A stretch of DNA of 64,000 nt from contig CAYPEN010000001.1 in the NCBI GenBank assembly GCA_964409875.1, positions 356,275 to 420,274 of the forward strand, read 5' to 3'. Source of the stretch: an uncultured Gammaproteobacteria bacterium (GTDB lineage: Bacteria; Patescibacteriota; Microgenomatia; Levybacterales; GWA1-39-11). Made by a program: the position numbers and the translations under genes. The notes under the pieces are model-generated. The model was not told where the DNA came from. It saw nothing but the letters and a program-made list of their open reading frames with translations, and did no database searches. The first letter of the stretch is position 1. Each line of letters opens with the position of its first letter. Positions 1 to 64,000 of this stretch are shown piece by piece.

Positions 1-3000
1 GCAACTGACGGAACGATAACCGCCACAGGAGACATCAATGCAAATTCGGGAGTTTTGGCAACAACTCAAAGTTCAGCTTCCTTATTTAATACTAATGCAA
101 CAACTCTTACTATCGGTGGTGCTGCAACAACGCTTACCCTTGGCGCATCAACAGGCACCGCTACCATAAATAACACGACCGTTGTAGCACCAAACTCACA
201 ATTTGGTATCGGGACTGCTTCTCCAATTTCAGCATTATATGTAACCCGCCCACTGACTCTTGGCTCAACAGGGAAGGCGCTTGCGATATTTGACCAAATA
301 GAGAACCAGGATATTTTGACAGCATCCGCTTCAGGTGTCACGAAATTCACCGTTTCAAATACAGGAAACGTTACAGCCGCGGGGAATTTGGACATTACAG
401 GAACCTCCCAATTAACAGGTAACGTCACAACTTCAGGCGACCTTGCTGTTAATGGTGGAGACATTACAACGACCAATGCGACAGCTACCTTATTTAATAC
501 GAATGCCACCAACCTGTCCATTGGGGGTGCTGCAACTACCGTTTCACTTGGAGCAGGAACAGGAACAACAACCGTCAATAATAACCTGAGCGTATCCGGC
601 ACAACCACCTCAACCGGGCTTATTACAGCAAATGGTGGACTTACGGTTGCCTCCAACCAAACATTGACTGCAAACGGTTCAGTTGCAATTGACCCGAATG
701 GAGCAAATGACATTACTATTACGACTGACTTCTCTGCCGGTTCGTACCTTACTATTACCGGTCTTGATACCCAGACTGGAAATACCCTCTGCGTTGACGG
801 GTCTAATAATGTAGTCAAATGTTCTGCCGCTTCAACGACGTTGCAGTCGGCATACAATGGCGGTAACACTATAACCACTTCAGACAACAGGGATATCGCA
901 TTTACACTGTCAGACACAACTACCGACAGCAACTTTACCGTAACAACTGCCGATAACTCAACAAGTTACAGCGCATTTACAAGAGCTAACGGTGCCGGCA
1001 CTTCCGATCCATCGCAGCTCATACTGGTTGATAACCTTGATACTGACCGTGCAATTGCAGCAGGTATTAAAATTCAGGCAGCTGCTGGTGGCATCACCAA
1101 TGCACTTGATGTTTCAGATCCTGAGATTGTTAATGCGCTCTCCTTTGGCCTAAATGACATCATCGGTACACACGTAACAATAACCGGTAGTAACGGTAAC
1201 ATCGCAACCGATGGTACTGTCAATGCAACCGGGGATATTACAACCGGTGGGGACTTGGCAGTAAACGGCGCAACATCCGCTGACGTTACAACCACAACCA
1301 CCACCGCGACGGTATTTAACACAAATGCTACGACACTTAACATAGGTGGTGCGGCAACGACCTTAACGCTTGGTGCATCCACTGGAACTGCAACCATCGC
1401 AAATGGAACGGTTACATTCTCAAATGCAACGGCTTTTGACGCGCTTACCGCTTTGGCAAGAGTTGACTCACTTCAAGTCGGCGGAGGGTATGGTTCAACT
1501 GGGGTAACTGTTTCAAACACTGGTAACATTCAAGCAAACGGAACGTTAACTGTAGACGGACTTTCGACGCTTACAGGCGGAGTGACATCGCCTGGCAACA
1601 TTACGACGACCGGAACCGGAGCAATAACATCTGCCGGAACGCTTACCGCCTCAAACGGTTTGACTCTTACAACCGGTGCATTAAGCCTGACAGCAACCTC
1701 CGGTTCGCTCAGTCTTTCGGGTCTTGGAGCATCATCTCTCAATTTTGGGGCGAATGATGTCACCTTCACATCAGCCAACTTCAATACCACGTCAACCGGT
1801 ATCAACGGGACGGCAATTGGAGCAACTACCCCCTCGACTGGTAACTTTACCAATTTGACGACCACATCAAACGCATCGTTCTCCGGCAACTTGACGCTTG
1901 CAGGCGCCCCCCGCTCTATCCAGACGACGGAAAACAATACCCTAACTCTTGGTGGGAATACAACCGGCAATATTAATCTTTCGCCTCTTAACGGAGTAGG
2001 CATAGTAACTGTCAATGGAAATACCGTAGTATCTGGTTCTAATACTCTTACAGTCGGAACAGGCCTTACTACCCTTGGAGGAGCATTGAATGTGGCGGGG
2101 ACATCAACGTTTACAGGCAATATTTCCCAAACGGGGGCAACAACCTTCTCAACCGGGACAGGGAACGTTTCGTTAAATGGCAACACTTCGGTTACCGGCT
2201 CTAACACATTCACCGTCGGAACAGGGCTTACCACACTTGGTGGAAACCTGTTGGCGCAAGGGACAGCTTCTATTTCAGGCGACTTAACATTGTACTCGAT
2301 ACCTACGATTCAATCGGCTGCAAACCAATCACTTACTCTTGGGGGGAACACAACCGGGACAATTAATCTTAATGACAACACAAATGTACTGGGGAGCAAT
2401 ACCTTTACTGTCGGGACTGGAGCAACAACTCTAGGCGGAACTCTTGATGTTGCAGGTGTTGCAACGTTTACAAATAACATCTCCCAGACGGGGACAGCAA
2501 CATTCTCTACAGGAACGGGTAATGTTTCGTTAAATGGCAATACATCCGTAACCGGAACCAACACATTCACCGTCGGAACAGGTCTTACCACTCTTGGCGG
2601 AAACCTGTTGGCACAAGGGACAGCCTCTGTCTCCGGCGGACTTACACTTTACACAATTCCAACTCTGCAATCGACCGCTAACCAGACACTTACCCTGGGT
2701 GGGAACACAACAGGAGATATATCATTTAAACCGGGGAACAATACTTCAACCCTTTATCTCTCATCAGCAGGTAAAGTTGGCATAGGCACATCAAATCCTC
2801 TCTATACCCTTGATGTCATAAACGGAACTGCTAATACTGGTACCGGTGGATATGGAGCAAATCCAGGCAGCTTCTCTATTACAGGTCCCGATTTGGCAGT
2901 TGGAGCGGCAGGTGGTAATATGGTCTTTACAACAAACAGTAACTTTGCTGCTGATGCAGGAGGGTCTATTGCGCTAGGAGGCCGATATATCTCAGCATCA

Positions 3001-6000
3001 TCAAACGACACTATTTTTGCAAAAATTAAGGGAGCTAAAGAAAACTCTTCAAGCAACAATAGAAATGGATATCTCTCCTTTGCAACCTATAATCACAATG
3101 CTGATTTGATGATAGAAAGAGTAAGAATAGATTCTAATGGGAATGTTGGTATTGGTACAACATCACCATTGGCAACGCTTGACGTGGCTGGTTCGGCTAC
3201 CATATCTGGTGCTTTGACCTTGAATTCCGTCGCGTCAATTCAAACTACCAATAACCAATCTCTGACACTTGGTGGCAATACGACCGGAAATATTTATCTC
3301 AATAATAATACTCAGGTTTTAGGCTCGAATACCTTCACTCTCGGTGCCTCCGCTGCCCTTATCGATTATGGCACTGCTGACTTTAGGAATTCATCAGGTT
3401 TGACGGTCGGGGAAGATTTGGCTACAAACACTCCCGGCCAAATAAAATTCATTGGGGCCGGTGCGAACAACTTCTCAACGACATTTGTTGCAGGGACCCA
3501 AACCCAAAATGTAACCTACACCCTTCCTCCGGATGATGGAAATAGCAATTATGTTCTCGTTACTGATGGGAGCGGAGGTCTCTCATGGCAGTCATCCTCT
3601 GGAATTGGGGCTGGAACAATTACTGCCGTTGGAAATGTTCTTTCAGGAACGGCATTTACCGGCTCTGATTCTTCAGCTAACAAAGGTAACCAACTCGTCT
3701 TTGAGGGTTCTACGACCGTTGATGATGCAAATGACATTACGCTTACCGCAGTTAACCCCGTCTCATCTGTTACCTATACGCTTCCCGATATTGGCACTAA
3801 CAGCGATATTGCTCTTTTGGCTGGAACCCAGACATTCACGGGGGCAAAGACTTTCTCTAATGGAATCAATGTTTCAGGCGGGAACGCAACGATTTCTGGT
3901 ACCCTTACTTTCTATGGAGGTCCCCAGTCAATCCAAACCACAAACGCAAGCTCACTGACATTGGGCGGGGATACTACTGGAGACATTTTCCTCCGACCTC
4001 GAAATAGTACCGGTCTTGTGCATATCGTTCACGGAAACAATGGTAACGGAGGTTTGATTTTGACTGACTCTGAAACCGATGCAACAAATAAGACCGCAAG
4101 GATTAAGTCCACAGCTTACAATAGTGCCTCATCACTTCCCGTTACCATGATGTTGGCGGCAAATTCAAATACCAAAAATCAACTTCAAATAGGAGGGGGT
4201 TCGGGCTCTGAATATGCTACGACTGAAATTCTATTCAGAACTGCAACGAATCTGACGACAACTGCGGGTACCATTAGATTGTATGTAGGTGGAACAGACG
4301 GATATGTTGGCGTAGGAGACAACAATATTACGCCTGTTGCGCCATTAGATGTTCTCAATAGCGGATCGAGTGGAAATGGTGAGAAATTGGCGCTTCGAAG
4401 AAGCGGCGCCGGGGATGTTGGTCTTTCATTCCAACAAAATGGAGTTTCAGCTTTCGGAATTGTTAATAAGAGTGGTGCCGGTAACGGCCTTGCATTCATT
4501 GATAACTACTGGGAAGGGGACACAGGAGTGGAGGTTGCCAGGTTCTATGCTTCTTCCGGTGTCGGAATTGGAACGAATGGAAGTTTACCGTTGGGGACAT
4601 TGGATGTAAGAGGAATATTCGCAAATTCCGGCACACAACCTGTAGCTTCACTATCTGGAACTACCACCTTTGCAGGTCTATTAGTTGATAATGCAGGTTT
4701 TGGCGATCTTTTGACCGCATCAACATCGGGGGCAACTAAATTTGTTGTATCAAATAACGGAAGCCTTACTGCATATGGCTCAATTACTTCGGGTCAGGAC
4801 AAGCCAAGCGGAACCAACAATGTCGGAGGACAGCTCAAGCTCTACTCTGAAGGCGACAACGCATATTCGACGGTATTTAAAACCCAAACCCAAACCCAGA
4901 ATGTCACTTACACACTTCCCGCTGATGACGGCTCTAACAATTACGTTCTGACAACTGACGGGACTGGTGCTCTGTCCTGGCAGTCAGCGTCAGGAGTCGG
5001 TGCAGGGACGATTACGGCTGTTGGAAACGTTATGACAGGAACAGCATTCACCGGTAATGACTCATCGGCTCAGAAAGGCAATAACTTAATCTTTGAAGGT
5101 TCCACAACAACGGATGATGCAAATGACATTACATTGACCGCAGTCAATCCTGCTGCGTCTCTTACATACACACTACCCGACCTTGGGACCAATGGAACTT
5201 TTGCGTTCCTTGAGGGATCACAGACTTTCACAGGGGCAAAGACGTTCTCTGACCTAACAATTTCCGACACAAATGTTTCCTTCTCCGGAGGAAATACTAC
5301 TCTTAATTTCGGAGCAAACAACGCAACAATTGACGCGTCCAATTTACTTACCACCGGGAATGCTTCTATTTCAGGCAACCTGACCCTTGCTGGCGGTGCG
5401 CGTTCCATTCAATCTACTGCCTTCAATACCCTAACTCTGGGCGGCAGTACGACGGGCAATATTCTTCTGAGGCCACAGAATGGTACAGGCTTCGTAGGCA
5501 TTAATGTCGCAAATCCTCAAAGCGAGTTAGATTTGAATGGGGTGCTTTCATTTAGAGACGTTTCCGGATTCACTTCAGATGTTGGGACCATTCAGTATGT
5601 TACGGGAGGAGTTGGAAACGGATACCTACGATTTACGGGGCAGGGAACAAACGGTACGTTGGCCGAATTTAGGGATTGTTGTAACTCGGTATTTTCTATA
5701 GGCACGACTGGAAATAGAAGTGGGTTTGGTTATGGATTGGATGTGGGTGGTCAGTTGAGGGGAGATACATCTATTGGTTTATATGCTGATAATACAAATG
5801 ACACCTATCCTTCCGTAGGGTTTACAGCTTCAGGGACTCTCGCATTTGGAGCAGGTGGAGCAAGTGCGACAGATACGACCATTTCACGCTTCGCAAAAGG
5901 TGATTTAAGAACAACCAATACAATATTGCAAGTTCAGGGTGGAAATACAGGCGGTCGGGCTGCTCTTATAGTTGATCAAAATGGTTCGACAACAAACGAC

Positions 6001-9000
6001 CTTATTACAGCCTCATCCTCAGGGGCGACAAAGTTTGAAGTTCTAAACGGAGGCGGCATCAGGATTGCTGCCGGTAACACAATTGACAATTTGACGTCTG
6101 GAACGCTTAGCATTGGAACCGTGAATGCTTCAACTTTGAATTTAGGCACCGCAACAACAGGAACGACGAATGTATACGGAGGAAATATAAATCTTAATGG
6201 GAATACCAATGTTGCATCCGGCAATACGTTTACAGTAGTTTCGGGTCAAGCTGTTATTACAGGTCAAAATTCTGGTGGTGCAACTACGTTAAGGGTTAAC
6301 AACCACACATCGGGTGGGTCAATTGCGGTATTCCAAAATGCGGCTGTTGATGTCTTCTCAATACTCAATGGCGGAAATGTTGCCGCGACGAAAGAGTTGA
6401 GTGTTTTGGGGAATGTAAGTGCAGGTACGACAACATCGCTCACATCTTTGTATGTTGACGGACAGAATTCAAAGGGTCGCGCGGCATTCATAGTCAACCA
6501 GACCGCATCATCATCAAATGACATTTTTGCCGCTTCCTCGTCTGGTACTACCAAGTTCCTGGTTGCCAATAATGGGGACACAACTATTTCTGGTACAACT
6601 AACCTCAACGGTGGAGCTACAGTTGCTTCGGGGCAGACCTTGTCTGTTCTTGGACCCGTGTCACTTGATCCTAACGGGGCAAACGACATAACGTTGACAA
6701 CCGATTACACAGCCGGCTCATACTTGAATGTTCCCGGACTTGATACCCAGGTTGGGACCCAGCTTTGTGTTGACGGGTCAAATAATGTCGTCAAATGTGC
6801 TGCAGGTTCGAATTCATTGCAAGCTGCATATAATGGAGGGAACACTATAACAACCTCAGATAACAGAGACATCGCATTTACCCTGACCGACACGGCAACC
6901 GACTCAAAGTTCACTATCACCAATCAAGGGACGGCAAATGCATTCGTCATCAATGACACGAATGGAGCCACGAACACACTTCTTGAGCTTCAGTCAGGTG
7001 GAGTCCAGAAATTAACAATTGATGAGTTAGGGAACATTACGACAGCTGGGGACGTTGCAGTCAATGGTGGAGATATAACTACAACGAACGCAACAGCAAC
7101 TGTGTTTAATACAAATGCAACAACTCTTCAAATCGGAGAAGCTGCGACTAACATTTCAATCGGAGCCTTGACCGGTTCAACAACTATTCACAACGCTGTC
7201 AATGCAAACGGACTTTTGACTGCAAACGCCGGTGCTATCGTTCCGAGCGGTCAAGCATTTGATGCCTCCGGTTCTGCGACGTTTGTTCCAAATGGAACAA
7301 ATTCTGTAACCATAGCAACTGATGCCGATTCATTCCTGAAATTGACTGGGCTTACCACCCCCGGTATATCAGGAAATGCTCTCTGTATTGATGCATCTAA
7401 CAATGTGACAAAGTGTTCTTCCTCAACCTTCACGCTGCAAGGAGCGTACAATGGAGGCAACACAATTAGCACTTCTGACAATAGGGATATTGCATTCACC
7501 CTCTCTAACACTACAACCGACAGTAACTTTAGTGTAACGACCGCTACCGACTCGACAGGCTACTCAGCCTTCACCCGAGCCGACGGAGCAGGGACTTCCG
7601 ATCCGTCCCAATTGGTGCTCATCCAAAATCTTGATACCAATAGAGCGCTTCCCGTGGGCCTTAAGATTGCCGGCGTAAGCGGTGGGAATGTTACAACAGC
7701 GCTAGATCTAACGGACAGTAATATCACGACAGCTATTGCATTGGGAACAAATAATGTGAACGGTACTAATTTCTCAATTACAGGGAGTTCGGGTAACATT
7801 ACAACATCCGGAGATATTGCAGTAAACGGCGGAGACCTTACAACCAGCCAGGCATCAGCTACCTTATTTGATACTAACGCGACAACCCTTAACCTTGGTG
7901 GAGCTGCTACAACCCTCAACCTTGGTGCTGCGACTGGAACGGCAACAATTGCAAACAACACGGTATCACTCTCAAATGCAACCGCATTCAATGCCCTTTC
8001 AGCCCTTGCAAAGGTAAGCTCTCTTGAAGTAGGTGGAGCGTATGGGTCAACAGGCGTGACCATTTCGAGTACAGGAGATATACAGGCAAATGGAACGCTC
8101 ACAATTGATGGAACCTCAACACTTACAGGTAATGTGACGGCAACAGGCGACATTGCGGTTAATGGAGGAGATATTACTTCAACATCAGGAACGGCAACGC
8201 TTTACAACTCCGGAGTATCAACTGTTAATATAGGAAGCGCAGCAACAACTGTAACGCTCGGCGCCGCAACAGGAACAACAACCGTTAACAACAATTTGGG
8301 CGTAACCGGGACCCTGACGTCAACCGGCCTTGCTCAATTTAACGGAAATGCACTCGTCCCTAACGACCGGTCGTTTGATGCGTCGGGGGCGGCCACTTTT
8401 GCACCAAATGCAACCAATGACGTTACATTTAATACAGACAGTGACTCAACTATTGTCTTGAATGGTCTTCAAACGGCAACAGGTACTACGCTTTGTGTCG
8501 ATGGATCGAACAACATTGTGAAGTGTTCTGCTGCTTCAATAACCCTTCAATCAGCCTACAACGGAGGGAACACTATCACAACCTCGGCCGGGCGCGATAT
8601 TGCCCTTACCCTTACCGATGCTAACTTCAGCGCTACAGCTTCAGCAGGTTCCAACGGGTTCTCACAATTTGCGCTTGCTAATGGTTCGAATGCAAATCCT
8701 GCAAACCAAATCGTTTTGGTTGAGAACCTCGATACTAACGAAGGGGTTACAACAGGAATTAAAGTACAAGCCTCTGCAGGTGGCATCACCAATGGAATCG
8801 ACCTCTCCGATCCTGAGCTTGTAAATGCGCTTGCCCTGGGTGCTAATGATGTTGTAGCTACAAACTTCTCAATAACCGGTTCGAATGGAAATATTGCGAC
8901 CAATGGTACTATTACTGCAACGGGCGACATTAATGTAAATTCCGGGACACTAGCTACAAATCAGACAACCGCAAATCTGTTCAACGCAACCGCTACGACT

Positions 9001-12000
9001 CTTAACATAGGTGGTGTTGCTACAACGCTTAACCTTGGGGCTTCTACCGGAACGGCGACTATCAATAACACAACCGTAAATCTTGCAAACGCGACAACCT
9101 TCACTGCAAATTCCGCAGCTGCTTCGTTTGATTCACTTACTGTTGGCGGCGGGTACGGGTCAACCGGGGTAACCGTTTCAAATACAGGCAACATTCAAGC
9201 TAATGGAACTTTGACAGTTGATGGTATCTCGACATTAACAGGTAATGTTACGACCTCAGGCACAATCAATGCTAACGGGGGAACAATTGCTACCAACCAA
9301 ACTACAGCCAACCTGTTCACAGCAAATGCCACCACTCTTAATATAGGAAGCGCGGCAACAACGGTGTCGCTCGGTGCTGGAAGCGGAACAACAACCGTCA
9401 ACAACGCTCTTACATCAACGGGTCTTATTACAGCAAATGGTGGACTCACTGTTTCATCGAGCCAAACTCTTACCGCCAATGGTCCTGTTTCAATTGATCC
9501 GAATTCTTCAAATGACATTGCGATAACAACAGATTTCTCAGCAGGTTCATACATCAATATCACAGGTCTTGACACGCAAAACGGAACAGCCCTTTGTATA
9601 GATGGCTCTAATAATGTTGTGAAATGTGCCAATGCTGCGGCAACATTGCAATCTGCTTACAACAATGGAAATACTATTCTTACTTCTGATTCAAAGGATA
9701 TAGCATTTACCTTATCCGACACTACAACTGACAGCAATTTCATGGTGATGACAGCTACAGGCTCAACAGGATACTCAGCGTTTACCCGGGCAGACGGAGC
9801 AGGAACCGCAGACCCTGCCCAATTAGTTTTGATTCAAAACCTTGACACAAACCGCGCCCAACCTATCGGTCTTAAAATCGCAGGTGTGTCAGGTGGAAAT
9901 ATCACTACTGCGCTTGATTTGTCGGACAGCAATATAACAACTGCGATAGCTTTGGGGACTAATAATATTTCCGCAACCCACTTCACGCTTACCGGCTCAA
10001 ATGGTAACATTGCAACTGATGGGACAATAACTGCAACAGGAGATATCACATCTACCGGCAATCTTGCTGCCAATGGCGGGACTCTTTCTACCACCAATTC
10101 GTCTGCCAATGTATTTAATGCCAATGCAACCACTCTAAATATAGGCGGCGCGGCTACAACGGTTTCACTGGGTGCCGGAAGCGGAACGACAACGGTTAAC
10201 AACAGTTTGACCGTTTCGGGTTCTGCTTTTGATGCCCTTTCAGCCCTTGCTAGAGTTGACTCTCTTCAGGTTGGTGGCGGATACGGCTCAACAGGTGTAA
10301 CAGTTTCTAACGCCGGTACTATCCAGGCAAACGGTAATTTAACCATTGACGGGACATCTACCCTCACGGGTAACGTTACTGCGACAGGAGATATCGCCCT
10401 TAACGGTGGTGACCTCACGACAACTTCAGGGACTGCGACCTTATTTAATGCCAATGCAACGACTTTGAATATCGGCGGCGCTGCAACGACTGTTTCGATT
10501 GGAGCAGGAACCGGTACAACGACGGTAAACAACAATCTGACCGTTGCCGGAAATGGGGTTTATGCAGGTACCTCTACATTCAATGGCGACGTCACGATAT
10601 CAAGTGACCGCTACTTTAATGCCTCGGGGTCTGCAATCTTTTCACCGGCTGGAACAGAGTCTGTAACGGTGAATACAGATGCAGACTCATTCCTGACGCT
10701 CAATGGGCTTACAACTCCCGGAGTTGCCGGAACAACACTTTGTATTGATGGGTCGAATAATGTTACGAAGTGTGCGGCAAGCACATTCTCGTTGCAAGGC
10801 GCATACAATGGCGGAAATACTATTAATACATCAGACAACAGGGATATTGCCTTCACGCTTTCCAACACCACAACGGACAGCAATTTCACGGTTACAACTG
10901 CCGACGGCTCAACAGGTTACTCGGTCTTCACCCGTGCAAACGGATCAGGCACGTCTGACCCAGCGCAACTCGTTCTCGTTGACAACCTTGACACAGACCG
11001 TCCGGTCGCAGCAGGAATTAAGGTGCAGGCTGCAGCGGGTGGTATAACCAACGGTATTGATTTGTCAGATGCAGAAATAGTGAATGCTTTGTCGCTTGGG
11101 GCAAATGACATCACATCAACCCACTTTACTCTAACGGGCAGCAACGGAAATATTGCAACTGATGGGACCATCACGGCGTCAGGGGACATTAACGCCAACT
11201 CCGGGACATTAGCAACGAATCAGACCACCGGTAACTTGTTCAACGCAACAGCAACGACTTTGAATATCGGTGGCGCTGCAACCACCGTATCTTTGGGAGC
11301 AGGTTCAGGCACGACAACCGTTAATAATTCGCTTACGGTCTCAGGAAGCGCGTTTGATGCGTTGTCTGCACTTGCCAGAGTTGACTCTCTTCAGGTTGGG
11401 GGCGGATATGGGTCAACAGGAGTAACTGTTTCAAATACCGGTAATATTCAGGCAAACGGAACGCTCACAATTGACGGCGTATCAACTTTGACCGGAAACA
11501 TCACAACTTCAGGGACAATCAACGCCAATGGAGGAACAATTGCCTCCACACAATCCTCATTTGATCTCTTTACATCAACCGTTACGACCCTTAACGCAGG
11601 AACAGCGGCTACCACCCTTAATTTGGGCGCGACAACAGGAACAGCCACTATTAACAATGCAACCGTTACCCTATCCAATGCAACCGCATTTAATGCCCTC
11701 ACTGCCCTTGCGAAAGTTGATTCACTGCAAGTCGGTGGCGGATATGGTTCGACAGGGCTCACCATCTCTAACGCCGGCAATATTCAGGCCAATGGAACAC
11801 TTACGGTTGATGGTACTTCAACGTTAACAGGAGATGTGACGGCCGCTGGAGACGTTGCAGTTAACGGTGGAGATATTACAACGACAGCTGCCTCTGCTAC
11901 CCTCTTCAACACTAACGCAACAACACTTGCTATTGGCGGCGCGGCAACCGGCTTGACGCTTGGCGCCTCAACCGGAACAACAACGGTCAACAACAATCTG

Positions 12001-15000
12001 GTGGTTGCAAAGACATCCACGTTCAATGGAGATGTCACAATTTCTGACAGTAGATATTTGAATGCTTCAGGCAGCGCAATATTCTCACCATCCGGAACAA
12101 ATTCGGTAACTGTTAATACAGATGCAGACTCGTTCTTGAAGGTTACGGGCCTTACAACCGCTTCGGGGACAGAGCTTTGTATTGATGGCTCCAACAATGT
12201 GGTGAAGTGTTCCGGAGTCTCAGTAAGTTTGCAAGGAGCGTACAATGGAGGCAACACTATAGTTACATCGGATAACAGGGATATTGCCTTTACCCTGTCA
12301 GATACCACAACCGACAGCAACTTTACGGTAACAACTGCAGCAGGTGGGTCCGGTTATAGCTATTTTGCACTGGCCGATGGTACTAACGCCACCCCACCTT
12401 CACAACTCTTGTTGGTTGAGAACTTAGACACAAATGAAGCGCTTCCAGTAGGCATAAAAATCCAGTCGGCTGCTGGAGGCATAACAACGGCTATTGACCT
12501 TTCCGACCCTGAAATTGTAACTGCACTCTCGCTTGGTGCAAACGATGTCGCCGCAACGAATTTCTCTGTAACAGGAAGCAATGGCAATATCACAACTGCA
12601 GGAGATATTGCAGTCAACGGTGCTGACATTACAACCTCATCAACCGGAACGGCAACTGTATTTAACACCAACGCTACGACTCTCAACATTGGCGGTGCGG
12701 CAACTACCTACACATTAGGTGCGACAAATGCAACCGGCAACATAAGAGGCACAACCATTAACTTCCCGAACGCAACCACACTTTCCGCTGCGGGAGCTGC
12801 CCTGACAATTGATTCGGTGAGTGTCGGCGGAGGATATGGCTCAACCGGTACTACGCTTTCAAATACCGGAGACATCCAGGCAAATGGAAATCTCACAATT
12901 GACGGCACGTCAACTCTGACAGGAAATGTGACAACTTCAGGCGACATTGCGGTAAATGGAGGAGACGTGACAACTACGGCCGCGTCAGCAACACTATTTA
13001 ATACCAACGCCACAACTCTTAATATCGGTGGGGCTGCGACTACGCTCAGCCTCGGAGCAGGAACAGGAACAACGACCGTTAACAACAATTTGAGTGTAAG
13101 TGGGACAACTACCTCGACAGGTCTTGTTACGGCTAACGGAGGATTGACAGTTTCTTCAGGCCAAACGCTTACCGCAAGCGGCCCTGTTTCAATTGACCCG
13201 AATGGAGCAAATGACATAACAGTAACGACCGATTTTGCAGCAGGCTCATACCTTATTGTTTCAGGACTTGATACTCAAGCCGGGACGAATGTTTGTATCG
13301 ATGGGTCTAACCACATAGTGAAATGCGCAAATGCAGCAGTCAGCCTACAGTCTGCGTATGAAGGTGGAAATACTATTGTCACTTCCGACAATAGGGATAT
13401 TTCATTCACGCTTTCTAACACCACAACCGACAGCAACTTCACCGTCACAACCGCAGCAGATTCAACAAGCTACAGTACATTTACAAGAGCAAATGGCGGG
13501 AGCGGTACAAATCCGTCTCAACTGGTTCTTATCCAAAATCTTGATTCAGGAAATGCGCTTCCTATTGGTCTTAAAATTGCAGGGGTTTCCGGAGGAAATG
13601 TAACCACTGCCCTCGATTTGTCAGATGCCAATATAACGACTGCTATTGCTTTGGGAGCCAACAGTATATCCGGAACCCATTTTACATTGACAGGTTCTAA
13701 CGGAAATATTGCAACAGACGGAACAATAACTGCAACAGGCAATATTAATGCAAATTCAGGAACTCTTGCAACGTCACAGACAACGGGCAATTTGTTCAAT
13801 ACAACCGCAACCACCCTCAATATCGGCGGTGCGGCAACTACTTATACCTTGGGTGCAACAACGGCTACCGGCAACATCAGAGGCACGACCATTAACTTCC
13901 CGAATGCCACAACCATTTCAGCAGGAAGCGCAGCTTTGACAATTGATTCACTTTCGGTAGGCGGAGGGTACGGTTCAACAGGCGTATCAATTGGTAATAC
14001 CGGCAATATTCAGGCAAACGGAGCACTCACAATTGACGGTACATCAACACTGACCGGAAACGTTACGGCCGGCGGAGACTTGGCCGTCAATGGCGCAACG
14101 AGTGCTGACATTACAACTACGACTACAACCGCAACCTTATTTAATACAAATGCAACAACCCTTAATATCGGAGGTGCTGCAACCACTCTCTCTCTTGGAG
14201 CAGGGACAGGTACGACTACGGTTAACAATGACCTTGCGGTTACAGGCACAACCACCGCAACCGGTCTTGCAACCTTCAATGGGGGCGCGACAGTTGCGAC
14301 AGGCCAAACATTTACGGCAAACGGAGCATCAACATTCTCGCCGGATTCGACGAATAGTGTTACGGTTAACACCGACGCCGATTCATTCCTTAAATTAACA
14401 GGGCTTACGACCCCCGGAACTGCCGGTTCTGTTCTTTGTGTTGATGCGTCCAACAACGTCACCAAATGTTCAGCAAATACTATCACGCTTCAGTCTGCTT
14501 ACAACGGCGGGAATACGATTAACACTTCCAATAACAGGGATATAGCGTTCACCCTCACAAACACCGCAACCGACAGTAATTTTGCTGTTACAACCGCGAC
14601 TGACTCAACAGGGTACAGTGCGTTCACCAGAGCTGATGGCGCCGGCATCAGTGACCCTGCTCAATTAGTTTTGATTAAGAATAATGATGTTGACCGCGCG
14701 CTTCCAGTAGGCCTTAAGATTGCAGGAGTTTCAGGAGGAGCTGTCACGACTGCAATTGACCTTTCGGATGCAAATATAACAACCGCCCTTTCCTTGGGTG
14801 CAGCTGATGTTACCGCAACCAATTACTCAATAACGGGAGCAACAGGAAATATTACAACATCGGGAGATATCGCAGTTAATGGAGGGGATATTACGACCAC
14901 TCAAGCAAGCGCCACATTGTTTAATACTAATGCGACAACACTTAATGTAGGCGGCGCAGCAACCACTCTTAATTTGGGTGCTGCAACCGGAACTGCAACA

Positions 15001-18000
15001 ATAGCTAATGGAACCGTAACATTCTCTAATGCGACTGCATTCAATGCCCTCACTGCCCTTGCGAAAGTCGATAGTCTCCAGGTCGGCGGCGGATACGGTT
15101 CAACAGGGGTAACTATTGGTAATACCGGTAACATCCAGGCAAATGGAACATTGACCGTTGACGGGACGTCAACTCTTACGGGAAATGTTACCGCCTCTGG
15201 AGACCTGGCTGTCAATGGAGCGACAAGCGCTGATATAACAACAACAACCGCAACCGCAACACTCTTTAATACTAATGCAACAACCCTTAATATCGGAGGC
15301 GCAGCAACAACCCTTACTCTTGGTGCAGGTGGCGGAACGACAACATTAACCAACAATCTGGCTGTAACTCTGAACGACAATTCTGTCGATGCGCTTGATA
15401 TACAGGAAGGGACAAATAATTACATCAATGTAAATACTACAGATGGTTCTGAAAACATTTCCTTTGGCAACACCACAACCAATCCGACATACTCATTCTT
15501 AGGTACGGGCGCGACAACCTTCTCAGGTAACATCAATGCCAATTCCGGAACCATTGCTACAAATCAAACTACGGGCAACGTATTCAACACAAATGCAACA
15601 ACTTTGAATATCGGTGGTGCCGCAACCAGCTACACGTTGGGTGCGACGAATGCAACCGGTAACGTAAGGGGCACTACCATCAACTTCCCGAATGCAACCG
15701 CCCTTAATGCTTCATCGGCATTAGCAACCCTTGACTCCGTTTCAGTGGGTGGCGGATACGGTTCGACGGGTACAACACTTTCAAATACCGGCAACATCCA
15801 GGCGAACGGGACATTAACTGTTGATGGCATATCAACGTTGACAGGAGATGTGACTACATCAGGGGATGTTGCTGTTAACGGTGGAGACCTAACAACAACT
15901 GCTGCTACTGCTACACTCTTTAATACAAATGCGACCACCCTTAATATTGGTGGCGCGGCAACGGCTTTAACATTAGGTGCAACAACAGGCACAACCTCTA
16001 TCAGAAACAACCTTATTGTTTCGGGAACATCGACATTCAACGGAGATGTGACCGTTTCAAATGCACGCTCATTTGATGCGTCGGGATCTGCTACCTTTAC
16101 ACCTTCCGGCACAAATGGGGTCACTATCAATACAGATGCGGATTCGTACCTGACTCTTACCGGACTTTCTTCAAGCACGGGAACTCCAATTTGTCTTGAC
16201 GGCTCAAACCATGTAATCGCATGTGCAAACGCAACGCTCTCACTCCAAAATGCATACAATGGCGGAAACACTATTGACACATCAGACAGTAGAGATATTG
16301 CATTTAATCTGTCAGACACCACAACCGACAGCAATTTTGCTGTGACGACCACGACCGGCTCAACAGGCTACAGCGCATTTACCAGGGCCGACGGCGCAGG
16401 AACAGCAGACCCAGCACAGCTCGTTCTTATCCAAAACCTTGATACCAATCGTGCACAGCCGATTGGCTTGAAAGTCGCAGGAGTCTCAGGAGGCAACATC
16501 ACAACAGGAATTGATTTGACCGATTCCAACCTGACGACCGCTTTGGCACTCGGGGCTAACAATGTGTCGGCAACCAACTTCTCGATAGCAGGTTCGACAG
16601 GGAACATCACGACTTCAGGAGATGTAGCTGTAAACGGCGGCGACTTGACAACAACCAATGCTACCGCAACCCTATTTAACGCGAATGCGACAAATCTTTC
16701 AATCGGAAGCGCAGCAACAACTTACACAGTGGGTAGCAACACGGCAACGGGCAATATTCACGGTACAACAGTCAACTTTAATAATGCAACCGCTCTTAAC
16801 GCCGCGTCCGCCTTGGCAACCCTCGATTCCGTTTCAGTGGGCGGTGGATACGGCTCAACCGGAGTTTCCATCTCTAACGCGGGTAATATCCAAGCAAATG
16901 GTGACTTAACTATTGACGGGGCATCAACGCTTACAGGGAACTCGTCTGTCGGTGGCACCTTTGATGTAACGGGTGCAACCACACTCCACTCGACGCTAGC
17001 CGTTACAAGCACCGGTACATTTGGCGGGGACATCAATGCAAATTCCGGCACCATTGCTACCAATCAGACAACCGGCAACATCTTCACGACTAACGCTACC
17101 ACTCTTAATATAGGAAGCGCAGCAACAACCGTCTCGCTCGGAGCGGGAAGCGGTACAACAACAGTCAACAATGCCCTGACGGCAACAGGTCTTATCACCG
17201 GTAACGCAGGGGTAACGGTTCCTTCCGGCCAGACTCTTTCTGCAAGCGGTCAGTCGACCTTTGCACCGAATTCAACAAATGACATAACATTTACAACCGA
17301 TGCTGACTCAACGATACATATCACAGGCCTTAGTGATACTACCGGTACACCACTTTGTCTGAACGGAACAAACGATGTTATTACCTGCTCGGGAAATAGC
17401 ATTACCCTGCAAAATGCGTATAACGGCGGCAACACAATTGACACATCTGACAACCGGGATATTGCGTTCAATCTGTCAAATACAACAACCGACAGCAATT
17501 TTGCTGTGACGACCACGACCGGCTCAACGGGCTACAGTGCATTTACAAGAGCAGACGGAGCTGGAACTGCAGACCCGGCACAATTGGTTCTCATCAAAAA
17601 TCTTGATACCAACCGGGCTCAGCCGATTGGCTTGAAAGTCGCAGGAGTTTCAGGAGGTAACATAACAACGGGAATTGATCTTACCGACAGCAACCTGACC
17701 ACCGCTCTTGCTTTGGGAGCAAACAATGTGTCAGCAACCAATTTCTCCCTCACCGGTTCAACGGGAGATATAACTACCGCTGGGGATATTGCAGTCAACG
17801 GCGGAGACGTGACTACAACTTCTTCAACCGGCAACCTCTTCAATGCGAATGCAACAACCGTTAATATTGCAGGCGCAGGGACCGGGGTCACAATCGGTGC
17901 CAACAATTCGGGAACGACGACCATCAGAAATGCTGCCGTTACATTCTCAAACGCTTCAACATTTGATGCGCTGAGCGCGACAGCCGGATTTGACACAGTT

Positions 18001-21000
18001 AACGTTGGTGGTGGATACGGTTCAACCGGCACTACCCTTTCTAACACAGGCAATATCCAGGCAAATGGGAACCTCACTATTGACGGTACTTCATTGCTAA
18101 CTGGTGCAGTTACCGCTTCAAATGGTATTACCGTTTCTGGCACTACAACTGCAGATATTATCTCATCAAAGACAACCGCAAACTTGTTTAACACTACCGC
18201 TACTACTCTTAATGTCGGTGGTGCCGCAACGACACTAGCTTTGGGAGCGTCAACGGGAACGGCGACTATCAACAACCTTACTCTTTCACTGCCGAATGCA
18301 ACAACTATCAATGCAACCGCTGCAACGGCTAATATTGACACTCTTAATGTCGGTGCCGGATACGGTTCAACTGGAGTCACCGTATCCAATGCAGGCAACA
18401 TCCAAGCCAATGGTGATTTGACCATTGATGGTTTGACAACATTGACCGGAAATCTTACTGAGACAGGAGATATTGCACTTAACGGTGGAGATCTTACTTC
18501 AAGCGCATCGACATTTAATATAGTAAATGCGGGTGTAACAACGCTTAATATCGGAGGTGCGGCAACGACTGTTACGCTTGGTGCCGGAACCGGAACAACA
18601 ACATTGAACAACAATTTGACTGCAAACTTGGTTGATAACAATACCGACGCGCTTGATATACAGGAAGCATCAAACAACTACATTAATATCAATACAACCA
18701 ACGGTTCGGAGAATATCTCATTCGGAAACACCACGACCAATCCGACCTACTCATTCTTGGGAACCGGTGCATCAACATTTAGTGGCAATATCAATGCCAA
18801 TTCGGGAACCATTGCGACCAATCAAACGACCGGTAATTTATTCAATACGACGGCAACCACACTTAATCTCGGTGGTGCAGCAACCACTTTAACTATTGGC
18901 GCAACTACCGGAACGGCCTCGGTGAGAAATGCAAATGTTACTCTTCCGAACGCGCTCGTAGGAATCGGCACAAACTCGCCAGCATCAGCATTGTTCGTAA
19001 CACGCCCGGCAAACCTTGCGTTTACCGGAAAAGCCGTAGCAATTTTTGACCAGAATGAGAACCAGGATATTATCACGGCCTCAGCATCCGGTACAACACG
19101 ATTTACGGTTGCAAGAACAGGAGATGTGGCAACATCTGGAGACGTAAATGTAAATGGAGGGGATATCATTACTTCTACTACAGGAACTGCGACGGTATTT
19201 AACACCAACGCCACAACCCTTAACATAGGTGGAGCTGCGACGGCGATTTCAATAGGGAATGGTTCAGGTTCAACAACCGTCAATAATGCACTCACGGCTG
19301 CTGGAACTATAAGTGCCAATGGAGGTTTGAATGTTGCAACCAACCAAACGCTTCAAGCGCTGGGACAATCAACCTTCACACCTTCAGGCACCAATGGTGT
19401 TACTATCACAACAGACAGTGATTCATTCCTGACGCTCGACGGTTTGCAATCATCATCAGGAACCGCACTTTGTGTGGATGGATCTAACCATGTGATAACC
19501 TGTGCAGCCGCCTCACAAAGCTTGCAGGCAGCCTACAACAATGGCAATACCATCAACACTTCCAACAACAGAGATATAGCCTTCACATTGTCCGATACAG
19601 CAACCGACAGTAACTTCACCGTGACTACGGCTGCAGGCTCAACAAGCACTTCAAAATTTGTGCTTGCAGATGGCTCTAATGCTACTCCGCCCTCCCAGCT
19701 CATACTGATTGACAATGCAGACAGCAACCAAGCCTTGACCTCGGGTCTCAAAGTGACCGCTTCAGGAGGAGCCGGAGGCGGCGTTACAACTGCATTGGAT
19801 GTATCTGACTCGTCAATTGTAACGGCTATTGATTTGGGTGCAAATGATATAGCCGGTACGAATTTCTCGGTTGACGGCTCGACAGGAGACACAACTATTG
19901 CAGGTACTATTAATGCAAATGGGGGAACTATTGCTACCACCAACACATCGGCAAGCGTGTTCAATGCAACTGCTACGACACTTAACGTGGGTGGCGCAGC
20001 GACATCCCTTACGCTCGGTGCGACAACAGGTACGGCTTCTATTAGAAATGCCACACTGTCATTGCCCAATGCAACAACGGTTAATGCAACAGGTGCAACC
20101 GCCAACTTCTCGCAGGTAACAACCGGAGGAGGATATGCCTCAACAGGAACGTCAATCACTAACACTGGCGACATTTCAGCAAAAGGAAACCTGACCATTG
20201 ATGGTACATCACAATTAACAGGCGCTCTTACAGCCTCTGCCGGCATCACTGTTTCTGGCGCTTCATCAGCTGACCTTATCTCATCAAAGACAACCGCAAA
20301 TCTGTTCAATACTACAGCCACAACGCTTAATATCGGTGGCGCTGCCACAACCATATCCCTCGGTGCCGCAGGAGGAACGACAACGGTGAATGGTGGCTTG
20401 ACGGTTGCTTCCGGAAAAACGTTGCTTGCCCAAGGGCAGTCAACATTTACCCCTTCCGGCACCAATGGGGTAACAATAAATACTGACTCTGATTCATTCC
20501 TGACCATTACCGGCCTTTCATCTGTTACGGGAAGCGCAGTTTGTGTGGATGGCTCTAACCATGTCGGAACCTGTAACGCCGCCTCACAAAGCTTGCAGGC
20601 AGCCTACAACAATGGCAACACCATTCTAACTTCAGACAACAGGGATATTGCATTTACTCTTTCAGATACCACAACCGACAGTAAGTTCACTGTTACAACT
20701 GCAACGGGGGCAACCGGCGGTAGTGAATTCACAAGAGCAGACGGAGCTGGAACTGCAGACCCTTCACAATTGGTTCTCATCAAAAATCTTGATACCAACA
20801 GAGCCCTTCCTGTAGGTCTTAAGATTGCAGGGGTAACTGGTGGAAATGTTACGACGGCAATTGATCTTTCAGACACCAATATTACAACTGCCCTCTCCCT
20901 TGGAGTTGGTGATGTTACTGCCACCCACTACACCATTACTGGTTCTAATGGAAATATCTCAACTGATGGAACGTTGACCGTTAAGGGCGGAACAATCGGC

Positions 21001-24000
21001 ACTAATCAAGCGTCATTTGACCTTCTCAATGCAACCGCGACAACCATCAACTTTGGAGGAGCTGCCTCAACCCTCAATATCGGAGCAACAGGTGGAACGG
21101 CTACCATCGCAAATGACACCCTATCACTTCCAAATGCTACCGGAATTAACGCAGGCTCAGCTGTTTTGACAATTGATTCCGCTTCAATTGGTGGCGGATA
21201 CGGTTCAACTGGAATTGCTCTCTCAAATACTGGGGACGTATCGGCAAATGGGAATCTTACAATTGACGGTACCTCCCAATTAACAGGAGCGGTTACTGCC
21301 TCAGCCGGCATTACTGTCTCAGGTGCATCAAGTGCAGACCTTATCTCATCAAAGACAACTGCCAACCTATTCAATACAACAGCTACAACTCTTAACATCG
21401 GCGGTGCTGCCACAACCCTTTCACTTGGAGCAGCAGCAGGCACTACAACCGTGAATGGTAATTTAACAGTCGGAGCAAATAAGACATTGACTTCAACAGG
21501 TGCTGTGTCCTTTACCCCATCAGGCACTAATGGCGTGACCATCACAACTGATACTGATTCATTCCTGACGGTTCCCGGCCTTACAACAACTGTTGGTGTC
21601 CAGCCGGCTGTCTGTATCGACGGGTCAAATCACATAGTGAAGTGCGATGCCACAGCCAACAATAGCTTGCAGACTGCATACAACAATGGAAATACCATAT
21701 TTACCTCCAACAATAGGGATATCGCATTCACCTTGTCAGATACTGCAACCGACAGCAACTTTACTGTCACTACCGCTGCGGGCTCGACAAGCACTTCAAA
21801 GTTTGTGTTAGCTGACGGTTCCAACCCTACACCAGCCGCGCAACTTGTTCTTATAGATAATGCTGACGCCAATCAACCTGCTACCGCCGGCCTTAAAGTT
21901 ACATCAACCGGTGGCGGAGGTGTCACTACCGCACTTGATGTATCCGATGCAAGTATTGTTACAGGACTTGCGCTCGGAGGAAGTGCAATAACGGGCACTA
22001 ACTTCAATGTTGCAAGCACGGGAGACATTACAACCGCCGCAAATATAGCTGTGAACGGCGGGTCGATTACTACCTCAGGTGCAACAGGTTCGGTGTTTGA
22101 CACTAATGCAACGACAGTTACTGTTGGTAGCGCGGCAACTTCATATACACTTGGTGCGACAACGGCAACTGGGAACCTCAGGGGTACTACCATCAACTTC
22201 CCGAATGCCACAACCATTTCAGCAGGAAGTGCTGCTCTAAATGTTCTCTCAACTGCTATCGGCGGCGGGTATGGATCAACTGGATTGAGTATTACCAATG
22301 CAGGTGATTTATCAACAAATGGAAACGTCACTGTTGATGGTACCTCCCAATTAACAGGAGCGGTTACTGCCTCAGCCGGCATTACTGTCTCAGGTGCATC
22401 AAGTGCAGACCTTATCTCATCAAAGACAACTGCCAACCTATTCAATACAACAGCTACAACTCTTAACATCGGCGGTGCTGCCACAACCCTTTCACTTGGA
22501 GCAGCAGCAGGCACTACAACCGTGAATGGTAATTTAACTGTTGCTTCGTCAAAGACCTTGTCAGCTCTTGGACCAGTTTCACTTGATCCTAACGCAGCAA
22601 ATGATGTAACCATTACAACAGACTACACAGCAGGTTCTTACTTGGTTATTCCAGGGCTTGATACCCAAGCAGGCTCGATACTTTGCGTAGACGGGTCAAA
22701 TAATGTTGTTAAGTGCGCAGCTTCTTCCCAAAGTTTACAAACTACTTATAATGCCGGAAACACTATAAATACTTCTGATGCCCGTGATATTGCATTTACT
22801 CTTTCCGATACCACAACCGATAGCAAATTCACGGTTACCACAGCAGACGGTTCTACCGGTTATTCACTATTCGAACGGGCAAATGGAACGGGAGTTGCCG
22901 ATCCGTCACAGTTAATACTTGTGAATAATGCAGATACCAACAGACCCGTGCCAACAGGAATCAAGGTTACTTCATCAGGCGGTGGCGGAGTAACAACTGC
23001 ACTTGATGTATCCGATTCGGGAATAACCACCGGTCTTGCGCTTGGCGCGACGGCGATTACCGGTACCAACTTTAGCGTGACTTCGGGTGGTTCAATCACT
23101 GCCGCAGGAGATGCAGCCATTAATAACGGCAACATTACAACTACGTCAACAGGAACTGCCGCTGTCTTTAACACTAATGCGACTACCCTTAACATGGGCG
23201 GAGACGCAACTGCCTATACGTTGGGTGCGACAACGGCAACCGGGAACCTCAGGGGTACTACCATCAACTTCCCGAATGCAACAACCATTTCTGCGGGAAG
23301 CGCTGACCTTAATATCCTCTCAACCTCAATTGGAGGGGGTTACGGCTCAACGGGGGTAACAATAACCAATGCCGGAGATATTTCGACTGATGGAAATGTA
23401 GTGATAGGTGGAACAACTACCTCAACCGGTCTTGTGACGGCTTCAACAGGTCTTAAAGTAAACGGTGCTTCTCAGGCTGATATTACAACGGATAAGACAA
23501 CTGCCACTGTCTTTAACTCAACAGCAACAACCCTTAAATTGGGAGAGGCTGCAACGACCGTTTCAATTGGTGCTGGAGGAGGAACAACGACTGTTAATGG
23601 AGCGCTCACCGTTGCATCCGGCAAGACATTTACGGCAAATGGCGCAGTAAGTCTTGCGCCATCAGGCTCAAATGGGGTCACTATTAATACGCCTAACGGT
23701 TCATCGTCATACCTGTCTCTCCTTGGGTTAACCGGCGGAGCAGGAACTTCCCTTTGTATTGATGGCTCGAATCACGTTGTTACATGTAGCGCAGGCTCAT
23801 CTGCTGCTACCCTGCAATCTGCATATAACACCGGAAACACCATCAACACTTCAGACAACAAAGACATAGCCTTCTCTCTGTCTGATACATCAACCGATAG
23901 TAAGTTTACTGTCACAACTGCTACTAATTCTACAGGCGGAACAGAATTCTTAAGGGCAGATGGTGCTGGTACAAATGACCCTTCACAATTGGTTCTTATA

Positions 24001-27000
24001 AAAAACCAAGATACGAATCGCGCGCTCCCAATTGGTCTTAAGGTTGCAGGTGTGTCGGGTGGAAATGTAACGACAGCACTTGATGTTTCGGATGCAAACG
24101 TTGTTACCGGTCTCGCATTAGGAGCATCCGCGATTACCGGTACCAATTTCGGAGTAGCTACCAACGGCGATATCACAACCGGTGGAGATATTGCTGTTAA
24201 TGGAGGAGACATTACAACCTCAAATACAACGGCTACAGTATTTAATACAAATGCCACGTCTGTCAATGCATTCGGTGATGCTACGACATTAATACTTGGC
24301 GCCAACAATTCCGGAACGGCAACCATCAGAAATTCGACCGTTACTCTTTCAAATGCAACGGCATTTAATGCAACGAGTGCTACCGGCGCCTTCAGCGTTT
24401 TGACAACAGGCGGCGGATACGCATCAGCAGGGACAACCATTGGTGCAACAGGCAACATTCAGACAAAGGGAGCACTTACCATAGACTCAACATCTACCTT
24501 GACCGGTCTGGTTACCGCATCAAGCGGCATAAAAATTAACGGTACGACGAGTGCTGACATCACAACGGATAAGACAACGGCAAACATCTTTGACTCAACC
24601 GCTACTACCATCAATCTCGGAGGCGGCGCAACAACTGCTCTCAATATTGCAAACGGTACCACCAACTACTCTGCTATTAATATAGGAAACGGGAATATCA
24701 CCTCAGGCACGAATACCATAGCAATTGGAAATGGAGCATCCGGCACAGGAGTTGAGGCAATAACCATTGGTAGCACAAATTCTTCGTCATCATTAGCGCT
24801 TAATGCAGGAACCGGCAATATATCTCTCTCGTCTGCCGGTACGCTCTCATTTACGGGTAGTGGCGCGTCATCGACAACGACATTCAATGTTCCATCAAGC
24901 CTGGCTTCAGCCTTTGACATCAAGCAGGCCGGAAATGATTACCTCAATATTTCAACAAACGGTACTCCTTCGCTTACTTTTGGAAACGGTACCACCAACC
25001 CAACCTACAGCTTTGCCGGAACAGGAAATGTCACGATAACAGGTGACCTTATTGTTAACGGTGGAGATGTTTCTGCAACCTCAGGAACATCTGTCAATCT
25101 CTTCAATACAGCTCAGACAACTTCTCTTAATGTTGGCGGATCTGCAGATGTTGCGCTCGGTGGTTCATCAAAGACCGTGACCGTTGGAGGAAACTTGACC
25201 GTCAACGGTGCGACTACGTCACTTGCTTCAACTGCTATTAATCTAACCGGAAATGGAGTAACCCTTGACCAGTCAGGTACGGGAACTTTGAGCATTAACA
25301 CAACCACCAATCGAGCAATCACACTTGGTTCGGGCACATTAACGCTTAACGGTAACACCATCAACCTTGCTGGTTCTGCTCCTGCTATTGCTGCAACAAC
25401 AACAAATGCTGCGCTTGCGCTTGACAGTAACGGAAGTGGCGCTCTTAACCTTCAAGGAACCAACAGTACTGGTAATGTAAATATAGCTGGAGGTTCAGGG
25501 TCAACAGGATGTACCATCACAAACTCAACCGGAGCGTTGGTTTGTGCAGGTTCCATAACATCAAATGCATCAACCGGAACCGTACAGCAAGGTTTCTTTA
25601 CCAAAGATTACAATACAAAGGTAATTTCAAATACCGCAGGAGATGACTACTTTGCCCTCGCAACATCAGGAGGAGCCAATTCTCTCCTATCCCTCTCATC
25701 ATCAGCTCTCACAACAAGCGGCGTTGCAGCATTTAATAATGCAGTTACCATTTCAGGCACTGCCGCTTCATCAACGTACTATGGCCAAAAGTTAGCCGTT
25801 ACTAATAACCAAGCTACAAATGCCGATACGGTGTACGGTCAATACATAACCTTCACCGATGCGGGAAGCTTAGCAAACACCATAACTGGTCTTTATGTGG
25901 ACGCTTCAACTGCAAACACTGCAGACACAACATATGCTGCAGTGTTTAGGAACACGTCAGGTGCGGCGGGGGTTGTCGGAATCGGAACTTCTGCTCCGAC
26001 TGCCGACCTTGACATCTCATCAGCACAGACTACCGGAAATGTCTTGAAGATTACCGATAACTCAATTACATCGGGCAACTTTATAACGGTTTCAAATAAG
26101 AACGCAAATTCTGTTACACCTTCAATACTAACCCTTAATGACCGCGATTTGACTGTCGGAGGGCACACAGACTTTAAGGCACCGGCCGGAAATGGGACCA
26201 TTTCCGACGTATTTGTGTATGACACTACAAAGGATTCAGACGGAGGTAACTGGACTGATAGTGATGCAGCGCGCTCCTCTTCGTGGTACAACGAGACACT
26301 TGACCACGCAGCTTCTACCTGTGTCGAGGGCACAGATGACAGGTGCGGACAACGAGCCTTCCCGCGAAAAGCGATAATTGTTGCAACCAATAGCGGTTCA
26401 AATGGAGCAAATGTTTCAATTTATGATGCCAAAGACAATTCACTTTGGATGCAGTTCCAAAAGAGCGGTTCGACAGATGGCATGATCGGTACTGCTACAA
26501 GCAACACTATTTCCTCAGTCTATGCTCTTAACGGAAAACTTTATGTCGGAAATAACGGTGCTTCAGCTGGAGGACTGTATGTCATCGACTTTACCCGAGA
26601 CACTGCATATAAATACAAGGCAACAGGAAATTACAATGGTTCGCTTCCAATTTCAAGCAGAAATTCTGCCAACACCTGGCTTGCGTATACAACGACAGGC
26701 AATAGCCTTATACCAAGCGCTACTATCAACCATGTAAGGGCTGCCTACATTCACGGGAAAGATTACTTTGCGGTCGCTACAGCCGGTGGAACAAGAGGAG
26801 CGGTTGGTCTCTTCAATTACACAACCCAAACACTAATTGCAAACTTTGGGGCGAACACTAACTCTACTCACGTTGCGCTTACCCCGAACGGCACACTCTA
26901 TTACACGATCACAAGCGGCAGCAATAATGCTATAAAGGCAAAGTACAATGCAATCTCAGCGTCAGGCAACACGCAGCTTGCAAGCGTAGTATACGGAACA

Positions 27001-30000
27001 ACATCAACTTCAAATTATGGAGCAACAACTACTGATACCAATACTTTTGGAAGCCTTTCATTCACGGCAGGACCTGCTCCTGTTGATGCAACATTTGCTC
27101 CAACGGGTCTTACTGTTGTTCCCAACTCTTCAACGGTTGATGGAACGTCAGATGTCATCTATGCTCCAAATGCTGATAACGTCTTAAGAATTGATACAAA
27201 GTACGGAGACGAGACGAATGGCATGGCTAAATACTACAATGCCAACTTTATTTCAGAAGACCTTATCGGTGACATCAGGGGCTACTTGCCATTTAATGGC
27301 TCTGGCAGCCTTGCAAATAATACGGCAATCACCGGTTCAACAGTGAAGGGCAATTCTTACATATCAAAGAATGCTAACGGAACCGGTATGGCGTATGGTT
27401 CAGGTGTCAGAGGAACAGGCCTTACCGGCATGACAACAGACGACTACATTTGTACTGGTTCAGGAAGTACTTGTGCAGATGATGCCGACTTTGATACGAC
27501 GACAGGAAGCATGACATTCGGAGCATGGGTAAAGAGGTCTTCAACAGGTTCTCTTCAAACAATTATGGCAAAGATGGGGAACGCCAATGCAGACCGCGCG
27601 TTCAGGCTTTCAATGAGTTCAACAGACTTCCCCACCCTTGAGGTAATGAATGGTACGGGAACCACAAGGACTGCTACCTCAGGTCAGGCAATAACAGACA
27701 CGACTAACTGGCACTATGTTGTCGGAGTATTCGACAACTCCGGCGGAAATCAGTATCTGTACGTTGATGGCGTTCAGGTAGCAACAACTACCAACACAAA
27801 TGACTCTGCCAACTCTGGTGTTGCATTCACCGTTGGTGCAGACCTCTCTGGCGCCTCAAACGCTGCAGCTGACTTCTGGAACGGTTCTATTGATGAACCG
27901 TTCTTCACAAGTGAAGTATTGTCCGCTACCCAAATCCAGCATATGTATGCTGTTGGACTTCAAGCTCTCCAAAACCACACCGCTTCCAGAGTCACAGGAG
28001 TAACAGGAGCTGATACCTATCAGAGGCTTTCGGGTGGTGGTAGTGCGGGTGTGGGTGTTTCAACTGCAACGTCAGTTGCAGTTGATGATAGTAATTCTAA
28101 GGTATTCATAGGTACAAGCGACGGTACAACAAATACCGGCGGCGTGTCGGTTATCTCAAATGCTTCCGATTCTCTGGTTGACCTATACTCTTCGGTCAAT
28201 ACTACGAAAGTTGACGACGGGAATAATACAATTGCAGCAAATGATGTGGTTGCTGTTTCGGTTTCAGGAAGCCCAACCAACGGTCAAGTTTTGGCTATTG
28301 GAGGTACAAATGACACTACCTATAAGGTCTGGGCTGAAACAAAGGATGTAAGCTTCCAGAACTTTATTGCCTCAAACTACAATCCCTTTGGAACAACACT
28401 AGTCCAACAGAACTTGAATGTAAATGGAATACTAAGTCTTAATAATGGAGGCATTGTATCAACGAGCACTAATTTCAATATCGACTTGCCTACCCTTTCC
28501 ACCTTCAGCATTTCAAATAGCTTGGGTACTATTCTTGCCCTGACCGATACGGCAACTACAGACACGCTCAGCCTTGGACTTGCAGGTTCCCGCAATGGCG
28601 CCATCTCATTCCAATCATCCGGCGCAGGAATTTCGGCACCGACAATTGCTGCAGACAGTCTTGGGAATTTGACCGTCCAGACAAATCAGTCGGGCACAAA
28701 TGTGACCGTCGGAAGCGGAAACGGAGCCATCAACATTGTTCCGACAAGCAACAACAACGTATTTGTATCACTTGGCTCCGGAGGCGCAACGGGAGATGTT
28801 CTTTACCAATCAAATGGAACGACATTCTCAACATTTACCGATACTGGGCGCGTCGGGGTAGGTAATTTCACCCCAACCGGATTCAAGTTTGAGGTTCAGG
28901 ATTCGCAGACTGCTTCTGCAGCTGCTCAAATTTACAATACATCAAGCAACACAGATGCTGACGGCCTTGTTGTGAAGCTTGGAAACACCTCGACCACGAC
29001 AGTATCAACGACAAATCATTTCATCAACTTTGAAACATCCGGAATTGGTATTGTCGGTAGCATCCAGGGTAATGGCGGTAAGAACGTCAACTACAAGACC
29101 AATGGTGTAGCTGACTTTTCTGAGTACATGAAGAAAGATCCGAATGAAGCTATACCTTGGGGTTCACTTGTTTGTCTTGGTACGGATGGAAATGTTCATC
29201 CATGCAACAACAACGGTGAGAAAGCTGTTGGAGTCGCTTCGGAATTCCCGACATTTACAGGAGGAGAAGATTTGGGTGACTCATCAATCACCGTTGGACT
29301 TTCAGGAATGGTGAATACCGTTGTTTCTAGCGCAAATGGTGACATCAATCCCGGAGACATGATTGCAGTATCCGCAACAACCGGTGTTGGGGTGAAGGCA
29401 ACCCAAGCTGGAGCAATAATCGGACGTGCTGTCGGTTCGTATTCCAATGCTGATACGAACGCAACAGGTAAGATTCTGGTTTCGGTTAATGTCGGGTACT
29501 ATGATCCGAATAATATTGCCACACACTTGAATTGGAACAATGGTACCCTTACTGCAGAAGGTGACCTGGTGACAACCGGCCAGCTTTCTGCAGGCACTGC
29601 TCTTCTTGGTTCAAGTGGTCAACTGTCGGTTGATGCTAACGGAAACATGTCGACGACCGGTGACATTATCGCCTCAAGTTTTGCTATTACAAACGGCAAG
29701 ATTTACTCCGACAACAATGGGAATCTTGTCAATCAGCTTGCAACAGATCTTAATGGCAACAACAATCCAACTAAGTTTGCCTTCAAGAATGCTGCCGGCA
29801 TGGAAGTTATGGGAATTGACAGTAATGGAAATGCGACCATTTCAGGAACTTTGACGACTAATATCGGTAACTACGATTTGGCAGAGGATTATCCGACCAA
29901 AGACGCAACAATTGAAGCAGGTGACGTTGTTGCGATTGATTCTGACAACGATACGCACATCACGAAGTCCCAGAAGGCATACGATACAGGCGTTATCGGT

Positions 30001-31563
30001 ATCTACTCTGAGAAGCCAGGTTTCAGACTCTCGCAGGTCGGTGGAATCAATGGAGATAAAGCAGTTCCGGTTGCACTTAACGGCCGCGTACCGGTCAAGG
30101 TCAATAATGAAAATGGACCAATTCATAAAGGTGATTACTTGACAACCTCCTCTACTCCGGGTGTTGCGATGAAGGCAACTAAGCCAGGACAGGTCATAGG
30201 TAAAGCATTACAGGACTTTAACGGAGCTAATGGCAAGATTACAGCTTTCGTGAATATCAGCTTTGCAGACCCAGGCAACTTTATTGCCAATCTTACCTCG
30301 GGCGATAAGACACTTTCATCAAGTGTTGTAAGTTCCGATTCAATTAAGCTTCCGCAGAATCTTGTAATTAACGGAAACGTTATCAATGGAAGCCTGTCAG
30401 ATGGTCTTCTTGCCCTCTCAGCAGGAATTAATAATACCCAGAGTGGAATTGACAGAATATCTCTGGCACTAGGCGAGACAAATGCGAAGACAGATGCCAT
30501 TGCCCTTAAGATTGCCTCACTTGAGGAGAAAAATGCATCTAACTCGGCTGCCATCGCAAAGGCCTTAGAGAATGGAGAGGAACTGGACGTCAAAGTCTCC
30601 TCCACCTCATCAGAGCTTGAGAATATTAATGTCAGAATTGAAGCAATACTTTCGCGTCTGAATGCGACAACAGCCTCGAATAGCTCCAATGTAGCGCTAG
30701 CAACCCCATCTGCAACCACAGCAACAGATAGCGCCTCTCCGAGCTATCTTGCAGTAACCGGAGGAAATGTCAGCTCGCCTGATAGCCTTATCAGCCAATC
30801 TGTTCCGACAGTCGATATAGCTACCCGCTCAACAGCTACGCTTCCAGCAGGAGACACCGATTCGCTTACTGTAAGAGACGGTCTCAAGTCTCTTGGCTCA
30901 ACATACCTTGGCAACACTACTGTTACAGGTGCTGTGACCGTTGCCGGACAAGCATACCTGTCCGACACAGACGTTGTAGGCAAGCTCACAGTGAATAACA
31001 CAATTACAATTACTGAAAACGCGGTAAATGTTCTGGGTGAGTCAACATCAAAAGACGAGGTGACCGGTGGCATTTTGTACTTGCAAAACGCTCCGCAAGC
31101 GGTCGGCCTTGATATCTTCTCTGGCAAAGTAACAATTGACAAGAATGGCAACCTCACAACCCAGGGCAGTGTCAATGTAAAAGGTAATCTCAATATTGAA
31201 GGTGCGATAACGGTTACTGCTACTGCGGGTGAGGAAATTAAGGCTCATGATGCGTTATATATCTCTGGCGAAAATACCGTAAAAAGAGCCGATGCAACAA
31301 TTGCCGAGCGTGCAAATGTAGTTGGAATTGCAGCTTCAGACACGAAGAAAGGCGCAATCGTTACTATCATCATAGGTGGGAAAGTAAAAGGATTCAAGAA
31401 CCTGCAGGCAGGAAAGAAGTATTACTTGCAAACAAATGCCGGTATTACCCCTACTCCTCCGCTAGGAAACGCAGTTTCGGTTCCTGTCGGTGTTGCATTC
31501 TCAAAGGATGAACTTCTCATCCAGCTCTCCTCAACGCAAGAGAATACGACCCAATCCAATTAA
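1..31563 (+). CDS. giant repetitive extracellular fibre/adhesin-like protein (>=10,502 aa inside window; 5' end upstream of window)
   Basis: Frame 1 is open from nt 1 (ATDGTITATGDINANSG... continues the repeat seen downstream) to TAA at 31561-31563. Thr/Gly/Asn/Ala-rich. Repeated LFNTNATTLNIGGAATT modules, 16 LC[VI]DGSNxVxKC units, ERVRIDSNGNVGIGTTSPLATLDV tail-fibre-like motif, LamG domain and two IMC-like domains near the C-terminus. Minus-strand ORFs inside it are V/P/A-rich antisense artefacts. Confidence 0.9.
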   Translation, partial: ATDGTITATGDINANSGVLATTQSSASLFNTNATTLTIGGAATTLTLGASTGTATINNTTVVAPNSQFGIGTASPISALYVTRPLTLGSTGKALAIFDQIENQDILTASASGVTKFTVSNTGNVTAAGNLDITGTSQLTGNVTTSGDLAVNGGDITTTNATATLFNTNATNLSIGGAATTVSLGAGTGTTTVNNNLSVSGTTTSTGLITANGGLTVASNQTLTANGSVAIDPNGANDITITTDFSAGSYLTITGLDTQTGNTLCVDGSNNVVKCSAASTTLQSAYNGGNTITTSDNRDIAFTLSDTTTDSNFTVTTADNSTSYSAFTRANGAGTSDPSQLILVDNLDTDRAIAAGIKIQAAAGGITNALDVSDPEIVNALSFGLNDIIGTHVTITGSNGNIATDGTVNATGDITTGGDLAVNGATSADVTTTTTTATVFNTNATTLNIGGAATTLTLGASTGTATIANGTVTFSNATAFDALTALARVDSLQVGGGYGSTGVTVSNTGNIQANGTLTVDGLSTLTGGVTSPGNITTTGTGAITSAGTLTASNGLTLTTGALSLTATSGSLSLSGLGASSLNFGANDVTFTSANFNTTSTGINGTAIGATTPSTGNFTNLTTTSNASFSGNLTLAGAPRSIQTTENNTLTLGGNTTGNINLSPLNGVGIVTVNGNTVVSGSNTLTVGTGLTTLGGALNVAGTSTFTGNISQTGATTFSTGTGNVSLNGNTSVTGSNTFTVGTGLTTLGGNLLAQGTASISGDLTLYSIPTIQSAANQSLTLGGNTTGTINLNDNTNVLGSNTFTVGTGATTLGGTLDVAGVATFTNNISQTGTATFSTGTGNVSLNGNTSVTGTNTFTVGTGLTTLGGNLLAQGTASVSGGLTLYTIPTLQSTANQTLTLGGNTTGDISFKPGNNTSTLYLSSAGKVGIGTSNPLYTLDVINGTANTGTGGYGANPGSFSITGPDLAVGAAGGNMVFTTNSNFAADAGGSIALGGRYISASSNDTIFAKIKGAKENSSSNNRNGYLSFATYNHNADLMIERVRIDSNGNVGIGTTSPLATLDVAGSATISGALTLNSVASIQTTNNQSLTLGGNTTGNIYLNNNTQVLGSNTFTLGASAALIDYGTADFRNSSGLTVGEDLATNTPGQIKFIGAGANNFSTTFVAGTQTQNVTYTLPPDDGNSNYVLVTDGSGGLSWQSSSGIGAGTITAVGNVLSGTAFTGSDSSANKGNQLVFEGSTTVDDANDITLTAVNPVSSVTYTLPDIGTNSDIALLAGTQTFTGAKTFSNGINVSGGNATISGTLTFYGGPQSIQTTNASSLTLGGDTTGDIFLRPRNSTGLVHIVHGNNGNGGLILTDSETDATNKTARIKSTAYNSASSLPVTMMLAANSNTKNQLQIGGGSGSEYATTEILFRTATNLTTTAGTIRLYVGGTDGYVGVGDNNITPVAPLDVLNSGSSGNGEKLALRRSGAGDVGLSFQQNGVSAFGIVNKSGAGNGLAFIDNYWEGDTGVEVARFYASSGVGIGTNGSLPLGTLDVRGIFANSGTQPVASLSGTTTFAGLLVDNAGFGDLLTASTSGATKFVVSNNGSLTAYGSITSGQDKPSGTNNVGGQLKLYSEGDNAYSTVFKTQTQTQNVTYTLPADDGSNNYVLTTDGTGALSWQSASGVGAGTITAVGNVMTGTAFTGNDSSAQKGNNLIFEGSTTTDDANDITLTAVNPAASLTYTLPDLGTNGTFAFLEGSQTFTGAKTFSDLTISDTNVSFSGGNTTLNFGANNATIDASNLLTTGNASISGNLTLAGGARSIQSTAFNTLTLGGSTTGNILLRPQNGTGFVGINVANPQSELDLNGVLSFRDVSGFTSDVGTIQYVTGGVGNGYLRFTGQGTNGTLAEFRDCCNSVFSIGTTGNRSGFGYGLDVGGQLRGDTSIGLYADNTNDTYPSVGFTASGTLAFGAGGASATDTTISRFAKGDLRTTNTILQVQGGNTGGRAALIVDQNGSTTNDLITASSSGATKFEVLNGGGIRIAAGNTIDNLTSGTLSIGTVNASTLNLGTATTGTTNVYGGNINLNGNTNVASGNTFTVVSGQAVITGQNSGGATTLRVNNHTSGGSIAVFQNAAVDVFSILNGGNVAATKELSVLGNVSAGTTTSLTSLYVDGQNSKGRAAFIVNQTASSSNDIFAASSSGTTKFLVANNGDTTISGTTNLNGGATVASGQTLSVLGPVSLDPNGANDITLTTDYTAGSYLNVPGLDTQVGTQLCVDGSNNVVKCAAGSNSLQAAYNGGNTITTSDNRDIAFTLTDTATDSKFTITNQGTANAFVINDTNGATNTLLELQSGGVQKLTIDELGNITTAGDVAVNGGDITTTNATATVFNTNATTLQIGEAATNISIGALTGSTTIHNAVNANGLLTANAGAIVPSGQAFDASGSATFVPNGTNSVTIATDADSFLKLTGLTTPGISGNALCIDASNNVTKCSSSTFTLQGAYNGGNTISTSDNRDIAFTLSNTTTDSNFSVTTATDSTGYSAFTRADGAGTSDPSQLVLIQNLDTNRALPVGLKIAGVSGGNVTTALDLTDSNITTAIALGTNNVNGTNFSITGSSGNITTSGDIAVNGGDLTTSQASATLFDTNATTLNLGGAATTLNLGAATGTATIANNTVSLSNATAFNALSALAKVSSLEVGGAYGSTGVTISSTGDIQANGTLTIDGTSTLTGNVTATGDIAVNGGDITSTSGTATLYNSGVSTVNIGSAATTVTLGAATGTTTVNNNLGVTGTLTSTGLAQFNGNALVPNDRSFDASGAATFAPNATNDVTFNTDSDSTIVLNGLQTATGTTLCVDGSNNIVKCSAASITLQSAYNGGNTITTSAGRDIALTLTDANFSATASAGSNGFSQFALANGSNANPANQIVLVENLDTNEGVTTGIKVQASAGGITNGIDLSDPELVNALALGANDVVATNFSITGSNGNIATNGTITATGDINVNSGTLATNQTTANLFNATATTLNIGGVATTLNLGASTGTATINNTTVNLANATTFTANSAAASFDSLTVGGGYGSTGVTVSNTGNIQANGTLTVDGISTLTGNVTTSGTINANGGTIATNQTTANLFTANATTLNIGSAATTVSLGAGSGTTTVNNALTSTGLITANGGLTVSSSQTLTANGPVSIDPNSSNDIAITTDFSAGSYINITGLDTQNGTALCIDGSNNVVKCANAAATLQSAYNNGNTILTSDSKDIAFTLSDTTTDSNFMVMTATGSTGYSAFTRADGAGTADPAQLVLIQNLDTNRAQPIGLKIAGVSGGNITTALDLSDSNITTAIALGTNNISATHFTLTGSNGNIATDGTITATGDITSTGNLAANGGTLSTTNSSANVFNANATTLNIGGAATTVSLGAGSGTTTVNNSLTVSGSAFDALSALARVDSLQVGGGYGSTGVTVSNAGTIQANGNLTIDGTSTLTGNVTATGDIALNGGDLTTTSGTATLFNANATTLNIGGAATTVSIGAGTGTTTVNNNLTVAGNGVYAGTSTFNGDVTISSDRYFNASGSAIFSPAGTESVTVNTDADSFLTLNGLTTPGVAGTTLCIDGSNNVTKCAASTFSLQGAYNGGNTINTSDNRDIAFTLSNTTTDSNFTVTTADGSTGYSVFTRANGSGTSDPAQLVLVDNLDTDRPVAAGIKVQAAAGGITNGIDLSDAEIVNALSLGANDITSTHFTLTGSNGNIATDGTITASGDINANSGTLATNQTTGNLFNATATTLNIGGAATTVSLGAGSGTTTVNNSLTVSGSAFDALSALARVDSLQVGGGYGSTGVTVSNTGNIQANGTLTIDGVSTLTGNITTSGTINANGGTIASTQSSFDLFTSTVTTLNAGTAATTLNLGATTGTATINNATVTLSNATAFNALTALAKVDSLQVGGGYGSTGLTISNAGNIQANGTLTVDGTSTLTGDVTAAGDVAVNGGDITTTAASATLFNTNATTLAIGGAATGLTLGASTGTTTVNNNLVVAKTSTFNGDVTISDSRYLNASGSAIFSPSGTNSVTVNTDADSFLKVTGLTTASGTELCIDGSNNVVKCSGVSVSLQGAYNGGNTIVTSDNRDIAFTLSDTTTDSNFTVTTAAGGSGYSYFALADGTNATPPSQLLLVENLDTNEALPVGIKIQSAAGGITTAIDLSDPEIVTALSLGANDVAATNFSVTGSNGNITTAGDIAVNGADITTSSTGTATVFNTNATTLNIGGAATTYTLGATNATGNIRGTTINFPNATTLSAAGAALTIDSVSVGGGYGSTGTTLSNTGDIQANGNLTIDGTSTLTGNVTTSGDIAVNGGDVTTTAASATLFNTNATTLNIGGAATTLSLGAGTGTTTVNNNLSVSGTTTSTGLVTANGGLTVSSGQTLTASGPVSIDPNGANDITVTTDFAAGSYLIVSGLDTQAGTNVCIDGSNHIVKCANAAVSLQSAYEGGNTIVTSDNRDISFTLSNTTTDSNFTVTTAADSTSYSTFTRANGGSGTNPSQLVLIQNLDSGNALPIGLKIAGVSGGNVTTALDLSDANITTAIALGANSISGTHFTLTGSNGNIATDGTITATGNINANSGTLATSQTTGNLFNTTATTLNIGGAATTYTLGATTATGNIRGTTINFPNATTISAGSAALTIDSLSVGGGYGSTGVSIGNTGNIQANGALTIDGTSTLTGNVTAGGDLAVNGATSADITTTTTTATLFNTNATTLNIGGAATTLSLGAGTGTTTVNNDLAVTGTTTATGLATFNGGATVATGQTFTANGASTFSPDSTNSVTVNTDADSFLKLTGLTTPGTAGSVLCVDASNNVTKCSANTITLQSAYNGGNTINTSNNRDIAFTLTNTATDSNFAVTTATDSTGYSAFTRADGAGISDPAQLVLIKNNDVDRALPVGLKIAGVSGGAVTTAIDLSDANITTALSLGAADVTATNYSITGATGNITTSGDIAVNGGDITTTQASATLFNTNATTLNVGGAATTLNLGAATGTATIANGTVTFSNATAFNALTALAKVDSLQVGGGYGSTGVTIGNTGNIQANGTLTVDGTSTLTGNVTASGDLAVNGATSADITTTTATATLFNTNATTLNIGGAATTLTLGAGGGTTTLTNNLAVTLNDNSVDALDIQEGTNNYINVNTTDGSENISFGNTTTNPTYSFLGTGATTFSGNINANSGTIATNQTTGNVFNTNATTLNIGGAATSYTLGATNATGNVRGTTINFPNATALNASSALATLDSVSVGGGYGSTGTTLSNTGNIQANGTLTVDGISTLTGDVTTSGDVAVNGGDLTTTAATATLFNTNATTLNIGGAATALTLGATTGTTSIRNNLIVSGTSTFNGDVTVSNARSFDASGSATFTPSGTNGVTINTDADSYLTLTGLSSSTGTPICLDGSNHVIACANATLSLQNAYNGGNTIDTSDSRDIAFNLSDTTTDSNFAVTTTTGSTGYSAFTRADGAGTADPAQLVLIQNLDTNRAQPIGLKVAGVSGGNITTGIDLTDSNLTTALALGANNVSATNFSIAGSTGNITTSGDVAVNGGDLTTTNATATLFNANATNLSIGSAATTYTVGSNTATGNIHGTTVNFNNATALNAASALATLDSVSVGGGYGSTGVSISNAGNIQANGDLTIDGASTLTGNSSVGGTFDVTGATTLHSTLAVTSTGTFGGDINANSGTIATNQTTGNIFTTNATTLNIGSAATTVSLGAGSGTTTVNNALTATGLITGNAGVTVPSGQTLSASGQSTFAPNSTNDITFTTDADSTIHITGLSDTTGTPLCLNGTNDVITCSGNSITLQNAYNGGNTIDTSDNRDIAFNLSNTTTDSNFAVTTTTGSTGYSAFTRADGAGTADPAQLVLIKNLDTNRAQPIGLKVAGVSGGNITTGIDLTDSNLTTALALGANNVSATNFSLTGSTGDITTAGDIAVNGGDVTTTSSTGNLFNANATTVNIAGAGTGVTIGANNSGTTTIRNAAVTFSNASTFDALSATAGFDTVNVGGGYGSTGTTLSNTGNIQANGNLTIDGTSLLTGAVTASNGITVSGTTTADIISSKTTANLFNTTATTLNVGGAATTLALGASTGTATINNLTLSLPNATTINATAATANIDTLNVGAGYGSTGVTVSNAGNIQANGDLTIDGLTTLTGNLTETGDIALNGGDLTSSASTFNIVNAGVTTLNIGGAATTVTLGAGTGTTTLNNNLTANLVDNNTDALDIQEASNNYININTTNGSENISFGNTTTNPTYSFLGTGASTFSGNINANSGTIATNQTTGNLFNTTATTLNLGGAATTLTIGATTGTASVRNANVTLPNALVGIGTNSPASALFVTRPANLAFTGKAVAIFDQNENQDIITASASGTTRFTVARTGDVATSGDVNVNGGDIITSTTGTATVFNTNATTLNIGGAATAISIGNGSGSTTVNNALTAAGTISANGGLNVATNQTLQALGQSTFTPSGTNGVTITTDSDSFLTLDGLQSSSGTALCVDGSNHVITCAAASQSLQAAYNNGNTINTSNNRDIAFTLSDTATDSNFTVTTAAGSTSTSKFVLADGSNATPPSQLILIDNADSNQALTSGLKVTASGGAGGGVTTALDVSDSSIVTAIDLGANDIAGTNFSVDGSTGDTTIAGTINANGGTIATTNTSASVFNATATTLNVGGAATSLTLGATTGTASIRNATLSLPNATTVNATGATANFSQVTTGGGYASTGTSITNTGDISAKGNLTIDGTSQLTGALTASAGITVSGASSADLISSKTTANLFNTTATTLNIGGAATTISLGAAGGTTTVNGGLTVASGKTLLAQGQSTFTPSGTNGVTINTDSDSFLTITGLSSVTGSAVCVDGSNHVGTCNAASQSLQAAYNNGNTILTSDNRDIAFTLSDTTTDSKFTVTTATGATGGSEFTRADGAGTADPSQLVLIKNLDTNRALPVGLKIAGVTGGNVTTAIDLSDTNITTALSLGVGDVTATHYTITGSNGNISTDGTLTVKGGTIGTNQASFDLLNATATTINFGGAASTLNIGATGGTATIANDTLSLPNATGINAGSAVLTIDSASIGGGYGSTGIALSNTGDVSANGNLTIDGTSQLTGAVTASAGITVSGASSADLISSKTTANLFNTTATTLNIGGAATTLSLGAAAGTTTVNGNLTVGANKTLTSTGAVSFTPSGTNGVTITTDTDSFLTVPGLTTTVGVQPAVCIDGSNHIVKCDATANNSLQTAYNNGNTIFTSNNRDIAFTLSDTATDSNFTVTTAAGSTSTSKFVLADGSNPTPAAQLVLIDNADANQPATAGLKVTSTGGGGVTTALDVSDASIVTGLALGGSAITGTNFNVASTGDITTAANIAVNGGSITTSGATGSVFDTNATTVTVGSAATSYTLGATTATGNLRGTTINFPNATTISAGSAALNVLSTAIGGGYGSTGLSITNAGDLSTNGNVTVDGTSQLTGAVTASAGITVSGASSADLISSKTTANLFNTTATTLNIGGAATTLSLGAAAGTTTVNGNLTVASSKTLSALGPVSLDPNAANDVTITTDYTAGSYLVIPGLDTQAGSILCVDGSNNVVKCAASSQSLQTTYNAGNTINTSDARDIAFTLSDTTTDSKFTVTTADGSTGYSLFERANGTGVADPSQLILVNNADTNRPVPTGIKVTSSGGGGVTTALDVSDSGITTGLALGATAITGTNFSVTSGGSITAAGDAAINNGNITTTSTGTAAVFNTNATTLNMGGDATAYTLGATTATGNLRGTTINFPNATTISAGSADLNILSTSIGGGYGSTGVTITNAGDISTDGNVVIGGTTTSTGLVTASTGLKVNGASQADITTDKTTATVFNSTATTLKLGEAATTVSIGAGGGTTTVNGALTVASGKTFTANGAVSLAPSGSNGVTINTPNGSSSYLSLLGLTGGAGTSLCIDGSNHVVTCSAGSSAATLQSAYNTGNTINTSDNKDIAFSLSDTSTDSKFTVTTATNSTGGTEFLRADGAGTNDPSQLVLIKNQDTNRALPIGLKVAGVSGGNVTTALDVSDANVVTGLALGASAITGTNFGVATNGDITTGGDIAVNGGDITTSNTTATVFNTNATSVNAFGDATTLILGANNSGTATIRNSTVTLSNATAFNATSATGAFSVLTTGGGYASAGTTIGATGNIQTKGALTIDSTSTLTGLVTASSGIKINGTTSADITTDKTTANIFDSTATTINLGGGATTALNIANGTTNYSAINIGNGNITSGTNTIAIGNGASGTGVEAITIGSTNSSSSLALNAGTGNISLSSAGTLSFTGSGASSTTTFNVPSSLASAFDIKQAGNDYLNISTNGTPSLTFGNGTTNPTYSFAGTGNVTITGDLIVNGGDVSATSGTSVNLFNTAQTTSLNVGGSADVALGGSSKTVTVGGNLTVNGATTSLASTAINLTGNGVTLDQSGTGTLSINTTTNRAITLGSGTLTLNGNTINLAGSAPAIAATTTNAALALDSNGSGALNLQGTNSTGNVNIAGGSGSTGCTITNSTGALVCAGSITSNASTGTVQQGFFTKDYNTKVISNTAGDDYFALATSGGANSLLSLSSSALTTSGVAAFNNAVTISGTAASSTYYGQKLAVTNNQATNADTVYGQYITFTDAGSLANTITGLYVDASTANTADTTYAAVFRNTSGAAGVVGIGTSAPTADLDISSAQTTGNVLKITDNSITSGNFITVSNKNANSVTPSILTLNDRDLTVGGHTDFKAPAGNGTISDVFVYDTTKDSDGGNWTDSDAARSSSWYNETLDHAASTCVEGTDDRCGQRAFPRKAIIVATNSGSNGANVSIYDAKDNSLWMQFQKSGSTDGMIGTATSNTISSVYALNGKLYVGNNGASAGGLYVIDFTRDTAYKYKATGNYNGSLPISSRNSANTWLAYTTTGNSLIPSATINHVRAAYIHGKDYFAVATAGGTRGAVGLFNYTTQTLIANFGANTNSTHVALTPNGTLYYTITSGSNNAIKAKYNAISASGNTQLASVVYGTTSTSNYGATTTDTNTFGSLSFTAGPAPVDATFAPTGLTVVPNSSTVDGTSDVIYAPNADNVLRIDTKYGDETNGMAKYYNANFISEDLIGDIRGYLPFNGSGSLANNTAITGSTVKGNSYISKNANGTGMAYGSGVRGTGLTGMTTDDYICTGSGSTCADDADFDTTTGSMTFGAWVKRSSTGSLQTIMAKMGNANADRAFRLSMSSTDFPTLEVMNGTGTTRTATSGQAITDTTNWHYVVGVFDNSGGNQYLYVDGVQVATTTNTNDSANSGVAFTVGADLSGASNAAADFWNGSIDEPFFTSEVLSATQIQHMYAVGLQALQNHTASRVTGVTGADTYQRLSGGGSAGVGVSTATSVAVDDSNSKVFIGTSDGTTNTGGVSVISNASDSLVDLYSSVNTTKVDDGNNTIAANDVVAVSVSGSPTNGQVLAIGGTNDTTYKVWAETKDVSFQNFIASNYNPFGTTLVQQNLNVNGILSLNNGGIVSTSTNFNIDLPTLSTFSISNSLGTILALTDTATTDTLSLGLAGSRNGAISFQSSGAGISAPTIAADSLGNLTVQTNQSGTNVTVGSGNGAINIVPTSNNNVFVSLGSGGATGDVLYQSNGTTFSTFTDTGRVGVGNFTPTGFKFEVQDSQTASAAAQIYNTSSNTDADGLVVKLGNTSTTTVSTTNHFINFETSGIGIVGSIQGNGGKNVNYKTNGVADFSEYMKKDPNEAIPWGSLVCLGTDGNVHPCNNNGEKAVGVASEFPTFTGGEDLGDSSITVGLSGMVNTVVSSANGDINPGDMIAVSATTGVGVKATQAGAIIGRAVGSYSNADTNATGKILVSVNVGYYDPNNIATHLNWNNGTLTAEGDLVTTGQLSAGTALLGSSGQLSVDANGNMSTTGDIIASSFAITNGKIYSDNNGNLVNQLATDLNGNNNPTKFAFKNAAGMEVMGIDSNGNATISGTLTTNIGNYDLAEDYPTKDATIEAGDVVAIDSDNDTHITKSQKAYDTGVIGIYSEKPGFRLSQVGGINGDKAVPVALNGRVPVKVNNENGPIHKGDYLTTSSTPGVAMKATKPGQVIGKALQDFNGANGKITAFVNISFADPGNFIANLTSGDKTLSSSVVSSDSIKLPQNLVINGNVINGSLSDGLLALSAGINNTQSGIDRISLALGETNAKTDAIALKIASLEEKNASNSAAIAKALENGEELDVKVSSTSSELENINVRIEAILSRLNATTASNSSNVALATPSATTATDSASPSYLAVTGGNVSSPDSLISQSVPTVDIATRSTATLPAGDTDSLTVRDGLKSLGSTYLGNTTVTGAVTVAGQAYLSDTDVVGKLTVNNTITITENAVNVLGESTSKDEVTGGILYLQNAPQAVGLDIFSGKVTIDKNGNLTTQGSVNVKGNLNIEGAITVTATAGEEIKAHDALYISGENTVKRADATIAERANVVGIAASDTKKGAIVTIIIGGKVKGFKNLQAGKKYYLQTNAGITPTPPLGNAVSVPVGVAFSKDELLIQLSSTQENTTQSN
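3520..5190. repeat. ~1.4-kb segmental duplication within the giant gene (YTLP.DDG.SNYVL.TDG.G.LSWQS...TYTLPD module present twice)
   Basis: Protein segments encoded at ~3520-3800 and ~4910-5190 are near-identical (QNVTYTLP.DDG.SNYVL.TDG.GALSWQS.SG.GAGTITAVGNV.TGTAFTG.DSSA.KGN.L.FEGSTT.DDANDITLTAVNP). Confidence 0.7.
6650..24100. repeat. in-frame tandem array of ~16 long repeat units (357-700 aa) inside the giant gene, each carrying a Cys-x10-Cys loop
   Basis: Cys codons of the LC.DGSN.V.KC motif at 6766, 7384, 8494, 9595, 10741, 12178, 13294, 14437, 16192, 17355, 19471, 20542, 21613, 22684 and 23755, plus a more divergent copy at 790. The last four spacings are exactly 1071 nt. 21244-21460 and 22324-22540 are near-identical over >200 nt. 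Confidence 0.85.
27440..27960 (+). other. LamG / concanavalin A-like lectin domain (Laminin_G_3-like) embedded in the giant protein
   Basis: Segment FGAWVKRSSTGSLQTIMAKMGNANADRAFRLSM...NWHYVVGVFDNSGGNQYLYVDGVQVATTT...FTVGADLSGAS...FWNGSIDEPFFTSEVLSATQIQHMY matches the LamG pattern (aWvk...W.hv...ylYvdG...F.G.iDE..f). Confidence 0.65.
29111..30285 (+). other. two tandem phage tail-fibre/spike-type intramolecular-chaperone (Peptidase_G2-like IMC) domains in the giant protein
   Basis: Copy 1 (29111-29508): ADFSEYMKKDPNEAIPWGSLVCLGTDGNVHPC...GKILVSVNVGYYDP. Copy 2 (29865-30285): DLAEDYPTKDATIEAGDVVAIDSDNDTHITKS...GKITAFVNISFADP. Both resemble the ADYAEYFEW...GDYILGVVS signature of phi29 gp12-type and Bacillus-prophage tail-fibre IMC domains, as recalled from memory. 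Confidence 0.55.
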
Positions 31564-31678
31564 GTTTGCTACTTATTGTGGGTCAATCAAAATGCCAAGT
31601 TCACTTTCTTGATATATAAGCAACTAAATAATGTATGTTGCGACTGATTAGTTGCAAATTATTGAGGGTTTCTAACGA

Positions 31679-32781
31679 CTAGTTCTGAGTTGTAATAATT
31701 AATTGAGGAGCAAACTGGCTTTCTTTGCTTCCAAAACTGACTTCTCCCGAAAGAGATTCATCATCTTTCTTTAAGATCCAGCCGAAGTTTGAAGAGCTAC
31801 TATTTAGAAAATCATTCAAGTCAGTCGTCACATTAAAATCAATAGTGCCGGTTTGATTGTTTACGATTGTGTTAGTTGCAGTGGGTAATGAAACGAATGG
31901 CAAAGTACTATTGTTTAGCATATCCCAGGAGGTTGCACAGTCGGTTAGTGTATTTCTTATATTATTATCTACAGAACAGCCCCAAGTTGCGCCTTGTCCC
32001 GTTCCTCGGTCCGGGTTAATTGCACCGTTTATAAATCCATTTCCTTCTACCCAGTCAGATGAGAGCCGATACAGTGAGATGGGGCCTACCTGTAGCGCTC
32101 CAATTATTGGCATTATTTACTATTTTTAATCGTAGGGTTGCATTTGAGATGGTTGAACTTCCTACTGCTGCCTGGATTTGCGATTGGTCAAATTTCACCA
32201 AGGCTCTATTCTTCCCGGTTGACTTCAAACGTAAAAAAGTAGATAGACCTTCATTTTCATTTGGATAATCTTTTTTAATCCATGTATCTGCGGAGGGTGT
32301 TAGTGTAATTGAATTCTGGTTTACTGTGGGATAATCGGATTCAAAGGGCATATTTTCAATCAGGAAATTAGGAGATACCGCTACCTGATTATCGCAGTCC
32401 TGGTTTGCATTTTCATAGACAATACTAAATCGTGCGATAGTATCTCCAAATTGAAATGGGTCACTGCCGAAAGTTCCGGATGTAGAAAATTGTGCCAATG
32501 GTACGATGTTTTGGTCTTGAATGCTATTGTTACTATCAAGCGGAGGATCTGACATATCTTGGGTCGAAGTATTGAGTGCTACCGAAAAAATCTGCAGGTG
32601 AGTTGCTTCCTGTGCAATCGCCAGTTAGGGCAGGAAGAGCAGCAATGTCGCTTGAGGTCCAGGACAAAGAATAATCCCAATTTCCATTGTTGTTATATGT
32701 CGATAAATGCCAGGCAAAAGATGGATTAACAATTCCGAACAAAAATATAAAGAGTCCTGTAAGTACTCCTAACTTTTTCAT
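31679..32781 (-). pseudogene. secreted DNRLRE-domain protein gene, split into three frames by two frameshifts (pseudogene, phase-variable gene or homopolymer sequencing errors)
   Basis: Three overlapping minus-strand ORFs in three frames (32536-32781 with signal peptide MKKLGVLTGLFIFLFGIVNPSFA; 32055-32555; 31679-32113). Together they read as one protein containing LRLKSTGKNRALVKFDQSQI...ISNATLRLKI...NNWSATG...YRLSSDWVEGNG...GATW, a DNRLRE-type domain. Deleting one base in the A6 run 32585-32590 fuses frames A and B. The second shift maps near the G4/C2 run at 32081-32086. Confidence 0.6.
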
Positions 32782-32851
32782 TTATTATATTAAGATTACA
32801 TCTATATATGATTTTGTCAACTGATGGCCTTTATATCAAAAGTGTTATTAC

Positions 32852-35332
32852 CTATTGTATCGTTGTTCCACCTTTTATTGTCGTTCCTCCTCTAATGTTG
32901 ACATCAAGAGGAATGGTTGTTACTTGCGGATAATTCCGATATGCAGCAAGGTCTGAACTATCAGAATTAGTGATTTTGATGCAATAGGTTACTGAAGTTG
33001 AATCATCGGAATTATCAATAAGAGAAAAATCAAAAAGTCCTGCTCGGTTATTGGCAATAGCATTCTGGTCATTTGAGATGTTGTCGTAAGCAAGTACACC
33101 AATATTGGTATCCTCAAAGTAGTTCTCAAGAACGGTAGTGTATGTCGGAGTATCTGCAGGGTCATTTGCCGTAGAGGATATTACATCACCCGATGCAGGA
33201 GTCGCATTAGGATTGAACGATATTGGAGTACCGCCGGAAGGGTCAAGTACCTGAGCATATGTCCCATCTGCGCAATTTCCGCTTGTTGGAAGCGCAGCAT
33301 ATTGAAGAATAAAATCTCCAGCATCCACTCCAAGACTTCCCGTAGCACTATCAACATCAAGAAGCATACGAAGACGGAACGGGTAATTCGGCTGAGCCAG
33401 TGTTATGGGAGAATTTACGGCTGTGGTGCCGCCAAAGATGGTAGTTGGGTTGGCGGCATCAGTATTTTCAAAAAAACGGTAACTGCCCTGTGAAATAGTA
33501 ATTTGGGCATTATAAGCAGCAACGGCTGAGGAACAAGTACCTCCGGCGCCAGACCAAGTGACAATATCACGTTGAGACGTTGGAGGATTATTAACGGCCT
33601 CTCCCCAACCGCTTGTGTAGCTTGCTGCCCCTCCGGAATAGCCATCAGATCCACCATTTATATCCGTATCCGTAAAACCCGTTGATGAAGCACCGGTAAT
33701 TGCATTATGAGAACTGACGGTAAGACTACCATTCGTTGATGCAGCTGCGCTTACTAAAAGTTCATCAGGATTTGTGGGTGTAAGTGTGTTGGAGGTTTCA
33801 GTATGTGCCCCAGTATTACAAGTAGTATTTCTATGAACTGATGATACTTTGTCAAAAAAGCCGCTTGATGAATTCCCTGAGAATTCAAGCAATTGTGCCG
33901 CTATCTCTCCACTATTTGTAGTTGTTGTGCACGCTTGGGACGATATAGGTGCAGCAGGAGCAGTTCTATCAAAAAGATATATATTCGGACTGTTAGCAAT
34001 TCTGAAACGGCGGGTCCAGCTGCCGGGAGTGGAGAACGTATTGCTTGTATCCCTTGAACAGATGAGTACAAGAAGATGGCCGGATGTGGTGGGCGTGCTA
34101 AGCGTTGCTGTTACAGATGTACCTGATGCAGCAGTGTTATGGGCTTCCTGAACAAGAGAGAAAATTGAGTCGGAGGCAATTTGCCACTCCTGCCCCTCAG
34201 AGAATTGCCCAACTTTGAAAGGCCCGACCAGATAAAATTCCGGTGAAATATAGGGGAATTTTATGGTGTAGGAAAGCACGTGAGTTTCGCCCTTTTTCCA
34301 ATCAACTTGCCACTCTAGAGTCTTAATCTTGTTGTAATCGGCTATATCTCCGTGCTCCGAAATATCAAATATTTGAAAATTTGATGGAACGGTGTCATAG
34401 ACTGTTCCCGCAAAATCCCTATTCGCAGTTACTTTGATTTTCACCGGATAGTTGAAGCGTGGATAGATACGCATCGGATATTGAACCCTTTCTATAGTAT
34501 ATGGGGCAAAATCTCTGACCGTAAAAAATGAATCCATTTCATTGCTTCCTAAATAATTTTGCGCTTTTATATGCATCGTGTAACGACCGGTTTCCAAAGC
34601 CTTCGTTTGGGCAGTAAAGTCCGGGATATTGGTAAATGAGCGGTCTGCACACGTCTTACTTCCTGATATTGTGCCATTATCAGTCGAGAATTCTTCGGTT
34701 TTGCCGGTAGGGCTTGTTATGGTGAGCCAGAGTTTTGCCGTACCGAAAACAATTTTTCCCTCTTTTGCAATGCATTTCGTGATACCAAAATCATCGAGAA
34801 CCGCCATGCCGATATTTACCTCATCTCCCTTCATGTAAAACCCCTTATTGGTGTTGATAGCCAAAACTCCCCAGGTAAAATCCTGCGTTACTGTAATGTC
34901 TTCACCTGTATATGTTTTTACTTTTACGTCTAACATGTAAAGACCGGGCTTGAACCTGTTTTCTGTCTTTGGGGTAACGATAAGCTGCTTGTCGCGGTCG
35001 TTAAATTGGGTGTCTACTTTGAGTGAGATATCTCCTTTAGCGTTAGTAACACTTCCTTTGACCATTTTTTCGCGTTCTGCTGCATGCGCAGTCCACATGT
35101 TTTTAAATTTTTCTTCTGTCAATTTGAAAGCAAACTGCGGCAATGTATTTGCCTGGACAGCAATAGGTTTGTCATTTTGGTTTTGTCCTACAACAAAAAG
35201 CTGCCGCTGTTGTTGAATAGGAGACGGAGTGACTGATTCAGGTGCTTTTAAATAGACAATTACGAAAAAAACAAGAAGTCCAAGTGGTAAAAGTAACGAA
35301 GCAAACAATAGAAAAAGCCTTTTTAGGTTCAT
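32852..35332 (-). CDS. hypothetical secreted/membrane-anchored protein (826 aa), paralog 1
   Basis: Complete ORF with an N-terminal hydrophobic anchor (LFLLFASLLLPLGLLVFFVIVYL). Shares about 40-50% identity and the same domain order with the 35372-37834 product. C-terminus YRNYPQVTTIPLDVNIRGGTTIKGGTTIQ. Confidence 0.8.
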   Translation of the reverse strand: MNLKRLFLLFASLLLPLGLLVFFVIVYLKAPESVTPSPIQQQRQLFVVGQNQNDKPIAVQANTLPQFAFKLTEEKFKNMWTAHAAEREKMVKGSVTNAKGDISLKVDTQFNDRDKQLIVTPKTENRFKPGLYMLDVKVKTYTGEDITVTQDFTWGVLAINTNKGFYMKGDEVNIGMAVLDDFGITKCIAKEGKIVFGTAKLWLTITSPTGKTEEFSTDNGTISGSKTCADRSFTNIPDFTAQTKALETGRYTMHIKAQNYLGSNEMDSFFTVRDFAPYTIERVQYPMRIYPRFNYPVKIKVTANRDFAGTVYDTVPSNFQIFDISEHGDIADYNKIKTLEWQVDWKKGETHVLSYTIKFPYISPEFYLVGPFKVGQFSEGQEWQIASDSIFSLVQEAHNTAASGTSVTATLSTPTTSGHLLVLICSRDTSNTFSTPGSWTRRFRIANSPNIYLFDRTAPAAPISSQACTTTTNSGEIAAQLLEFSGNSSSGFFDKVSSVHRNTTCNTGAHTETSNTLTPTNPDELLVSAAASTNGSLTVSSHNAITGASSTGFTDTDINGGSDGYSGGAASYTSGWGEAVNNPPTSQRDIVTWSGAGGTCSSAVAAYNAQITISQGSYRFFENTDAANPTTIFGGTTAVNSPITLAQPNYPFRLRMLLDVDSATGSLGVDAGDFILQYAALPTSGNCADGTYAQVLDPSGGTPISFNPNATPASGDVISSTANDPADTPTYTTVLENYFEDTNIGVLAYDNISNDQNAIANNRAGLFDFSLIDNSDDSTSVTYCIKITNSDSSDLAAYRNYPQVTTIPLDVNIRGGTTIKGGTTIQ

Positions 35333-35371
35333 TTAAATGATTGAATTCAATTTTATTATAGCAAATGAAAA

Positions 35372-37834
35372 TTACTGAATCGTTGTTCCTCCGGTAATTG
35401 TTGTTCCTCCTTTGATATTTACATCCAACGGAATGGTCGTTACTTTCGGATAATTTCTATATGCATCTAGTAGTGACTGGTCTCCATTTGCTACAACCAG
35501 GCAATACGTAGTTGAAACAGAATCGTCGGTGTTATCAATAAGAGAAAAATCAAAAAGTCCGGCCTGGTTATTGCCCATCGTCAAGTTGTGGTTTGTAATA
35601 TCCTCGCTTCCGTCAGAAAGCCACGTCTCCGCATAATCTTCAAGTCTTGTTGTGTAGCCGGTATCGGTAGGATCGTTTGCAGTCGCTCCAATAATAGCAT
35701 TATTCCCACCGGAATTTGGATTGGGGTTGTATGCAATCGGGGTTCCATCAGCTTGGGTTCCAACAGGGTTATAGGTTCCGTCCGCACAGTCCCCGGAAGA
35801 TGGAAGTGGTGCATACATCAATATCCAGTCACCGCTATCTACATCCACTATTGTGCCTGAGGGACTGTCAACATCAAGCAGTATCCTGAGCCTGAAAGCA
35901 TACCCGGGTTGGCTAAGAGTAATTGGACTATTTTCTGTTGCGGTTCCTCCAAAAACGGTAATGGGGTCTACCGCATCGGTGTTTTCGAAAAACTGATAGC
36001 TCCCTTGTGAGACCGTGACCGTTGGGTTGAAAGAAACAATGATATTTGCACACGTTCCGCCCGACGCGTTGTAGGTTGCGGTATCATGGGTTGATACTGG
36101 TGGATTATTAACCTGTTCTGACCATGAACTGTCAAAAGTTCCTGTTGAGCCGTTAAAGCTGGCTGCGGTATCAGCGTAATCACTCAGATGGCTTCCGACA
36201 CTCGTTGTACCTGTTGCCGCAAAGGCCGCAACAACCAGTTCGTCAGGATTAGCTGGTGTTATATTGGATGTTGCACTCTGATGGGCGCCAGTACTGCAAG
36301 AAAAAGCATTTCGTCTGGCACGCCTATCTCTCACGCTACTGGTCGAGTTGCCTGAAAACTCGAGTATTTGAATTCCCAATGTGCCTGAGCTTCCCGAGCA
36401 GGTGACCGTAGCTGACATTCCTGTCGGAACCACACGGTAAAACATATAGGCTCTCGGGTTGCTCGTTGAGTTATTGTATGCGAGGGTAAATCCTGACGGG
36501 GTGTTAAATGTTGCACTGTTGGTTCTATAACACATAACAAGAACAAGATTTCTTTGTGTAGGAGCTGAAGGCAGCGTTGCACTTACAGAAGTACCGCTTC
36601 CATTATTGTGGGTTTCCTGGACAAGCTGAAATATGGAGTCAGATGCAATTTTCCACTCTCTTTTTTCTGTGAATGTACCAATTGTAAAAGGTCCAACTAG
36701 ATAAAATTCGGGAGCGACTTGGGGAAAATGTATAGTGTATGAGAAGTGATAAGTCTTACCCTTTTTAAGCGTTGTTTCCCACCCGACTGCTTGATAATCA
36801 GTTGTGTTTTCTGTCACGCCACCGTTTGAAATGTGAGTAATTTTGAAATTTTTAGGTACAATATCATGAATATAGCCTGAAAAGTCCTCATTTGATTTAA
36901 TAGTAACAGTAACCGGGTAATCTACTTTTGGATAAATTCTTGTAGGAAATTTTGTCCGCTCTATCTCAAATTTTGGTTCATTTTGTTCTACAACAAATGA
37001 TGTTTGTATGCTTCTCTTGCCCAGATAATGTTCTGCGTCCATTTGAATTTGGTATGTTCCGACCTCATTTGCAGTAATTCTACTCAAAAAATCAGCTTTA
37101 TTAGTAACACTTCTGTCTTTACAGTCTCCGCTTCCCCATATAGACCCATCCTCAGTAGACAGTTTTGTAACTTTACCTGTAGGACTTGTTATTGTCAGCC
37201 ACACTTTGGCGGTATTTAATTGAATGTCACCTGTTGCAATGCATTTTGTCCTTCCATAATCGCCCAAAACAGCCATGCCAATATTTACATCCTCGCCTAC
37301 TCTATATAGTGCCTTATTAGTATTTATTGCCAAAACACCCCATGTGAAGTCTTGCGTTATCTCTTCAGCTACCCCTGTTGCAGTTTTTACTTTAACACTC
37401 AATGTATAGAGCCCTGGTTTAACCTTGTTATCGTATTCGGGAGCTACGAGTACCTCTTTTTTTGTGTCTGAAAAACTTATATTTACATCAAGTTCTGAGT
37501 TCCCGGTCGCATGAGCAAAGCTGGCCTCTACAAGTTTTGTTCGCTCTATACCACTCGCCCGCCAAACATTATCGAATTTATTGTTTGACAGAGATACAGC
37601 AAACTTCGGAAGAGTTGATGCTCTTACTGTGATGGGAGTTTCTGAAGTTCTTTTAGATATTGGGATTACTCGTTCTCTTAGAGGTTTCAGAGAAGCATAA
37701 TTATGGGTATTCTTTGTTGTTTTAGACGGTTTACTTTTGGACTGAGAAAGTACAATCAATATTGAAAAGCAGAGAGCTAAAACTAGGAAAGAAATTACAA
37801 AACTTCGGAGCATCTCTCTAAAAGTATAGCACAA
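35372..37834 (-). CDS. hypothetical secreted/membrane-anchored protein (820 aa), paralog 2
   Basis: Complete ORF with an N-terminal anchor (FVISFLVLALCFSILIVL). Shares the LVL..C.R..TP.G.T and LEFSGNS...C.TGAH...NPDEL motifs with paralog 1. C-terminus YRNYPKVTTIPLDVNIKGGTTITGGTTIQ. Confidence 0.8.
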   Translation of the reverse strand: MCYTFREMLRSFVISFLVLALCFSILIVLSQSKSKPSKTTKNTHNYASLKPLRERVIPISKRTSETPITVRASTLPKFAVSLSNNKFDNVWRASGIERTKLVEASFAHATGNSELDVNISFSDTKKEVLVAPEYDNKVKPGLYTLSVKVKTATGVAEEITQDFTWGVLAINTNKALYRVGEDVNIGMAVLGDYGRTKCIATGDIQLNTAKVWLTITSPTGKVTKLSTEDGSIWGSGDCKDRSVTNKADFLSRITANEVGTYQIQMDAEHYLGKRSIQTSFVVEQNEPKFEIERTKFPTRIYPKVDYPVTVTIKSNEDFSGYIHDIVPKNFKITHISNGGVTENTTDYQAVGWETTLKKGKTYHFSYTIHFPQVAPEFYLVGPFTIGTFTEKREWKIASDSIFQLVQETHNNGSGTSVSATLPSAPTQRNLVLVMCYRTNSATFNTPSGFTLAYNNSTSNPRAYMFYRVVPTGMSATVTCSGSSGTLGIQILEFSGNSTSSVRDRRARRNAFSCSTGAHQSATSNITPANPDELVVAAFAATGTTSVGSHLSDYADTAASFNGSTGTFDSSWSEQVNNPPVSTHDTATYNASGGTCANIIVSFNPTVTVSQGSYQFFENTDAVDPITVFGGTATENSPITLSQPGYAFRLRILLDVDSPSGTIVDVDSGDWILMYAPLPSSGDCADGTYNPVGTQADGTPIAYNPNPNSGGNNAIIGATANDPTDTGYTTRLEDYAETWLSDGSEDITNHNLTMGNNQAGLFDFSLIDNTDDSVSTTYCLVVANGDQSLLDAYRNYPKVTTIPLDVNIKGGTTITGGTTIQ

Positions 37835-37844
37835 TTAACCTAAG

Positions 37845-40148
37845 CTATTGCTTGGGAGCGGCTGTAGGAGTCGTATTGAGAGCTGGCAAATTAGCATTTG
37901 GATTCTTCTTTACTGCAGCGGGAGTTGCAGGGGTTGGAGGATTATTGAGTCCATTGACTCCTACGTTCTGAAGATTTTCGCCTTGCAGGCCAGTATTATT
38001 TTGTCCGGCTGGTGCGGTTTGGGTGTTCTTTGAAGCCTCTGCTGCTTTGTCTGTCAATTCTTTCAAAAGAGTTTGAGCAACTTTGTAATCATTGCTGTTA
38101 GGATTGTTCTTTGCAAGGATATTTACAACCTGCTCAGCTACAGTCTTGGCGTTTTGGACATCTCCCTTGTCGCGGAGTGCAATTGCCAGGTTAAAGTAAG
38201 CATTCGCATGGTTTGGTTTCAGGTTCGCCGCATCTGTAAAGAAGCGGATTGCCAAGTCATAATTCTTTGCTGCATAATACACTCCTCCAACATTAAGTCT
38301 AAGCTCAGGATTTAATGGATCCCTCTGGATTGCTCGGCCGTAAGCGTCGAGTGAGAATGCAAGTGCGTTTTGTGCAACCCCCGAGATATTTCTGTAGATT
38401 GATGCGAGAACTACCCAATTTCGTGACGAGAGAGGGCTAAGCGCTACAGCGATTCTTCCTTCGTTGATTGCCTGTGAAAGGAGTGTCTGGATTGTTCTTC
38501 TGTCCTGATCAGTAAGAGTACCTTTAGGGTTATCTTTTGTAGGACCTTTCTGGATAGCAAGCGCATTTGCGAGTGCGAAATTAGTTTGTGCAATATCTAC
38601 CCTATACAAGTCGATTACAGGATTGAGTGATTCAGCTTTTTGCAGGTTGGTATAAGTTTGAGTTCCACTCTTTGCGGCAACAGTCAAAGCCTGTCTGTGA
38701 TAATAATCAGCAAGGACAGCATTGTACGTAGTGTAAAGGACAGGAACAGCTACAATAAGAAATACTACGAAGAATATGATGGGAAGAAGGTCAAATTGCC
38801 TGTCATCAACTGTTGATGCTTTCAGTCCCATTGAGAAGTGCATGACTTTTTCCCTGATTGACTTCTGAGCAACCATTAGCGCGGCAAATACTATTATTGT
38901 CGCAACGAAAGATACAAGTGTCGATGCATGAATTGCAAGAAGAACAATGGTTGTGATTCCGCTAACAGCAAGTGCGGGAACAATTACTGTCGTATTATCA
39001 TGCTGTACTTCCGCCGCTCTCATGGAGAGATTTCTCCATGAATTTATGAACACAATAAGGCAGACAAGCGCGAGTGAAAGAAGTCCGAGTATTCCGATAG
39101 TTCCAAGTGTCTGAAGATATTCGTTGTACGCCGTATCGAAAGTGAAGTTCCAATAATCGAGAAGATTGAATTCAAGCGGCTTATAATTTGTGAAGTTGAA
39201 TAAATAGGTTGACGGTCCTGTGCCGATGAAAGGAGCATCTCTGAAAGTTGATGCAGAAATCTTCCATGAAACTGAGAAGGGAAGCTGTATTTCATGAGGG
39301 AATTTAGAAGCCAATTCCTGTACTTTATTGCCGGGAAATGGAAGATACACAAGAACTAATGCAAGAGCTACTACCGCAACTGGAGTTAGAAACATAGGCA
39401 AACCCTTTTTGAATTTCGCTACTTTATGAGGTTTTGTCACAAAGAAACATAAAGCAAATACAATGGCAAGCGCAATGTAGGCTGGTACAGACCCAATAAG
39501 CGCAACCGTTACACCGAAAAGAATCGAAAGTGCTAACGCAACAGGAGCCGGCATGTATTTATTCACACTAACAATAGAAAGCAAGGGAAGAGGAAGCAGC
39601 AATGTGAGAAGTGCTACAGTTGAGAAAGATGAACCTGTTGGAGTGAAGTTAACCGCTTTTGCAAAAGAAAATGGAAGATAAATATTAAAGAACGAAAGTA
39701 TTGAAATAAGAGCAACAACAGCTGCGCTTCCATATAATACATACAGCAAAGTCTTTAATTTGGTAAAGTTTTTGAGGTTGGATACGGCAACAAAATACAA
39801 CAAAATATATGTCACCCATGCCACGGCCGAACCGTGAACCCGTGGGAAATTGCCATATATTGATTGGAACCTCGATTGACTGAAGTAGGTAGATGCAATA
39901 ACAATACCTAGCAATATTAATAAAGGAATATCTAGGGGAGTTCTAGTTATCTGGACTTTCCCTTTCACAATCCATGAAAAAATCCAAAGTCCGACGAGAA
40001 GAACAGTTGCCACAACAAGAAAAATGAGCTTAGGCATTTCGAAAAACTCGGTGGTTTGATTGAGAAAAAGAAGAGGTGTTACACCTACTACGGCAAGTAG
40101 TAAAAATGAGATGGCATTATCAACAATAACTCCTAATTGACCTTTCAT
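37845..40148 (-). CDS. polytopic membrane protein with C-terminal TPR repeats (O-antigen ligase/Wzy-like topology)
   Basis: 767 aa. More than 10 predicted TM helices in the N-terminal 480 aa. C-terminal TPR-like helical repeats (AKNYDLAIRFFTDAANLKPNHANAYFNLAIALRDKGDVQNAK) and a Pro/Thr-rich tail. The Wzy assignment is by architecture only. Confidence 0.75.
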   Translation of the reverse strand: MKGQLGVIVDNAISFLLLAVVGVTPLLFLNQTTEFFEMPKLIFLVVATVLLVGLWIFSWIVKGKVQITRTPLDIPLLILLGIVIASTYFSQSRFQSIYGNFPRVHGSAVAWVTYILLYFVAVSNLKNFTKLKTLLYVLYGSAAVVALISILSFFNIYLPFSFAKAVNFTPTGSSFSTVALLTLLLPLPLLSIVSVNKYMPAPVALALSILFGVTVALIGSVPAYIALAIVFALCFFVTKPHKVAKFKKGLPMFLTPVAVVALALVLVYLPFPGNKVQELASKFPHEIQLPFSVSWKISASTFRDAPFIGTGPSTYLFNFTNYKPLEFNLLDYWNFTFDTAYNEYLQTLGTIGILGLLSLALVCLIVFINSWRNLSMRAAEVQHDNTTVIVPALAVSGITTIVLLAIHASTLVSFVATIIVFAALMVAQKSIREKVMHFSMGLKASTVDDRQFDLLPIIFFVVFLIVAVPVLYTTYNAVLADYYHRQALTVAAKSGTQTYTNLQKAESLNPVIDLYRVDIAQTNFALANALAIQKGPTKDNPKGTLTDQDRRTIQTLLSQAINEGRIAVALSPLSSRNWVVLASIYRNISGVAQNALAFSLDAYGRAIQRDPLNPELRLNVGGVYYAAKNYDLAIRFFTDAANLKPNHANAYFNLAIALRDKGDVQNAKTVAEQVVNILAKNNPNSNDYKVAQTLLKELTDKAAEASKNTQTAPAGQNNTGLQGENLQNVGVNGLNNPPTPATPAAVKKNPNANLPALNTTPTAAPKQ

Positions 40149-40319
40149 ACTAAATTAAATAATTCGTTCCTAAAGTTAAGGATTAAAATCGGGTTACTAA
40201 CTATATAATCATAAAAGATTTTTCGCGTCAAGTGGCAATTTTGGATTGCAAATACAATCTATTCGAGTGTTAGTTACTTTTCGGATAGTACTGTTTTTTT
40301 ACGGAGTTTTACTCTTTTT

Positions 40320-42266
40320 TTATGAAAGCGTGGCGCCAAATTTCTTTGTCAATACTTTGAGTAACTTTTCCCTTATGGGGGTAACGGCCTCATTTGTAAG
40401 ATTTCCTTTCGGGTCAAGATAGGTTATTCGGAAAGTCTTTTTGTTGTGATACACATCTAAAAGGTCAACTGAGGAGATGAGAACATCAACCTCAAGCAAG
40501 GCTTTCTGTACGTCAAAGTATGTATATTGGGGTGAAATCTCAGCACGAATATCTTCGATAACGGGAGGAAACTTTGGAGGTTGCTTGTAGGTTTTTTGAG
40601 ATGAGGCATGGGAGAGTATTGCTGAAAGGTCTATTTCAAAAGTAACCATATCCAACACTTCGATGTGTCCGATGGTTTTCTTCCCGAGCTGTATGGTTGC
40701 CCCACACAGAGCATCATCACTCTTTTCGAAAGTATAATTTCTTATTCCCAGAATTTGGAACACCCTCTCTACAATCCCCTTCGCATGCTCAAACGTTGCG
40801 CGCTCCCCTTTTATAAGTGCTGCAAGTGTTAATACTTCATCAGGAAGTGACTGCGTTTTCCTATAAACGTTTGAAATTTCGAAAAGCAGTAAGTCAGCCC
40901 TGTTTTTGTTATTTAGCGCGACCTCTATTATACTAGGTGTAAGTGTTTTTCTTAAATACACCCTATCTTCAGTCAGAGGATTTCTCAGTTTTATAGCGTC
41001 TTCAATTGGCCCGTCGAATTGTTCTTCCGAAACCATAGAATAAGTGTAAACTTCATTGAACCCCCAAAAACAAAAAGCATCCTTCAAGCGCTTTATCCAA
41101 TTGTACTCGCTTGTATCCTGATGGTAGTAATTCTGCTCGGTTAACGGAGGAAGAATGTTCGGAATTTTGTGGTACCCATATGTGCGAGCGATTTCTTCAA
41201 TAATATCTTCTTGAATTGCTATGTCGTTAGAGCGTACAGTTGGTACAGTAACGTTAAACATATTCTCCTTTTGTTGTACGCTAAAGCCGAGATTTTCAAG
41301 AATCTGGATAATCGTAGTATCGGGCAGCAATACACCGATAAGCGCTGATATTTTCTCTTTCGGTACAACTATCTGCTTTACTTTTGGCTTGTTGGGATAG
41401 ATGTCAATTATCGGGGAAATGACCTTGCCACTTGCATTCTTTTTCAGAAGGTCAATCCCTCGCAAGAGGGTTGGAAGCATAAGTTCCGGGTCTATCCCTT
41501 TTTCGTTAATTATTGCCGCCTCACTTCTGATACCTAAATTCATTGAAGTTTTCCGTAAAAGTTGTGGATTGTTGTTGTCAAGGAACAATACAATTCTTTT
41601 TGTGTCATCCGTTACCACACTATTAGAAGCCCCCATTATTCCTAGCAGGTCAACAATCTCCCCTTTTCCGTTGTCGGCTACAATATCTTCCCCCGGAAGA
41701 ACATGCACTTTACCATCAAGAGTCTTAAGCATTTCACCTTTTTTGGACTTGCGTATGATAAGTGAGTGGTCCTGCAGCCTATCGTAATCAAACACATGAG
41801 ACGGATGTCCGACTTCACGCATTATGTAGTTGGTGACGTCAATTACATTGTTCAGGCTTCTAATTCCTGTTTTTTCCAGTCTTTCAGTTATTATTTTGGG
41901 AGACGGTCCAAGATTTACTTCAAGAACAACAGCCAAAATTCTGTTTACCAGAGAGTTATCGTTTTCAATGCGGAGAATTGGGTCTTCTTTGACGGTTTTT
42001 ATTGAAATATTGGTTGTATGGGGCAAAAAAGTAGCTTCATATCCCTGCTGTGGAAGCACTGCTGTTGCTTCACGCGCTATTCCCTCAACACTCATAAGCT
42101 CCGGTCTATTGGTCGTTACCTCAATGTCATACACGATATCACCATTAACTTCACTCATCCGCTCAATTGAAACTGATGCAAGACTCATGGCTTTTGCAAA
42201 TTGCCTTGGCGTTGCGTTGGTTTTTAAAAATTCCCTTAGCCAGCTGTCGGGTATTAAAATATTCAT
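40320..42266 (-). CDS. pheT: phenylalanine--tRNA ligase beta subunit (short form, 648 aa)
   Basis: Product MNILIPDSWLREFLKTNATPRQFAKAMSLASVSIERMSEVNG... has B3/4-B5 and catalytic-like domains typical of PheT. It sits directly downstream of pheS. Confidence 0.9.
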   Translation of the reverse strand: MNILIPDSWLREFLKTNATPRQFAKAMSLASVSIERMSEVNGDIVYDIEVTTNRPELMSVEGIAREATAVLPQQGYEATFLPHTTNISIKTVKEDPILRIENDNSLVNRILAVVLEVNLGPSPKIITERLEKTGIRSLNNVIDVTNYIMREVGHPSHVFDYDRLQDHSLIIRKSKKGEMLKTLDGKVHVLPGEDIVADNGKGEIVDLLGIMGASNSVVTDDTKRIVLFLDNNNPQLLRKTSMNLGIRSEAAIINEKGIDPELMLPTLLRGIDLLKKNASGKVISPIIDIYPNKPKVKQIVVPKEKISALIGVLLPDTTIIQILENLGFSVQQKENMFNVTVPTVRSNDIAIQEDIIEEIARTYGYHKIPNILPPLTEQNYYHQDTSEYNWIKRLKDAFCFWGFNEVYTYSMVSEEQFDGPIEDAIKLRNPLTEDRVYLRKTLTPSIIEVALNNKNRADLLLFEISNVYRKTQSLPDEVLTLAALIKGERATFEHAKGIVERVFQILGIRNYTFEKSDDALCGATIQLGKKTIGHIEVLDMVTFEIDLSAILSHASSQKTYKQPPKFPPVIEDIRAEISPQYTYFDVQKALLEVDVLISSVDLLDVYHNKKTFRITYLDPKGNLTNEAVTPIREKLLKVLTKKFGATLS

Positions 42267-42272
42267 TGTAAT

Positions 42273-43349
42273 TTAAAATTGAGTTAAAAAGTCTAAATCA
42301 TTTGTGTACAACGTCCGCAAATCGTCTATCTTCAGGCCCGCTTTCATCAGAAGAACCCGCTCTACTCCCCAACCGAACGCAAAACCCGTGTATTTTGAGG
42401 TGTCAATGTTTCCTGCTTTCAATACATTTGGGTGCACCATGCCGCTCCCTCCCATTTCCAACCACCCTTCTTTGCAGAGTCTGCACCCTTTTCCGTTGCA
42501 TATTCCGCAGGTAATATCTATTTCAAAAGAAGGCTCGGTAAATTGAAAGTGGTAAGGACGAATCCTAAATTCCCTGTCTTCTCCGAAGTAAGACTTCACA
42601 AAATACTCAAGAACGCCTTTCAAGTGAGATATATTTATGCCTTTTGCTACCACCAATCCTTCAAATTGATGAAACATTTGGGTGTGTGACACGTCGGATT
42701 GTCTTCTGTAGCATTTTGCAATATTGAGCATTTTTATTGGCAATTTGCCTTTCTCCATTTCCCGCACCTGACCTGATGAGGTGTGGGGTGTAAGAACAAT
42801 GGGTCCTTTTTTTGGGTCATTTTGGAGCTCAACAAAAAAGGTTTCCCAATCGTCTCTTGCTGGGTGATTTTCGGGGAAATTCAGTGCCCCAAAGGCATAC
42901 CAGTCGTATTCGACCTCTGGGTATCTTACCTTTGTAAATCCAATTTTTTCAAAAATTGAGGTAATCTCTTCGATAGCCTGTGTTACGAGGTGAAGTGATC
43001 CCATAGGTGGCTTAATCCCGGGTATAGTAACATCTATATTTTCAGGAACATAATTATTTCTTTTATGTTCAACTCTTTTGTCTTTTGACTTTTGTCTGGT
43101 GCCTTTTAGTTCCCGTCTTTTATCCTCAATTTGCTCCTCCAAAATATCTTTTATTTCATTAGCAAGACGCCCTATTTCAGAGCGTTTTTCAGAAGGAAGT
43201 GAAGGAAGCTCCTTCATAGCCTTTGTGAGTCTTCCTTTTTTTCCCAAAAATTCCAGGAATATCCGCTCTACATCAGGGTCTTCCTCTAGCAGACGCGACA
43301 TTGCGTCGTTTTTTATTTGAATGAGTGTTTCTTCCATATTTGAATGCAC
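42273..43349 (-). CDS. pheS: phenylalanine--tRNA ligase alpha subunit
   Basis: 358 aa class II aaRS core (…FPENHPARDDWETFFVE…FQFTEPSFEIDI…GWGVERVLLM) immediately upstream of pheT. Confidence 0.95.
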   Translation of the reverse strand: MHSNMEETLIQIKNDAMSRLLEEDPDVERIFLEFLGKKGRLTKAMKELPSLPSEKRSEIGRLANEIKDILEEQIEDKRRELKGTRQKSKDKRVEHKRNNYVPENIDVTIPGIKPPMGSLHLVTQAIEEITSIFEKIGFTKVRYPEVEYDWYAFGALNFPENHPARDDWETFFVELQNDPKKGPIVLTPHTSSGQVREMEKGKLPIKMLNIAKCYRRQSDVSHTQMFHQFEGLVVAKGINISHLKGVLEYFVKSYFGEDREFRIRPYHFQFTEPSFEIDITCGICNGKGCRLCKEGWLEMGGSGMVHPNVLKAGNIDTSKYTGFAFGWGVERVLLMKAGLKIDDLRTLYTNDLDFLTQF

Positions 43350-43741
43350 TTCCGTACCATTTCGTATGTGTCATCAAGTGTTTTGAGCTTTTTTATTTCT
43401 TTCAATTCAAACCACCTCGCATCATTTGTTTCCTCATCGAGTGTTGTGTCAATTGTATCAGAAATAGGTCGAGTCAAAAATACATTCAGGTGAAAGCTAA
43501 CTTCCGGGTACGACTGCTCTATAATAAATGGTGAATCCGAAAGAATTTCAACGTCGAGTCCTGTTTCCTCTTTTGCCTCTCTTAAACAGGCGGCTGCAGG
43601 TGTTTCATCGTTTTCAATTCCACCACCCGGCACCTGCCAGCATAAATGTATATTTTTGTTCTTAGGATCATAGCGTTGAGTAAGTAATATTTTTCCTTGT
43701 GGATTTATTATTACTGCATTTGCAACATGAATATTTCCCAT
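43313..43741 (-). CDS. NUDIX hydrolase
   Basis: 142 aa with a Nudix box GGGIENDETPAAACLREAKEETGL. Overlaps the pheS start by 37 nt. Confidence 0.85.
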   Translation of the reverse strand: MGNIHVANAVIINPQGKILLTQRYDPKNKNIHLCWQVPGGGIENDETPAAACLREAKEETGLDVEILSDSPFIIEQSYPEVSFHLNVFLTRPISDTIDTTLDEETNDARWFELKEIKKLKTLDDTYEMVRKCIQIWKKHSFK

Positions 43742-43792
43742 AAATACAAAAAAAGCCTCTTTAAGAGGCTTGAAGTGAAGATGCAGAAAGGT

Positions 43793-44146
43793 TTATTTGG
43801 TTTCAAATGCCCTCTTCACAATATTGGTAAAAGCGTCTCTATTTTCAACAATAAGTGAAGCTAATATTTTTCTATCAAGTTCTATGTTTTTGCTCTTCAA
43901 CGCGTTCACGAATCTGCTATATGAGTATCCCTCTTCTTTTACCGCTTCACCGATTCGGACAACCCACAACCTTCTGAAGTCTCTCTTCTTTCTTTTTCTT
44001 CCATGGTATGCATATGCATCGGAATGAAGAACCGCAGCTGTAGCGGTGCGGATGAGACGGTTTCGGGTACCCCGATATCCCTTTGCCAGGTCAAATATCT
44101 TTTTATGTTTTTTGTGGGATACTATCCCTCTTTTTACTCTACTCAT
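43793..44146 (-). CDS. rplT: 50S ribosomal protein L20
   Basis: MSRVKRGIVSHKKHKKIFDLAKGYRGTRNRLIRTA... matches the canonical L20 sequence. It sits in the infC-rpmI-rplT context. Confidence 0.95.
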   Translation of the reverse strand: MSRVKRGIVSHKKHKKIFDLAKGYRGTRNRLIRTATAAVLHSDAYAYHGRKRKKRDFRRLWVVRIGEAVKEEGYSYSRFVNALKSKNIELDRKILASLIVENRDAFTNIVKRAFETK

Positions 44147-44150
44147 ATGT

Positions 44151-44348
44151 TTAAGCCTCTCCCAATAATTGCTTTATTTTTTTTGCGAACCCTGCCTGTA
44201 CCTGCTTCACTTCTTTTTGAGCTCTTAACGTTCCTTTTGATTTGTGGGAGCGCAAGTGACTCCTCATTTGTGAGCCACGAAGCACCTTTCCGGTCTTTGT
44301 AACCTTAAAACGCCTTTTAATGCTCCTTTTTGTTTTTAGTTTTGGCAT
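44151..44348 (-). CDS. rpmI: 50S ribosomal protein L35
   Basis: MPKLKTKRSIKRRFKVTKTGKVLRGSQMRSHLRSHK... is basic and 65 aa long, and lies between infC and rplT. Confidence 0.95.
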   Translation of the reverse strand: MPKLKTKRSIKRRFKVTKTGKVLRGSQMRSHLRSHKSKGTLRAQKEVKQVQAGFAKKIKQLLGEA

Positions 44349-44455
44349 ACTGCTTTTTCTTCAAAAAAAGAAATCCGAAATTCTAATTTCGAAATTCGAA
44401 ACTTTTAATTTTTTGCTTTTGTTTCGTGCTTCGAATTTAGTGCTTCGAGTTTGTT
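44349..44455 (-). promoter_or_regulatory. infC-rpmI intergenic palindrome/U-tract, candidate L20-type autoregulatory or attenuator element
   Basis: Minus-strand RNA contains the palindrome CGAAAUUAGAAUUUCG followed by GAUUUCUUUUUUUGAAG directly upstream of the rpmI start. In other bacteria this intergenic position carries L20 feedback structures. Confidence 0.3.
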
Positions 44456-44992
44456 TTACTTATTCCTGGCTATCATCATGGTCATTTGTCTTCCTTCCAT
44501 GCGTGCTTCTCTTTCAACTTTTGCTAGTTCTCCCAGCTTCTCAAGCACCATATCCAATTTCTGCCTTCCAATGTCCTGGTGTCCCATTTGTCTTCCGGTA
44601 AACCGTACCGCAAACTTTACCTTATTTCCCTCTTCCAAAAACTCTTTTGCCTTTTTTAACTTTATATCTAAATCGTGTTCCCCTATGAAAGGCCCAAAGC
44701 GTATTTGCTTTGTCTCAGACCCTTTTGCTCCCTTTTTCTCGTCCTGTTTCTTTTTTTTCAGTTGGTATAAAAACTTCGAAAAATCGATAATTTTTACTAC
44801 CGGAGGCTTTGCTTGGGGCGCTACCTCTACCAAATCTACTCCCTCTTCTTCTGATTTTAGGAGTGCTTCTTTAAGGCTCATTATTCCTATCTGCTCTCCC
44901 TTATCGTTCAATACCCTTACCTCGGAAGCCCGGATTTGGTAATTTTTCCTGTAAAAAACGTTTTGTGTAAATTTTTTAGTGTTTTGTCTCAA
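44456..44992 (-). CDS. infC: translation initiation factor IF-3
   Basis: ...NYQIRASEVRVLNDKGEQIGIMSLKEALLKSEEEGVDLVEVAPQAKPPVVKIIDFSKFLYQ... matches IF-3. The true start may be a non-AUG codon near the thrS stop. Confidence 0.9.
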   Translation of the reverse strand: MRQNTKKFTQNVFYRKNYQIRASEVRVLNDKGEQIGIMSLKEALLKSEEEGVDLVEVAPQAKPPVVKIIDFSKFLYQLKKKKQDEKKGAKGSETKQIRFGPFIGEHDLDIKLKKAKEFLEEGNKVKFAVRFTGRQMGHQDIGRQKLDMVLEKLGELAKVEREARMEGRQMTMMIARNK

Positions 44993-46745
44993 TTTCTTTT
45001 TGAATTTTTGTAATAAATTCGTCTAGCCTCAGTTGCCCAAGGTCTTTCCCGTCCCTTGTTCTTACAGTTACAATTAACTCTCCGTTTTTGGACTTTTCTT
45101 CTTCCTGACCGCCTATTATACACATGTAGGGTACTTTTTGTAAAGTAGCCTCACGGATTTTGTTCCCGAGCGTATTGTTAGAGCTATCATTTTCTACACG
45201 GACTCCGCAGTTTTTCAGCTGATTTTCTACCTTTGAAGCAAATGCAACAAATTTATCAGATACCGGCAGTAAGGCGACTTGTGTGGGTGCAAGCCAGGTG
45301 GGAAAAGCACCTGCATAATGCTCTATAAGAAATGCCATAACGCGCTCAATTGCACCTATTGAGGAACGGTGTATCACAACGGGTTGTTCCTCTACTCCTT
45401 CTTCATTAATAAAGGAGAGGTTGAAGCGCTGCGGCATAACAAAATCGTATTGCACTGTAAAAGCCGTATCCTCTTTGCCATTGACGTTTTTCATCTGGAC
45501 GTCAATTTTGGGACCGTAAAACGCTGCTTCGCCACTAGCTTCAACAAAATGTGCATTCCGTTCTTTGAGCACTTTTCTGAGTATTTCTTCAGCAAAATCC
45601 CAGGAAGCATCATCTTTAAAATATTTCTTGTCATCCGCCCTATCCCCTAGAGACAAACGGTAATGGTAATCTTTTCCTTGCTCAAGTCCAAAAACAGAGG
45701 CTAAATGCTCAATAAGGTTTAAAACTCCTTGTATCTCCTGCTCTGCTTTAGCCTTTGGGGTTACAATGTGGGCATCTGCAAGACAAAACGTTCTAACGCG
45801 TTGAAGTCCCATTAGTTCTCCCGATTTTTCAAACCGGTACAATTTTGCCAGCTCTGCAATTCTCATCGGAAGCTCTTTATAGCTATGCATTCGGGAAAGA
45901 TACAATTCGAAGTGATGAGGACAGGTCATGGGCCGTAGCATGAATTCCTCTCCTTCAATTTTAATAGGGGCATACATTGAATCTTTGTAAAACGGATAAT
46001 GTCCAGATTTTTTATATAAATCAATTTTTGCAATGTCAGGTGTATAAACATGCAAATATCCGCGTTTGAGTTCCTCATCAACGATAAATCTTTCAAGCTC
46101 ACGCCTTATTGTCGAACCCTTTGGGGTAAATAGTGGAAGGCCTTTTCCAACGGTTTCTGAGAAAACAAACAGTCCTAATTCACGTCCTAGTTTTTTGTGG
46201 TCCCGCTTTTCTGCCTCTTCAAGCATTTTTAAATGTTCATCAAGCTCCTCTTTTGTGGGGAAAGCAGTGCCATAGATTCGTGTCAACATTTTGTTTTTCT
46301 CGTTGCCTCTCCAATAAGCTCCTGCTAAGGATAAAAGCTTGAAAGCACCTATTTCCTTTGCTGGATTTTCAGCGTGTCCCCCTCGGCATAAGTCTTCAAA
46401 GTATCCCGCTTTATAAAGCGTTATTTTCTCACCCTTTTGAACAATTTCATCAATGAGCTCAAGTTTGTAAGGATTGTTATTGAAAATTTTTTTTGCTTCG
46501 TCTTCGGTTACTTCACGTGCCTCAAATTTATCCCAAGCCGGAAGGGTTTTTGCCATCATTTTCTCTATCTTTGGTAATTCAGATTCTGTTATGGGCTTCC
46601 CAAAATCAAAGTCGTAGTAAAATCCGTTTTCTATAGCAGGGCCAATAGTTGGCATAGCATCGGGATAGATTCTCAGAACGGCTGCTGCCAGCAAGTGCGC
46701 AGCTGAATGTCGCAATTTTACGATATTTTGTTCCATGTTACTCAT
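44976..46745 (-). CDS. thrS: threonine--tRNA ligase (short, 589 aa; no N-terminal TGS/editing extension)
   Basis: MSNMEQNIVKLRHSAAHLLAAAVLRIYPDAMPTIGPAIENGFYYDFDFG... has the class II core and an anticodon-binding domain. It lies upstream of infC. Confidence 0.9.
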   Translation of the reverse strand: MSNMEQNIVKLRHSAAHLLAAAVLRIYPDAMPTIGPAIENGFYYDFDFGKPITESELPKIEKMMAKTLPAWDKFEAREVTEDEAKKIFNNNPYKLELIDEIVQKGEKITLYKAGYFEDLCRGGHAENPAKEIGAFKLLSLAGAYWRGNEKNKMLTRIYGTAFPTKEELDEHLKMLEEAEKRDHKKLGRELGLFVFSETVGKGLPLFTPKGSTIRRELERFIVDEELKRGYLHVYTPDIAKIDLYKKSGHYPFYKDSMYAPIKIEGEEFMLRPMTCPHHFELYLSRMHSYKELPMRIAELAKLYRFEKSGELMGLQRVRTFCLADAHIVTPKAKAEQEIQGVLNLIEHLASVFGLEQGKDYHYRLSLGDRADDKKYFKDDASWDFAEEILRKVLKERNAHFVEASGEAAFYGPKIDVQMKNVNGKEDTAFTVQYDFVMPQRFNLSFINEEGVEEQPVVIHRSSIGAIERVMAFLIEHYAGAFPTWLAPTQVALLPVSDKFVAFASKVENQLKNCGVRVENDSSNNTLGNKIREATLQKVPYMCIIGGQEEEKSKNGELIVTVRTRDGKDLGQLRLDEFITKIQKEIETKH

Positions 46746-46785
46746 TATAGTTCAAATGAGCGTGAATTTGAAGTGTCAACCATCA

Positions 46786-47007
46786 TTAGAAATGAAAAGG
46801 GGAATTTACTTTTGCAGCATGGCTCATCACTTTTGCAACGAAATCTCCTATTATCGGAACAAAATCAACCTTAGAAAGGAGAAACACCACAAGTGCAATA
46901 ATGAAGGTTGTGCCTATCCAAACTCCTAAAGACCAAGAAATTCCTCCAATAAAATTATCAAGTATCATTTTCTTCCTACTTCGGTAGACATTTTCATTTT
47001 TTTCCAT
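46786..47007 (-). CDS. small membrane protein (73 aa), hypothetical
   Basis: Complete ORF with a single hydrophobic helix (GISWSLGVWIGTTFIIALVVFLL). Confidence 0.5.
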   Translation of the reverse strand: MEKNENVYRSRKKMILDNFIGGISWSLGVWIGTTFIIALVVFLLSKVDFVPIIGDFVAKVMSHAAKVNSPFHF

Positions 47008-47019
47008 AGTGTAATAGTA

Positions 47020-47598
47020 TCACGATTCAAATCCTAAGGATTGCGTAATTTGTTGCATTGCAGAAAGTACAATGGCAGTGTATTCCCTAATGGGAAAACC
47101 CAATTTTTCTTCGCAAATAACGATTTGCGCCCTGTCAACATTTTTTGCGAAATTTGAGTCCTGCATTTTTTGAATAACCATATCTACTGTTACAGTATTT
47201 AATTTCTTTTCCCTTTGGGAGAGCGCACATGAAATTACAAACCCTGTTAGCTCATCGCACGTATAAAGTGCCCAGTCCATCGAGGTTTGCGGTGGAATAC
47301 CTGTAAAACGGTAATTATGCGCCTTAATAGCACTCAGTACATCCTTCGAAAGGACGTTGCCAATTTTCTCTTCCAAATACAGAGTGTGTTTTTCTGGATG
47401 ACTCCTGGTCAATTCGTAATCCGCATCGTGTAGCAATCCGGCAATAGCCCAACTCTCTTCATTTTCAGCCTTTCTCGTTTTTGCTGCATATACCCGGCAA
47501 ATGGCCCGCATCGCAGCCTCAACTGCCAAATGATGGCGTATAAGGTTGGGTGCTTTCGTATATACCTGCAGTGTTTGTATTGCTTCTTGTCTTGTCAT
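47020..47598 (-). CDS. HD-domain phosphohydrolase
   Basis: 192 aa with an HD motif (RHHLAVEAAMRAI...IAGLLHDADYE). Confidence 0.8.
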   Translation of the reverse strand: MTRQEAIQTLQVYTKAPNLIRHHLAVEAAMRAICRVYAAKTRKAENEESWAIAGLLHDADYELTRSHPEKHTLYLEEKIGNVLSKDVLSAIKAHNYRFTGIPPQTSMDWALYTCDELTGFVISCALSQREKKLNTVTVDMVIQKMQDSNFAKNVDRAQIVICEEKLGFPIREYTAIVLSAMQQITQSLGFES

Positions 47599-47660
47599 TA
47601 AAAAAGTATACTACTTTTAGGGTTTAGGGTTTAGGCAAAATTTGTAGTAAAAGCTTTTTT

Positions 47661-47757
47661 TGTGGATAATATAGGATTCGAACTTGTGACCTTTGCAATG
47701 TGAATGTGCCGTAATGAAATGGTTAATGCCCTGGGGTGCAACGCTCTACTTTTTTAA
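47661..47757 (-). pseudogene. degenerate tRNA-Val-like pseudogene with a ~31-nt insertion in the anticodon arm and no 5' acceptor/D-arm
   Basis: The reverse complement reads ...GTAGAGCGTTGCA[CCCCAGGGCATTAACCATTTCATTACGGCACA]TTCACATTGCAAAGGTCACAAGTTCGAATCC... It aligns to tRNA-Val but has an insertion and a T-stem that does not pair. Confidence 0.45.
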
Positions 47758-47873
47758 TAAAGGCAAGCTGCGCTTATCTAGCTGAACTAATCGTCTCCGG
47801 TAATAATTTAGAGGCAAGACTCATCACTTCTAAAACAAGTTTTTCTACATGTAATTGCCCAACCAGATGTATG

Positions 47874-47945
47874 TGGACGACGTTGGGATCGAACCAGCGA
47901 CCTCTTCGATGTGAACGAAGCGTTCTACCACTAAACTAGTCGTCC
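47874..47945 (-). tRNA. tRNA-Val (anticodon CAC)
   Basis: Manual cloverleaf: GGACGAC TA GTTT AGTGGTA GAAC G CTTCG TTCACAT CGAAG AGGTC GCTGG TTCGATC CCAAC GTCGTCC A. One C·A mismatch in the T-stem. No encoded CCA. Confidence 0.7.
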
Positions 47946-47966
47946 TCACCCACCGTATTTTCTTTG

Positions 47967-48041
47967 TGGACCCAAGAGAACTCGAATCTCTGACCTTTGC
48001 AATGTCAATGCAACGCTCTAACCAAACTGAGCTATGGGTCC
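47967..48041 (-). tRNA. tRNA-Val (anticodon GAC)
   Basis: Manual cloverleaf: GGACCCA TA GCTC AGTTTGGTTA GAGC G TTGCA TTGACAT TGCAA AGGTC AGAGA TTCGAGT TCTCT TGGGTCC A. Confidence 0.8.
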
Positions 48042-48077
48042 ACAAAGAAAACAACCCTCAATGGAACATGCTTCATT

Positions 48078-48102
48078 GCAACCAGCTGAGCTATTCGTCC
48101 AC
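48078..48102 (-). pseudogene. tRNA-Val 5' fragment (acceptor + D-arm only)
   Basis: The reverse complement GGACGAATAGCTCAGCTGGTTGC matches the first ~23 nt of tRNA-Val(UAC) at 57774-57846, and nothing follows it. Confidence 0.5.
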
Positions 48103-48145
48103 GGGCTTTCCGCTATTTTATCAAATTGTCCGTGCGTGAACAAAC

Positions 48146-48577
48146 TTAAGCGACATTCGTTGGATTTGCCGAAGTAGGCAATGCTTCTTTACGCCCTATC
48201 AAATGCAGCGCGCTATTCGGTAGCAAACCGGTATCATCAATGGTTGCAAGAACCATAATGCTCGATTCTTCGCTTAGGTGTTCTTCGTGAAGTTCGCTTA
48301 CGAGCGCAAGATCTCCTTTTCCTTCAATTACTGCCTGAACTGCTTCGTCTTCTGTGTCTCTTCTTGAGTAAGCGGCTACATTTCGATGCCGCATGTTTTC
48401 CGCACCGAGTAGATTTTCAACAACAGAAATCGGTTCAACTGTGGTTATTCTTGGCTGGTGAATTTCGGTTGTTTTGTCTCCTAACATAATATCTCGAGGG
48501 TTGACCATAACAGAAATTTCCTGCCCTCCTACAGTTAATAATTTGCGTTGCGGTTTACCCTTCTTCTCATTTTCCAT
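48146..48577 (-). CDS. hypothetical protein (143 aa)
   Basis: The ORF extends to 48625, but the internal ATG at 48577 is preceded by AGGAGGTG (MENEKKGKPQRKLL...). It overlaps and follows the 70-aa gene. Confidence 0.6.
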   Translation of the reverse strand: MENEKKGKPQRKLLTVGGQEISVMVNPRDIMLGDKTTEIHQPRITTVEPISVVENLLGAENMRHRNVAAYSRRDTEDEAVQAVIEGKGDLALVSELHEEHLSEESSIMVLATIDDTGLLPNSALHLIGRKEALPTSANPTNVA

Positions 48578-48602
48578 ATTACAATACACCTCCTTTCCAT
48601 AT

Positions 48603-48815
48603 TTATACGAAAAGTTCTCCACCATTTTGACTTAAATCTGCCAATTCAAGCCGCACTTGCATAAGCCGGATTTCATCTGCGTATTCTTGTGCAAGTTGTG
48701 CAAAATTATCAATAAAATCAATTCCTTTACCAATTGGTTGCATTTGAACGCTACCGCCGGCAATAAGACTTTCTTCATTTTTTTGTAAAATTAATTCCGT
48801 TTCCATAAAAATCAC
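48603..48815 (-). CDS. hypothetical protein (70 aa)
   Basis: The ATG is preceded by AAGGAGGTGATTTTT. Product MIFMETELILQKNEESLIAGGSVQMQPIGKGIDFIDNFAQ... Confidence 0.55.
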   Translation of the reverse strand: MIFMETELILQKNEESLIAGGSVQMQPIGKGIDFIDNFAQLAQEYADEIRLMQVRLELADLSQNGGELFV

Positions 48816-48893
48816 CTCCTTAATGCGTCAGGAGGAAATCCTCCCTTCGAGTGTTAAGTATTTTGTCTTCCAATCTGTGTCCATTTTTCCAAC

Positions 48894-48982
48894 AAAAAAC
48901 CTTCGCGTTTTTGGAACTTTCGTTCCTGCGAAGGTTGTATAAGCATTAGCCCAGTGGGATACAACCCTCGCTTACGCGAAGG
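48894..48982 (-). promoter_or_regulatory. structured 5'-leader/attenuator-like element: nested hairpins plus an intrinsic-terminator-like stem followed by U6
   Basis: Minus-strand RNA: CCUUCGCG ... GGUUGUAU-(18 nt)-AUACAACC ... CCUUCGCAGG AACGAAAGUUCC AAAAA CGCGAAGG UUUUUU. Three copies of CCUUCGC(G), two of which can pair with the single CGCGAAGG. It lies ~80 nt upstream of the 70-aa gene start. Confidence 0.4.
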
Positions 48983-49071
48983 TAAAGTATCTAAACCACT
49001 TATGTGCTAATGTTTTCATTATTAATTATTGTAATAAGTAATTGTTTCCTCGTCAAGGGTAAATTACTTTT

Positions 49072-49746
49072 TTACGCATTCATATTGTCAAAAAAGTTGC
49101 GCCGGCGTTGTAAATCATCGAGAACCAATGACGCCTCATCGATAACATTGTAAGGTATATTCGCCGTAAGTCTAATGGGATCATTCTCTAAAAATGAGGG
49201 TAAGAAGTTGGGTAGTGACTCCAACTTTGCATGCAATTCCTCAAGAGAACCTACATCTGGAATAGGTAGCGGTCTTTTTTGGGTTGGCATAGTATCAAAC
49301 GATTTCTGGGCTAAGCCCATTGACCTCACCAAATCCTCAGCAAATTGCACCTCAGTAATTGGAGCTGTTGAATTCCGGTTAAAGATATCTGTTGCATGAG
49401 ACAGGGGAATAATTCGTACCGGAACTTTTACTCTATCTGTATACCGTGCCCTGTGATGTCCGTCAGTTATTGCCAAATAGGCAGCATCCCTACAAAAAAG
49501 TGGCACTGCCAATGTCGGATTTTTAAGAAGAGTCAAATACCCTTGTCCTTCTTCTTGTTGCAGCAGTTTTTCTGTTCCCCTTCTGCTTTTAATTGAGTAC
49601 GCTTCTTTCGGCTGCACACCATATAAATGAATTTTGGGCACAAGAAACACACCGGTTTTTGAAATATCAGAAGGAGTCAGAAAATCTTGCCTCAAGCATG
49701 GTTCGGCAAATGATGTAAGTATTCCTCTATTTTCTTGTTTTTCCAT
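49072..49746 (-). CDS. ParB/Srx-like nuclease-domain protein (putative)
   Basis: 224 aa. The motif LAITDGHHRARY resembles the ParB N-terminal/ParB-like nuclease DGHHR signature. No HTH is recognised. Confidence 0.5.
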   Translation of the reverse strand: MEKQENRGILTSFAEPCLRQDFLTPSDISKTGVFLVPKIHLYGVQPKEAYSIKSRRGTEKLLQQEEGQGYLTLLKNPTLAVPLFCRDAAYLAITDGHHRARYTDRVKVPVRIIPLSHATDIFNRNSTAPITEVQFAEDLVRSMGLAQKSFDTMPTQKRPLPIPDVGSLEELHAKLESLPNFLPSFLENDPIRLTANIPYNVIDEASLVLDDLQRRRNFFDNMNA

Positions 49747-49757
49747 AAATTAACCAC

Positions 49758-49783
49758 AAAAAAACCTCCCGTCTTGTGGGAGG
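49758..49783 (-). terminator. rho-independent terminator (CCUCCC-loop-GGGAGG followed by U7 on the minus strand)
   Basis: Plus strand: AAAAAAA CCTCCC GTCTTGT GGGAGG. It lies downstream of the 49920 gene stop. Confidence 0.6.
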
Positions 49784-49919
49784 TTTGTAAAAATTATCTA
49801 CTATTCCTCCACACTACTACACTCCTAGAAGGAGCATGCAAGTAATGTGAAGAGAATTTCTTTTCATTTTGTTTATTTTAATGAGCATACTACTATTTTG
49901 TCAACGAGGAAATAAACAT

Positions 49920-50357
49920 TTATTCTCCGTCAGAACCTTCGCTTGCGCTGGAATCACTGTCCGAGCTTCCGACTACTCCATCAAAGCCAGAATTATCTGT
50001 GGTTGCTTCAGCTGTTGCTTCAGGAGCAGCTTCCCAACTTACATCAGTGCTGCTTGTTTGCTCAGAGTCCATAATTGATGCCAATTCTCCCCGAACCTCC
50101 TCGAGTTGAGCGTCTTCAGATGATATTGTAGGGCTAGTTAGGTTAACGGCTTCATTGTTAAGCCGCACTGCTTCTCCTAAAAACATTGCTCCACTCAAAA
50201 GTGGTGCTCCGTCAGGAGTAACATTTAACGGCTCAATACGTTCATGCCTCTCATTTCTTGCCGTGGCAAAACTTAGACCACGTAACCTATTATCGATAAT
50301 TCTCGTTACGTCGTTTACAATTTCCTCTCGTAATATATTTGCTTCAAAACGATTCAT
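49920..50357 (-). CDS. hypothetical acidic protein (145 aa; ORF could extend to a GTG at 50414)
   Basis: MNRFEANILREEIVNDVTRIIDNRL... with a C-terminal acidic Ser/Asp/Glu-rich tail. The ATG at 50357 lies immediately downstream of the terminator hairpin at 50364-50389, and the longer version would translate that hairpin. Confidence 0.55.
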   Translation of the reverse strand: MNRFEANILREEIVNDVTRIIDNRLRGLSFATARNERHERIEPLNVTPDGAPLLSGAMFLGEAVRLNNEAVNLTSPTISSEDAQLEEVRGELASIMDSEQTSSTDVSWEAAPEATAEATTDNSGFDGVVGSSDSDSSASEGSDGE

Positions 50358-50363
50358 AATCAC

Positions 50364-50389
50364 AAAAAAACCTCCCGTTTTGTGGGAGG
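50364..50389 (-). terminator. rho-independent terminator, near-identical copy of the 49758-49783 element
   Basis: Plus strand: AAAAAAA CCTCCC GTTTTGT GGGAGG. It lies downstream of the 50484 gene stop. Confidence 0.6.
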
Positions 50390-50483
50390 CACTAAAAACT
50401 TTTCTCCCACACACCCTCTAACCCTTAATAAGGTTAAAAAGATGTATGTAAGAAAAGTTTCTATTCATATTTAAATTATAATT

Positions 50484-51161
50484 CTAGCCAGTCTGTGTTG
50501 CAACTGCCCTATCGTGATGCATTGTGTAGCTTGTCCCGCCCTTTTTGGCCATTGCGTGATAGCTCCTCTCCTGTTTGCGGCTCCTAAATAGCTGGGCATA
50601 AATTACCCCATCTTGAACTTTGTCACGCATTTTTATAACAAGCTTCAAAAATCCCTCGTAAAATGTAAGGTGATAAATACCTGGTTTTTCTGGAACCTCA
50701 TCAATTACGACGTCTTTGAAAACCGTTTCAAGTTCATCGGACGAGTCTTTTAATTTTCTCAGTTCTGCAAGAATCATCTCGAGCTGCTGTCTTATAGCAA
50801 CTGAATCTTCATTGGTCCTTTTATTTTCGGAATTTCTCTTAAACTCAGCAAAATATTGTTGATGTTCAACCGTTGCAACTGCTTTTTCATGCGTTGCCTC
50901 AGATGAAACTTTCTCTTTTTCTCTGGCAGCCAAGGAAACCGATTTTCCTGCCTTAAGTTCAACCCCGAATATTTGATTAAGAACGACATTGAATTCCGTT
51001 TTTGCCTCACTTGCGACCGCTTTATTTGCAGATTTTATTGTTTCTGTATTGAATAGTTGAGGTTTTTTTGCGCTCTCGAAGAACTTTTTGAACAGATTTC
51101 CCCCATCCGAGTGAACTCTTTCCTCTCCTGTATATTTTGTAGGTTTTACCTGCCCTTTCAT
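50484..51161 (-). CDS. hypothetical protein (225 aa)
   Basis: Complete ORF, charged and Lys/Glu-rich. No recognised motif. Confidence 0.55.
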   Translation of the reverse strand: MKGQVKPTKYTGEERVHSDGGNLFKKFFESAKKPQLFNTETIKSANKAVASEAKTEFNVVLNQIFGVELKAGKSVSLAAREKEKVSSEATHEKAVATVEHQQYFAEFKRNSENKRTNEDSVAIRQQLEMILAELRKLKDSSDELETVFKDVVIDEVPEKPGIYHLTFYEGFLKLVIKMRDKVQDGVIYAQLFRSRKQERSYHAMAKKGGTSYTMHHDRAVATQTG

Positions 51162-51269
51162 AGCCGCATTATACTACTTAGGCTCAAATTTATCAATCCT
51201 ATAATGAAATTGTAACACGTAGAGAGAAAATTAAAAGAGGTGTTGCGAATGAAATTTGTAAGAGTTTCT

Positions 51270-52133
51270 CTAAAGCGCTGAGAGGAAACTTATGGTTTTC
51301 TGCTGACGGATAATTGATGCAACAAGATATGGGTTTTTCATAATTTCTTCCCGTTCTGTAGGATTTTCAATGCTTGCAAGCGCTTTTTCAATATCATCTT
51401 TCTCAACCGTTATTTTTTCTTCATCTGCCACTTTTCTTAAGAAAAACTCGAGTTTTAAGTCTTGTTCGGCCTTCTTTTTGTATTCCTCCCTCAGCTTTTC
51501 AGGATCCATTTGTCGCGAAGTAAGATATTGGTCCAATGTGAGTCCTAGCTTTTTGAGCTCATCAAGCATTTGCGACAAAAGTCTTGATACCTCATTCTCT
51601 ATCAAAACATTAGGTACATTAATATTTACTTCTTTCATCGCAGCATCTAGTATGTCATCAAGAGAGGCTTTTTCTTCATTTTTGCCTGGAATTACTATTT
51701 TGCTTTTTGCGGTTATCTTTTGGATTGCCTCTTTATAATTTCCTAGCTCAATTTTAGGCTCTTCACATGTTTCAGCAGTAAAAACTATGTCAGTACCTTC
51801 ATTGAAAACTTCTATATGAATGTGCGGGGTAATAAGCGGGTTCAGGTTGTGCTTTTTAATTGCGTCATTGTAAGCTGCTCCTACAACCTTTTTGAGCATT
51901 TCCTCACGTACTGTCTCGGCATTCAGCCGTGCTTTTGCAATGTTTTTAGGAGCTTGTCCGGGCCGGAATCCTGCTATTTTTACGTGTTTTAGAAGTTCAT
52001 TTTCAATTTCTTCTTGTGCCTTTTTTGCCTCAGACCATGGGATTATAACCGTTATTTCAATAGTTCCGTCGTTTTTTCGCACCAAACCTTCTTTTGGAGC
52101 CGTTTTTTGTGTCTTTTTTACTTCTTCAGCCAT
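51270..52133 (-). CDS. tig: trigger factor, short form (287 aa, no obvious PPIase domain)
   Basis: The N-terminal ribosome-binding signature GFRPGQAP (GFRxGxxP) and helical arm-like C-terminal region are present. The protein is much shorter than the canonical ~430 aa. Confidence 0.75.
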   Translation of the reverse strand: MAEEVKKTQKTAPKEGLVRKNDGTIEITVIIPWSEAKKAQEEIENELLKHVKIAGFRPGQAPKNIAKARLNAETVREEMLKKVVGAAYNDAIKKHNLNPLITPHIHIEVFNEGTDIVFTAETCEEPKIELGNYKEAIQKITAKSKIVIPGKNEEKASLDDILDAAMKEVNINVPNVLIENEVSRLLSQMLDELKKLGLTLDQYLTSRQMDPEKLREEYKKKAEQDLKLEFFLRKVADEEKITVEKDDIEKALASIENPTEREEIMKNPYLVASIIRQQKTISFLSAL

Positions 52134-52191
52134 AAGAAGTAATTATAACTTGAATACCTTATGATGTAAAGGCTGGTTGAAGCGAATAATT

Positions 52192-53199
52192 TTAATGCAA
52201 GCTTCTGGTATAACTATATGGTTGATAATATTCTGCAGGAGCATACGGCTCAATTTCACCACTTTTTGAGTCAAAACTTTTTATCGGGCCATATTGGGTG
52301 ACCAAGTTATTTTTTTCTTCTATTGGTCGCATTATATCTGCTGAATTGTCGCCCCATGAAACATGCCAGTCTTCCCCCGGATATACGGTAAGTTCAGCCA
52401 TTTCACTCACTTTGGCAAATATTTGTCTTGTTCTATATTGCTCCCATGTGACAAACGGATAGTCTATTGCAACCTGTGCTCCAAGTGCAAGATATGGATG
52501 ACCCAAATCTAAAGAATTTCCTTCAATTGATTTCAATGTCATATCCACAGATGCACCCGCCTTATGACCTGAAATCCACGGGGATATTGCTACCATGCTA
52601 CGTGCTTCGGCAAGCAGCTGTCCGTCTGAAATATTACCTTTTTCAGAAACAATCCTGTTAACAACAGTTTGAAAAAGGCCTTCCTGCACCCCATAAGGAC
52701 GGAAGGCATCTTCAAAATGTGGCACCAGTCCAATTTTGTTATACGCACTTCCTGCTTTTATCAACTTTTCAGCAACTCTCTCGCGGACCCAGAAAACCTT
52801 GGGTTTTCCTGCCCATTCACCACCAAACTCATTAATAGGTGCCTGGCTAAAACTTGTCTTCACACCATTTTCGGGAAGGACGGTTTGAAGATTTACCATC
52901 CTGTCTCCTGCTTCTTGAATATTAATAGGGCGCAGTCCGTCTTGCAGATTCATAAAATAATTGCCATAAGGTACGTTCAACATGTCGCCAAGCATTTTTC
53001 TTTGGGATTCTGTAGGAGCATCGACAAGTATTCCATTGTGTGAATGCGGGAATTCAAAATCTGCTTTTAGCTCTTCTGCGGCAAGAAATAGGGTATCTGT
53101 CAACTCACTTATCTCCTCCTTTGTGGGTTGTCTGAACTGAAGACCTACTATTTCGCCTATCTCACGTACATTTGCTGTATTTTCATGATTTTTCGACAT
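52192..53199 (-). CDS. VanX/DdpX-like D-Ala-D-Ala dipeptidase family zinc metallopeptidase (M15)
   Basis: 335 aa with the motifs SGHKAGASVD (SxHxxGxAxD) and EDWHVSWGD (E..WH) of LAS/M15D dipeptidases. Confidence 0.6.
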   Translation of the reverse strand: MSKNHENTANVREIGEIVGLQFRQPTKEEISELTDTLFLAAEELKADFEFPHSHNGILVDAPTESQRKMLGDMLNVPYGNYFMNLQDGLRPINIQEAGDRMVNLQTVLPENGVKTSFSQAPINEFGGEWAGKPKVFWVRERVAEKLIKAGSAYNKIGLVPHFEDAFRPYGVQEGLFQTVVNRIVSEKGNISDGQLLAEARSMVAISPWISGHKAGASVDMTLKSIEGNSLDLGHPYLALGAQVAIDYPFVTWEQYRTRQIFAKVSEMAELTVYPGEDWHVSWGDNSADIMRPIEEKNNLVTQYGPIKSFDSKSGEIEPYAPAEYYQPYSYTRSLH

Positions 53200-53438
53200 G
53201 GCTGCATTATATCATTTGATTTCAAGCTGGATCCGTTATCTTGTCGAGTGAAAGCAAACTTAATTCACGTTGAAGTATAATAATGCATTATGATTGCCAA
53301 TTTGAGGTATTTATTGGCAAGTTGAAGTAGTTGCTTCAAGAGATTTAGGGTCAAGTGGCTGAGAATGGAGTTAATCAGCTGTTTTTAAGCGGTTGTATTT
53401 CGAAGAAATACAATTCACGCTTTTGGTCCAAGTGCTTT

Positions 53439-53459
53439 TGGTGCGGATAAAAGGACTCG
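53439..53459 (-). pseudogene. tRNA-Leu(UAG) 3'-end fragment with CCA
   Basis: tggtgcggataaaaggactcg matches gtgcggatgaaaggactcgaacc at the 3' end of the tRNA-Leu(UAG) gene (53619-53640). Its reverse complement ends ...ATCCGCACCA. Confidence 0.4.
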
Positions 53460-53524
53460 CTCAGATGCTGTTGGCATATGTGCGAAGCACAATTCACCAT
53501 GTCATTGGTGCAGACAGAATTTAT

Positions 53525-53570
53525 TGGTGCCCGAGAAAGGAGTTGAACCTTCACGTCGTTACCGACACTA
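53525..53570 (-). pseudogene. tRNA-Leu 3' half (variable arm + T-arm + acceptor + encoded CCA) without a usable 5' half
   Basis: The reverse complement ...TGTCGGTAACGACGT GAAGG TTCAACT CCTTT CTCGGGC A CCA parallels the 3' half of tRNA-Leu(CAG) at 55546-55628. The sequence upstream cannot form an acceptor, D-arm or anticodon arm. Confidence 0.5.
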
Positions 53571-53618
53571 GTTCCGCTCTCAAATTGCTTCGCAATTCGT
53601 AAAACTAACGTGTGTCAG

Positions 53619-53701
53619 TGCGGATGAAAGGACTCGAACCTTCACGCTTTTTAAGGCACTGGTTCCTAAAACCAGCGTGTATACCATTTCACCACATCCG
53701 C
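53619..53701 (-). tRNA. tRNA-Leu (anticodon UAG), type II
   Basis: GCGGATG TG GTG AAATGGTATA CAC G CTGGT TTTAGGA ACCAG TGCCTTAAAAAGCGT GAAGG TTCGAGT CCTTT CATCCGC A. Confidence 0.8.
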
Positions 53702-53768
53702 AGGAAAGTAGCTAAATTATAACGCAAAAGATGGTTTGAGGCCAGTTTAAAAAGGTTAATTTGTTAAG

Positions 53769-53860
53769 GCAAGCTTAGTGTGAAACACCAAGCTTCGTTT
53801 AGATAGTGAGGGCAAGCTTAGTGTGAAACATCAAGTTTCGTTTAGATAGTGAGGGCAAGC
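53769..53860. repeat. ~41-nt tandem direct repeat (2.3 copies) overlapping the stop region of the 53842-54369 gene
   Basis: ggcaagcttagtgtgaaaca(c/t)caag(c/t)ttcgtttagatagtgag occurs twice, then a partial third copy ggcaagctta. The last 7 codons of the gene lie in the final unit. Confidence 0.7.
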
Positions 53861-54369
53861 TTATTCATGCCCAATTTCTGGTACTCTGCGTCGATTTCGT
53901 TCATGAATCTCCTCACTCTTGGAGCCCAGGTTGGACTTTCTGAATAAATAGGAGCTATTGTTTCAACAGTTGTGGCCCCACGACTCATATACCGAGTTTT
54001 AAGTCCATTCAGAACCGTATCTATTCCGTCTTCAACGGAGTTAAAGTAAATTCTTCCGCCGCCCCACCCATAAGAGTTGTACGAACCGGCCAATTGAGCC
54101 TTACCAAAAGAGGATTCAAGACCAGCTATAGCAGGTAAAAGCTTCCAGTCAATATCATACTTGTCTGCAATAGAAACATATGAGTCAGCATAAGAGATAA
54201 GAGGTGAATGGTACTTTTCAAATACCTTTTTCAAAGCCTTCGCTCTCATATCTGAGGCATTCATAGCAATAACTATGGACTGTGATTGCTTTTCGGCCGC
54301 ATCTGTCCTTACCGCTGAAAAAGCGGTTAGTAGTAGAATTGTGAGCAGAACAGTGATTGTTTTTTGCAT
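53842..54369 (-). CDS. secreted glucosaminidase-domain (GH73/FlgJ-like) peptidoglycan hydrolase
   Basis: Signal peptide MQKTITVLLTILLLTAFSAVRTDA. The motif DWKLLPAIAGLESSFGKAQLAGSYNSYGWGGG resembles the GH73 ..AQA.LESgwG.S.La..nN.FG.. signature. Confidence 0.6.
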   Translation of the reverse strand: MQKTITVLLTILLLTAFSAVRTDAAEKQSQSIVIAMNASDMRAKALKKVFEKYHSPLISYADSYVSIADKYDIDWKLLPAIAGLESSFGKAQLAGSYNSYGWGGGRIYFNSVEDGIDTVLNGLKTRYMSRGATTVETIAPIYSESPTWAPRVRRFMNEIDAEYQKLGMNKLALTI

Positions 54370-54443
54370 ATTTGGGAAAGCTTTTGTAGCTTTCCTAAAT
54401 ATGAGGTTTGAGGGAGATTCAAACCTAAAAGGAGGTGATTACC

Positions 54444-54481
54444 AAAAAAAAATCCTAAAGTAGTTTTGGGCTACCTTAGGA
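54444..54481 (-). terminator. rho-independent terminator (stem UCCUAA/UUAGGA followed by U9 on the minus strand)
   Basis: Plus strand: AAAAAAAAA TCCTAA AGTAGTTTTGGGCTACC TTAGGA. Confidence 0.5.
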
Positions 54482-54499
54482 TCTAATGTGTATTCTATC

Positions 54500-54765
54500 A
54501 AATAACTATGGGTTTGTCAAGTGTATAACTATAAGTTGCTGTGAGTTATTTGGCTTCAAAATTCTACCATTTATTGACAAACACAGAACAATTCGGAGAA
54601 TTTTCATGGGTTTGTCAAGTGTATAACTATAAGTTGCTGCGCGTTATTTGAGGCTAATGTGCAGCAACTTTATTTCATATAAGTTACCTAATATTATTTG
54701 ATGCTAATATACAGTAATTTTATTATATATAAGTTACTGTGGGTAATTTGAGGCTATTTATAGAG
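54500..54765. repeat. array of four imperfect direct repeats (TATAAGTTRCY-N4-6-TTATTTGRNGCTA) including a 45-nt near-perfect duplicate and an 8-bp inverted repeat
   Basis: 54507-54555 and 54604-54652 share (t)gggtttgtcaagtgtataactataagttgctg. Further copies lie at ~54678-54710 and ~54728-54765. The hairpin is gttgctgc-N20-gcagcaac at 54636-54672. Confidence 0.7.
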
Positions 54766-55408
54766 AATCAGAGAGTTTTTGCATGATGAGTGTCACGACT
54801 TGTGGCCATTTTCCCGTATCTGAAGGGGTATATAGCTTCACAATGTCATGAGGGTTCACCAAACCTTTTTGAACGTATTTTTTGGCTAATGTTGAAGTTA
54901 CGGTCGAAATAGCTTCATCATAGCTGGAAAACCTTGTAATTTTACCCCCATAAATCCCAAATCCCCAACAATTGTACGAATTTTTGATTATTTTTCTACA
55001 TAACGTGCTCTCCTGCATGGCAATAGCAGGAAGGAGTCTATAGTCGATATCGTGCTTGTCAGCCTCAGAAACTATAGTTTGTGCGTGACCGAGAAGAGGT
55101 GAATCATATTTGGCAAAAAAATCATCCAGCGCCTTCACTCTGGCATCAGTTGTTTCTACACCTACGCTACTTTGGGTATTGGCATCTGGAAGTGCTTGGA
55201 ATTGAGGCTTATGCTCCTGACGGGCAAAGTAACCGTTTCCTTGATACTTCACATACAAAGAGAAGAGGACTAAAAAAACAATGAAGAGTGGAATAACGGA
55301 GAGGTACGTTGCAATAAAAAGAAGGCGCTTTGTGCTCGGTGTTTTGGGGGCATTTTGAACTTGATTTAGAAGAATATTGTCTTCTTTTACGAGTTCCTCC
55401 TGTTCCAT
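54758..55408 (-). CDS. membrane-anchored glucosaminidase-domain (GH73-like) protein, paralog of 53842-54369
   Basis: N-terminal TM (LLFIATYLSVIPLFIVFLVLFSLYV). The motif DIDYRLLPAIAMQESTLCRKIIKNSYNCWGFGIYGG parallels the downstream paralog. Confidence 0.6.
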   Translation of the reverse strand: MEQEELVKEDNILLNQVQNAPKTPSTKRLLFIATYLSVIPLFIVFLVLFSLYVKYQGNGYFARQEHKPQFQALPDANTQSSVGVETTDARVKALDDFFAKYDSPLLGHAQTIVSEADKHDIDYRLLPAIAMQESTLCRKIIKNSYNCWGFGIYGGKITRFSSYDEAISTVTSTLAKKYVQKGLVNPHDIVKLYTPSDTGKWPQVVTLIMQKLSDSL

Positions 55409-55545
55409 GTCCTTACTTAATCACGTGAAAATTTTTGTGTCAATGATGTAAATAATATACTCAATAGTACAAACTGGTATAAGTTACTTTCTTTGGTAAA
55501 ATAAGAAAATACCCGGGTGGGATAGCCACTCGGGAATAATTAAAC

Positions 55546-55628
55546 GCCCGAGTGGTGAAATGGTATACACGCAGTGTTCAGAACGCTGTATCGGTAACGG
55601 TGTGGAGGTTCGAGTCCTCTCTCGGGCA
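55546..55628 (+). tRNA. tRNA-Leu (anticodon CAG), type II
   Basis: GCCCGAG TG GTG AAATGGTATA CAC G CAGTG TTCAGAA CGCTG TATCGGTAACGGTGT GGAGG TTCGAGT CCTCT CTCGGGC A. Confidence 0.8.
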
Positions 55629-55705
55629 CTAGAAAAGAAGTTTAGGCTTTGGCTTAAAATTCTTTTTTTATGCCTGAAGACCTCGAACCTCTAGAAGGAA
55701 AAGCC

Positions 55706-55738
55706 GACTAGCTGGTTCAAGTTCTCTCCCTGGCACAC
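55706..55738 (+). repeat. imperfect direct repeat of the tRNA-Leu(CAG) 3' end (T-loop + acceptor)
   Basis: ggttcaagttctctccctggcacact compared with ggttcgagtcctctctcgggcact at the tRNA 3' end 78 nt upstream. Confidence 0.5.
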
Positions 55739-55807
55739 TTCTTGCTCCTGTTTCTTACTTGATTCTGAACTGTTTGTTTTTTACCCTTAAAGTGTGACCC
55801 GTATGCT

Positions 55808-56035
55808 GTGTGGATGAAAATTATAGTTATGTCACTGGTGCCGGGAGCTATTTTTGCAACTTTGATGGATTATGTTTTTCCGCATTTGACGAGCTTGGGG
55901 TTCGTTTACTCTTTTATTGCTGGCATGATTTTCTTCATAGTATGTGTTCATGTACTCTCTTCGCTCTTAGGCAATAGACAGTTAAAAAGACAAGAAAACG
56001 AACCACTCACCTTCTTACGCACCAAACTCTATTGA
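55808..56035 (+). CDS. possible small membrane protein (75 aa, GTG start)
   Basis: Two hydrophobic helices (IIVMSLVPGAIFATL / FIAGMIFFIVCVHVLSSLL). No clear SD. Confidence 0.3.
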   Translation: MWMKIIVMSLVPGAIFATLMDYVFPHLTSLGFVYSFIAGMIFFIVCVHVLSSLLGNRQLKRQENEPLTFLRTKLY

Positions 56036-56099
56036 CTCCATTAGTCAGCAAATGATATGTTCAATTTAGGTTTTTGGGTTGAGAGAGGAGGTGAATGAA

Positions 56100-56507
56100 A
56101 TGCCATCTGTTAATGTATTAGCGGTTATTCTATCAGCGGTTCTAAGTATGGTTGTCGGCTCCTTGTGGTACGGTCCACTTTTCGGGAAGAAATGGATGAA
56201 ATTGATTTCCATGACAAAAGAGGAAATGGAAAAAGGGAAAAAGGACATGCCAAAGACTTATGGCATGATGTTTGTGGGCTCTCTTGTTACCTCATACGTT
56301 TTAGCCATAACAATTGGCATGGCAGCAACGAAAGACATAACAACAGGAGTACTTATTGCTTTCTTTATGTGGTTAGGTTTTATCGTTCCTGCCAAGCTTT
56401 CTGAAGTGCTTTTTGAAAAAAAGGCATGGGCCCTTTTTTATATCGAAAGCGGATACTATTTTGTATTTTTGCTTATTGCCGGGGGCGTTATCGGAGTGCT
56501 GGCTTAA
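56100..56507 (+). CDS. DUF1761-family membrane protein
   Basis: MPSVNVLAVILSAVLSMVVGSLWYGPLFGKKWMKL... matches the DUF1761 N-terminal pattern. GAGGAGGTG lies 7 nt upstream of this ATG, and the ORF itself opens at 56079. Confidence 0.7.
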   Translation: MPSVNVLAVILSAVLSMVVGSLWYGPLFGKKWMKLISMTKEEMEKGKKDMPKTYGMMFVGSLVTSYVLAITIGMAATKDITTGVLIAFFMWLGFIVPAKLSEVLFEKKAWALFYIESGYYFVFLLIAGGVIGVLA

Positions 56508-57411
56508 CGTTCCTCGAGCGGTTAAAGAAGTACCCTATTATGACAAGCGTTGAAAGTGGAGAAATCCACGTGGGAAATTTGTAGCCAAAACCGTCAAAAA
56601 GCATTATTGTGCCAAGCACCCCAATTGAGTACATCGCCCCATTTTTAAGATAGCGGTACTGTTTTATTCTTTCGATATTGCCAACTGTTAACTGCCTCAA
56701 TACAAATGCCCCTATACCGTTTCCGATAAGAATAAGAAGTACCGATAACGTAAATGCAAAAGCACCTACAACCCCGTCTATGGAGAATGTTGCATCAAGG
56801 ATTTCAAGGTAAATAATTTTACTGATATCAGACATTTGCCCCTGCGAGCGTACCAAATTGCGCTCTTGTTTTTCGGCTTGTTCACGTACTCCATGAATAA
56901 TAAAAAAGCCCGTTGAACCGACAACTGCACCTATCGCAAGAGTCGGATTTATACCTACACTTGACCAAACTATAATAGTAAGTAGTATCGATACAACCGC
57001 GTAAAACCACACTCCCTGGTTTAAAAGGAACCGCTCAAACCTGAATGCATATTCCTTTGTTTCTAAAAATGCCCAATTTAAAAAAAGAAAGATTAAAAAA
57101 ACTCCTCCTCCTATAAGAAGCACTTTTGAAGACTCTTCTATGATGTGAGCCGATTGTTCTGATCCACTAAATGTTGTGCCCAAAACCTGCCAGAAAGAGT
57201 GGGTAGGATTTGTCAGGTAAATTATTAAAAAAGGCAAAAAACCTCTAATAACAAAAACGGCGAAGAGAATTCCCCAAAACAAGAACCATTTTCTTGCTTT
57301 CTGGCTCATGGTGGAGAGAACATTTGCATTGATTATTGCGTTGTCAATGCTTGTCACTATCTCAAAAACCGCAAGACCTATTATTGTCAGAAGTGGAGTA
57401 AGAAATCCCAT
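56488..57411 (-). CDS. DUF475/TerC-related integral membrane protein
   Basis: 307 aa and polytopic. Duplicated E..SIDNAI / E.LDATFSIDGV motifs typical of this family. Confidence 0.6.
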   Translation of the reverse strand: MGFLTPLLTIIGLAVFEIVTSIDNAIINANVLSTMSQKARKWFLFWGILFAVFVIRGFLPFLIIYLTNPTHSFWQVLGTTFSGSEQSAHIIEESSKVLLIGGGVFLIFLFLNWAFLETKEYAFRFERFLLNQGVWFYAVVSILLTIIVWSSVGINPTLAIGAVVGSTGFFIIHGVREQAEKQERNLVRSQGQMSDISKIIYLEILDATFSIDGVVGAFAFTLSVLLILIGNGIGAFVLRQLTVGNIERIKQYRYLKNGAMYSIGVLGTIMLFDGFGYKFPTWISPLSTLVIIGYFFNRSRNVKPALR

Positions 57412-57433
57412 GCGTTCTATTGTAGCAAAAATG

Positions 57434-57505
57434 AGCGGCGAACCAGACTTGAACTGGCGACCTCTTCCTTGGCAAGGAAGCGTTCTACCACTGAACTACC
57501 GCCGC
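57434..57505 (-). tRNA. tRNA-Gly (anticodon GCC)
   Basis: GCGGCGG TA GTTC AGTGGTA GAAC G CTTCC TTGCCAA GGAAG AGGTC GCCAG TTCAAGT CTGGT TCGCCGC T (discriminator U). Confidence 0.8.
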
Positions 57506-57537
57506 AGGTAGAAATATTCAAGGCGTTAGGAAGTGGC

Positions 57538-57566
57538 AAGCTAGGCTTAACACTGAACTACCGCCG
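57538..57566 (-). repeat. duplicated 5' fragment of tRNA-Gly (first 17 nt exact) with no remainder of the tRNA
   Basis: The reverse complement GCGGCGGTAGTTCAGTGttaagcc lies 33 nt upstream of the intact tRNA-Gly gene. Confidence 0.5.
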
Positions 57567-57587
57567 CGAACTTAAAATTTAATTTTG

Positions 57588-57660
57588 TGCCAAGACCAGG
57601 AATCGAACCCGGATAACGTGTTCTTCAGACACGCGCCTTGACCAACTTGGCAATCTTGGC
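57588..57660 (-). tRNA. tRNA-Phe (anticodon GAA)
   Basis: GCCAAGA TT GCCA AGTTGGTCA AGGC G CGTGT CTGAAGA ACACG TTAT CCGGG TTCGATT CCTGG TCTTGGC A. Confidence 0.75.
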
Positions 57661-57773
57661 ATGATTGTTTTGGGTGTCCGACTTCTTTTCGGCTTGTTTA
57701 ATCGGCGGCTGACAACCCACCGACCCAAATTGGTCTAGCTTGTGGACGATGAGCAAGCTTGTCATCCACTTTG

Positions 57774-57846
57774 TGGACGATAAGGGACTCGAACCCCTGA
57801 CACCTTGTGTGTAAAACAAGTGCTCTACCAACTGAGCTAATCGTCC
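57774..57846 (-). tRNA. tRNA-Val (anticodon UAC)
   Basis: GGACGAT TA GCTC AGTTGGTA GAGC A CTTGT TTTACAC ACAAG GTGTC AGGGG TTCGAGT CCCTT ATCGTCC A. Confidence 0.8.
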
Positions 57847-57866
57847 TCAATTCGTTCTTTCTCACT

Positions 57867-57951
57867 TGGTGGGCTTGAGAGGACTCGAACCTCCACACCT
57901 TACGGCACAGCCACCTCAAGACTGCGTGTATACCAATTTCACCACAAGCCC
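57867..57951 (-). tRNA. tRNA-Leu (anticodon GAG), type II, CCA encoded
   Basis: GGGCTTG TG GTG AAATTGGTATA CAC G CAGTC TTGAGGT GGCTG TGCCGTAAGGTGT GGAGG TTCGAGT CCTCT CAAGCCC A CCA. Confidence 0.8.
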
Positions 57952-57984
57952 AAATTATTCTAGTTCAATATTTTATCAAAATTA

Positions 57985-58602
57985 TTGATTAGTGTCCACG
58001 AACTCTATACACTCAAATCATTGAATATGAACATAAGAATTTTATTTGTTTTCATTATCTTATTTACCCTTGTAATTGCGTCCGCTTTTTTCTATTCTGG
58101 TACTACACACAAGGAAGTGTCAGTTAAAAACAAGTCACAAAAGGGAATAGCTATGAAACAATTAATTATTAAAAGTAGTGCATTTGTAGACAAGGGAAGA
58201 ATTCCTGCTACCTATACTTGTGATGGTGAAGATATTAATCCGCCTTTACTATTTGAAAATGTTCCTGATGATGCCCGAAGCCTTACTCTTATTGTCGAAG
58301 ACCCTGATGCACCCGGCAAGACCTGGGTTCACTGGGTTGTTTTTAATATATCTGCCGACACTACCCATATCAACGAAGATAGTGTCCCGCAAGGGGCGGT
58401 CGAGGCGATGACAGATTTCGGAAATGTAGGGTATGGTGGCCCCTGCCCTCCCCAAGGTGTTCACCGATACCACTTCAAATTATACGCACTTGATACAGTT
58501 CTTGATTTAACGGAAGATGTAACACTTGAAGAAATACGTCATGCAATGGAGCGGCATATTATAGAAGAAGCAGAATTGGTAGGGTTATATTCCCGCGAGT
58601 AA
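57985..58602 (+). CDS. YbhB/YbcL-family Raf-kinase-inhibitor-like (PEBP) protein with N-terminal signal/anchor
   Basis: ...ATYTCDGEDINPPLLFENVPDDARSLTLIVEDPDAPGKTWVHWVVFNI...GYGGPCPPQGVHRYHFKLYALD matches the bacterial PEBP signature. An alternative start is the ATG at 58027 (MNIRILFVF...). Confidence 0.85.
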   Translation: MISVHELYTLKSLNMNIRILFVFIILFTLVIASAFFYSGTTHKEVSVKNKSQKGIAMKQLIIKSSAFVDKGRIPATYTCDGEDINPPLLFENVPDDARSLTLIVEDPDAPGKTWVHWVVFNISADTTHINEDSVPQGAVEAMTDFGNVGYGGPCPPQGVHRYHFKLYALDTVLDLTEDVTLEEIRHAMERHIIEEAELVGLYSRE

Positions 58603-58741
58603 GATAATCTTCGGTATATTTTGACTACTTGTGTATGAAAAGTACATAAAACTTGTAATAAAACAAAGAGTCTGCTATAGTAAAAAAATTCTACTCTTCG
58701 AATTTATCTTCTAGTTTCCTAATAAAAGGAGGTGTATTTAC

Positions 58742-58828
58742 TTGAAAAAATTTTTGTCTAAGTTAATCGAGCTTTTTATTCCAAAACGTCCGGCTTACGT
58801 TCCGGTTCCTGTCAGGCGCCGCTATTAA
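58742..58828 (+). CDS. candidate small ORF (28 aa, TTG start) encoding a basic Pro-rich peptide
   Basis: AAAGGAGGTG at 58726-58735, then 6 nt, then TTG. Product MKKFLSKLIELFIPKRPAYVPVPVRRRY. Confidence 0.35.
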   Translation: MKKFLSKLIELFIPKRPAYVPVPVRRRY

Positions 58829-58949
58829 GCCATCCTTTTCTACAAGAATGCCGTATATAGTATTTGATTAGTTAGTGCTTTTTTCCTCTCCTTAAATCTC
58901 ATCACTTTTTTATTTCAACAATCAATTGCAAATTCTTACATTCAAAAGG

Positions 58950-58978
58950 TTGACATAGCAATTCAATTTTGCTAAACT
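58950..58978 (+). promoter_or_regulatory. putative sigma70-type promoter upstream of the GH18 gene
   Basis: TTGACA (58950-58955), a 17-nt spacer, then TAAACT (58973-58978). It lies ~100 nt upstream of the ATG at 59081. Confidence 0.35.
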
Positions 58979-59080
58979 CCTGGCGTTTCCTCATAAGAAC
59001 TTAACATCTTTCTTACGAATTAATTACATCTTCATCGGCCAGAGGAAAGACTTATAGTTAACGTTTATTGGTCGCTACTC

Positions 59081-60379
59081 ATGAATGTTTCAATACGAAA
59101 ATACATCGATAAGCTCAACCATGCGCAAAAAGCTACGCTGGTTACCCAAATGCTAACTGGGGCTCTCTGTTTTCTATTTGCGCTTATTTTTGCAATCAAT
59201 CAATTTGCCCCTTCCTGGGCGCTTGGAAGTGCAATATTTGAAAACTCTGAAAAAATCACTTCATTGAAGGCAACACAGAAAAACGCGTATGAAGTTTTCG
59301 GTTTTGCTCCATATTGGACACTGGGAAAAATGGATAATGTAGATTTTGGAGTACTGACCACTTTAGCCTATTTTGGTGTTGGCGTAAATCCAGACGGGAC
59401 ACTTGATGAAAATTCTCCGGGATATTCTAAATTCTATTCAGACTTCGCAACTCAGCTTTTTCAAAAAGCACATCAGAATGGTACCCGCGTGGTTTTGACC
59501 GTAACTCAGATGGATGATGACACTATTTCAACTTTCCTTCAGGACGGTCAAGCTCAAAAAAGGGCCATCGAGTCAATAGTCTCAACAGTCAAGTCGCGTG
59601 GAATTGATGGGGTAAATGTAGATTTTGAATACGTTGGAACCACGGATGAGCAGATGAAGCACAATTTTTCCGGCTTTGTGTCAAGTCTCGCAAAAGAGCT
59701 CCACTCTTCCCTTTCCGGTTCATATATTACAGTTAGTGTGTATGCTTCATCAGCAAGCGGCAAAAAACTCTACGATTTACCGTCTCTTTCAAGCTCAACT
59801 GACGGTATTTTTATGATGGCCTACGATTTTGCTACCACTGGCTCGGATAATGCGATGCCTACGGCGCCATTATATGGATATAAAGAAGGGAAATATTGGT
59901 ACGACATATCAACGGCTGTATCGGATTTTTTGGCAAAGATGCCAAAGGAAAAGCTTATTTTGGGACTCCCGTGGTACGGATATGATTACCCTGTAGCTTC
60001 CCCAGCAGTTAAGGCGCAGAAGGATTATGGGTATTACTCATATTATTGGTACCGAGGCAGAAGGTACCGCACTTTCATCGGGCGAGAAGGTGCATATGCT
60101 GCAACATATGCATCGGCTAAAAGCGTAACGCCCGATATGCAAGGCTGGGATGAGGTTGCACAGGTTGGATGGGAAGCATATAAGAGTAACGATGGGTGGC
60201 GCATGATTTTTTTGGATGATGAACGTTCACTTGCAGTTAAATATGATTTTGCCAAGGAAAAAGGGCTTGGAGGCGTCGGCATGTGGGCTCTTGGATTTGA
60301 CGATGGAAAAACTGAACTTTGGCAACTTCTCGAAAGTAAATTCGGAAAGAAATTGGTTGCCAGCAATATTGTCCCTTAA
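59081..60379 (+). CDS. glycoside hydrolase family 18 (chitinase-like) protein with N-terminal TM
   Basis: 432 aa. DGVNVDFEY (DxxDxDxE catalytic motif) and MAYDF / LGLPWYGYDY motifs typical of GH18. Confidence 0.8.
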   Translation: MNVSIRKYIDKLNHAQKATLVTQMLTGALCFLFALIFAINQFAPSWALGSAIFENSEKITSLKATQKNAYEVFGFAPYWTLGKMDNVDFGVLTTLAYFGVGVNPDGTLDENSPGYSKFYSDFATQLFQKAHQNGTRVVLTVTQMDDDTISTFLQDGQAQKRAIESIVSTVKSRGIDGVNVDFEYVGTTDEQMKHNFSGFVSSLAKELHSSLSGSYITVSVYASSASGKKLYDLPSLSSSTDGIFMMAYDFATTGSDNAMPTAPLYGYKEGKYWYDISTAVSDFLAKMPKEKLILGLPWYGYDYPVASPAVKAQKDYGYYSYYWYRGRRYRTFIGREGAYAATYASAKSVTPDMQGWDEVAQVGWEAYKSNDGWRMIFLDDERSLAVKYDFAKEKGLGGVGMWALGFDDGKTELWQLLESKFGKKLVASNIVP

Positions 60380-60381
60380 AT

Positions 60382-61434
60382 ATGAAACATCACATAAAAG
60401 AACTATTTGTCCGTTTTGCCATTTTGGCCATACTTCTGTTGTCGGTCTTTGAATTACGGCAAAGTCTTGTCTCAACATTTTCCATGATTTCACCCCTACC
60501 AATTAAAGGAAGTTCTAAGGAAATATTTGAGAAAAAAGTGTTACCCCGCCTTACCGTTTACAAAAATAACTTTCATCTTATGCAAAATTTTTCGTTTATT
60601 CCAAGAGTTGAAGCGCAAGATTTATCTATCGATGCGCCTTCTTATCTTTTAGCCGACCTTGACACGGGAGAAGTGCTTTTTGAAAAAAATGGCAACAAGA
60701 AGCTACCTATTGCATCCCTTACAAAGATTATGTCTTCAATAGTTGCCCTTGATCTCGCAAAAAAAGATGACATTTACGTCGTCTCCGATAACGCTTCCAA
60801 AATAACACCGACAAGAATTGGCGTTATACCCCGTGAAGAAATGAAGATGCAAGAACTTTTGGAGGCGATGCTTATGACTTCTGCAAACGATGCAGCTGAG
60901 GTTTTAAAAGAAGGAATAGATGGGTACTATCAGGCTCCCGTTTTTGTTGAAGCCATGAATAAGAAAGCCCAACTATTGGGGCTCAAAAATACCCATTTTG
61001 AAAACCCGCAAGGATTTGATAGCTCAAGCAACTTTAGTAGTTCCGAAGACCTGGCAGTACTAATCCAATATGCGCTGAAAAACTACCCGTTCTTTTCTGA
61101 AACCGTGCAAAAAGACTATGGCTACCTACCTCAAAACAATCTTCATAAGCAATTTGACCTTCCGAATTGGAATGGGCTTATTGACGTCTATCCAGATGTT
61201 ATTGGGATAAAAATCGGAAATACTGATGCTGCTGGTATGACAACAGCTGTTGTATCAAAAAGAGGGGGAAAAAGACTTCTTGCCGTGGTCCTTGGTGCTA
61301 GGGATATTTTTGCAAGAGACTTGCAGGCAGCAACTCTACTTGACGAAGGATACATGAAAACTCTAGGGCTTGAAAAAGTCAATGTATCAAGGGAACAATT
61401 ACAACAGAAATATAATTCTTGGTATCAAAAGTAG
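60382..61434 (+). CDS. D-alanyl-D-alanine carboxypeptidase (serine-type, S11/PBP5-like)
   Basis: The SLTK (SxxK), SAND (SxN) and KIGNT (KTG-like) motifs are in the right order. N-terminal anchor. Confidence 0.8.
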   Translation: MKHHIKELFVRFAILAILLLSVFELRQSLVSTFSMISPLPIKGSSKEIFEKKVLPRLTVYKNNFHLMQNFSFIPRVEAQDLSIDAPSYLLADLDTGEVLFEKNGNKKLPIASLTKIMSSIVALDLAKKDDIYVVSDNASKITPTRIGVIPREEMKMQELLEAMLMTSANDAAEVLKEGIDGYYQAPVFVEAMNKKAQLLGLKNTHFENPQGFDSSSNFSSSEDLAVLIQYALKNYPFFSETVQKDYGYLPQNNLHKQFDLPNWNGLIDVYPDVIGIKIGNTDAAGMTTAVVSKRGGKRLLAVVLGARDIFARDLQAATLLDEGYMKTLGLEKVNVSREQLQQKYNSWYQK

Positions 61435-61497
61435 CTTCTTACAATTCTTTTTCACGCTTATCACCAATTCGATTTCTGGCCGCTGTATTCTACATGT

Positions 61498-63624
61498 GTG
61501 CAGATACGGACTTTCTTAAAAATTATCTTATTACTGTCATTCACTTTTTTTATTGGACTTGTCAGTTTTGTATATGTTTTCTTCGATCCTTATGTATCGT
61601 CTCCTCAGAGACTCCTTAATTACAAAGATAAGGGAATTATCCTTACCGATAGAAACAACGTGCCTTTTTACTATATTAATAACGCAAAGGATGACTCATA
61701 TGTACCATTAAATGAAATTTCTCCGTATTTGCCGAAAGCAATTATTACATCAGAGGACCGAAATTTCTATTATCACTTGGGCATTTCTGTGCAAGGCATA
61801 CTTCGCTCGACACTTCTCAATATACAGTCAGGCTCATTTTCATATGGAGGCTCTACAATAACGCAGCAATTGGTGAAGAATACACTCCTTTCCCCAAAAA
61901 AGAGCATCTCAAGAAAACTTGAGGAAGCAATTCTCGCTTTTGACATTGAGAGTAAGTATTCAAAAGATAAAATACTCGAAATGTATATGAATACAATCTA
62001 TTATGGAGATGGTGCGGTTGGTATAGAAGAAGCTTCAAAGCTATATTTCAATAAAAAACCTAAAGATTTAACTTTATCTGAAGCCTCGTATCTTGCCGGC
62101 ATGCTGAAGTTCCCCAGCTTACTCTCCCCTTATACAGGGGACATTGCCCGCGGTCAGCGTATACAAAAGCAGCTCATTGAAAATATGGAACGGGAGGGAA
62201 TTATCACTCCGCAGGAAAAAGACCAAGCTCTTAGTTCAAAAATCTCGTTTACAAAAGGGGATACCAAGTTCGCAAACGATGCGCCGCATTTTGCTCTCAT
62301 GGTAGAAGATAAATTAAAAGAAATGTACGGATCTGGCGTAGTGTATGAAGGGTTGAAGGTAAAAACGTCACTTGACCTTGAATGGCAGAAATATGCACAA
62401 AGCATTCTCAAAGCAGGAGTTGACAGTAATGCAGGGAATGGTGTTGGGAATGGGGCTGTAGTTGTGATGGATCCAAAAGATGGAGAGATATTAGTTCTTG
62501 TAGGAAGCAAAGATTGGTTCAATGAGCGCTATGGACGCGTAAATATGGCTACTTCCCCGCGCCAACCAGGATCATCCTTTAAACCTATTGTCTACTCGCT
62601 TGCGCTTGAGGCAGGCATAATAACGCCAGCTACAGTTCTCCAAGACAAGCCGACAAAATATATTCTTGACCCCAACTGCACTAGCCAGATAAGAAGCAAT
62701 TGTATTTATACGCCGCATGACTTTGATAACAGTTATAGAGGCCCTGTTACTGTCCGACGGGCCCTGGCCAACTCCCTGAATATTCCGGCAGTTGAGGTGA
62801 TGAATAGAGTCGGAATAGATGCAGTCCTTGAAAAAGCACCTGAATTCGGTATAACAACGCTTAAGGATAAGTCGTATTATGGAAAAGGTCTCTCTTTAGT
62901 ACTTGGAAGCGCTGAAGTTTCCCCTCTTCAAATGGCTGATGCATATGCAACGTTTGCAAATTTAGGGAACCGGCCGGATCCGGTTCTTGTACTTGAAGTA
63001 AGAGATAAATTTAATAATGTAAAATATTCCTACCAGCCTTCATTGCACCAGGTTATCTCACCCGAAGCTTCATATCTTATTACCTCTATTCTTTCTGATG
63101 AGAACGCAAGAAGAGAAGAATTCGGTTCGCTTCTGTCTACTCCCTTCAAAGCTGCTGTAAAAACAGGAACAACCGAAAATTTCCGCGATGCATGGACCAT
63201 AGGATATACACCGCGGATTGTAACAGCCGTATGGGTCGGCAATAATGATGCACGGCCAATATATAACCTTCCAGGCTCGCTTGCTGCGGCCCCTATCTGG
63301 AGAGAGCTTATGGAGAAATTTGTTCCGGCTACTTTCCGAGGTTTTCTAAAGCCTGATGGCATTGTCCAAGTACCTTATTGTGATAGCACGAGCTCCGGCT
63401 CGGCAAAGATGGAAGTCTTTATGCAAGGTACAGAACCGCAAGGCGATTGCACGAGACTGGCAAAAAGCCACAACAGACTCACTGATTTTTTCAATGGTGA
63501 TTCAGGTCATGAAGTTGAAACCGGAACACCTACGCCTACGCCTCAAGAGTCAATAACACCTACTCCTACCCCACCTGAAGCGTCACCAACACCTACACCC
63601 CAACACTCAGAAAATTCCGACTAG
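61498..63624 (+). CDS. class A penicillin-binding protein (glycosyltransferase GT51 + transpeptidase), PBP1A-like
   Basis: GTG start. GT51 motifs (ITSEDRNFYYHLGI, GGSTITQQLVKN) and transpeptidase motifs SSFKP, SLN and KTGT. Pro/Thr-rich C-terminal tail. Confidence 0.85.
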   Translation: MQIRTFLKIILLLSFTFFIGLVSFVYVFFDPYVSSPQRLLNYKDKGIILTDRNNVPFYYINNAKDDSYVPLNEISPYLPKAIITSEDRNFYYHLGISVQGILRSTLLNIQSGSFSYGGSTITQQLVKNTLLSPKKSISRKLEEAILAFDIESKYSKDKILEMYMNTIYYGDGAVGIEEASKLYFNKKPKDLTLSEASYLAGMLKFPSLLSPYTGDIARGQRIQKQLIENMEREGIITPQEKDQALSSKISFTKGDTKFANDAPHFALMVEDKLKEMYGSGVVYEGLKVKTSLDLEWQKYAQSILKAGVDSNAGNGVGNGAVVVMDPKDGEILVLVGSKDWFNERYGRVNMATSPRQPGSSFKPIVYSLALEAGIITPATVLQDKPTKYILDPNCTSQIRSNCIYTPHDFDNSYRGPVTVRRALANSLNIPAVEVMNRVGIDAVLEKAPEFGITTLKDKSYYGKGLSLVLGSAEVSPLQMADAYATFANLGNRPDPVLVLEVRDKFNNVKYSYQPSLHQVISPEASYLITSILSDENARREEFGSLLSTPFKAAVKTGTTENFRDAWTIGYTPRIVTAVWVGNNDARPIYNLPGSLAAAPIWRELMEKFVPATFRGFLKPDGIVQVPYCDSTSSGSAKMEVFMQGTEPQGDCTRLAKSHNRLTDFFNGDSGHEVETGTPTPTPQESITPTPTPPEASPTPTPQHSENSD

Positions 63625-63652
63625 TGTTTTACAAAAAGTGTATACTTGAATT

Positions 63653-64000
63653 GTGAACACAAAAGAAAAAATTTTGACTTTTGAAAAAAAAGGGAAAACA
63701 AGCACAATTACGGTAAGCCACATTACAGTAAGACAGAGCATTTTTTTTCTTGTTCTAAAACTTCTTTTCCTTGAGCTCGTTGCTGCATGTGCAATTATCG
63801 GTTTTCATGTTTTTTTAACCTCATACTCAACCCGGCTATCTATAAACGCAAGCTTTTTTAACATTCCCGTTTTTGTAATTCTTGTGCTTCTGAAGACGGT
63901 TTTTATGATTTATGTGATAGTAACTTGGCTTGAGGAATATTACGAACTTACACCAACGGAAGTAATTCACAAAAAGGGTTTTCTTTTTCGGCAGGAAGAA
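63653..64000 (+). CDS. possible membrane protein, 3'-truncated by the window end (no ATG; GTG at 63653 or TTG at 63674)
   Basis: The frame is open from 63650 to the window end. Hydrophobic segments (LVLKLLFLELVAACAIIGFHVFL; IPVFVILVLLKTVFMIYVIVTWL), then ...TEVIHKKGFLFRQEE, which resembles bacterial PH-domain (YdbT-like) proteins. Confidence 0.3.
   Translation, partial: MNTKEKILTFEKKGKTSTITVSHITVRQSIFFLVLKLLFLELVAACAIIGFHVFLTSYSTRLSINASFFNIPVFVILVLLKTVFMIYVIVTWLEEYYELTPTEVIHKKGFLFRQEE

Follow-up and report, generated by a model that had tools for sequence, protein, structure and literature searches.

Patescibacteria spend their lives attached to other microbes, yet to our knowledge almost nothing is known about the surface proteins that mediate this attachment. 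In the stretch of DNA analysed here, a window of 64,000 nucleotides, two adjacent genes lie between a giant fibre gene and a gene for a Wzy_C/TPR membrane protein and encode proteins that share a nearly identical C-terminal tail, which raises the question of what these proteins do: whether they process other molecules, whether they are themselves sorted or modified through the tail, or whether they build and bind at the cell surface.

Two tandem paralogues in a conserved gene cluster

Both open reading frames were found where the original prediction had placed them, as tandem minus-strand paralogues of about 820 residues (826 and 820 aa), and BLASTP aligned their products, here called A and B, along their full length (824 columns, of which 47% are identical and 65% positive; E = 0). 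The two proteins share their domain order. The frame of B begins at a TTG, and the NCBI gene call for it (P0024, 813 aa) uses an ATG seven codons further in, so that B probably starts at 37813 and is 813 aa long. The predicted signal-anchor helix was also recovered, as a hydrophobic segment of about 22 residues that follows basic residues in both proteins. Neither protein gave a match above threshold to Pfam, NCBIfam, PHROGs or PDB sequence profiles, promoter and terminator scans returned counts equal to those of shuffled sequence, and literature searching found no paper for the tail-motif strings and, by keyword, nothing on the A/B family. The models that we obtained reach moderate confidence (pLDDT 78 and 71.5); that of A, from AlphaFold2, is the one with pLDDT 78 and has a pTM of 0.70.

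Homologues of A range from 34 to 80% identity, and the roughly 35 that are full-length all come from Levyibacteriota or other Patescibacteria, every one of them named hypothetical. Most related genomes carry a single copy in the cluster, and some hold B-type copies at other loci, where the dispersed ones do not stand beside a Wzy_C/TPR gene. The suggested connection with both flanking genes, the giant gene and Wzy_C/TPR, holds as conserved synteny in related genomes, where about nine distinct loci keep the order PheT, Wzy_C/TPR, (B), A and convergent giant gene, and where synteny with both neighbours was seen in about ten distinct loci at 44-78% identity. Giant-gene orthologues adjoin the A family at loci L001-L003, L005-L008, L015-L018 and L020 and are convergent with it at all of these but L017 and L020, which have a rearranged cluster. 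The Wzy_C/TPR gene sits directly upstream of B, at a distance of 10-31 nt, and is probably co-transcribed with it. As for the giant protein itself, Laminin_G_3 is the only domain recognised in its last 3,000 residues, and it contains neither of the two distal domains of A and B (mid and C-terminal, see below) nor any tail-like motif. The Wzy_C/TPR gene also adjoins genes for 2,550-aa proteins that keep the N-terminal module of A and B and end in a different C-terminus (L042, L064, L067); because it pairs with proteins that end differently, the neighbourhood may reflect the N-terminal module and not the tail. Synteny of this kind shows linkage, not mechanism.

Table 1. Positions in the window of the two paralogues, their parts and the neighbouring genes.
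Feature	Coordinates	Strand	Basis or remark
Giant gene, 10,502 aa, convergent	55..31563	+	63% of residues are T, G, A, N or S
Paralogue A, 826 aa, A-type	32852..35332	-	ORF; copy syntenic in all related genomes
Tail of A, residues 806-826, TIPLDVNIRGGTTIKGGTTIQ	32855..32917	-	kept in full-length homologues
C-terminal repeat domain of A, residues 612-805	32918..33499	-	profile search
Mid beta-sandwich domain of A, residues 390-611	33500..34165	-	alignment; holds the motifs quoted in the text
About three MG/Ig-like beta-sandwiches of A, residues 61-389	34166..35152	-	homology and Foldseek
Hydrophobic helix (signal anchor) of A, residues 1-28	35249..35332	-	DSSP helix 2-28, AlphaFold2 model
Paralogue B, 820 aa from TTG, B-type clade	35372..37834	-	ORF
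Tail of B, residues 800-820, TIPLDVNIKGGTTITGGTTIQ	35375..35437	-	codon comparison with A
C-terminal domain of B	35438-36016	-	equivalent of A residues 612-805
Mid domain of B	36017-36634	-	equivalent of A residues 390-611
MG/Ig-like module of B	36635-37621	-	equivalent of A residues 61-389
Hydrophobic helix of B	about 37724-37813	-	equivalent of A residues 1-28
Wzy_C (O-antigen-ligase-like) membrane protein with C-terminal TPR	37845..40148	-	Pfam Wzy_C 4.2e-11, TPR families

A conserved and portable C-terminal tail

The last 28 residues of A (YRNYPQVTTIPLDVNIRGGTTIKGGTTIQ) and of B (YRNYPKVTTIPLDVNIKGGTTITGGTTIQ) are identical at 25 positions, and the tails share 90% identity against 40-61% for the rest of the protein. 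Comparison of the last 28 codons revealed 13 that are identical, 12 that differ only synonymously and 3 that differ nonsynonymously, a pattern by which the tail is under purifying selection; gene conversion as the source of the matching tails was rejected because 12 of the 28 codons differ synonymously. The tail is not peculiar to this pair, since every homologue with an intact C-terminus (about 35) carries it in the form x-DV-x-I-R-GG-S/T-x-I-x-GG-T-x-I-x. A regular expression for it, run over 82 loci with 771 ORFs of 150 aa or more, returned family members and one other protein only, and this restriction argues that the pattern is not a chance match. The tail always stands at the extreme C-terminus, internal copies of the C-terminal domain being without it, and in three further proteins (P0037, P0048, P0240) and a 1,883-aa ORF of locus L027 it comes after other domain types, so that at least three unrelated kinds of domain precede it. 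Being under purifying selection and also following unrelated domains, the tail behaves like a tag.

A conserved sorting or processing tag is what had been predicted, and of that prediction the conservation and the tag-like behaviour stood, but the anatomy of a sortase-type signal did not: the proteins end in IRGGTTIKGGTTIQ with no hydrophobic stretch, helix or basic cluster beyond the motif. The tail could nevertheless be a genuine signal for sorting or anchoring at the C-terminus, of a kind so far undescribed in Patescibacteria, recognised and perhaps removed by an enzyme or receptor in the course of attachment to the envelope, and its strict position, strong conservation and portability would fit such a signal, as would a commoner tail, PTLDQ(L/Q)(L/M)R(G/H)G..(F/V)..G...PF(S/T)(W/F), that occupies the equivalent position after the C-terminal domain in about 100 of 265 retrieved proteins and has the register L-D-x-x-h-R-G-G-x-x-h-x-x-G in common with the Levyibacterial tail. 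The kinship of the two tails is only suggestive, however, as the mean PSSM score was -12.7 against -22.8 for shuffles and 8.7% of internal xGG sites score equally. Further, neither the window nor the 10-kb flanks of syntenic loci contain a sortase-like or protease gene, no NCBIfam or Pfam model matches the tail, and A and B would already be anchored at their N-termini. On balance we consider a true sorting signal unlikely.

The tail may alternatively hold subunits together. A and B would then be structural parts of the envelope and not ligand-binding adhesins, either an S-layer-like lattice or a base plate for the giant fibre, with tails that drive self-assembly, possibly of A with B. The near identity of the two tails within one genome and the conserved clustering with the giant fibre gene are consistent with such a role, and the S-layer protein SbsB appears among the weak fold matches, though at a non-significant E of 0.03. 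Most related genomes, however, have just the single cluster copy, and the A-type tail of MAG318 departs from its B-type tail at 12 of 20 positions. We consider a lattice or base plate decidedly unlikely.

The neighbouring Wzy_C/TPR protein suggests another use of the same peptide, namely as a Thr/Ser-rich substrate, with GG-T-T-I twice over, for that protein acting as an O-oligosaccharyltransferase, with the TPR part holding the peptide. PilO/TfpO, a member of the Wzy_C family, glycosylates the C-terminal Ser of Pseudomonas pilin, and here nearly all tails have a Ser or Thr after the first GG, and the Wzy_C/TPR gene stands immediately next to B in a conserved adjacency. Yet only the generic Wzy_C family was matched and the PglL-specific Pfam families were not, the same gene accompanies the 2,550-aa proteins with their quite different C-terminus, the dispersed B-type copies lack it as a neighbour, and the giant Thr-rich protein would be an equally plausible substrate. 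Glycosylation of the tail thus seems to us quite improbable.

The distal two-domain cassette

Upstream of the tail, A and B carry two domains, which form a cassette that in many other proteins is found directly behind signal peptides. The C-terminal domain (195 aa) has the signature Q..YRFF.N ... FRLR ... LQYA ... WDF ... YC.R ... Y..YP.VT, and a profile search at E<=1e-3 recovered 2,966 cluster representatives, in which a single protein holds as many as 13 copies, so that by sequence this is a repeat domain widespread in Patescibacteria. In Pfam and PDB it is absent by sequence, a broad profile giving a chance-level E of 0.026 only. The mid domain, of about 220 aa, is the least conserved globular domain of the family and matched nothing by sequence in Pfam, NCBIfam, PHROGs or PDB; hhalign revealed no relationship between it and the C-terminal domain beyond overlapping boundary residues. 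In the syntenic genes at L017 and L020 another segment takes the place of the mid domain, and everything around it (N-terminal module, C-terminal domain, tail) is retained.

It is in the mid domain that a Cys/His catalytic pair had been proposed, on the basis of the motifs LLVLICSRD...TPGSWT, LEFSGNS, C(N/S)TGAH and NPDEL, all of which were found in both A and B and which include the residues C425, C468, E483, C505, H510, D523 and C600. The region of residues 400-620 would in that case be a peptidase- or transglutaminase-like enzyme that processes the fibre, and it speaks for this that C425 and C505 are invariant among 26 aligned family members and that both paralogues of the window keep the His. 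This His, H510 of C.TGAH, is however missing in 10 of the 26 aligned orthologues, and where the mid domain recurs in other proteins of Patescibacteria, it has neither the cysteines nor the His. In the homologous domains of at least 12 other proteins C425, C505 and C600 are replaced, and across related mid domains the cysteines disappear pairwise, C425 with C468 and C505 with C600. Because they are lost in pairs, the conserved cysteines would be structural disulfides of the extracytoplasmic type; over the whole protein the candidate pairs are C187-C228, C425-C468, C505-C600 and C687-C784. The predicted structure points the same way, since the 400-620 region is all-beta with no catalytic fold, and Foldseek offered no enzyme fold for the C-terminal half as a whole, which is modelled as all-beta and has no PDB match at E<=1e-3. 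The best PDB matches of that half, none of them significant, were CBM-like and Ig V domains besides SbsB, and the 50 PDB fold matches listed include no peptidase or transglutaminase. His loss, pairwise cysteine loss and the missing enzyme fold together largely refute the catalytic pair, and we regard a fibre-processing enzyme as very improbable.

The N-terminal helix and the beta-sandwich module

The N-terminal helix is poorly conserved in sequence (24% mean identity) and hydrophobic in every case. It is probably a membrane anchor, although it could instead be a long cleavable signal peptide. Lipoprotein anchoring was rejected: the N-terminus of A has no Cys, and the LALC of B misfits the lipobox and is not conserved.

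Behind the helix follows a module of about 330 aa with two invariant cysteines (C187 and C228), and it is the sole part of A and B that distant relatives match, 85 of them aligning to A residues ~60-390 at 28-45% identity. With the motifs QDF(T/S)WGVLA...NK and ...ISPE(F/Y)YL(V/I)GP, it is common to hundreds of proteins from many classes of Patescibacteria and from DPANN contigs, 284 stretches having been confirmed in GTDB representative genomes, and the payloads of proteins that share it are M23, Laminin_G_3 or DUF2341. The MG-type fold predicted for this part is supported by the top Foldseek matches of the A model (C5, C3, E. coli alpha-2-macroglobulin, CD109 and TEP1; E 1.9e-11 to 1e-7) and by PF01835 (MG2), which is on record for many distant relatives; within the family itself PF01835 appears weakly and below threshold in 6 of 26 members (best E 1.1e-4). 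TM-scores to the alpha-2-macroglobulin and complement matches are about 0.1, so the likeness reflects only strings of beta-sandwiches. That A and B are alpha-2-macroglobulin-like protease traps is scarcely credible, for although MG-like domains are present and these very proteins head the Foldseek matches, neither A nor B has the CxEQ thioester motif (C.EQ), the model of A is all-beta after residue 90 and so has no helical thioester domain, which refutes membership of that family, and both proteins reach about half the length of bacterial alpha-2-macroglobulins.

A proposed role at the cell surface

The explanation that we favour, with a probability of roughly 55% for the whole, is that A and B are membrane-anchored, all-beta adhesins or receptor-binding surface proteins that act with the giant fibre and carry a docking tail. 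They would be two old paralogues of a Levyibacteria-specific cell-surface family, held in the cell's own membrane by the N-terminal helix, with the MG/Ig-like beta-sandwiches as a stalk that projects outward. The outer end of this stalk bears the mid and repeat domains as a non-enzymatic, two-domain beta-sandwich cassette, which ends in a short flexible peptide of alternating hydrophobic residues and GG turns, modelled as low-confidence coil in both predictions. The likeliest function is binding, as a putative adhesin or receptor-binding protein at the cell surface, an assignment drawn from the folds and the lack of catalytic features, and the conserved synteny suggests that A and B act jointly with the products of both neighbouring genes, the giant fibre protein and Wzy_C/TPR. 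Within this arrangement the mid domain may serve as an exchangeable specificity module and the tail as a portable C-terminal docking peptide; our guess is that the tail adds strands to a partner or to another subunit and does not undergo sortase-like cleavage. It is conceivable, though doubtful, that the Levyibacterial and the commoner tail are one signal, specific to Patescibacteria and free of a transmembrane segment, by which some component docks or sorts surface proteins.

Whatever the tail does, the locus offers a concrete, conserved three-gene unit, made up of the giant fibre gene, the Wzy_C/TPR gene and one or two genes for stalk proteins, together with two abundant domains described in no database and a portable C-terminal peptide. 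Were the tail to serve in docking or sorting, many surface proteins of Patescibacteria would be organised by it, and if both tails are one signal, they would define a new class of protein targeting to the surface of ultrasmall episymbiotic bacteria. Such a class would cover much of the lineage's surface proteome, and with it the M23 peptidases, for which an attack on host walls is possible. With the Cys/His reading set aside as wrong, no effort need be wasted on seeking a processing enzyme.

Likeness to known surface proteins

The closest relatives in architecture are unnamed stalk proteins of Patescibacteria and DPANN, which have the same hydrophobic helix and ~330-aa module as A and B, in many cases with a conserved peptide at the extreme C-terminus as well, and many of which are annotated only through PF01835 (MG2) plus PF01551 (Peptidase_M23), PF13385 (Laminin_G_3) or PF10102 (DUF2341). 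Most of these relatives carry an inserted M23 peptidoglycan endopeptidase, as the commonest subgroup does, with some 180 extra residues between the positions that correspond to ~321 and ~336 of A, whereas PF01551 has no match in A or B; the M23-bearing relatives end in ...MRHGKWF..G..QPFTF, and A and B have instead the mid and C-terminal cassette and the GG-T-T-I tail.

Alpha-2-macroglobulin and complement proteins share MG-type beta-sandwiches with the N-terminal module, but A and B lack the thioester motif and domain and the bait region and have far fewer domains. A full alpha-2-macroglobulin array comprises a bait region and at least seven MG domains over about 1,500-1,800 aa; A and B, at 826 and 820 aa, have some three MG/Ig-like domains before the mid domain and no full MG array, and they would act stalk-like, not trap-like. 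Their tail resembles LPXTG, PEP-CTERM, GlyGly-CTERM and PGF-CTERM in being short, conserved, portable and placed at the very C-terminus of secreted proteins, and differs from the signals of sortases, exosortases, rhombosortases and archaeosortases in having no transmembrane helix or basic cluster and no enzyme gene nearby.

The sole significant fold matches of the C-terminal half are minor tail proteins of actinophages and other Caudovirales proteins of 200-250 aa. Sequence homology to phages was found neither in PHROGs nor by tblastn against 50,697 phage records, with either domain, and the likeness is thus one of predicted fold, with 23 BFVD matches at E<=1e-3 (E 3e-6 to 1e-3, ~230 columns, target-normalised TM 0.6-0.71). 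These matches suggest a receptor-binding-type beta-sandwich, with the qualification that the targets are themselves predicted and uncharacterised and that the match may stem from either domain, mid or C-terminal. Gram-positive adhesins with Ig-like stalks use a C-terminal LPXTG anchor in place of the N-terminal helix of A and B, whose distal domains, unlike theirs, are Patescibacteria-specific families without a characterised member; the logic of the two is nonetheless alike, as each combines a membrane or wall anchor with a stalk of beta-sandwiches and with structurally cross-linked binding domains at the distal end.

Two paralogous proteins in a conserved family

As the original prediction held, the adjacent ORFs A and B are tandem paralogues of one and the same domain order, 47% identical over their entire length (E = 0) and sharing the motifs LLVLIC.R...TP.G.T, LEFSGNS, C.TGAH and NPDEL (residue numbers below are those of A). 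The NCBI gene call for B is 813 aa long and starts from an internal ATG. The anchor proposed for both N-termini was likewise recovered, with basic residues preceding ~22 hydrophobic residues that were modelled as a helix at residues 2-28; as no conserved cleavage motif is present, the helix more likely serves as a signal anchor than as a signal peptide that is cleaved off. Some 35 full-length homologues, 34-80% identical, came from a word-indexed search; all are unnamed or "hypothetical", and the closest relatives are labelled Candidatus Levyibacteriota or Patescibacteria. The family is real, conserved and entirely uncharacterised; the modules that make it up occur widely in Patescibacteria, and domain databases lack them. 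Many TPA assemblies among the related loci (L-numbers) are titled 'uncultured Gammaproteobacteria bacterium' (L006-L008, L012, L013, L015, L017 and others); these loci are clearly Levyibacteria- or Patescibacteria-like, and the titles look like generic mislabels.

Coordinates of the proteins, domains and neighbouring genes discussed in the text
Feature	Location	Strand	Remarks
A	32852-35332	-	ORF, 826 aa
B	35372-37834	-	ORF, 820 aa
Mid domain	residues 390-611		
C-terminal domain	residues 612-805		
Giant ORF	55-31563	+	10,502 aa; TTG start
DNRLRE/CBM96-domain gene	31679-32555	-	overlapping ORFs 31679-32113 and 32055-32555
DNRLRE/CBM96 equivalent	L017 7099-7818		
Small-ORF run	47020-50414 and 54758-55408	-	ORFs of 159-224 aa
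DUF5660 protein	50484-51161		
~415-aa protein preceding dispersed B-type paralogues	L004 8698-9951; L010 8695-9930; L013 825-2105		
Distant Wzy_C/TPR homologue and 2,550-aa protein	L042 7447-9624 and 9776-17446		likewise L064, L067

A portable tail under purifying selection

The tail closing both proteins, which had been described as tag-like, was present in all 26 aligned homologues as ...Y(R)NYP.VTT(I)..DV.I(R)GG(S/T).I.GG(T).I(Q/R). No other stretch is as well conserved between A and B: identity is 90% here as against 40% in the mid domain, 48-53% in the stalk domains and 61% in the C-terminal domain, and three of the last 28 residues differ. Since 12 of the last 28 codons differ synonymously only and 3 nonsynonymously, the tail peptide is under purifying selection, and recent gene conversion was rejected as the origin of its identity. 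Nor is the tail part of the C-terminal domain, because internal copies of that domain stop at ...YPE(I/V)T and profile matches end at ~position 418. It is a low-confidence coil in both models (full-length and residues 384-826), and it also follows a LamG-like domain (1,883-aa ORF of L027), an FN3-like region (retrieved protein P0240) and unrecognised regions in P0037 and P0048. Among 771 ORFs the pattern matched no unrelated one, and it was absent from the giant protein and the other window proteins.

That this tag is a new sorting signal appears unlikely, as sortase-type signals possess a hydrophobic helix and a basic cluster whereas the tail has neither, and no sortase-type gene lies in the 10-kb flanks of the syntenic loci, nor any sortase or dedicated protease gene in the 64-kb window. 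Slightly less probable again is the idea that A and B are a self-assembling envelope component.

A commoner tail, ...P-T-L-D-Q-(L/Q)-(L/M)-R-(G/H)-G-x-x-(F/V)-x-x-G-...-P-F-(S/T)-(W/F), closes about 100 of the 265 Patescibacteria surface proteins retrieved, placed right after the same C-terminal domain or after other domains. This PTLDQ tail, carried by proteins among P0045-P0120 and P0131-P0263, stands on most M23 peptidase fusions and has no Pfam or NCBIfam match. The Levyibacterial P-L-D-V-N-I-R-G-G-T-T-I-K-G-G aligns in the same register. When a position-specific scoring matrix was derived from the commoner tail, leaving out the RGG anchor, the Levyibacterial tails scored -12.7, far above the -22.8 ± 1.1 of shuffles; as this value remains below zero and is equalled at 8.7% of internal xGG sites, a shared origin is a possibility. 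No curated model matched either tail type, and no published paper containing the motif strings of either was found. The portable tail and its possible tie to the commoner Patescibacteria tail are the parts worth pursuing.

Genomic neighbourhood

The predicted genomic association recurs, with the order PheT, Wzy_C/TPR membrane-protein gene, (B), A and convergent giant gene found in GTDB representative genomes and metagenome contigs (L001/L002, L003/L016, L005, L007, L008, L012, L014, L015 and L018); A identities there run from 44 to 78%. L005 and L012 carry B and A in tandem as in the window, most genomes carry an A-type copy alone in the cluster, and the B-type clade occurs at other sites in other genomes (L004/L011, L010, L013); the duplication behind A and B is therefore an old one, and having them in tandem is a trait of a subclade. 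The dispersed B-type copies lie directly behind a conserved two-TM protein that has a weakly Cache-like region between its hydrophobic segments and a C-terminus resembling an OmpR-type winged helix, and which could be a membrane-bound one-component regulator. In L017 and L020 the gene neighbourhood of A, with giant gene, DNRLRE gene, Wzy_C/TPR and PheT, encodes a variant of ~1,010 aa that keeps the N-terminal module, the C-terminal domain and a tail (DVLIQGGSLIQGGSLLQ) around a different middle segment.

By analogy with PilO/TfpO, the neighbouring Wzy_C enzyme might glycosylate the tail, which we consider improbable. Against this reading, homologues of the Wzy_C/TPR protein (28% identity) also lie directly upstream of 2,550-aa proteins in L042, L064 and L067 that share the N-terminal module of A and end quite differently (...AGNYETKVTYILTGTY, a third recurrent kind of C-terminus, seen in many other retrieved proteins too), so that the pairing tracks the N-terminal module, or surface proteins generally, and not the tail.

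The giant protein shows no recognisable signal peptide at its start (MATTQSSASLFNTNATT...); 63% of its residues are Thr, Gly, Ala, Asn or Ser, and within its last 3,000 aa Laminin_G_3 is the only domain recognised. The DNRLRE/CBM96-domain gene is split into two halves, through a sequencing error or because it is a frameshifted pseudogene; in L017 its equivalent separates the giant gene from the A-family variant. The run of small ORFs has no Pfam match and adjoins the DUF5660 protein amid translation and cell-wall genes. The remaining window genes are housekeeping (PheST, ThrRS, IF3, L20, trigger factor, penicillin-binding proteins).

Mid domain, C-terminal domain and stalk

When 1.84 billion cluster representatives were searched with a profile of the C-terminal half, 2,966 proteins matched at E≤1e-3 and 1,085 at E≤1e-10. 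Most matches fell on the C-terminal domain, of which a single protein can have as many as 13 copies and whose signature is Q..YR(F/W)(F).N ... FRLR ... (F)KLQYA ... DV ... N ... DP ... YEE ... G.WDF ... YC(F)R.V ... L..Y..YPE(I/V)T. P0121 (2,536 aa) combines a methylation motif like that of type IV pilins at its N-terminus with 13 of these repeat domains and a discoidin-like end, and the repeat domain thus also serves pilin-like proteins. The mid domain is modular too, standing directly behind signal peptides and before C-terminal domain copies in at least 12 other proteins. Neither domain was found by sequence in Pfam-A, NCBIfam, PHROGs or the PDB, and the two have no detectable relationship to each other. 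The model of residues 384-826 (pLDDT 71.5) had no PDB fold match at E≤1e-3, the best being a CBM-derived nanoCLAMP (E 0.012), the SbsB S-layer protein and Ig V domains.

All family members keep C425, C505, C600, E483, G486, D494 and D523; C468 is nearly invariant, and H510 of C.TGAH is missing in ten orthologues (P0012, P0014, P0015, P0019, P0020, P0021, P0026, P0031, P0033, P0035). Where the mid domain occurs in other proteins, A, V, G or S replaces C425, W or Y replaces C600, and the C.TGAH stretch is unrecognisable; P0149 and P0045 retain C425 and C468 only, P0140 all four cysteines and the rest none. E483 (h-h-E-(Y/F)-S-G) is the sole residue kept across the wider family of the domain. Because the cysteines vanish pairwise, they are probably disulfide partners, with which the further invariant pairs C187/C228 and C687/C784 are consistent. 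As far as sequence evidence allows, this loss of H510 and of cysteine pairs, together with an all-beta predicted structure and no enzyme-like match for the C-terminal half, refutes the suggested Cys...His catalytic pair, and a Cys/His enzyme is very improbable.

Beyond its N-terminal helix the full-length AlphaFold2 model (pLDDT 78.4, pTM 0.70) is all-beta, and the N-terminal module (residues ~60-389) is the sole part matched by ~85 more distant proteins, which carry PF01835 (MG2), PF01551 (M23), PF13385 or PF10102; in the M23 relatives the peptidase is inserted between the positions that match residues ~321 and ~336. The suggestion of an MG-like stalk gained support, in that the best Foldseek PDB matches were complement C5/C3/C4, bacterial and human alpha-2-macroglobulin, CD109 and TEP1 (E 1.9e-11 to 1e-7, at TM-scores near 0.1, as expected for beta-sandwich strings arranged differently) and PF01835 matched 6 of 26 family members weakly. 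Since A and B have no CxEQ motif and no modelled helical domain, they are not thioester proteins, and an alpha-2-macroglobulin-like trap is scarcely credible. The module is spread across many Patescibacteria classes and contigs labelled as DPANN and other archaea (Woesearchaeota, Nanoarchaeota, Bathyarchaeia, Hydrothermarchaeales; L031, L034, L047, L058, L066, L073, L074, L076), and is therefore either common to ultrasmall bacteria and archaea or a sign of mixed bins.

Proposed working and comparison with known systems

We infer that the N-terminal helix would serve A and B as an anchor and that an extended beta-sandwich stalk would present a non-enzymatic binding cassette, of which the mid domain would be the exchangeable, least conserved part, with disulfides stabilising the extracellular domains. 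Both would work jointly with the giant fibre and the Wzy_C/TPR protein, and the tail, at a guess, might dock by adding beta-strands to a partner or another subunit.

As anchored beta-sandwich surface proteins, A and B are ordinary. They resemble alpha-2-macroglobulin and complement in their MG-like beta-sandwiches and differ in having neither thioester motif nor helical domain, while the C-terminal half is similar to phage minor tail proteins in predicted fold and not in sequence: residues 384-826 matched 23 predicted viral structures at E≤1e-3, all 200-250-aa proteins of uncultured tailed phages or actinophage "minor tail proteins", over ~230 aligned columns at a target-normalised TM of 0.6-0.7 for a query of both domains together.
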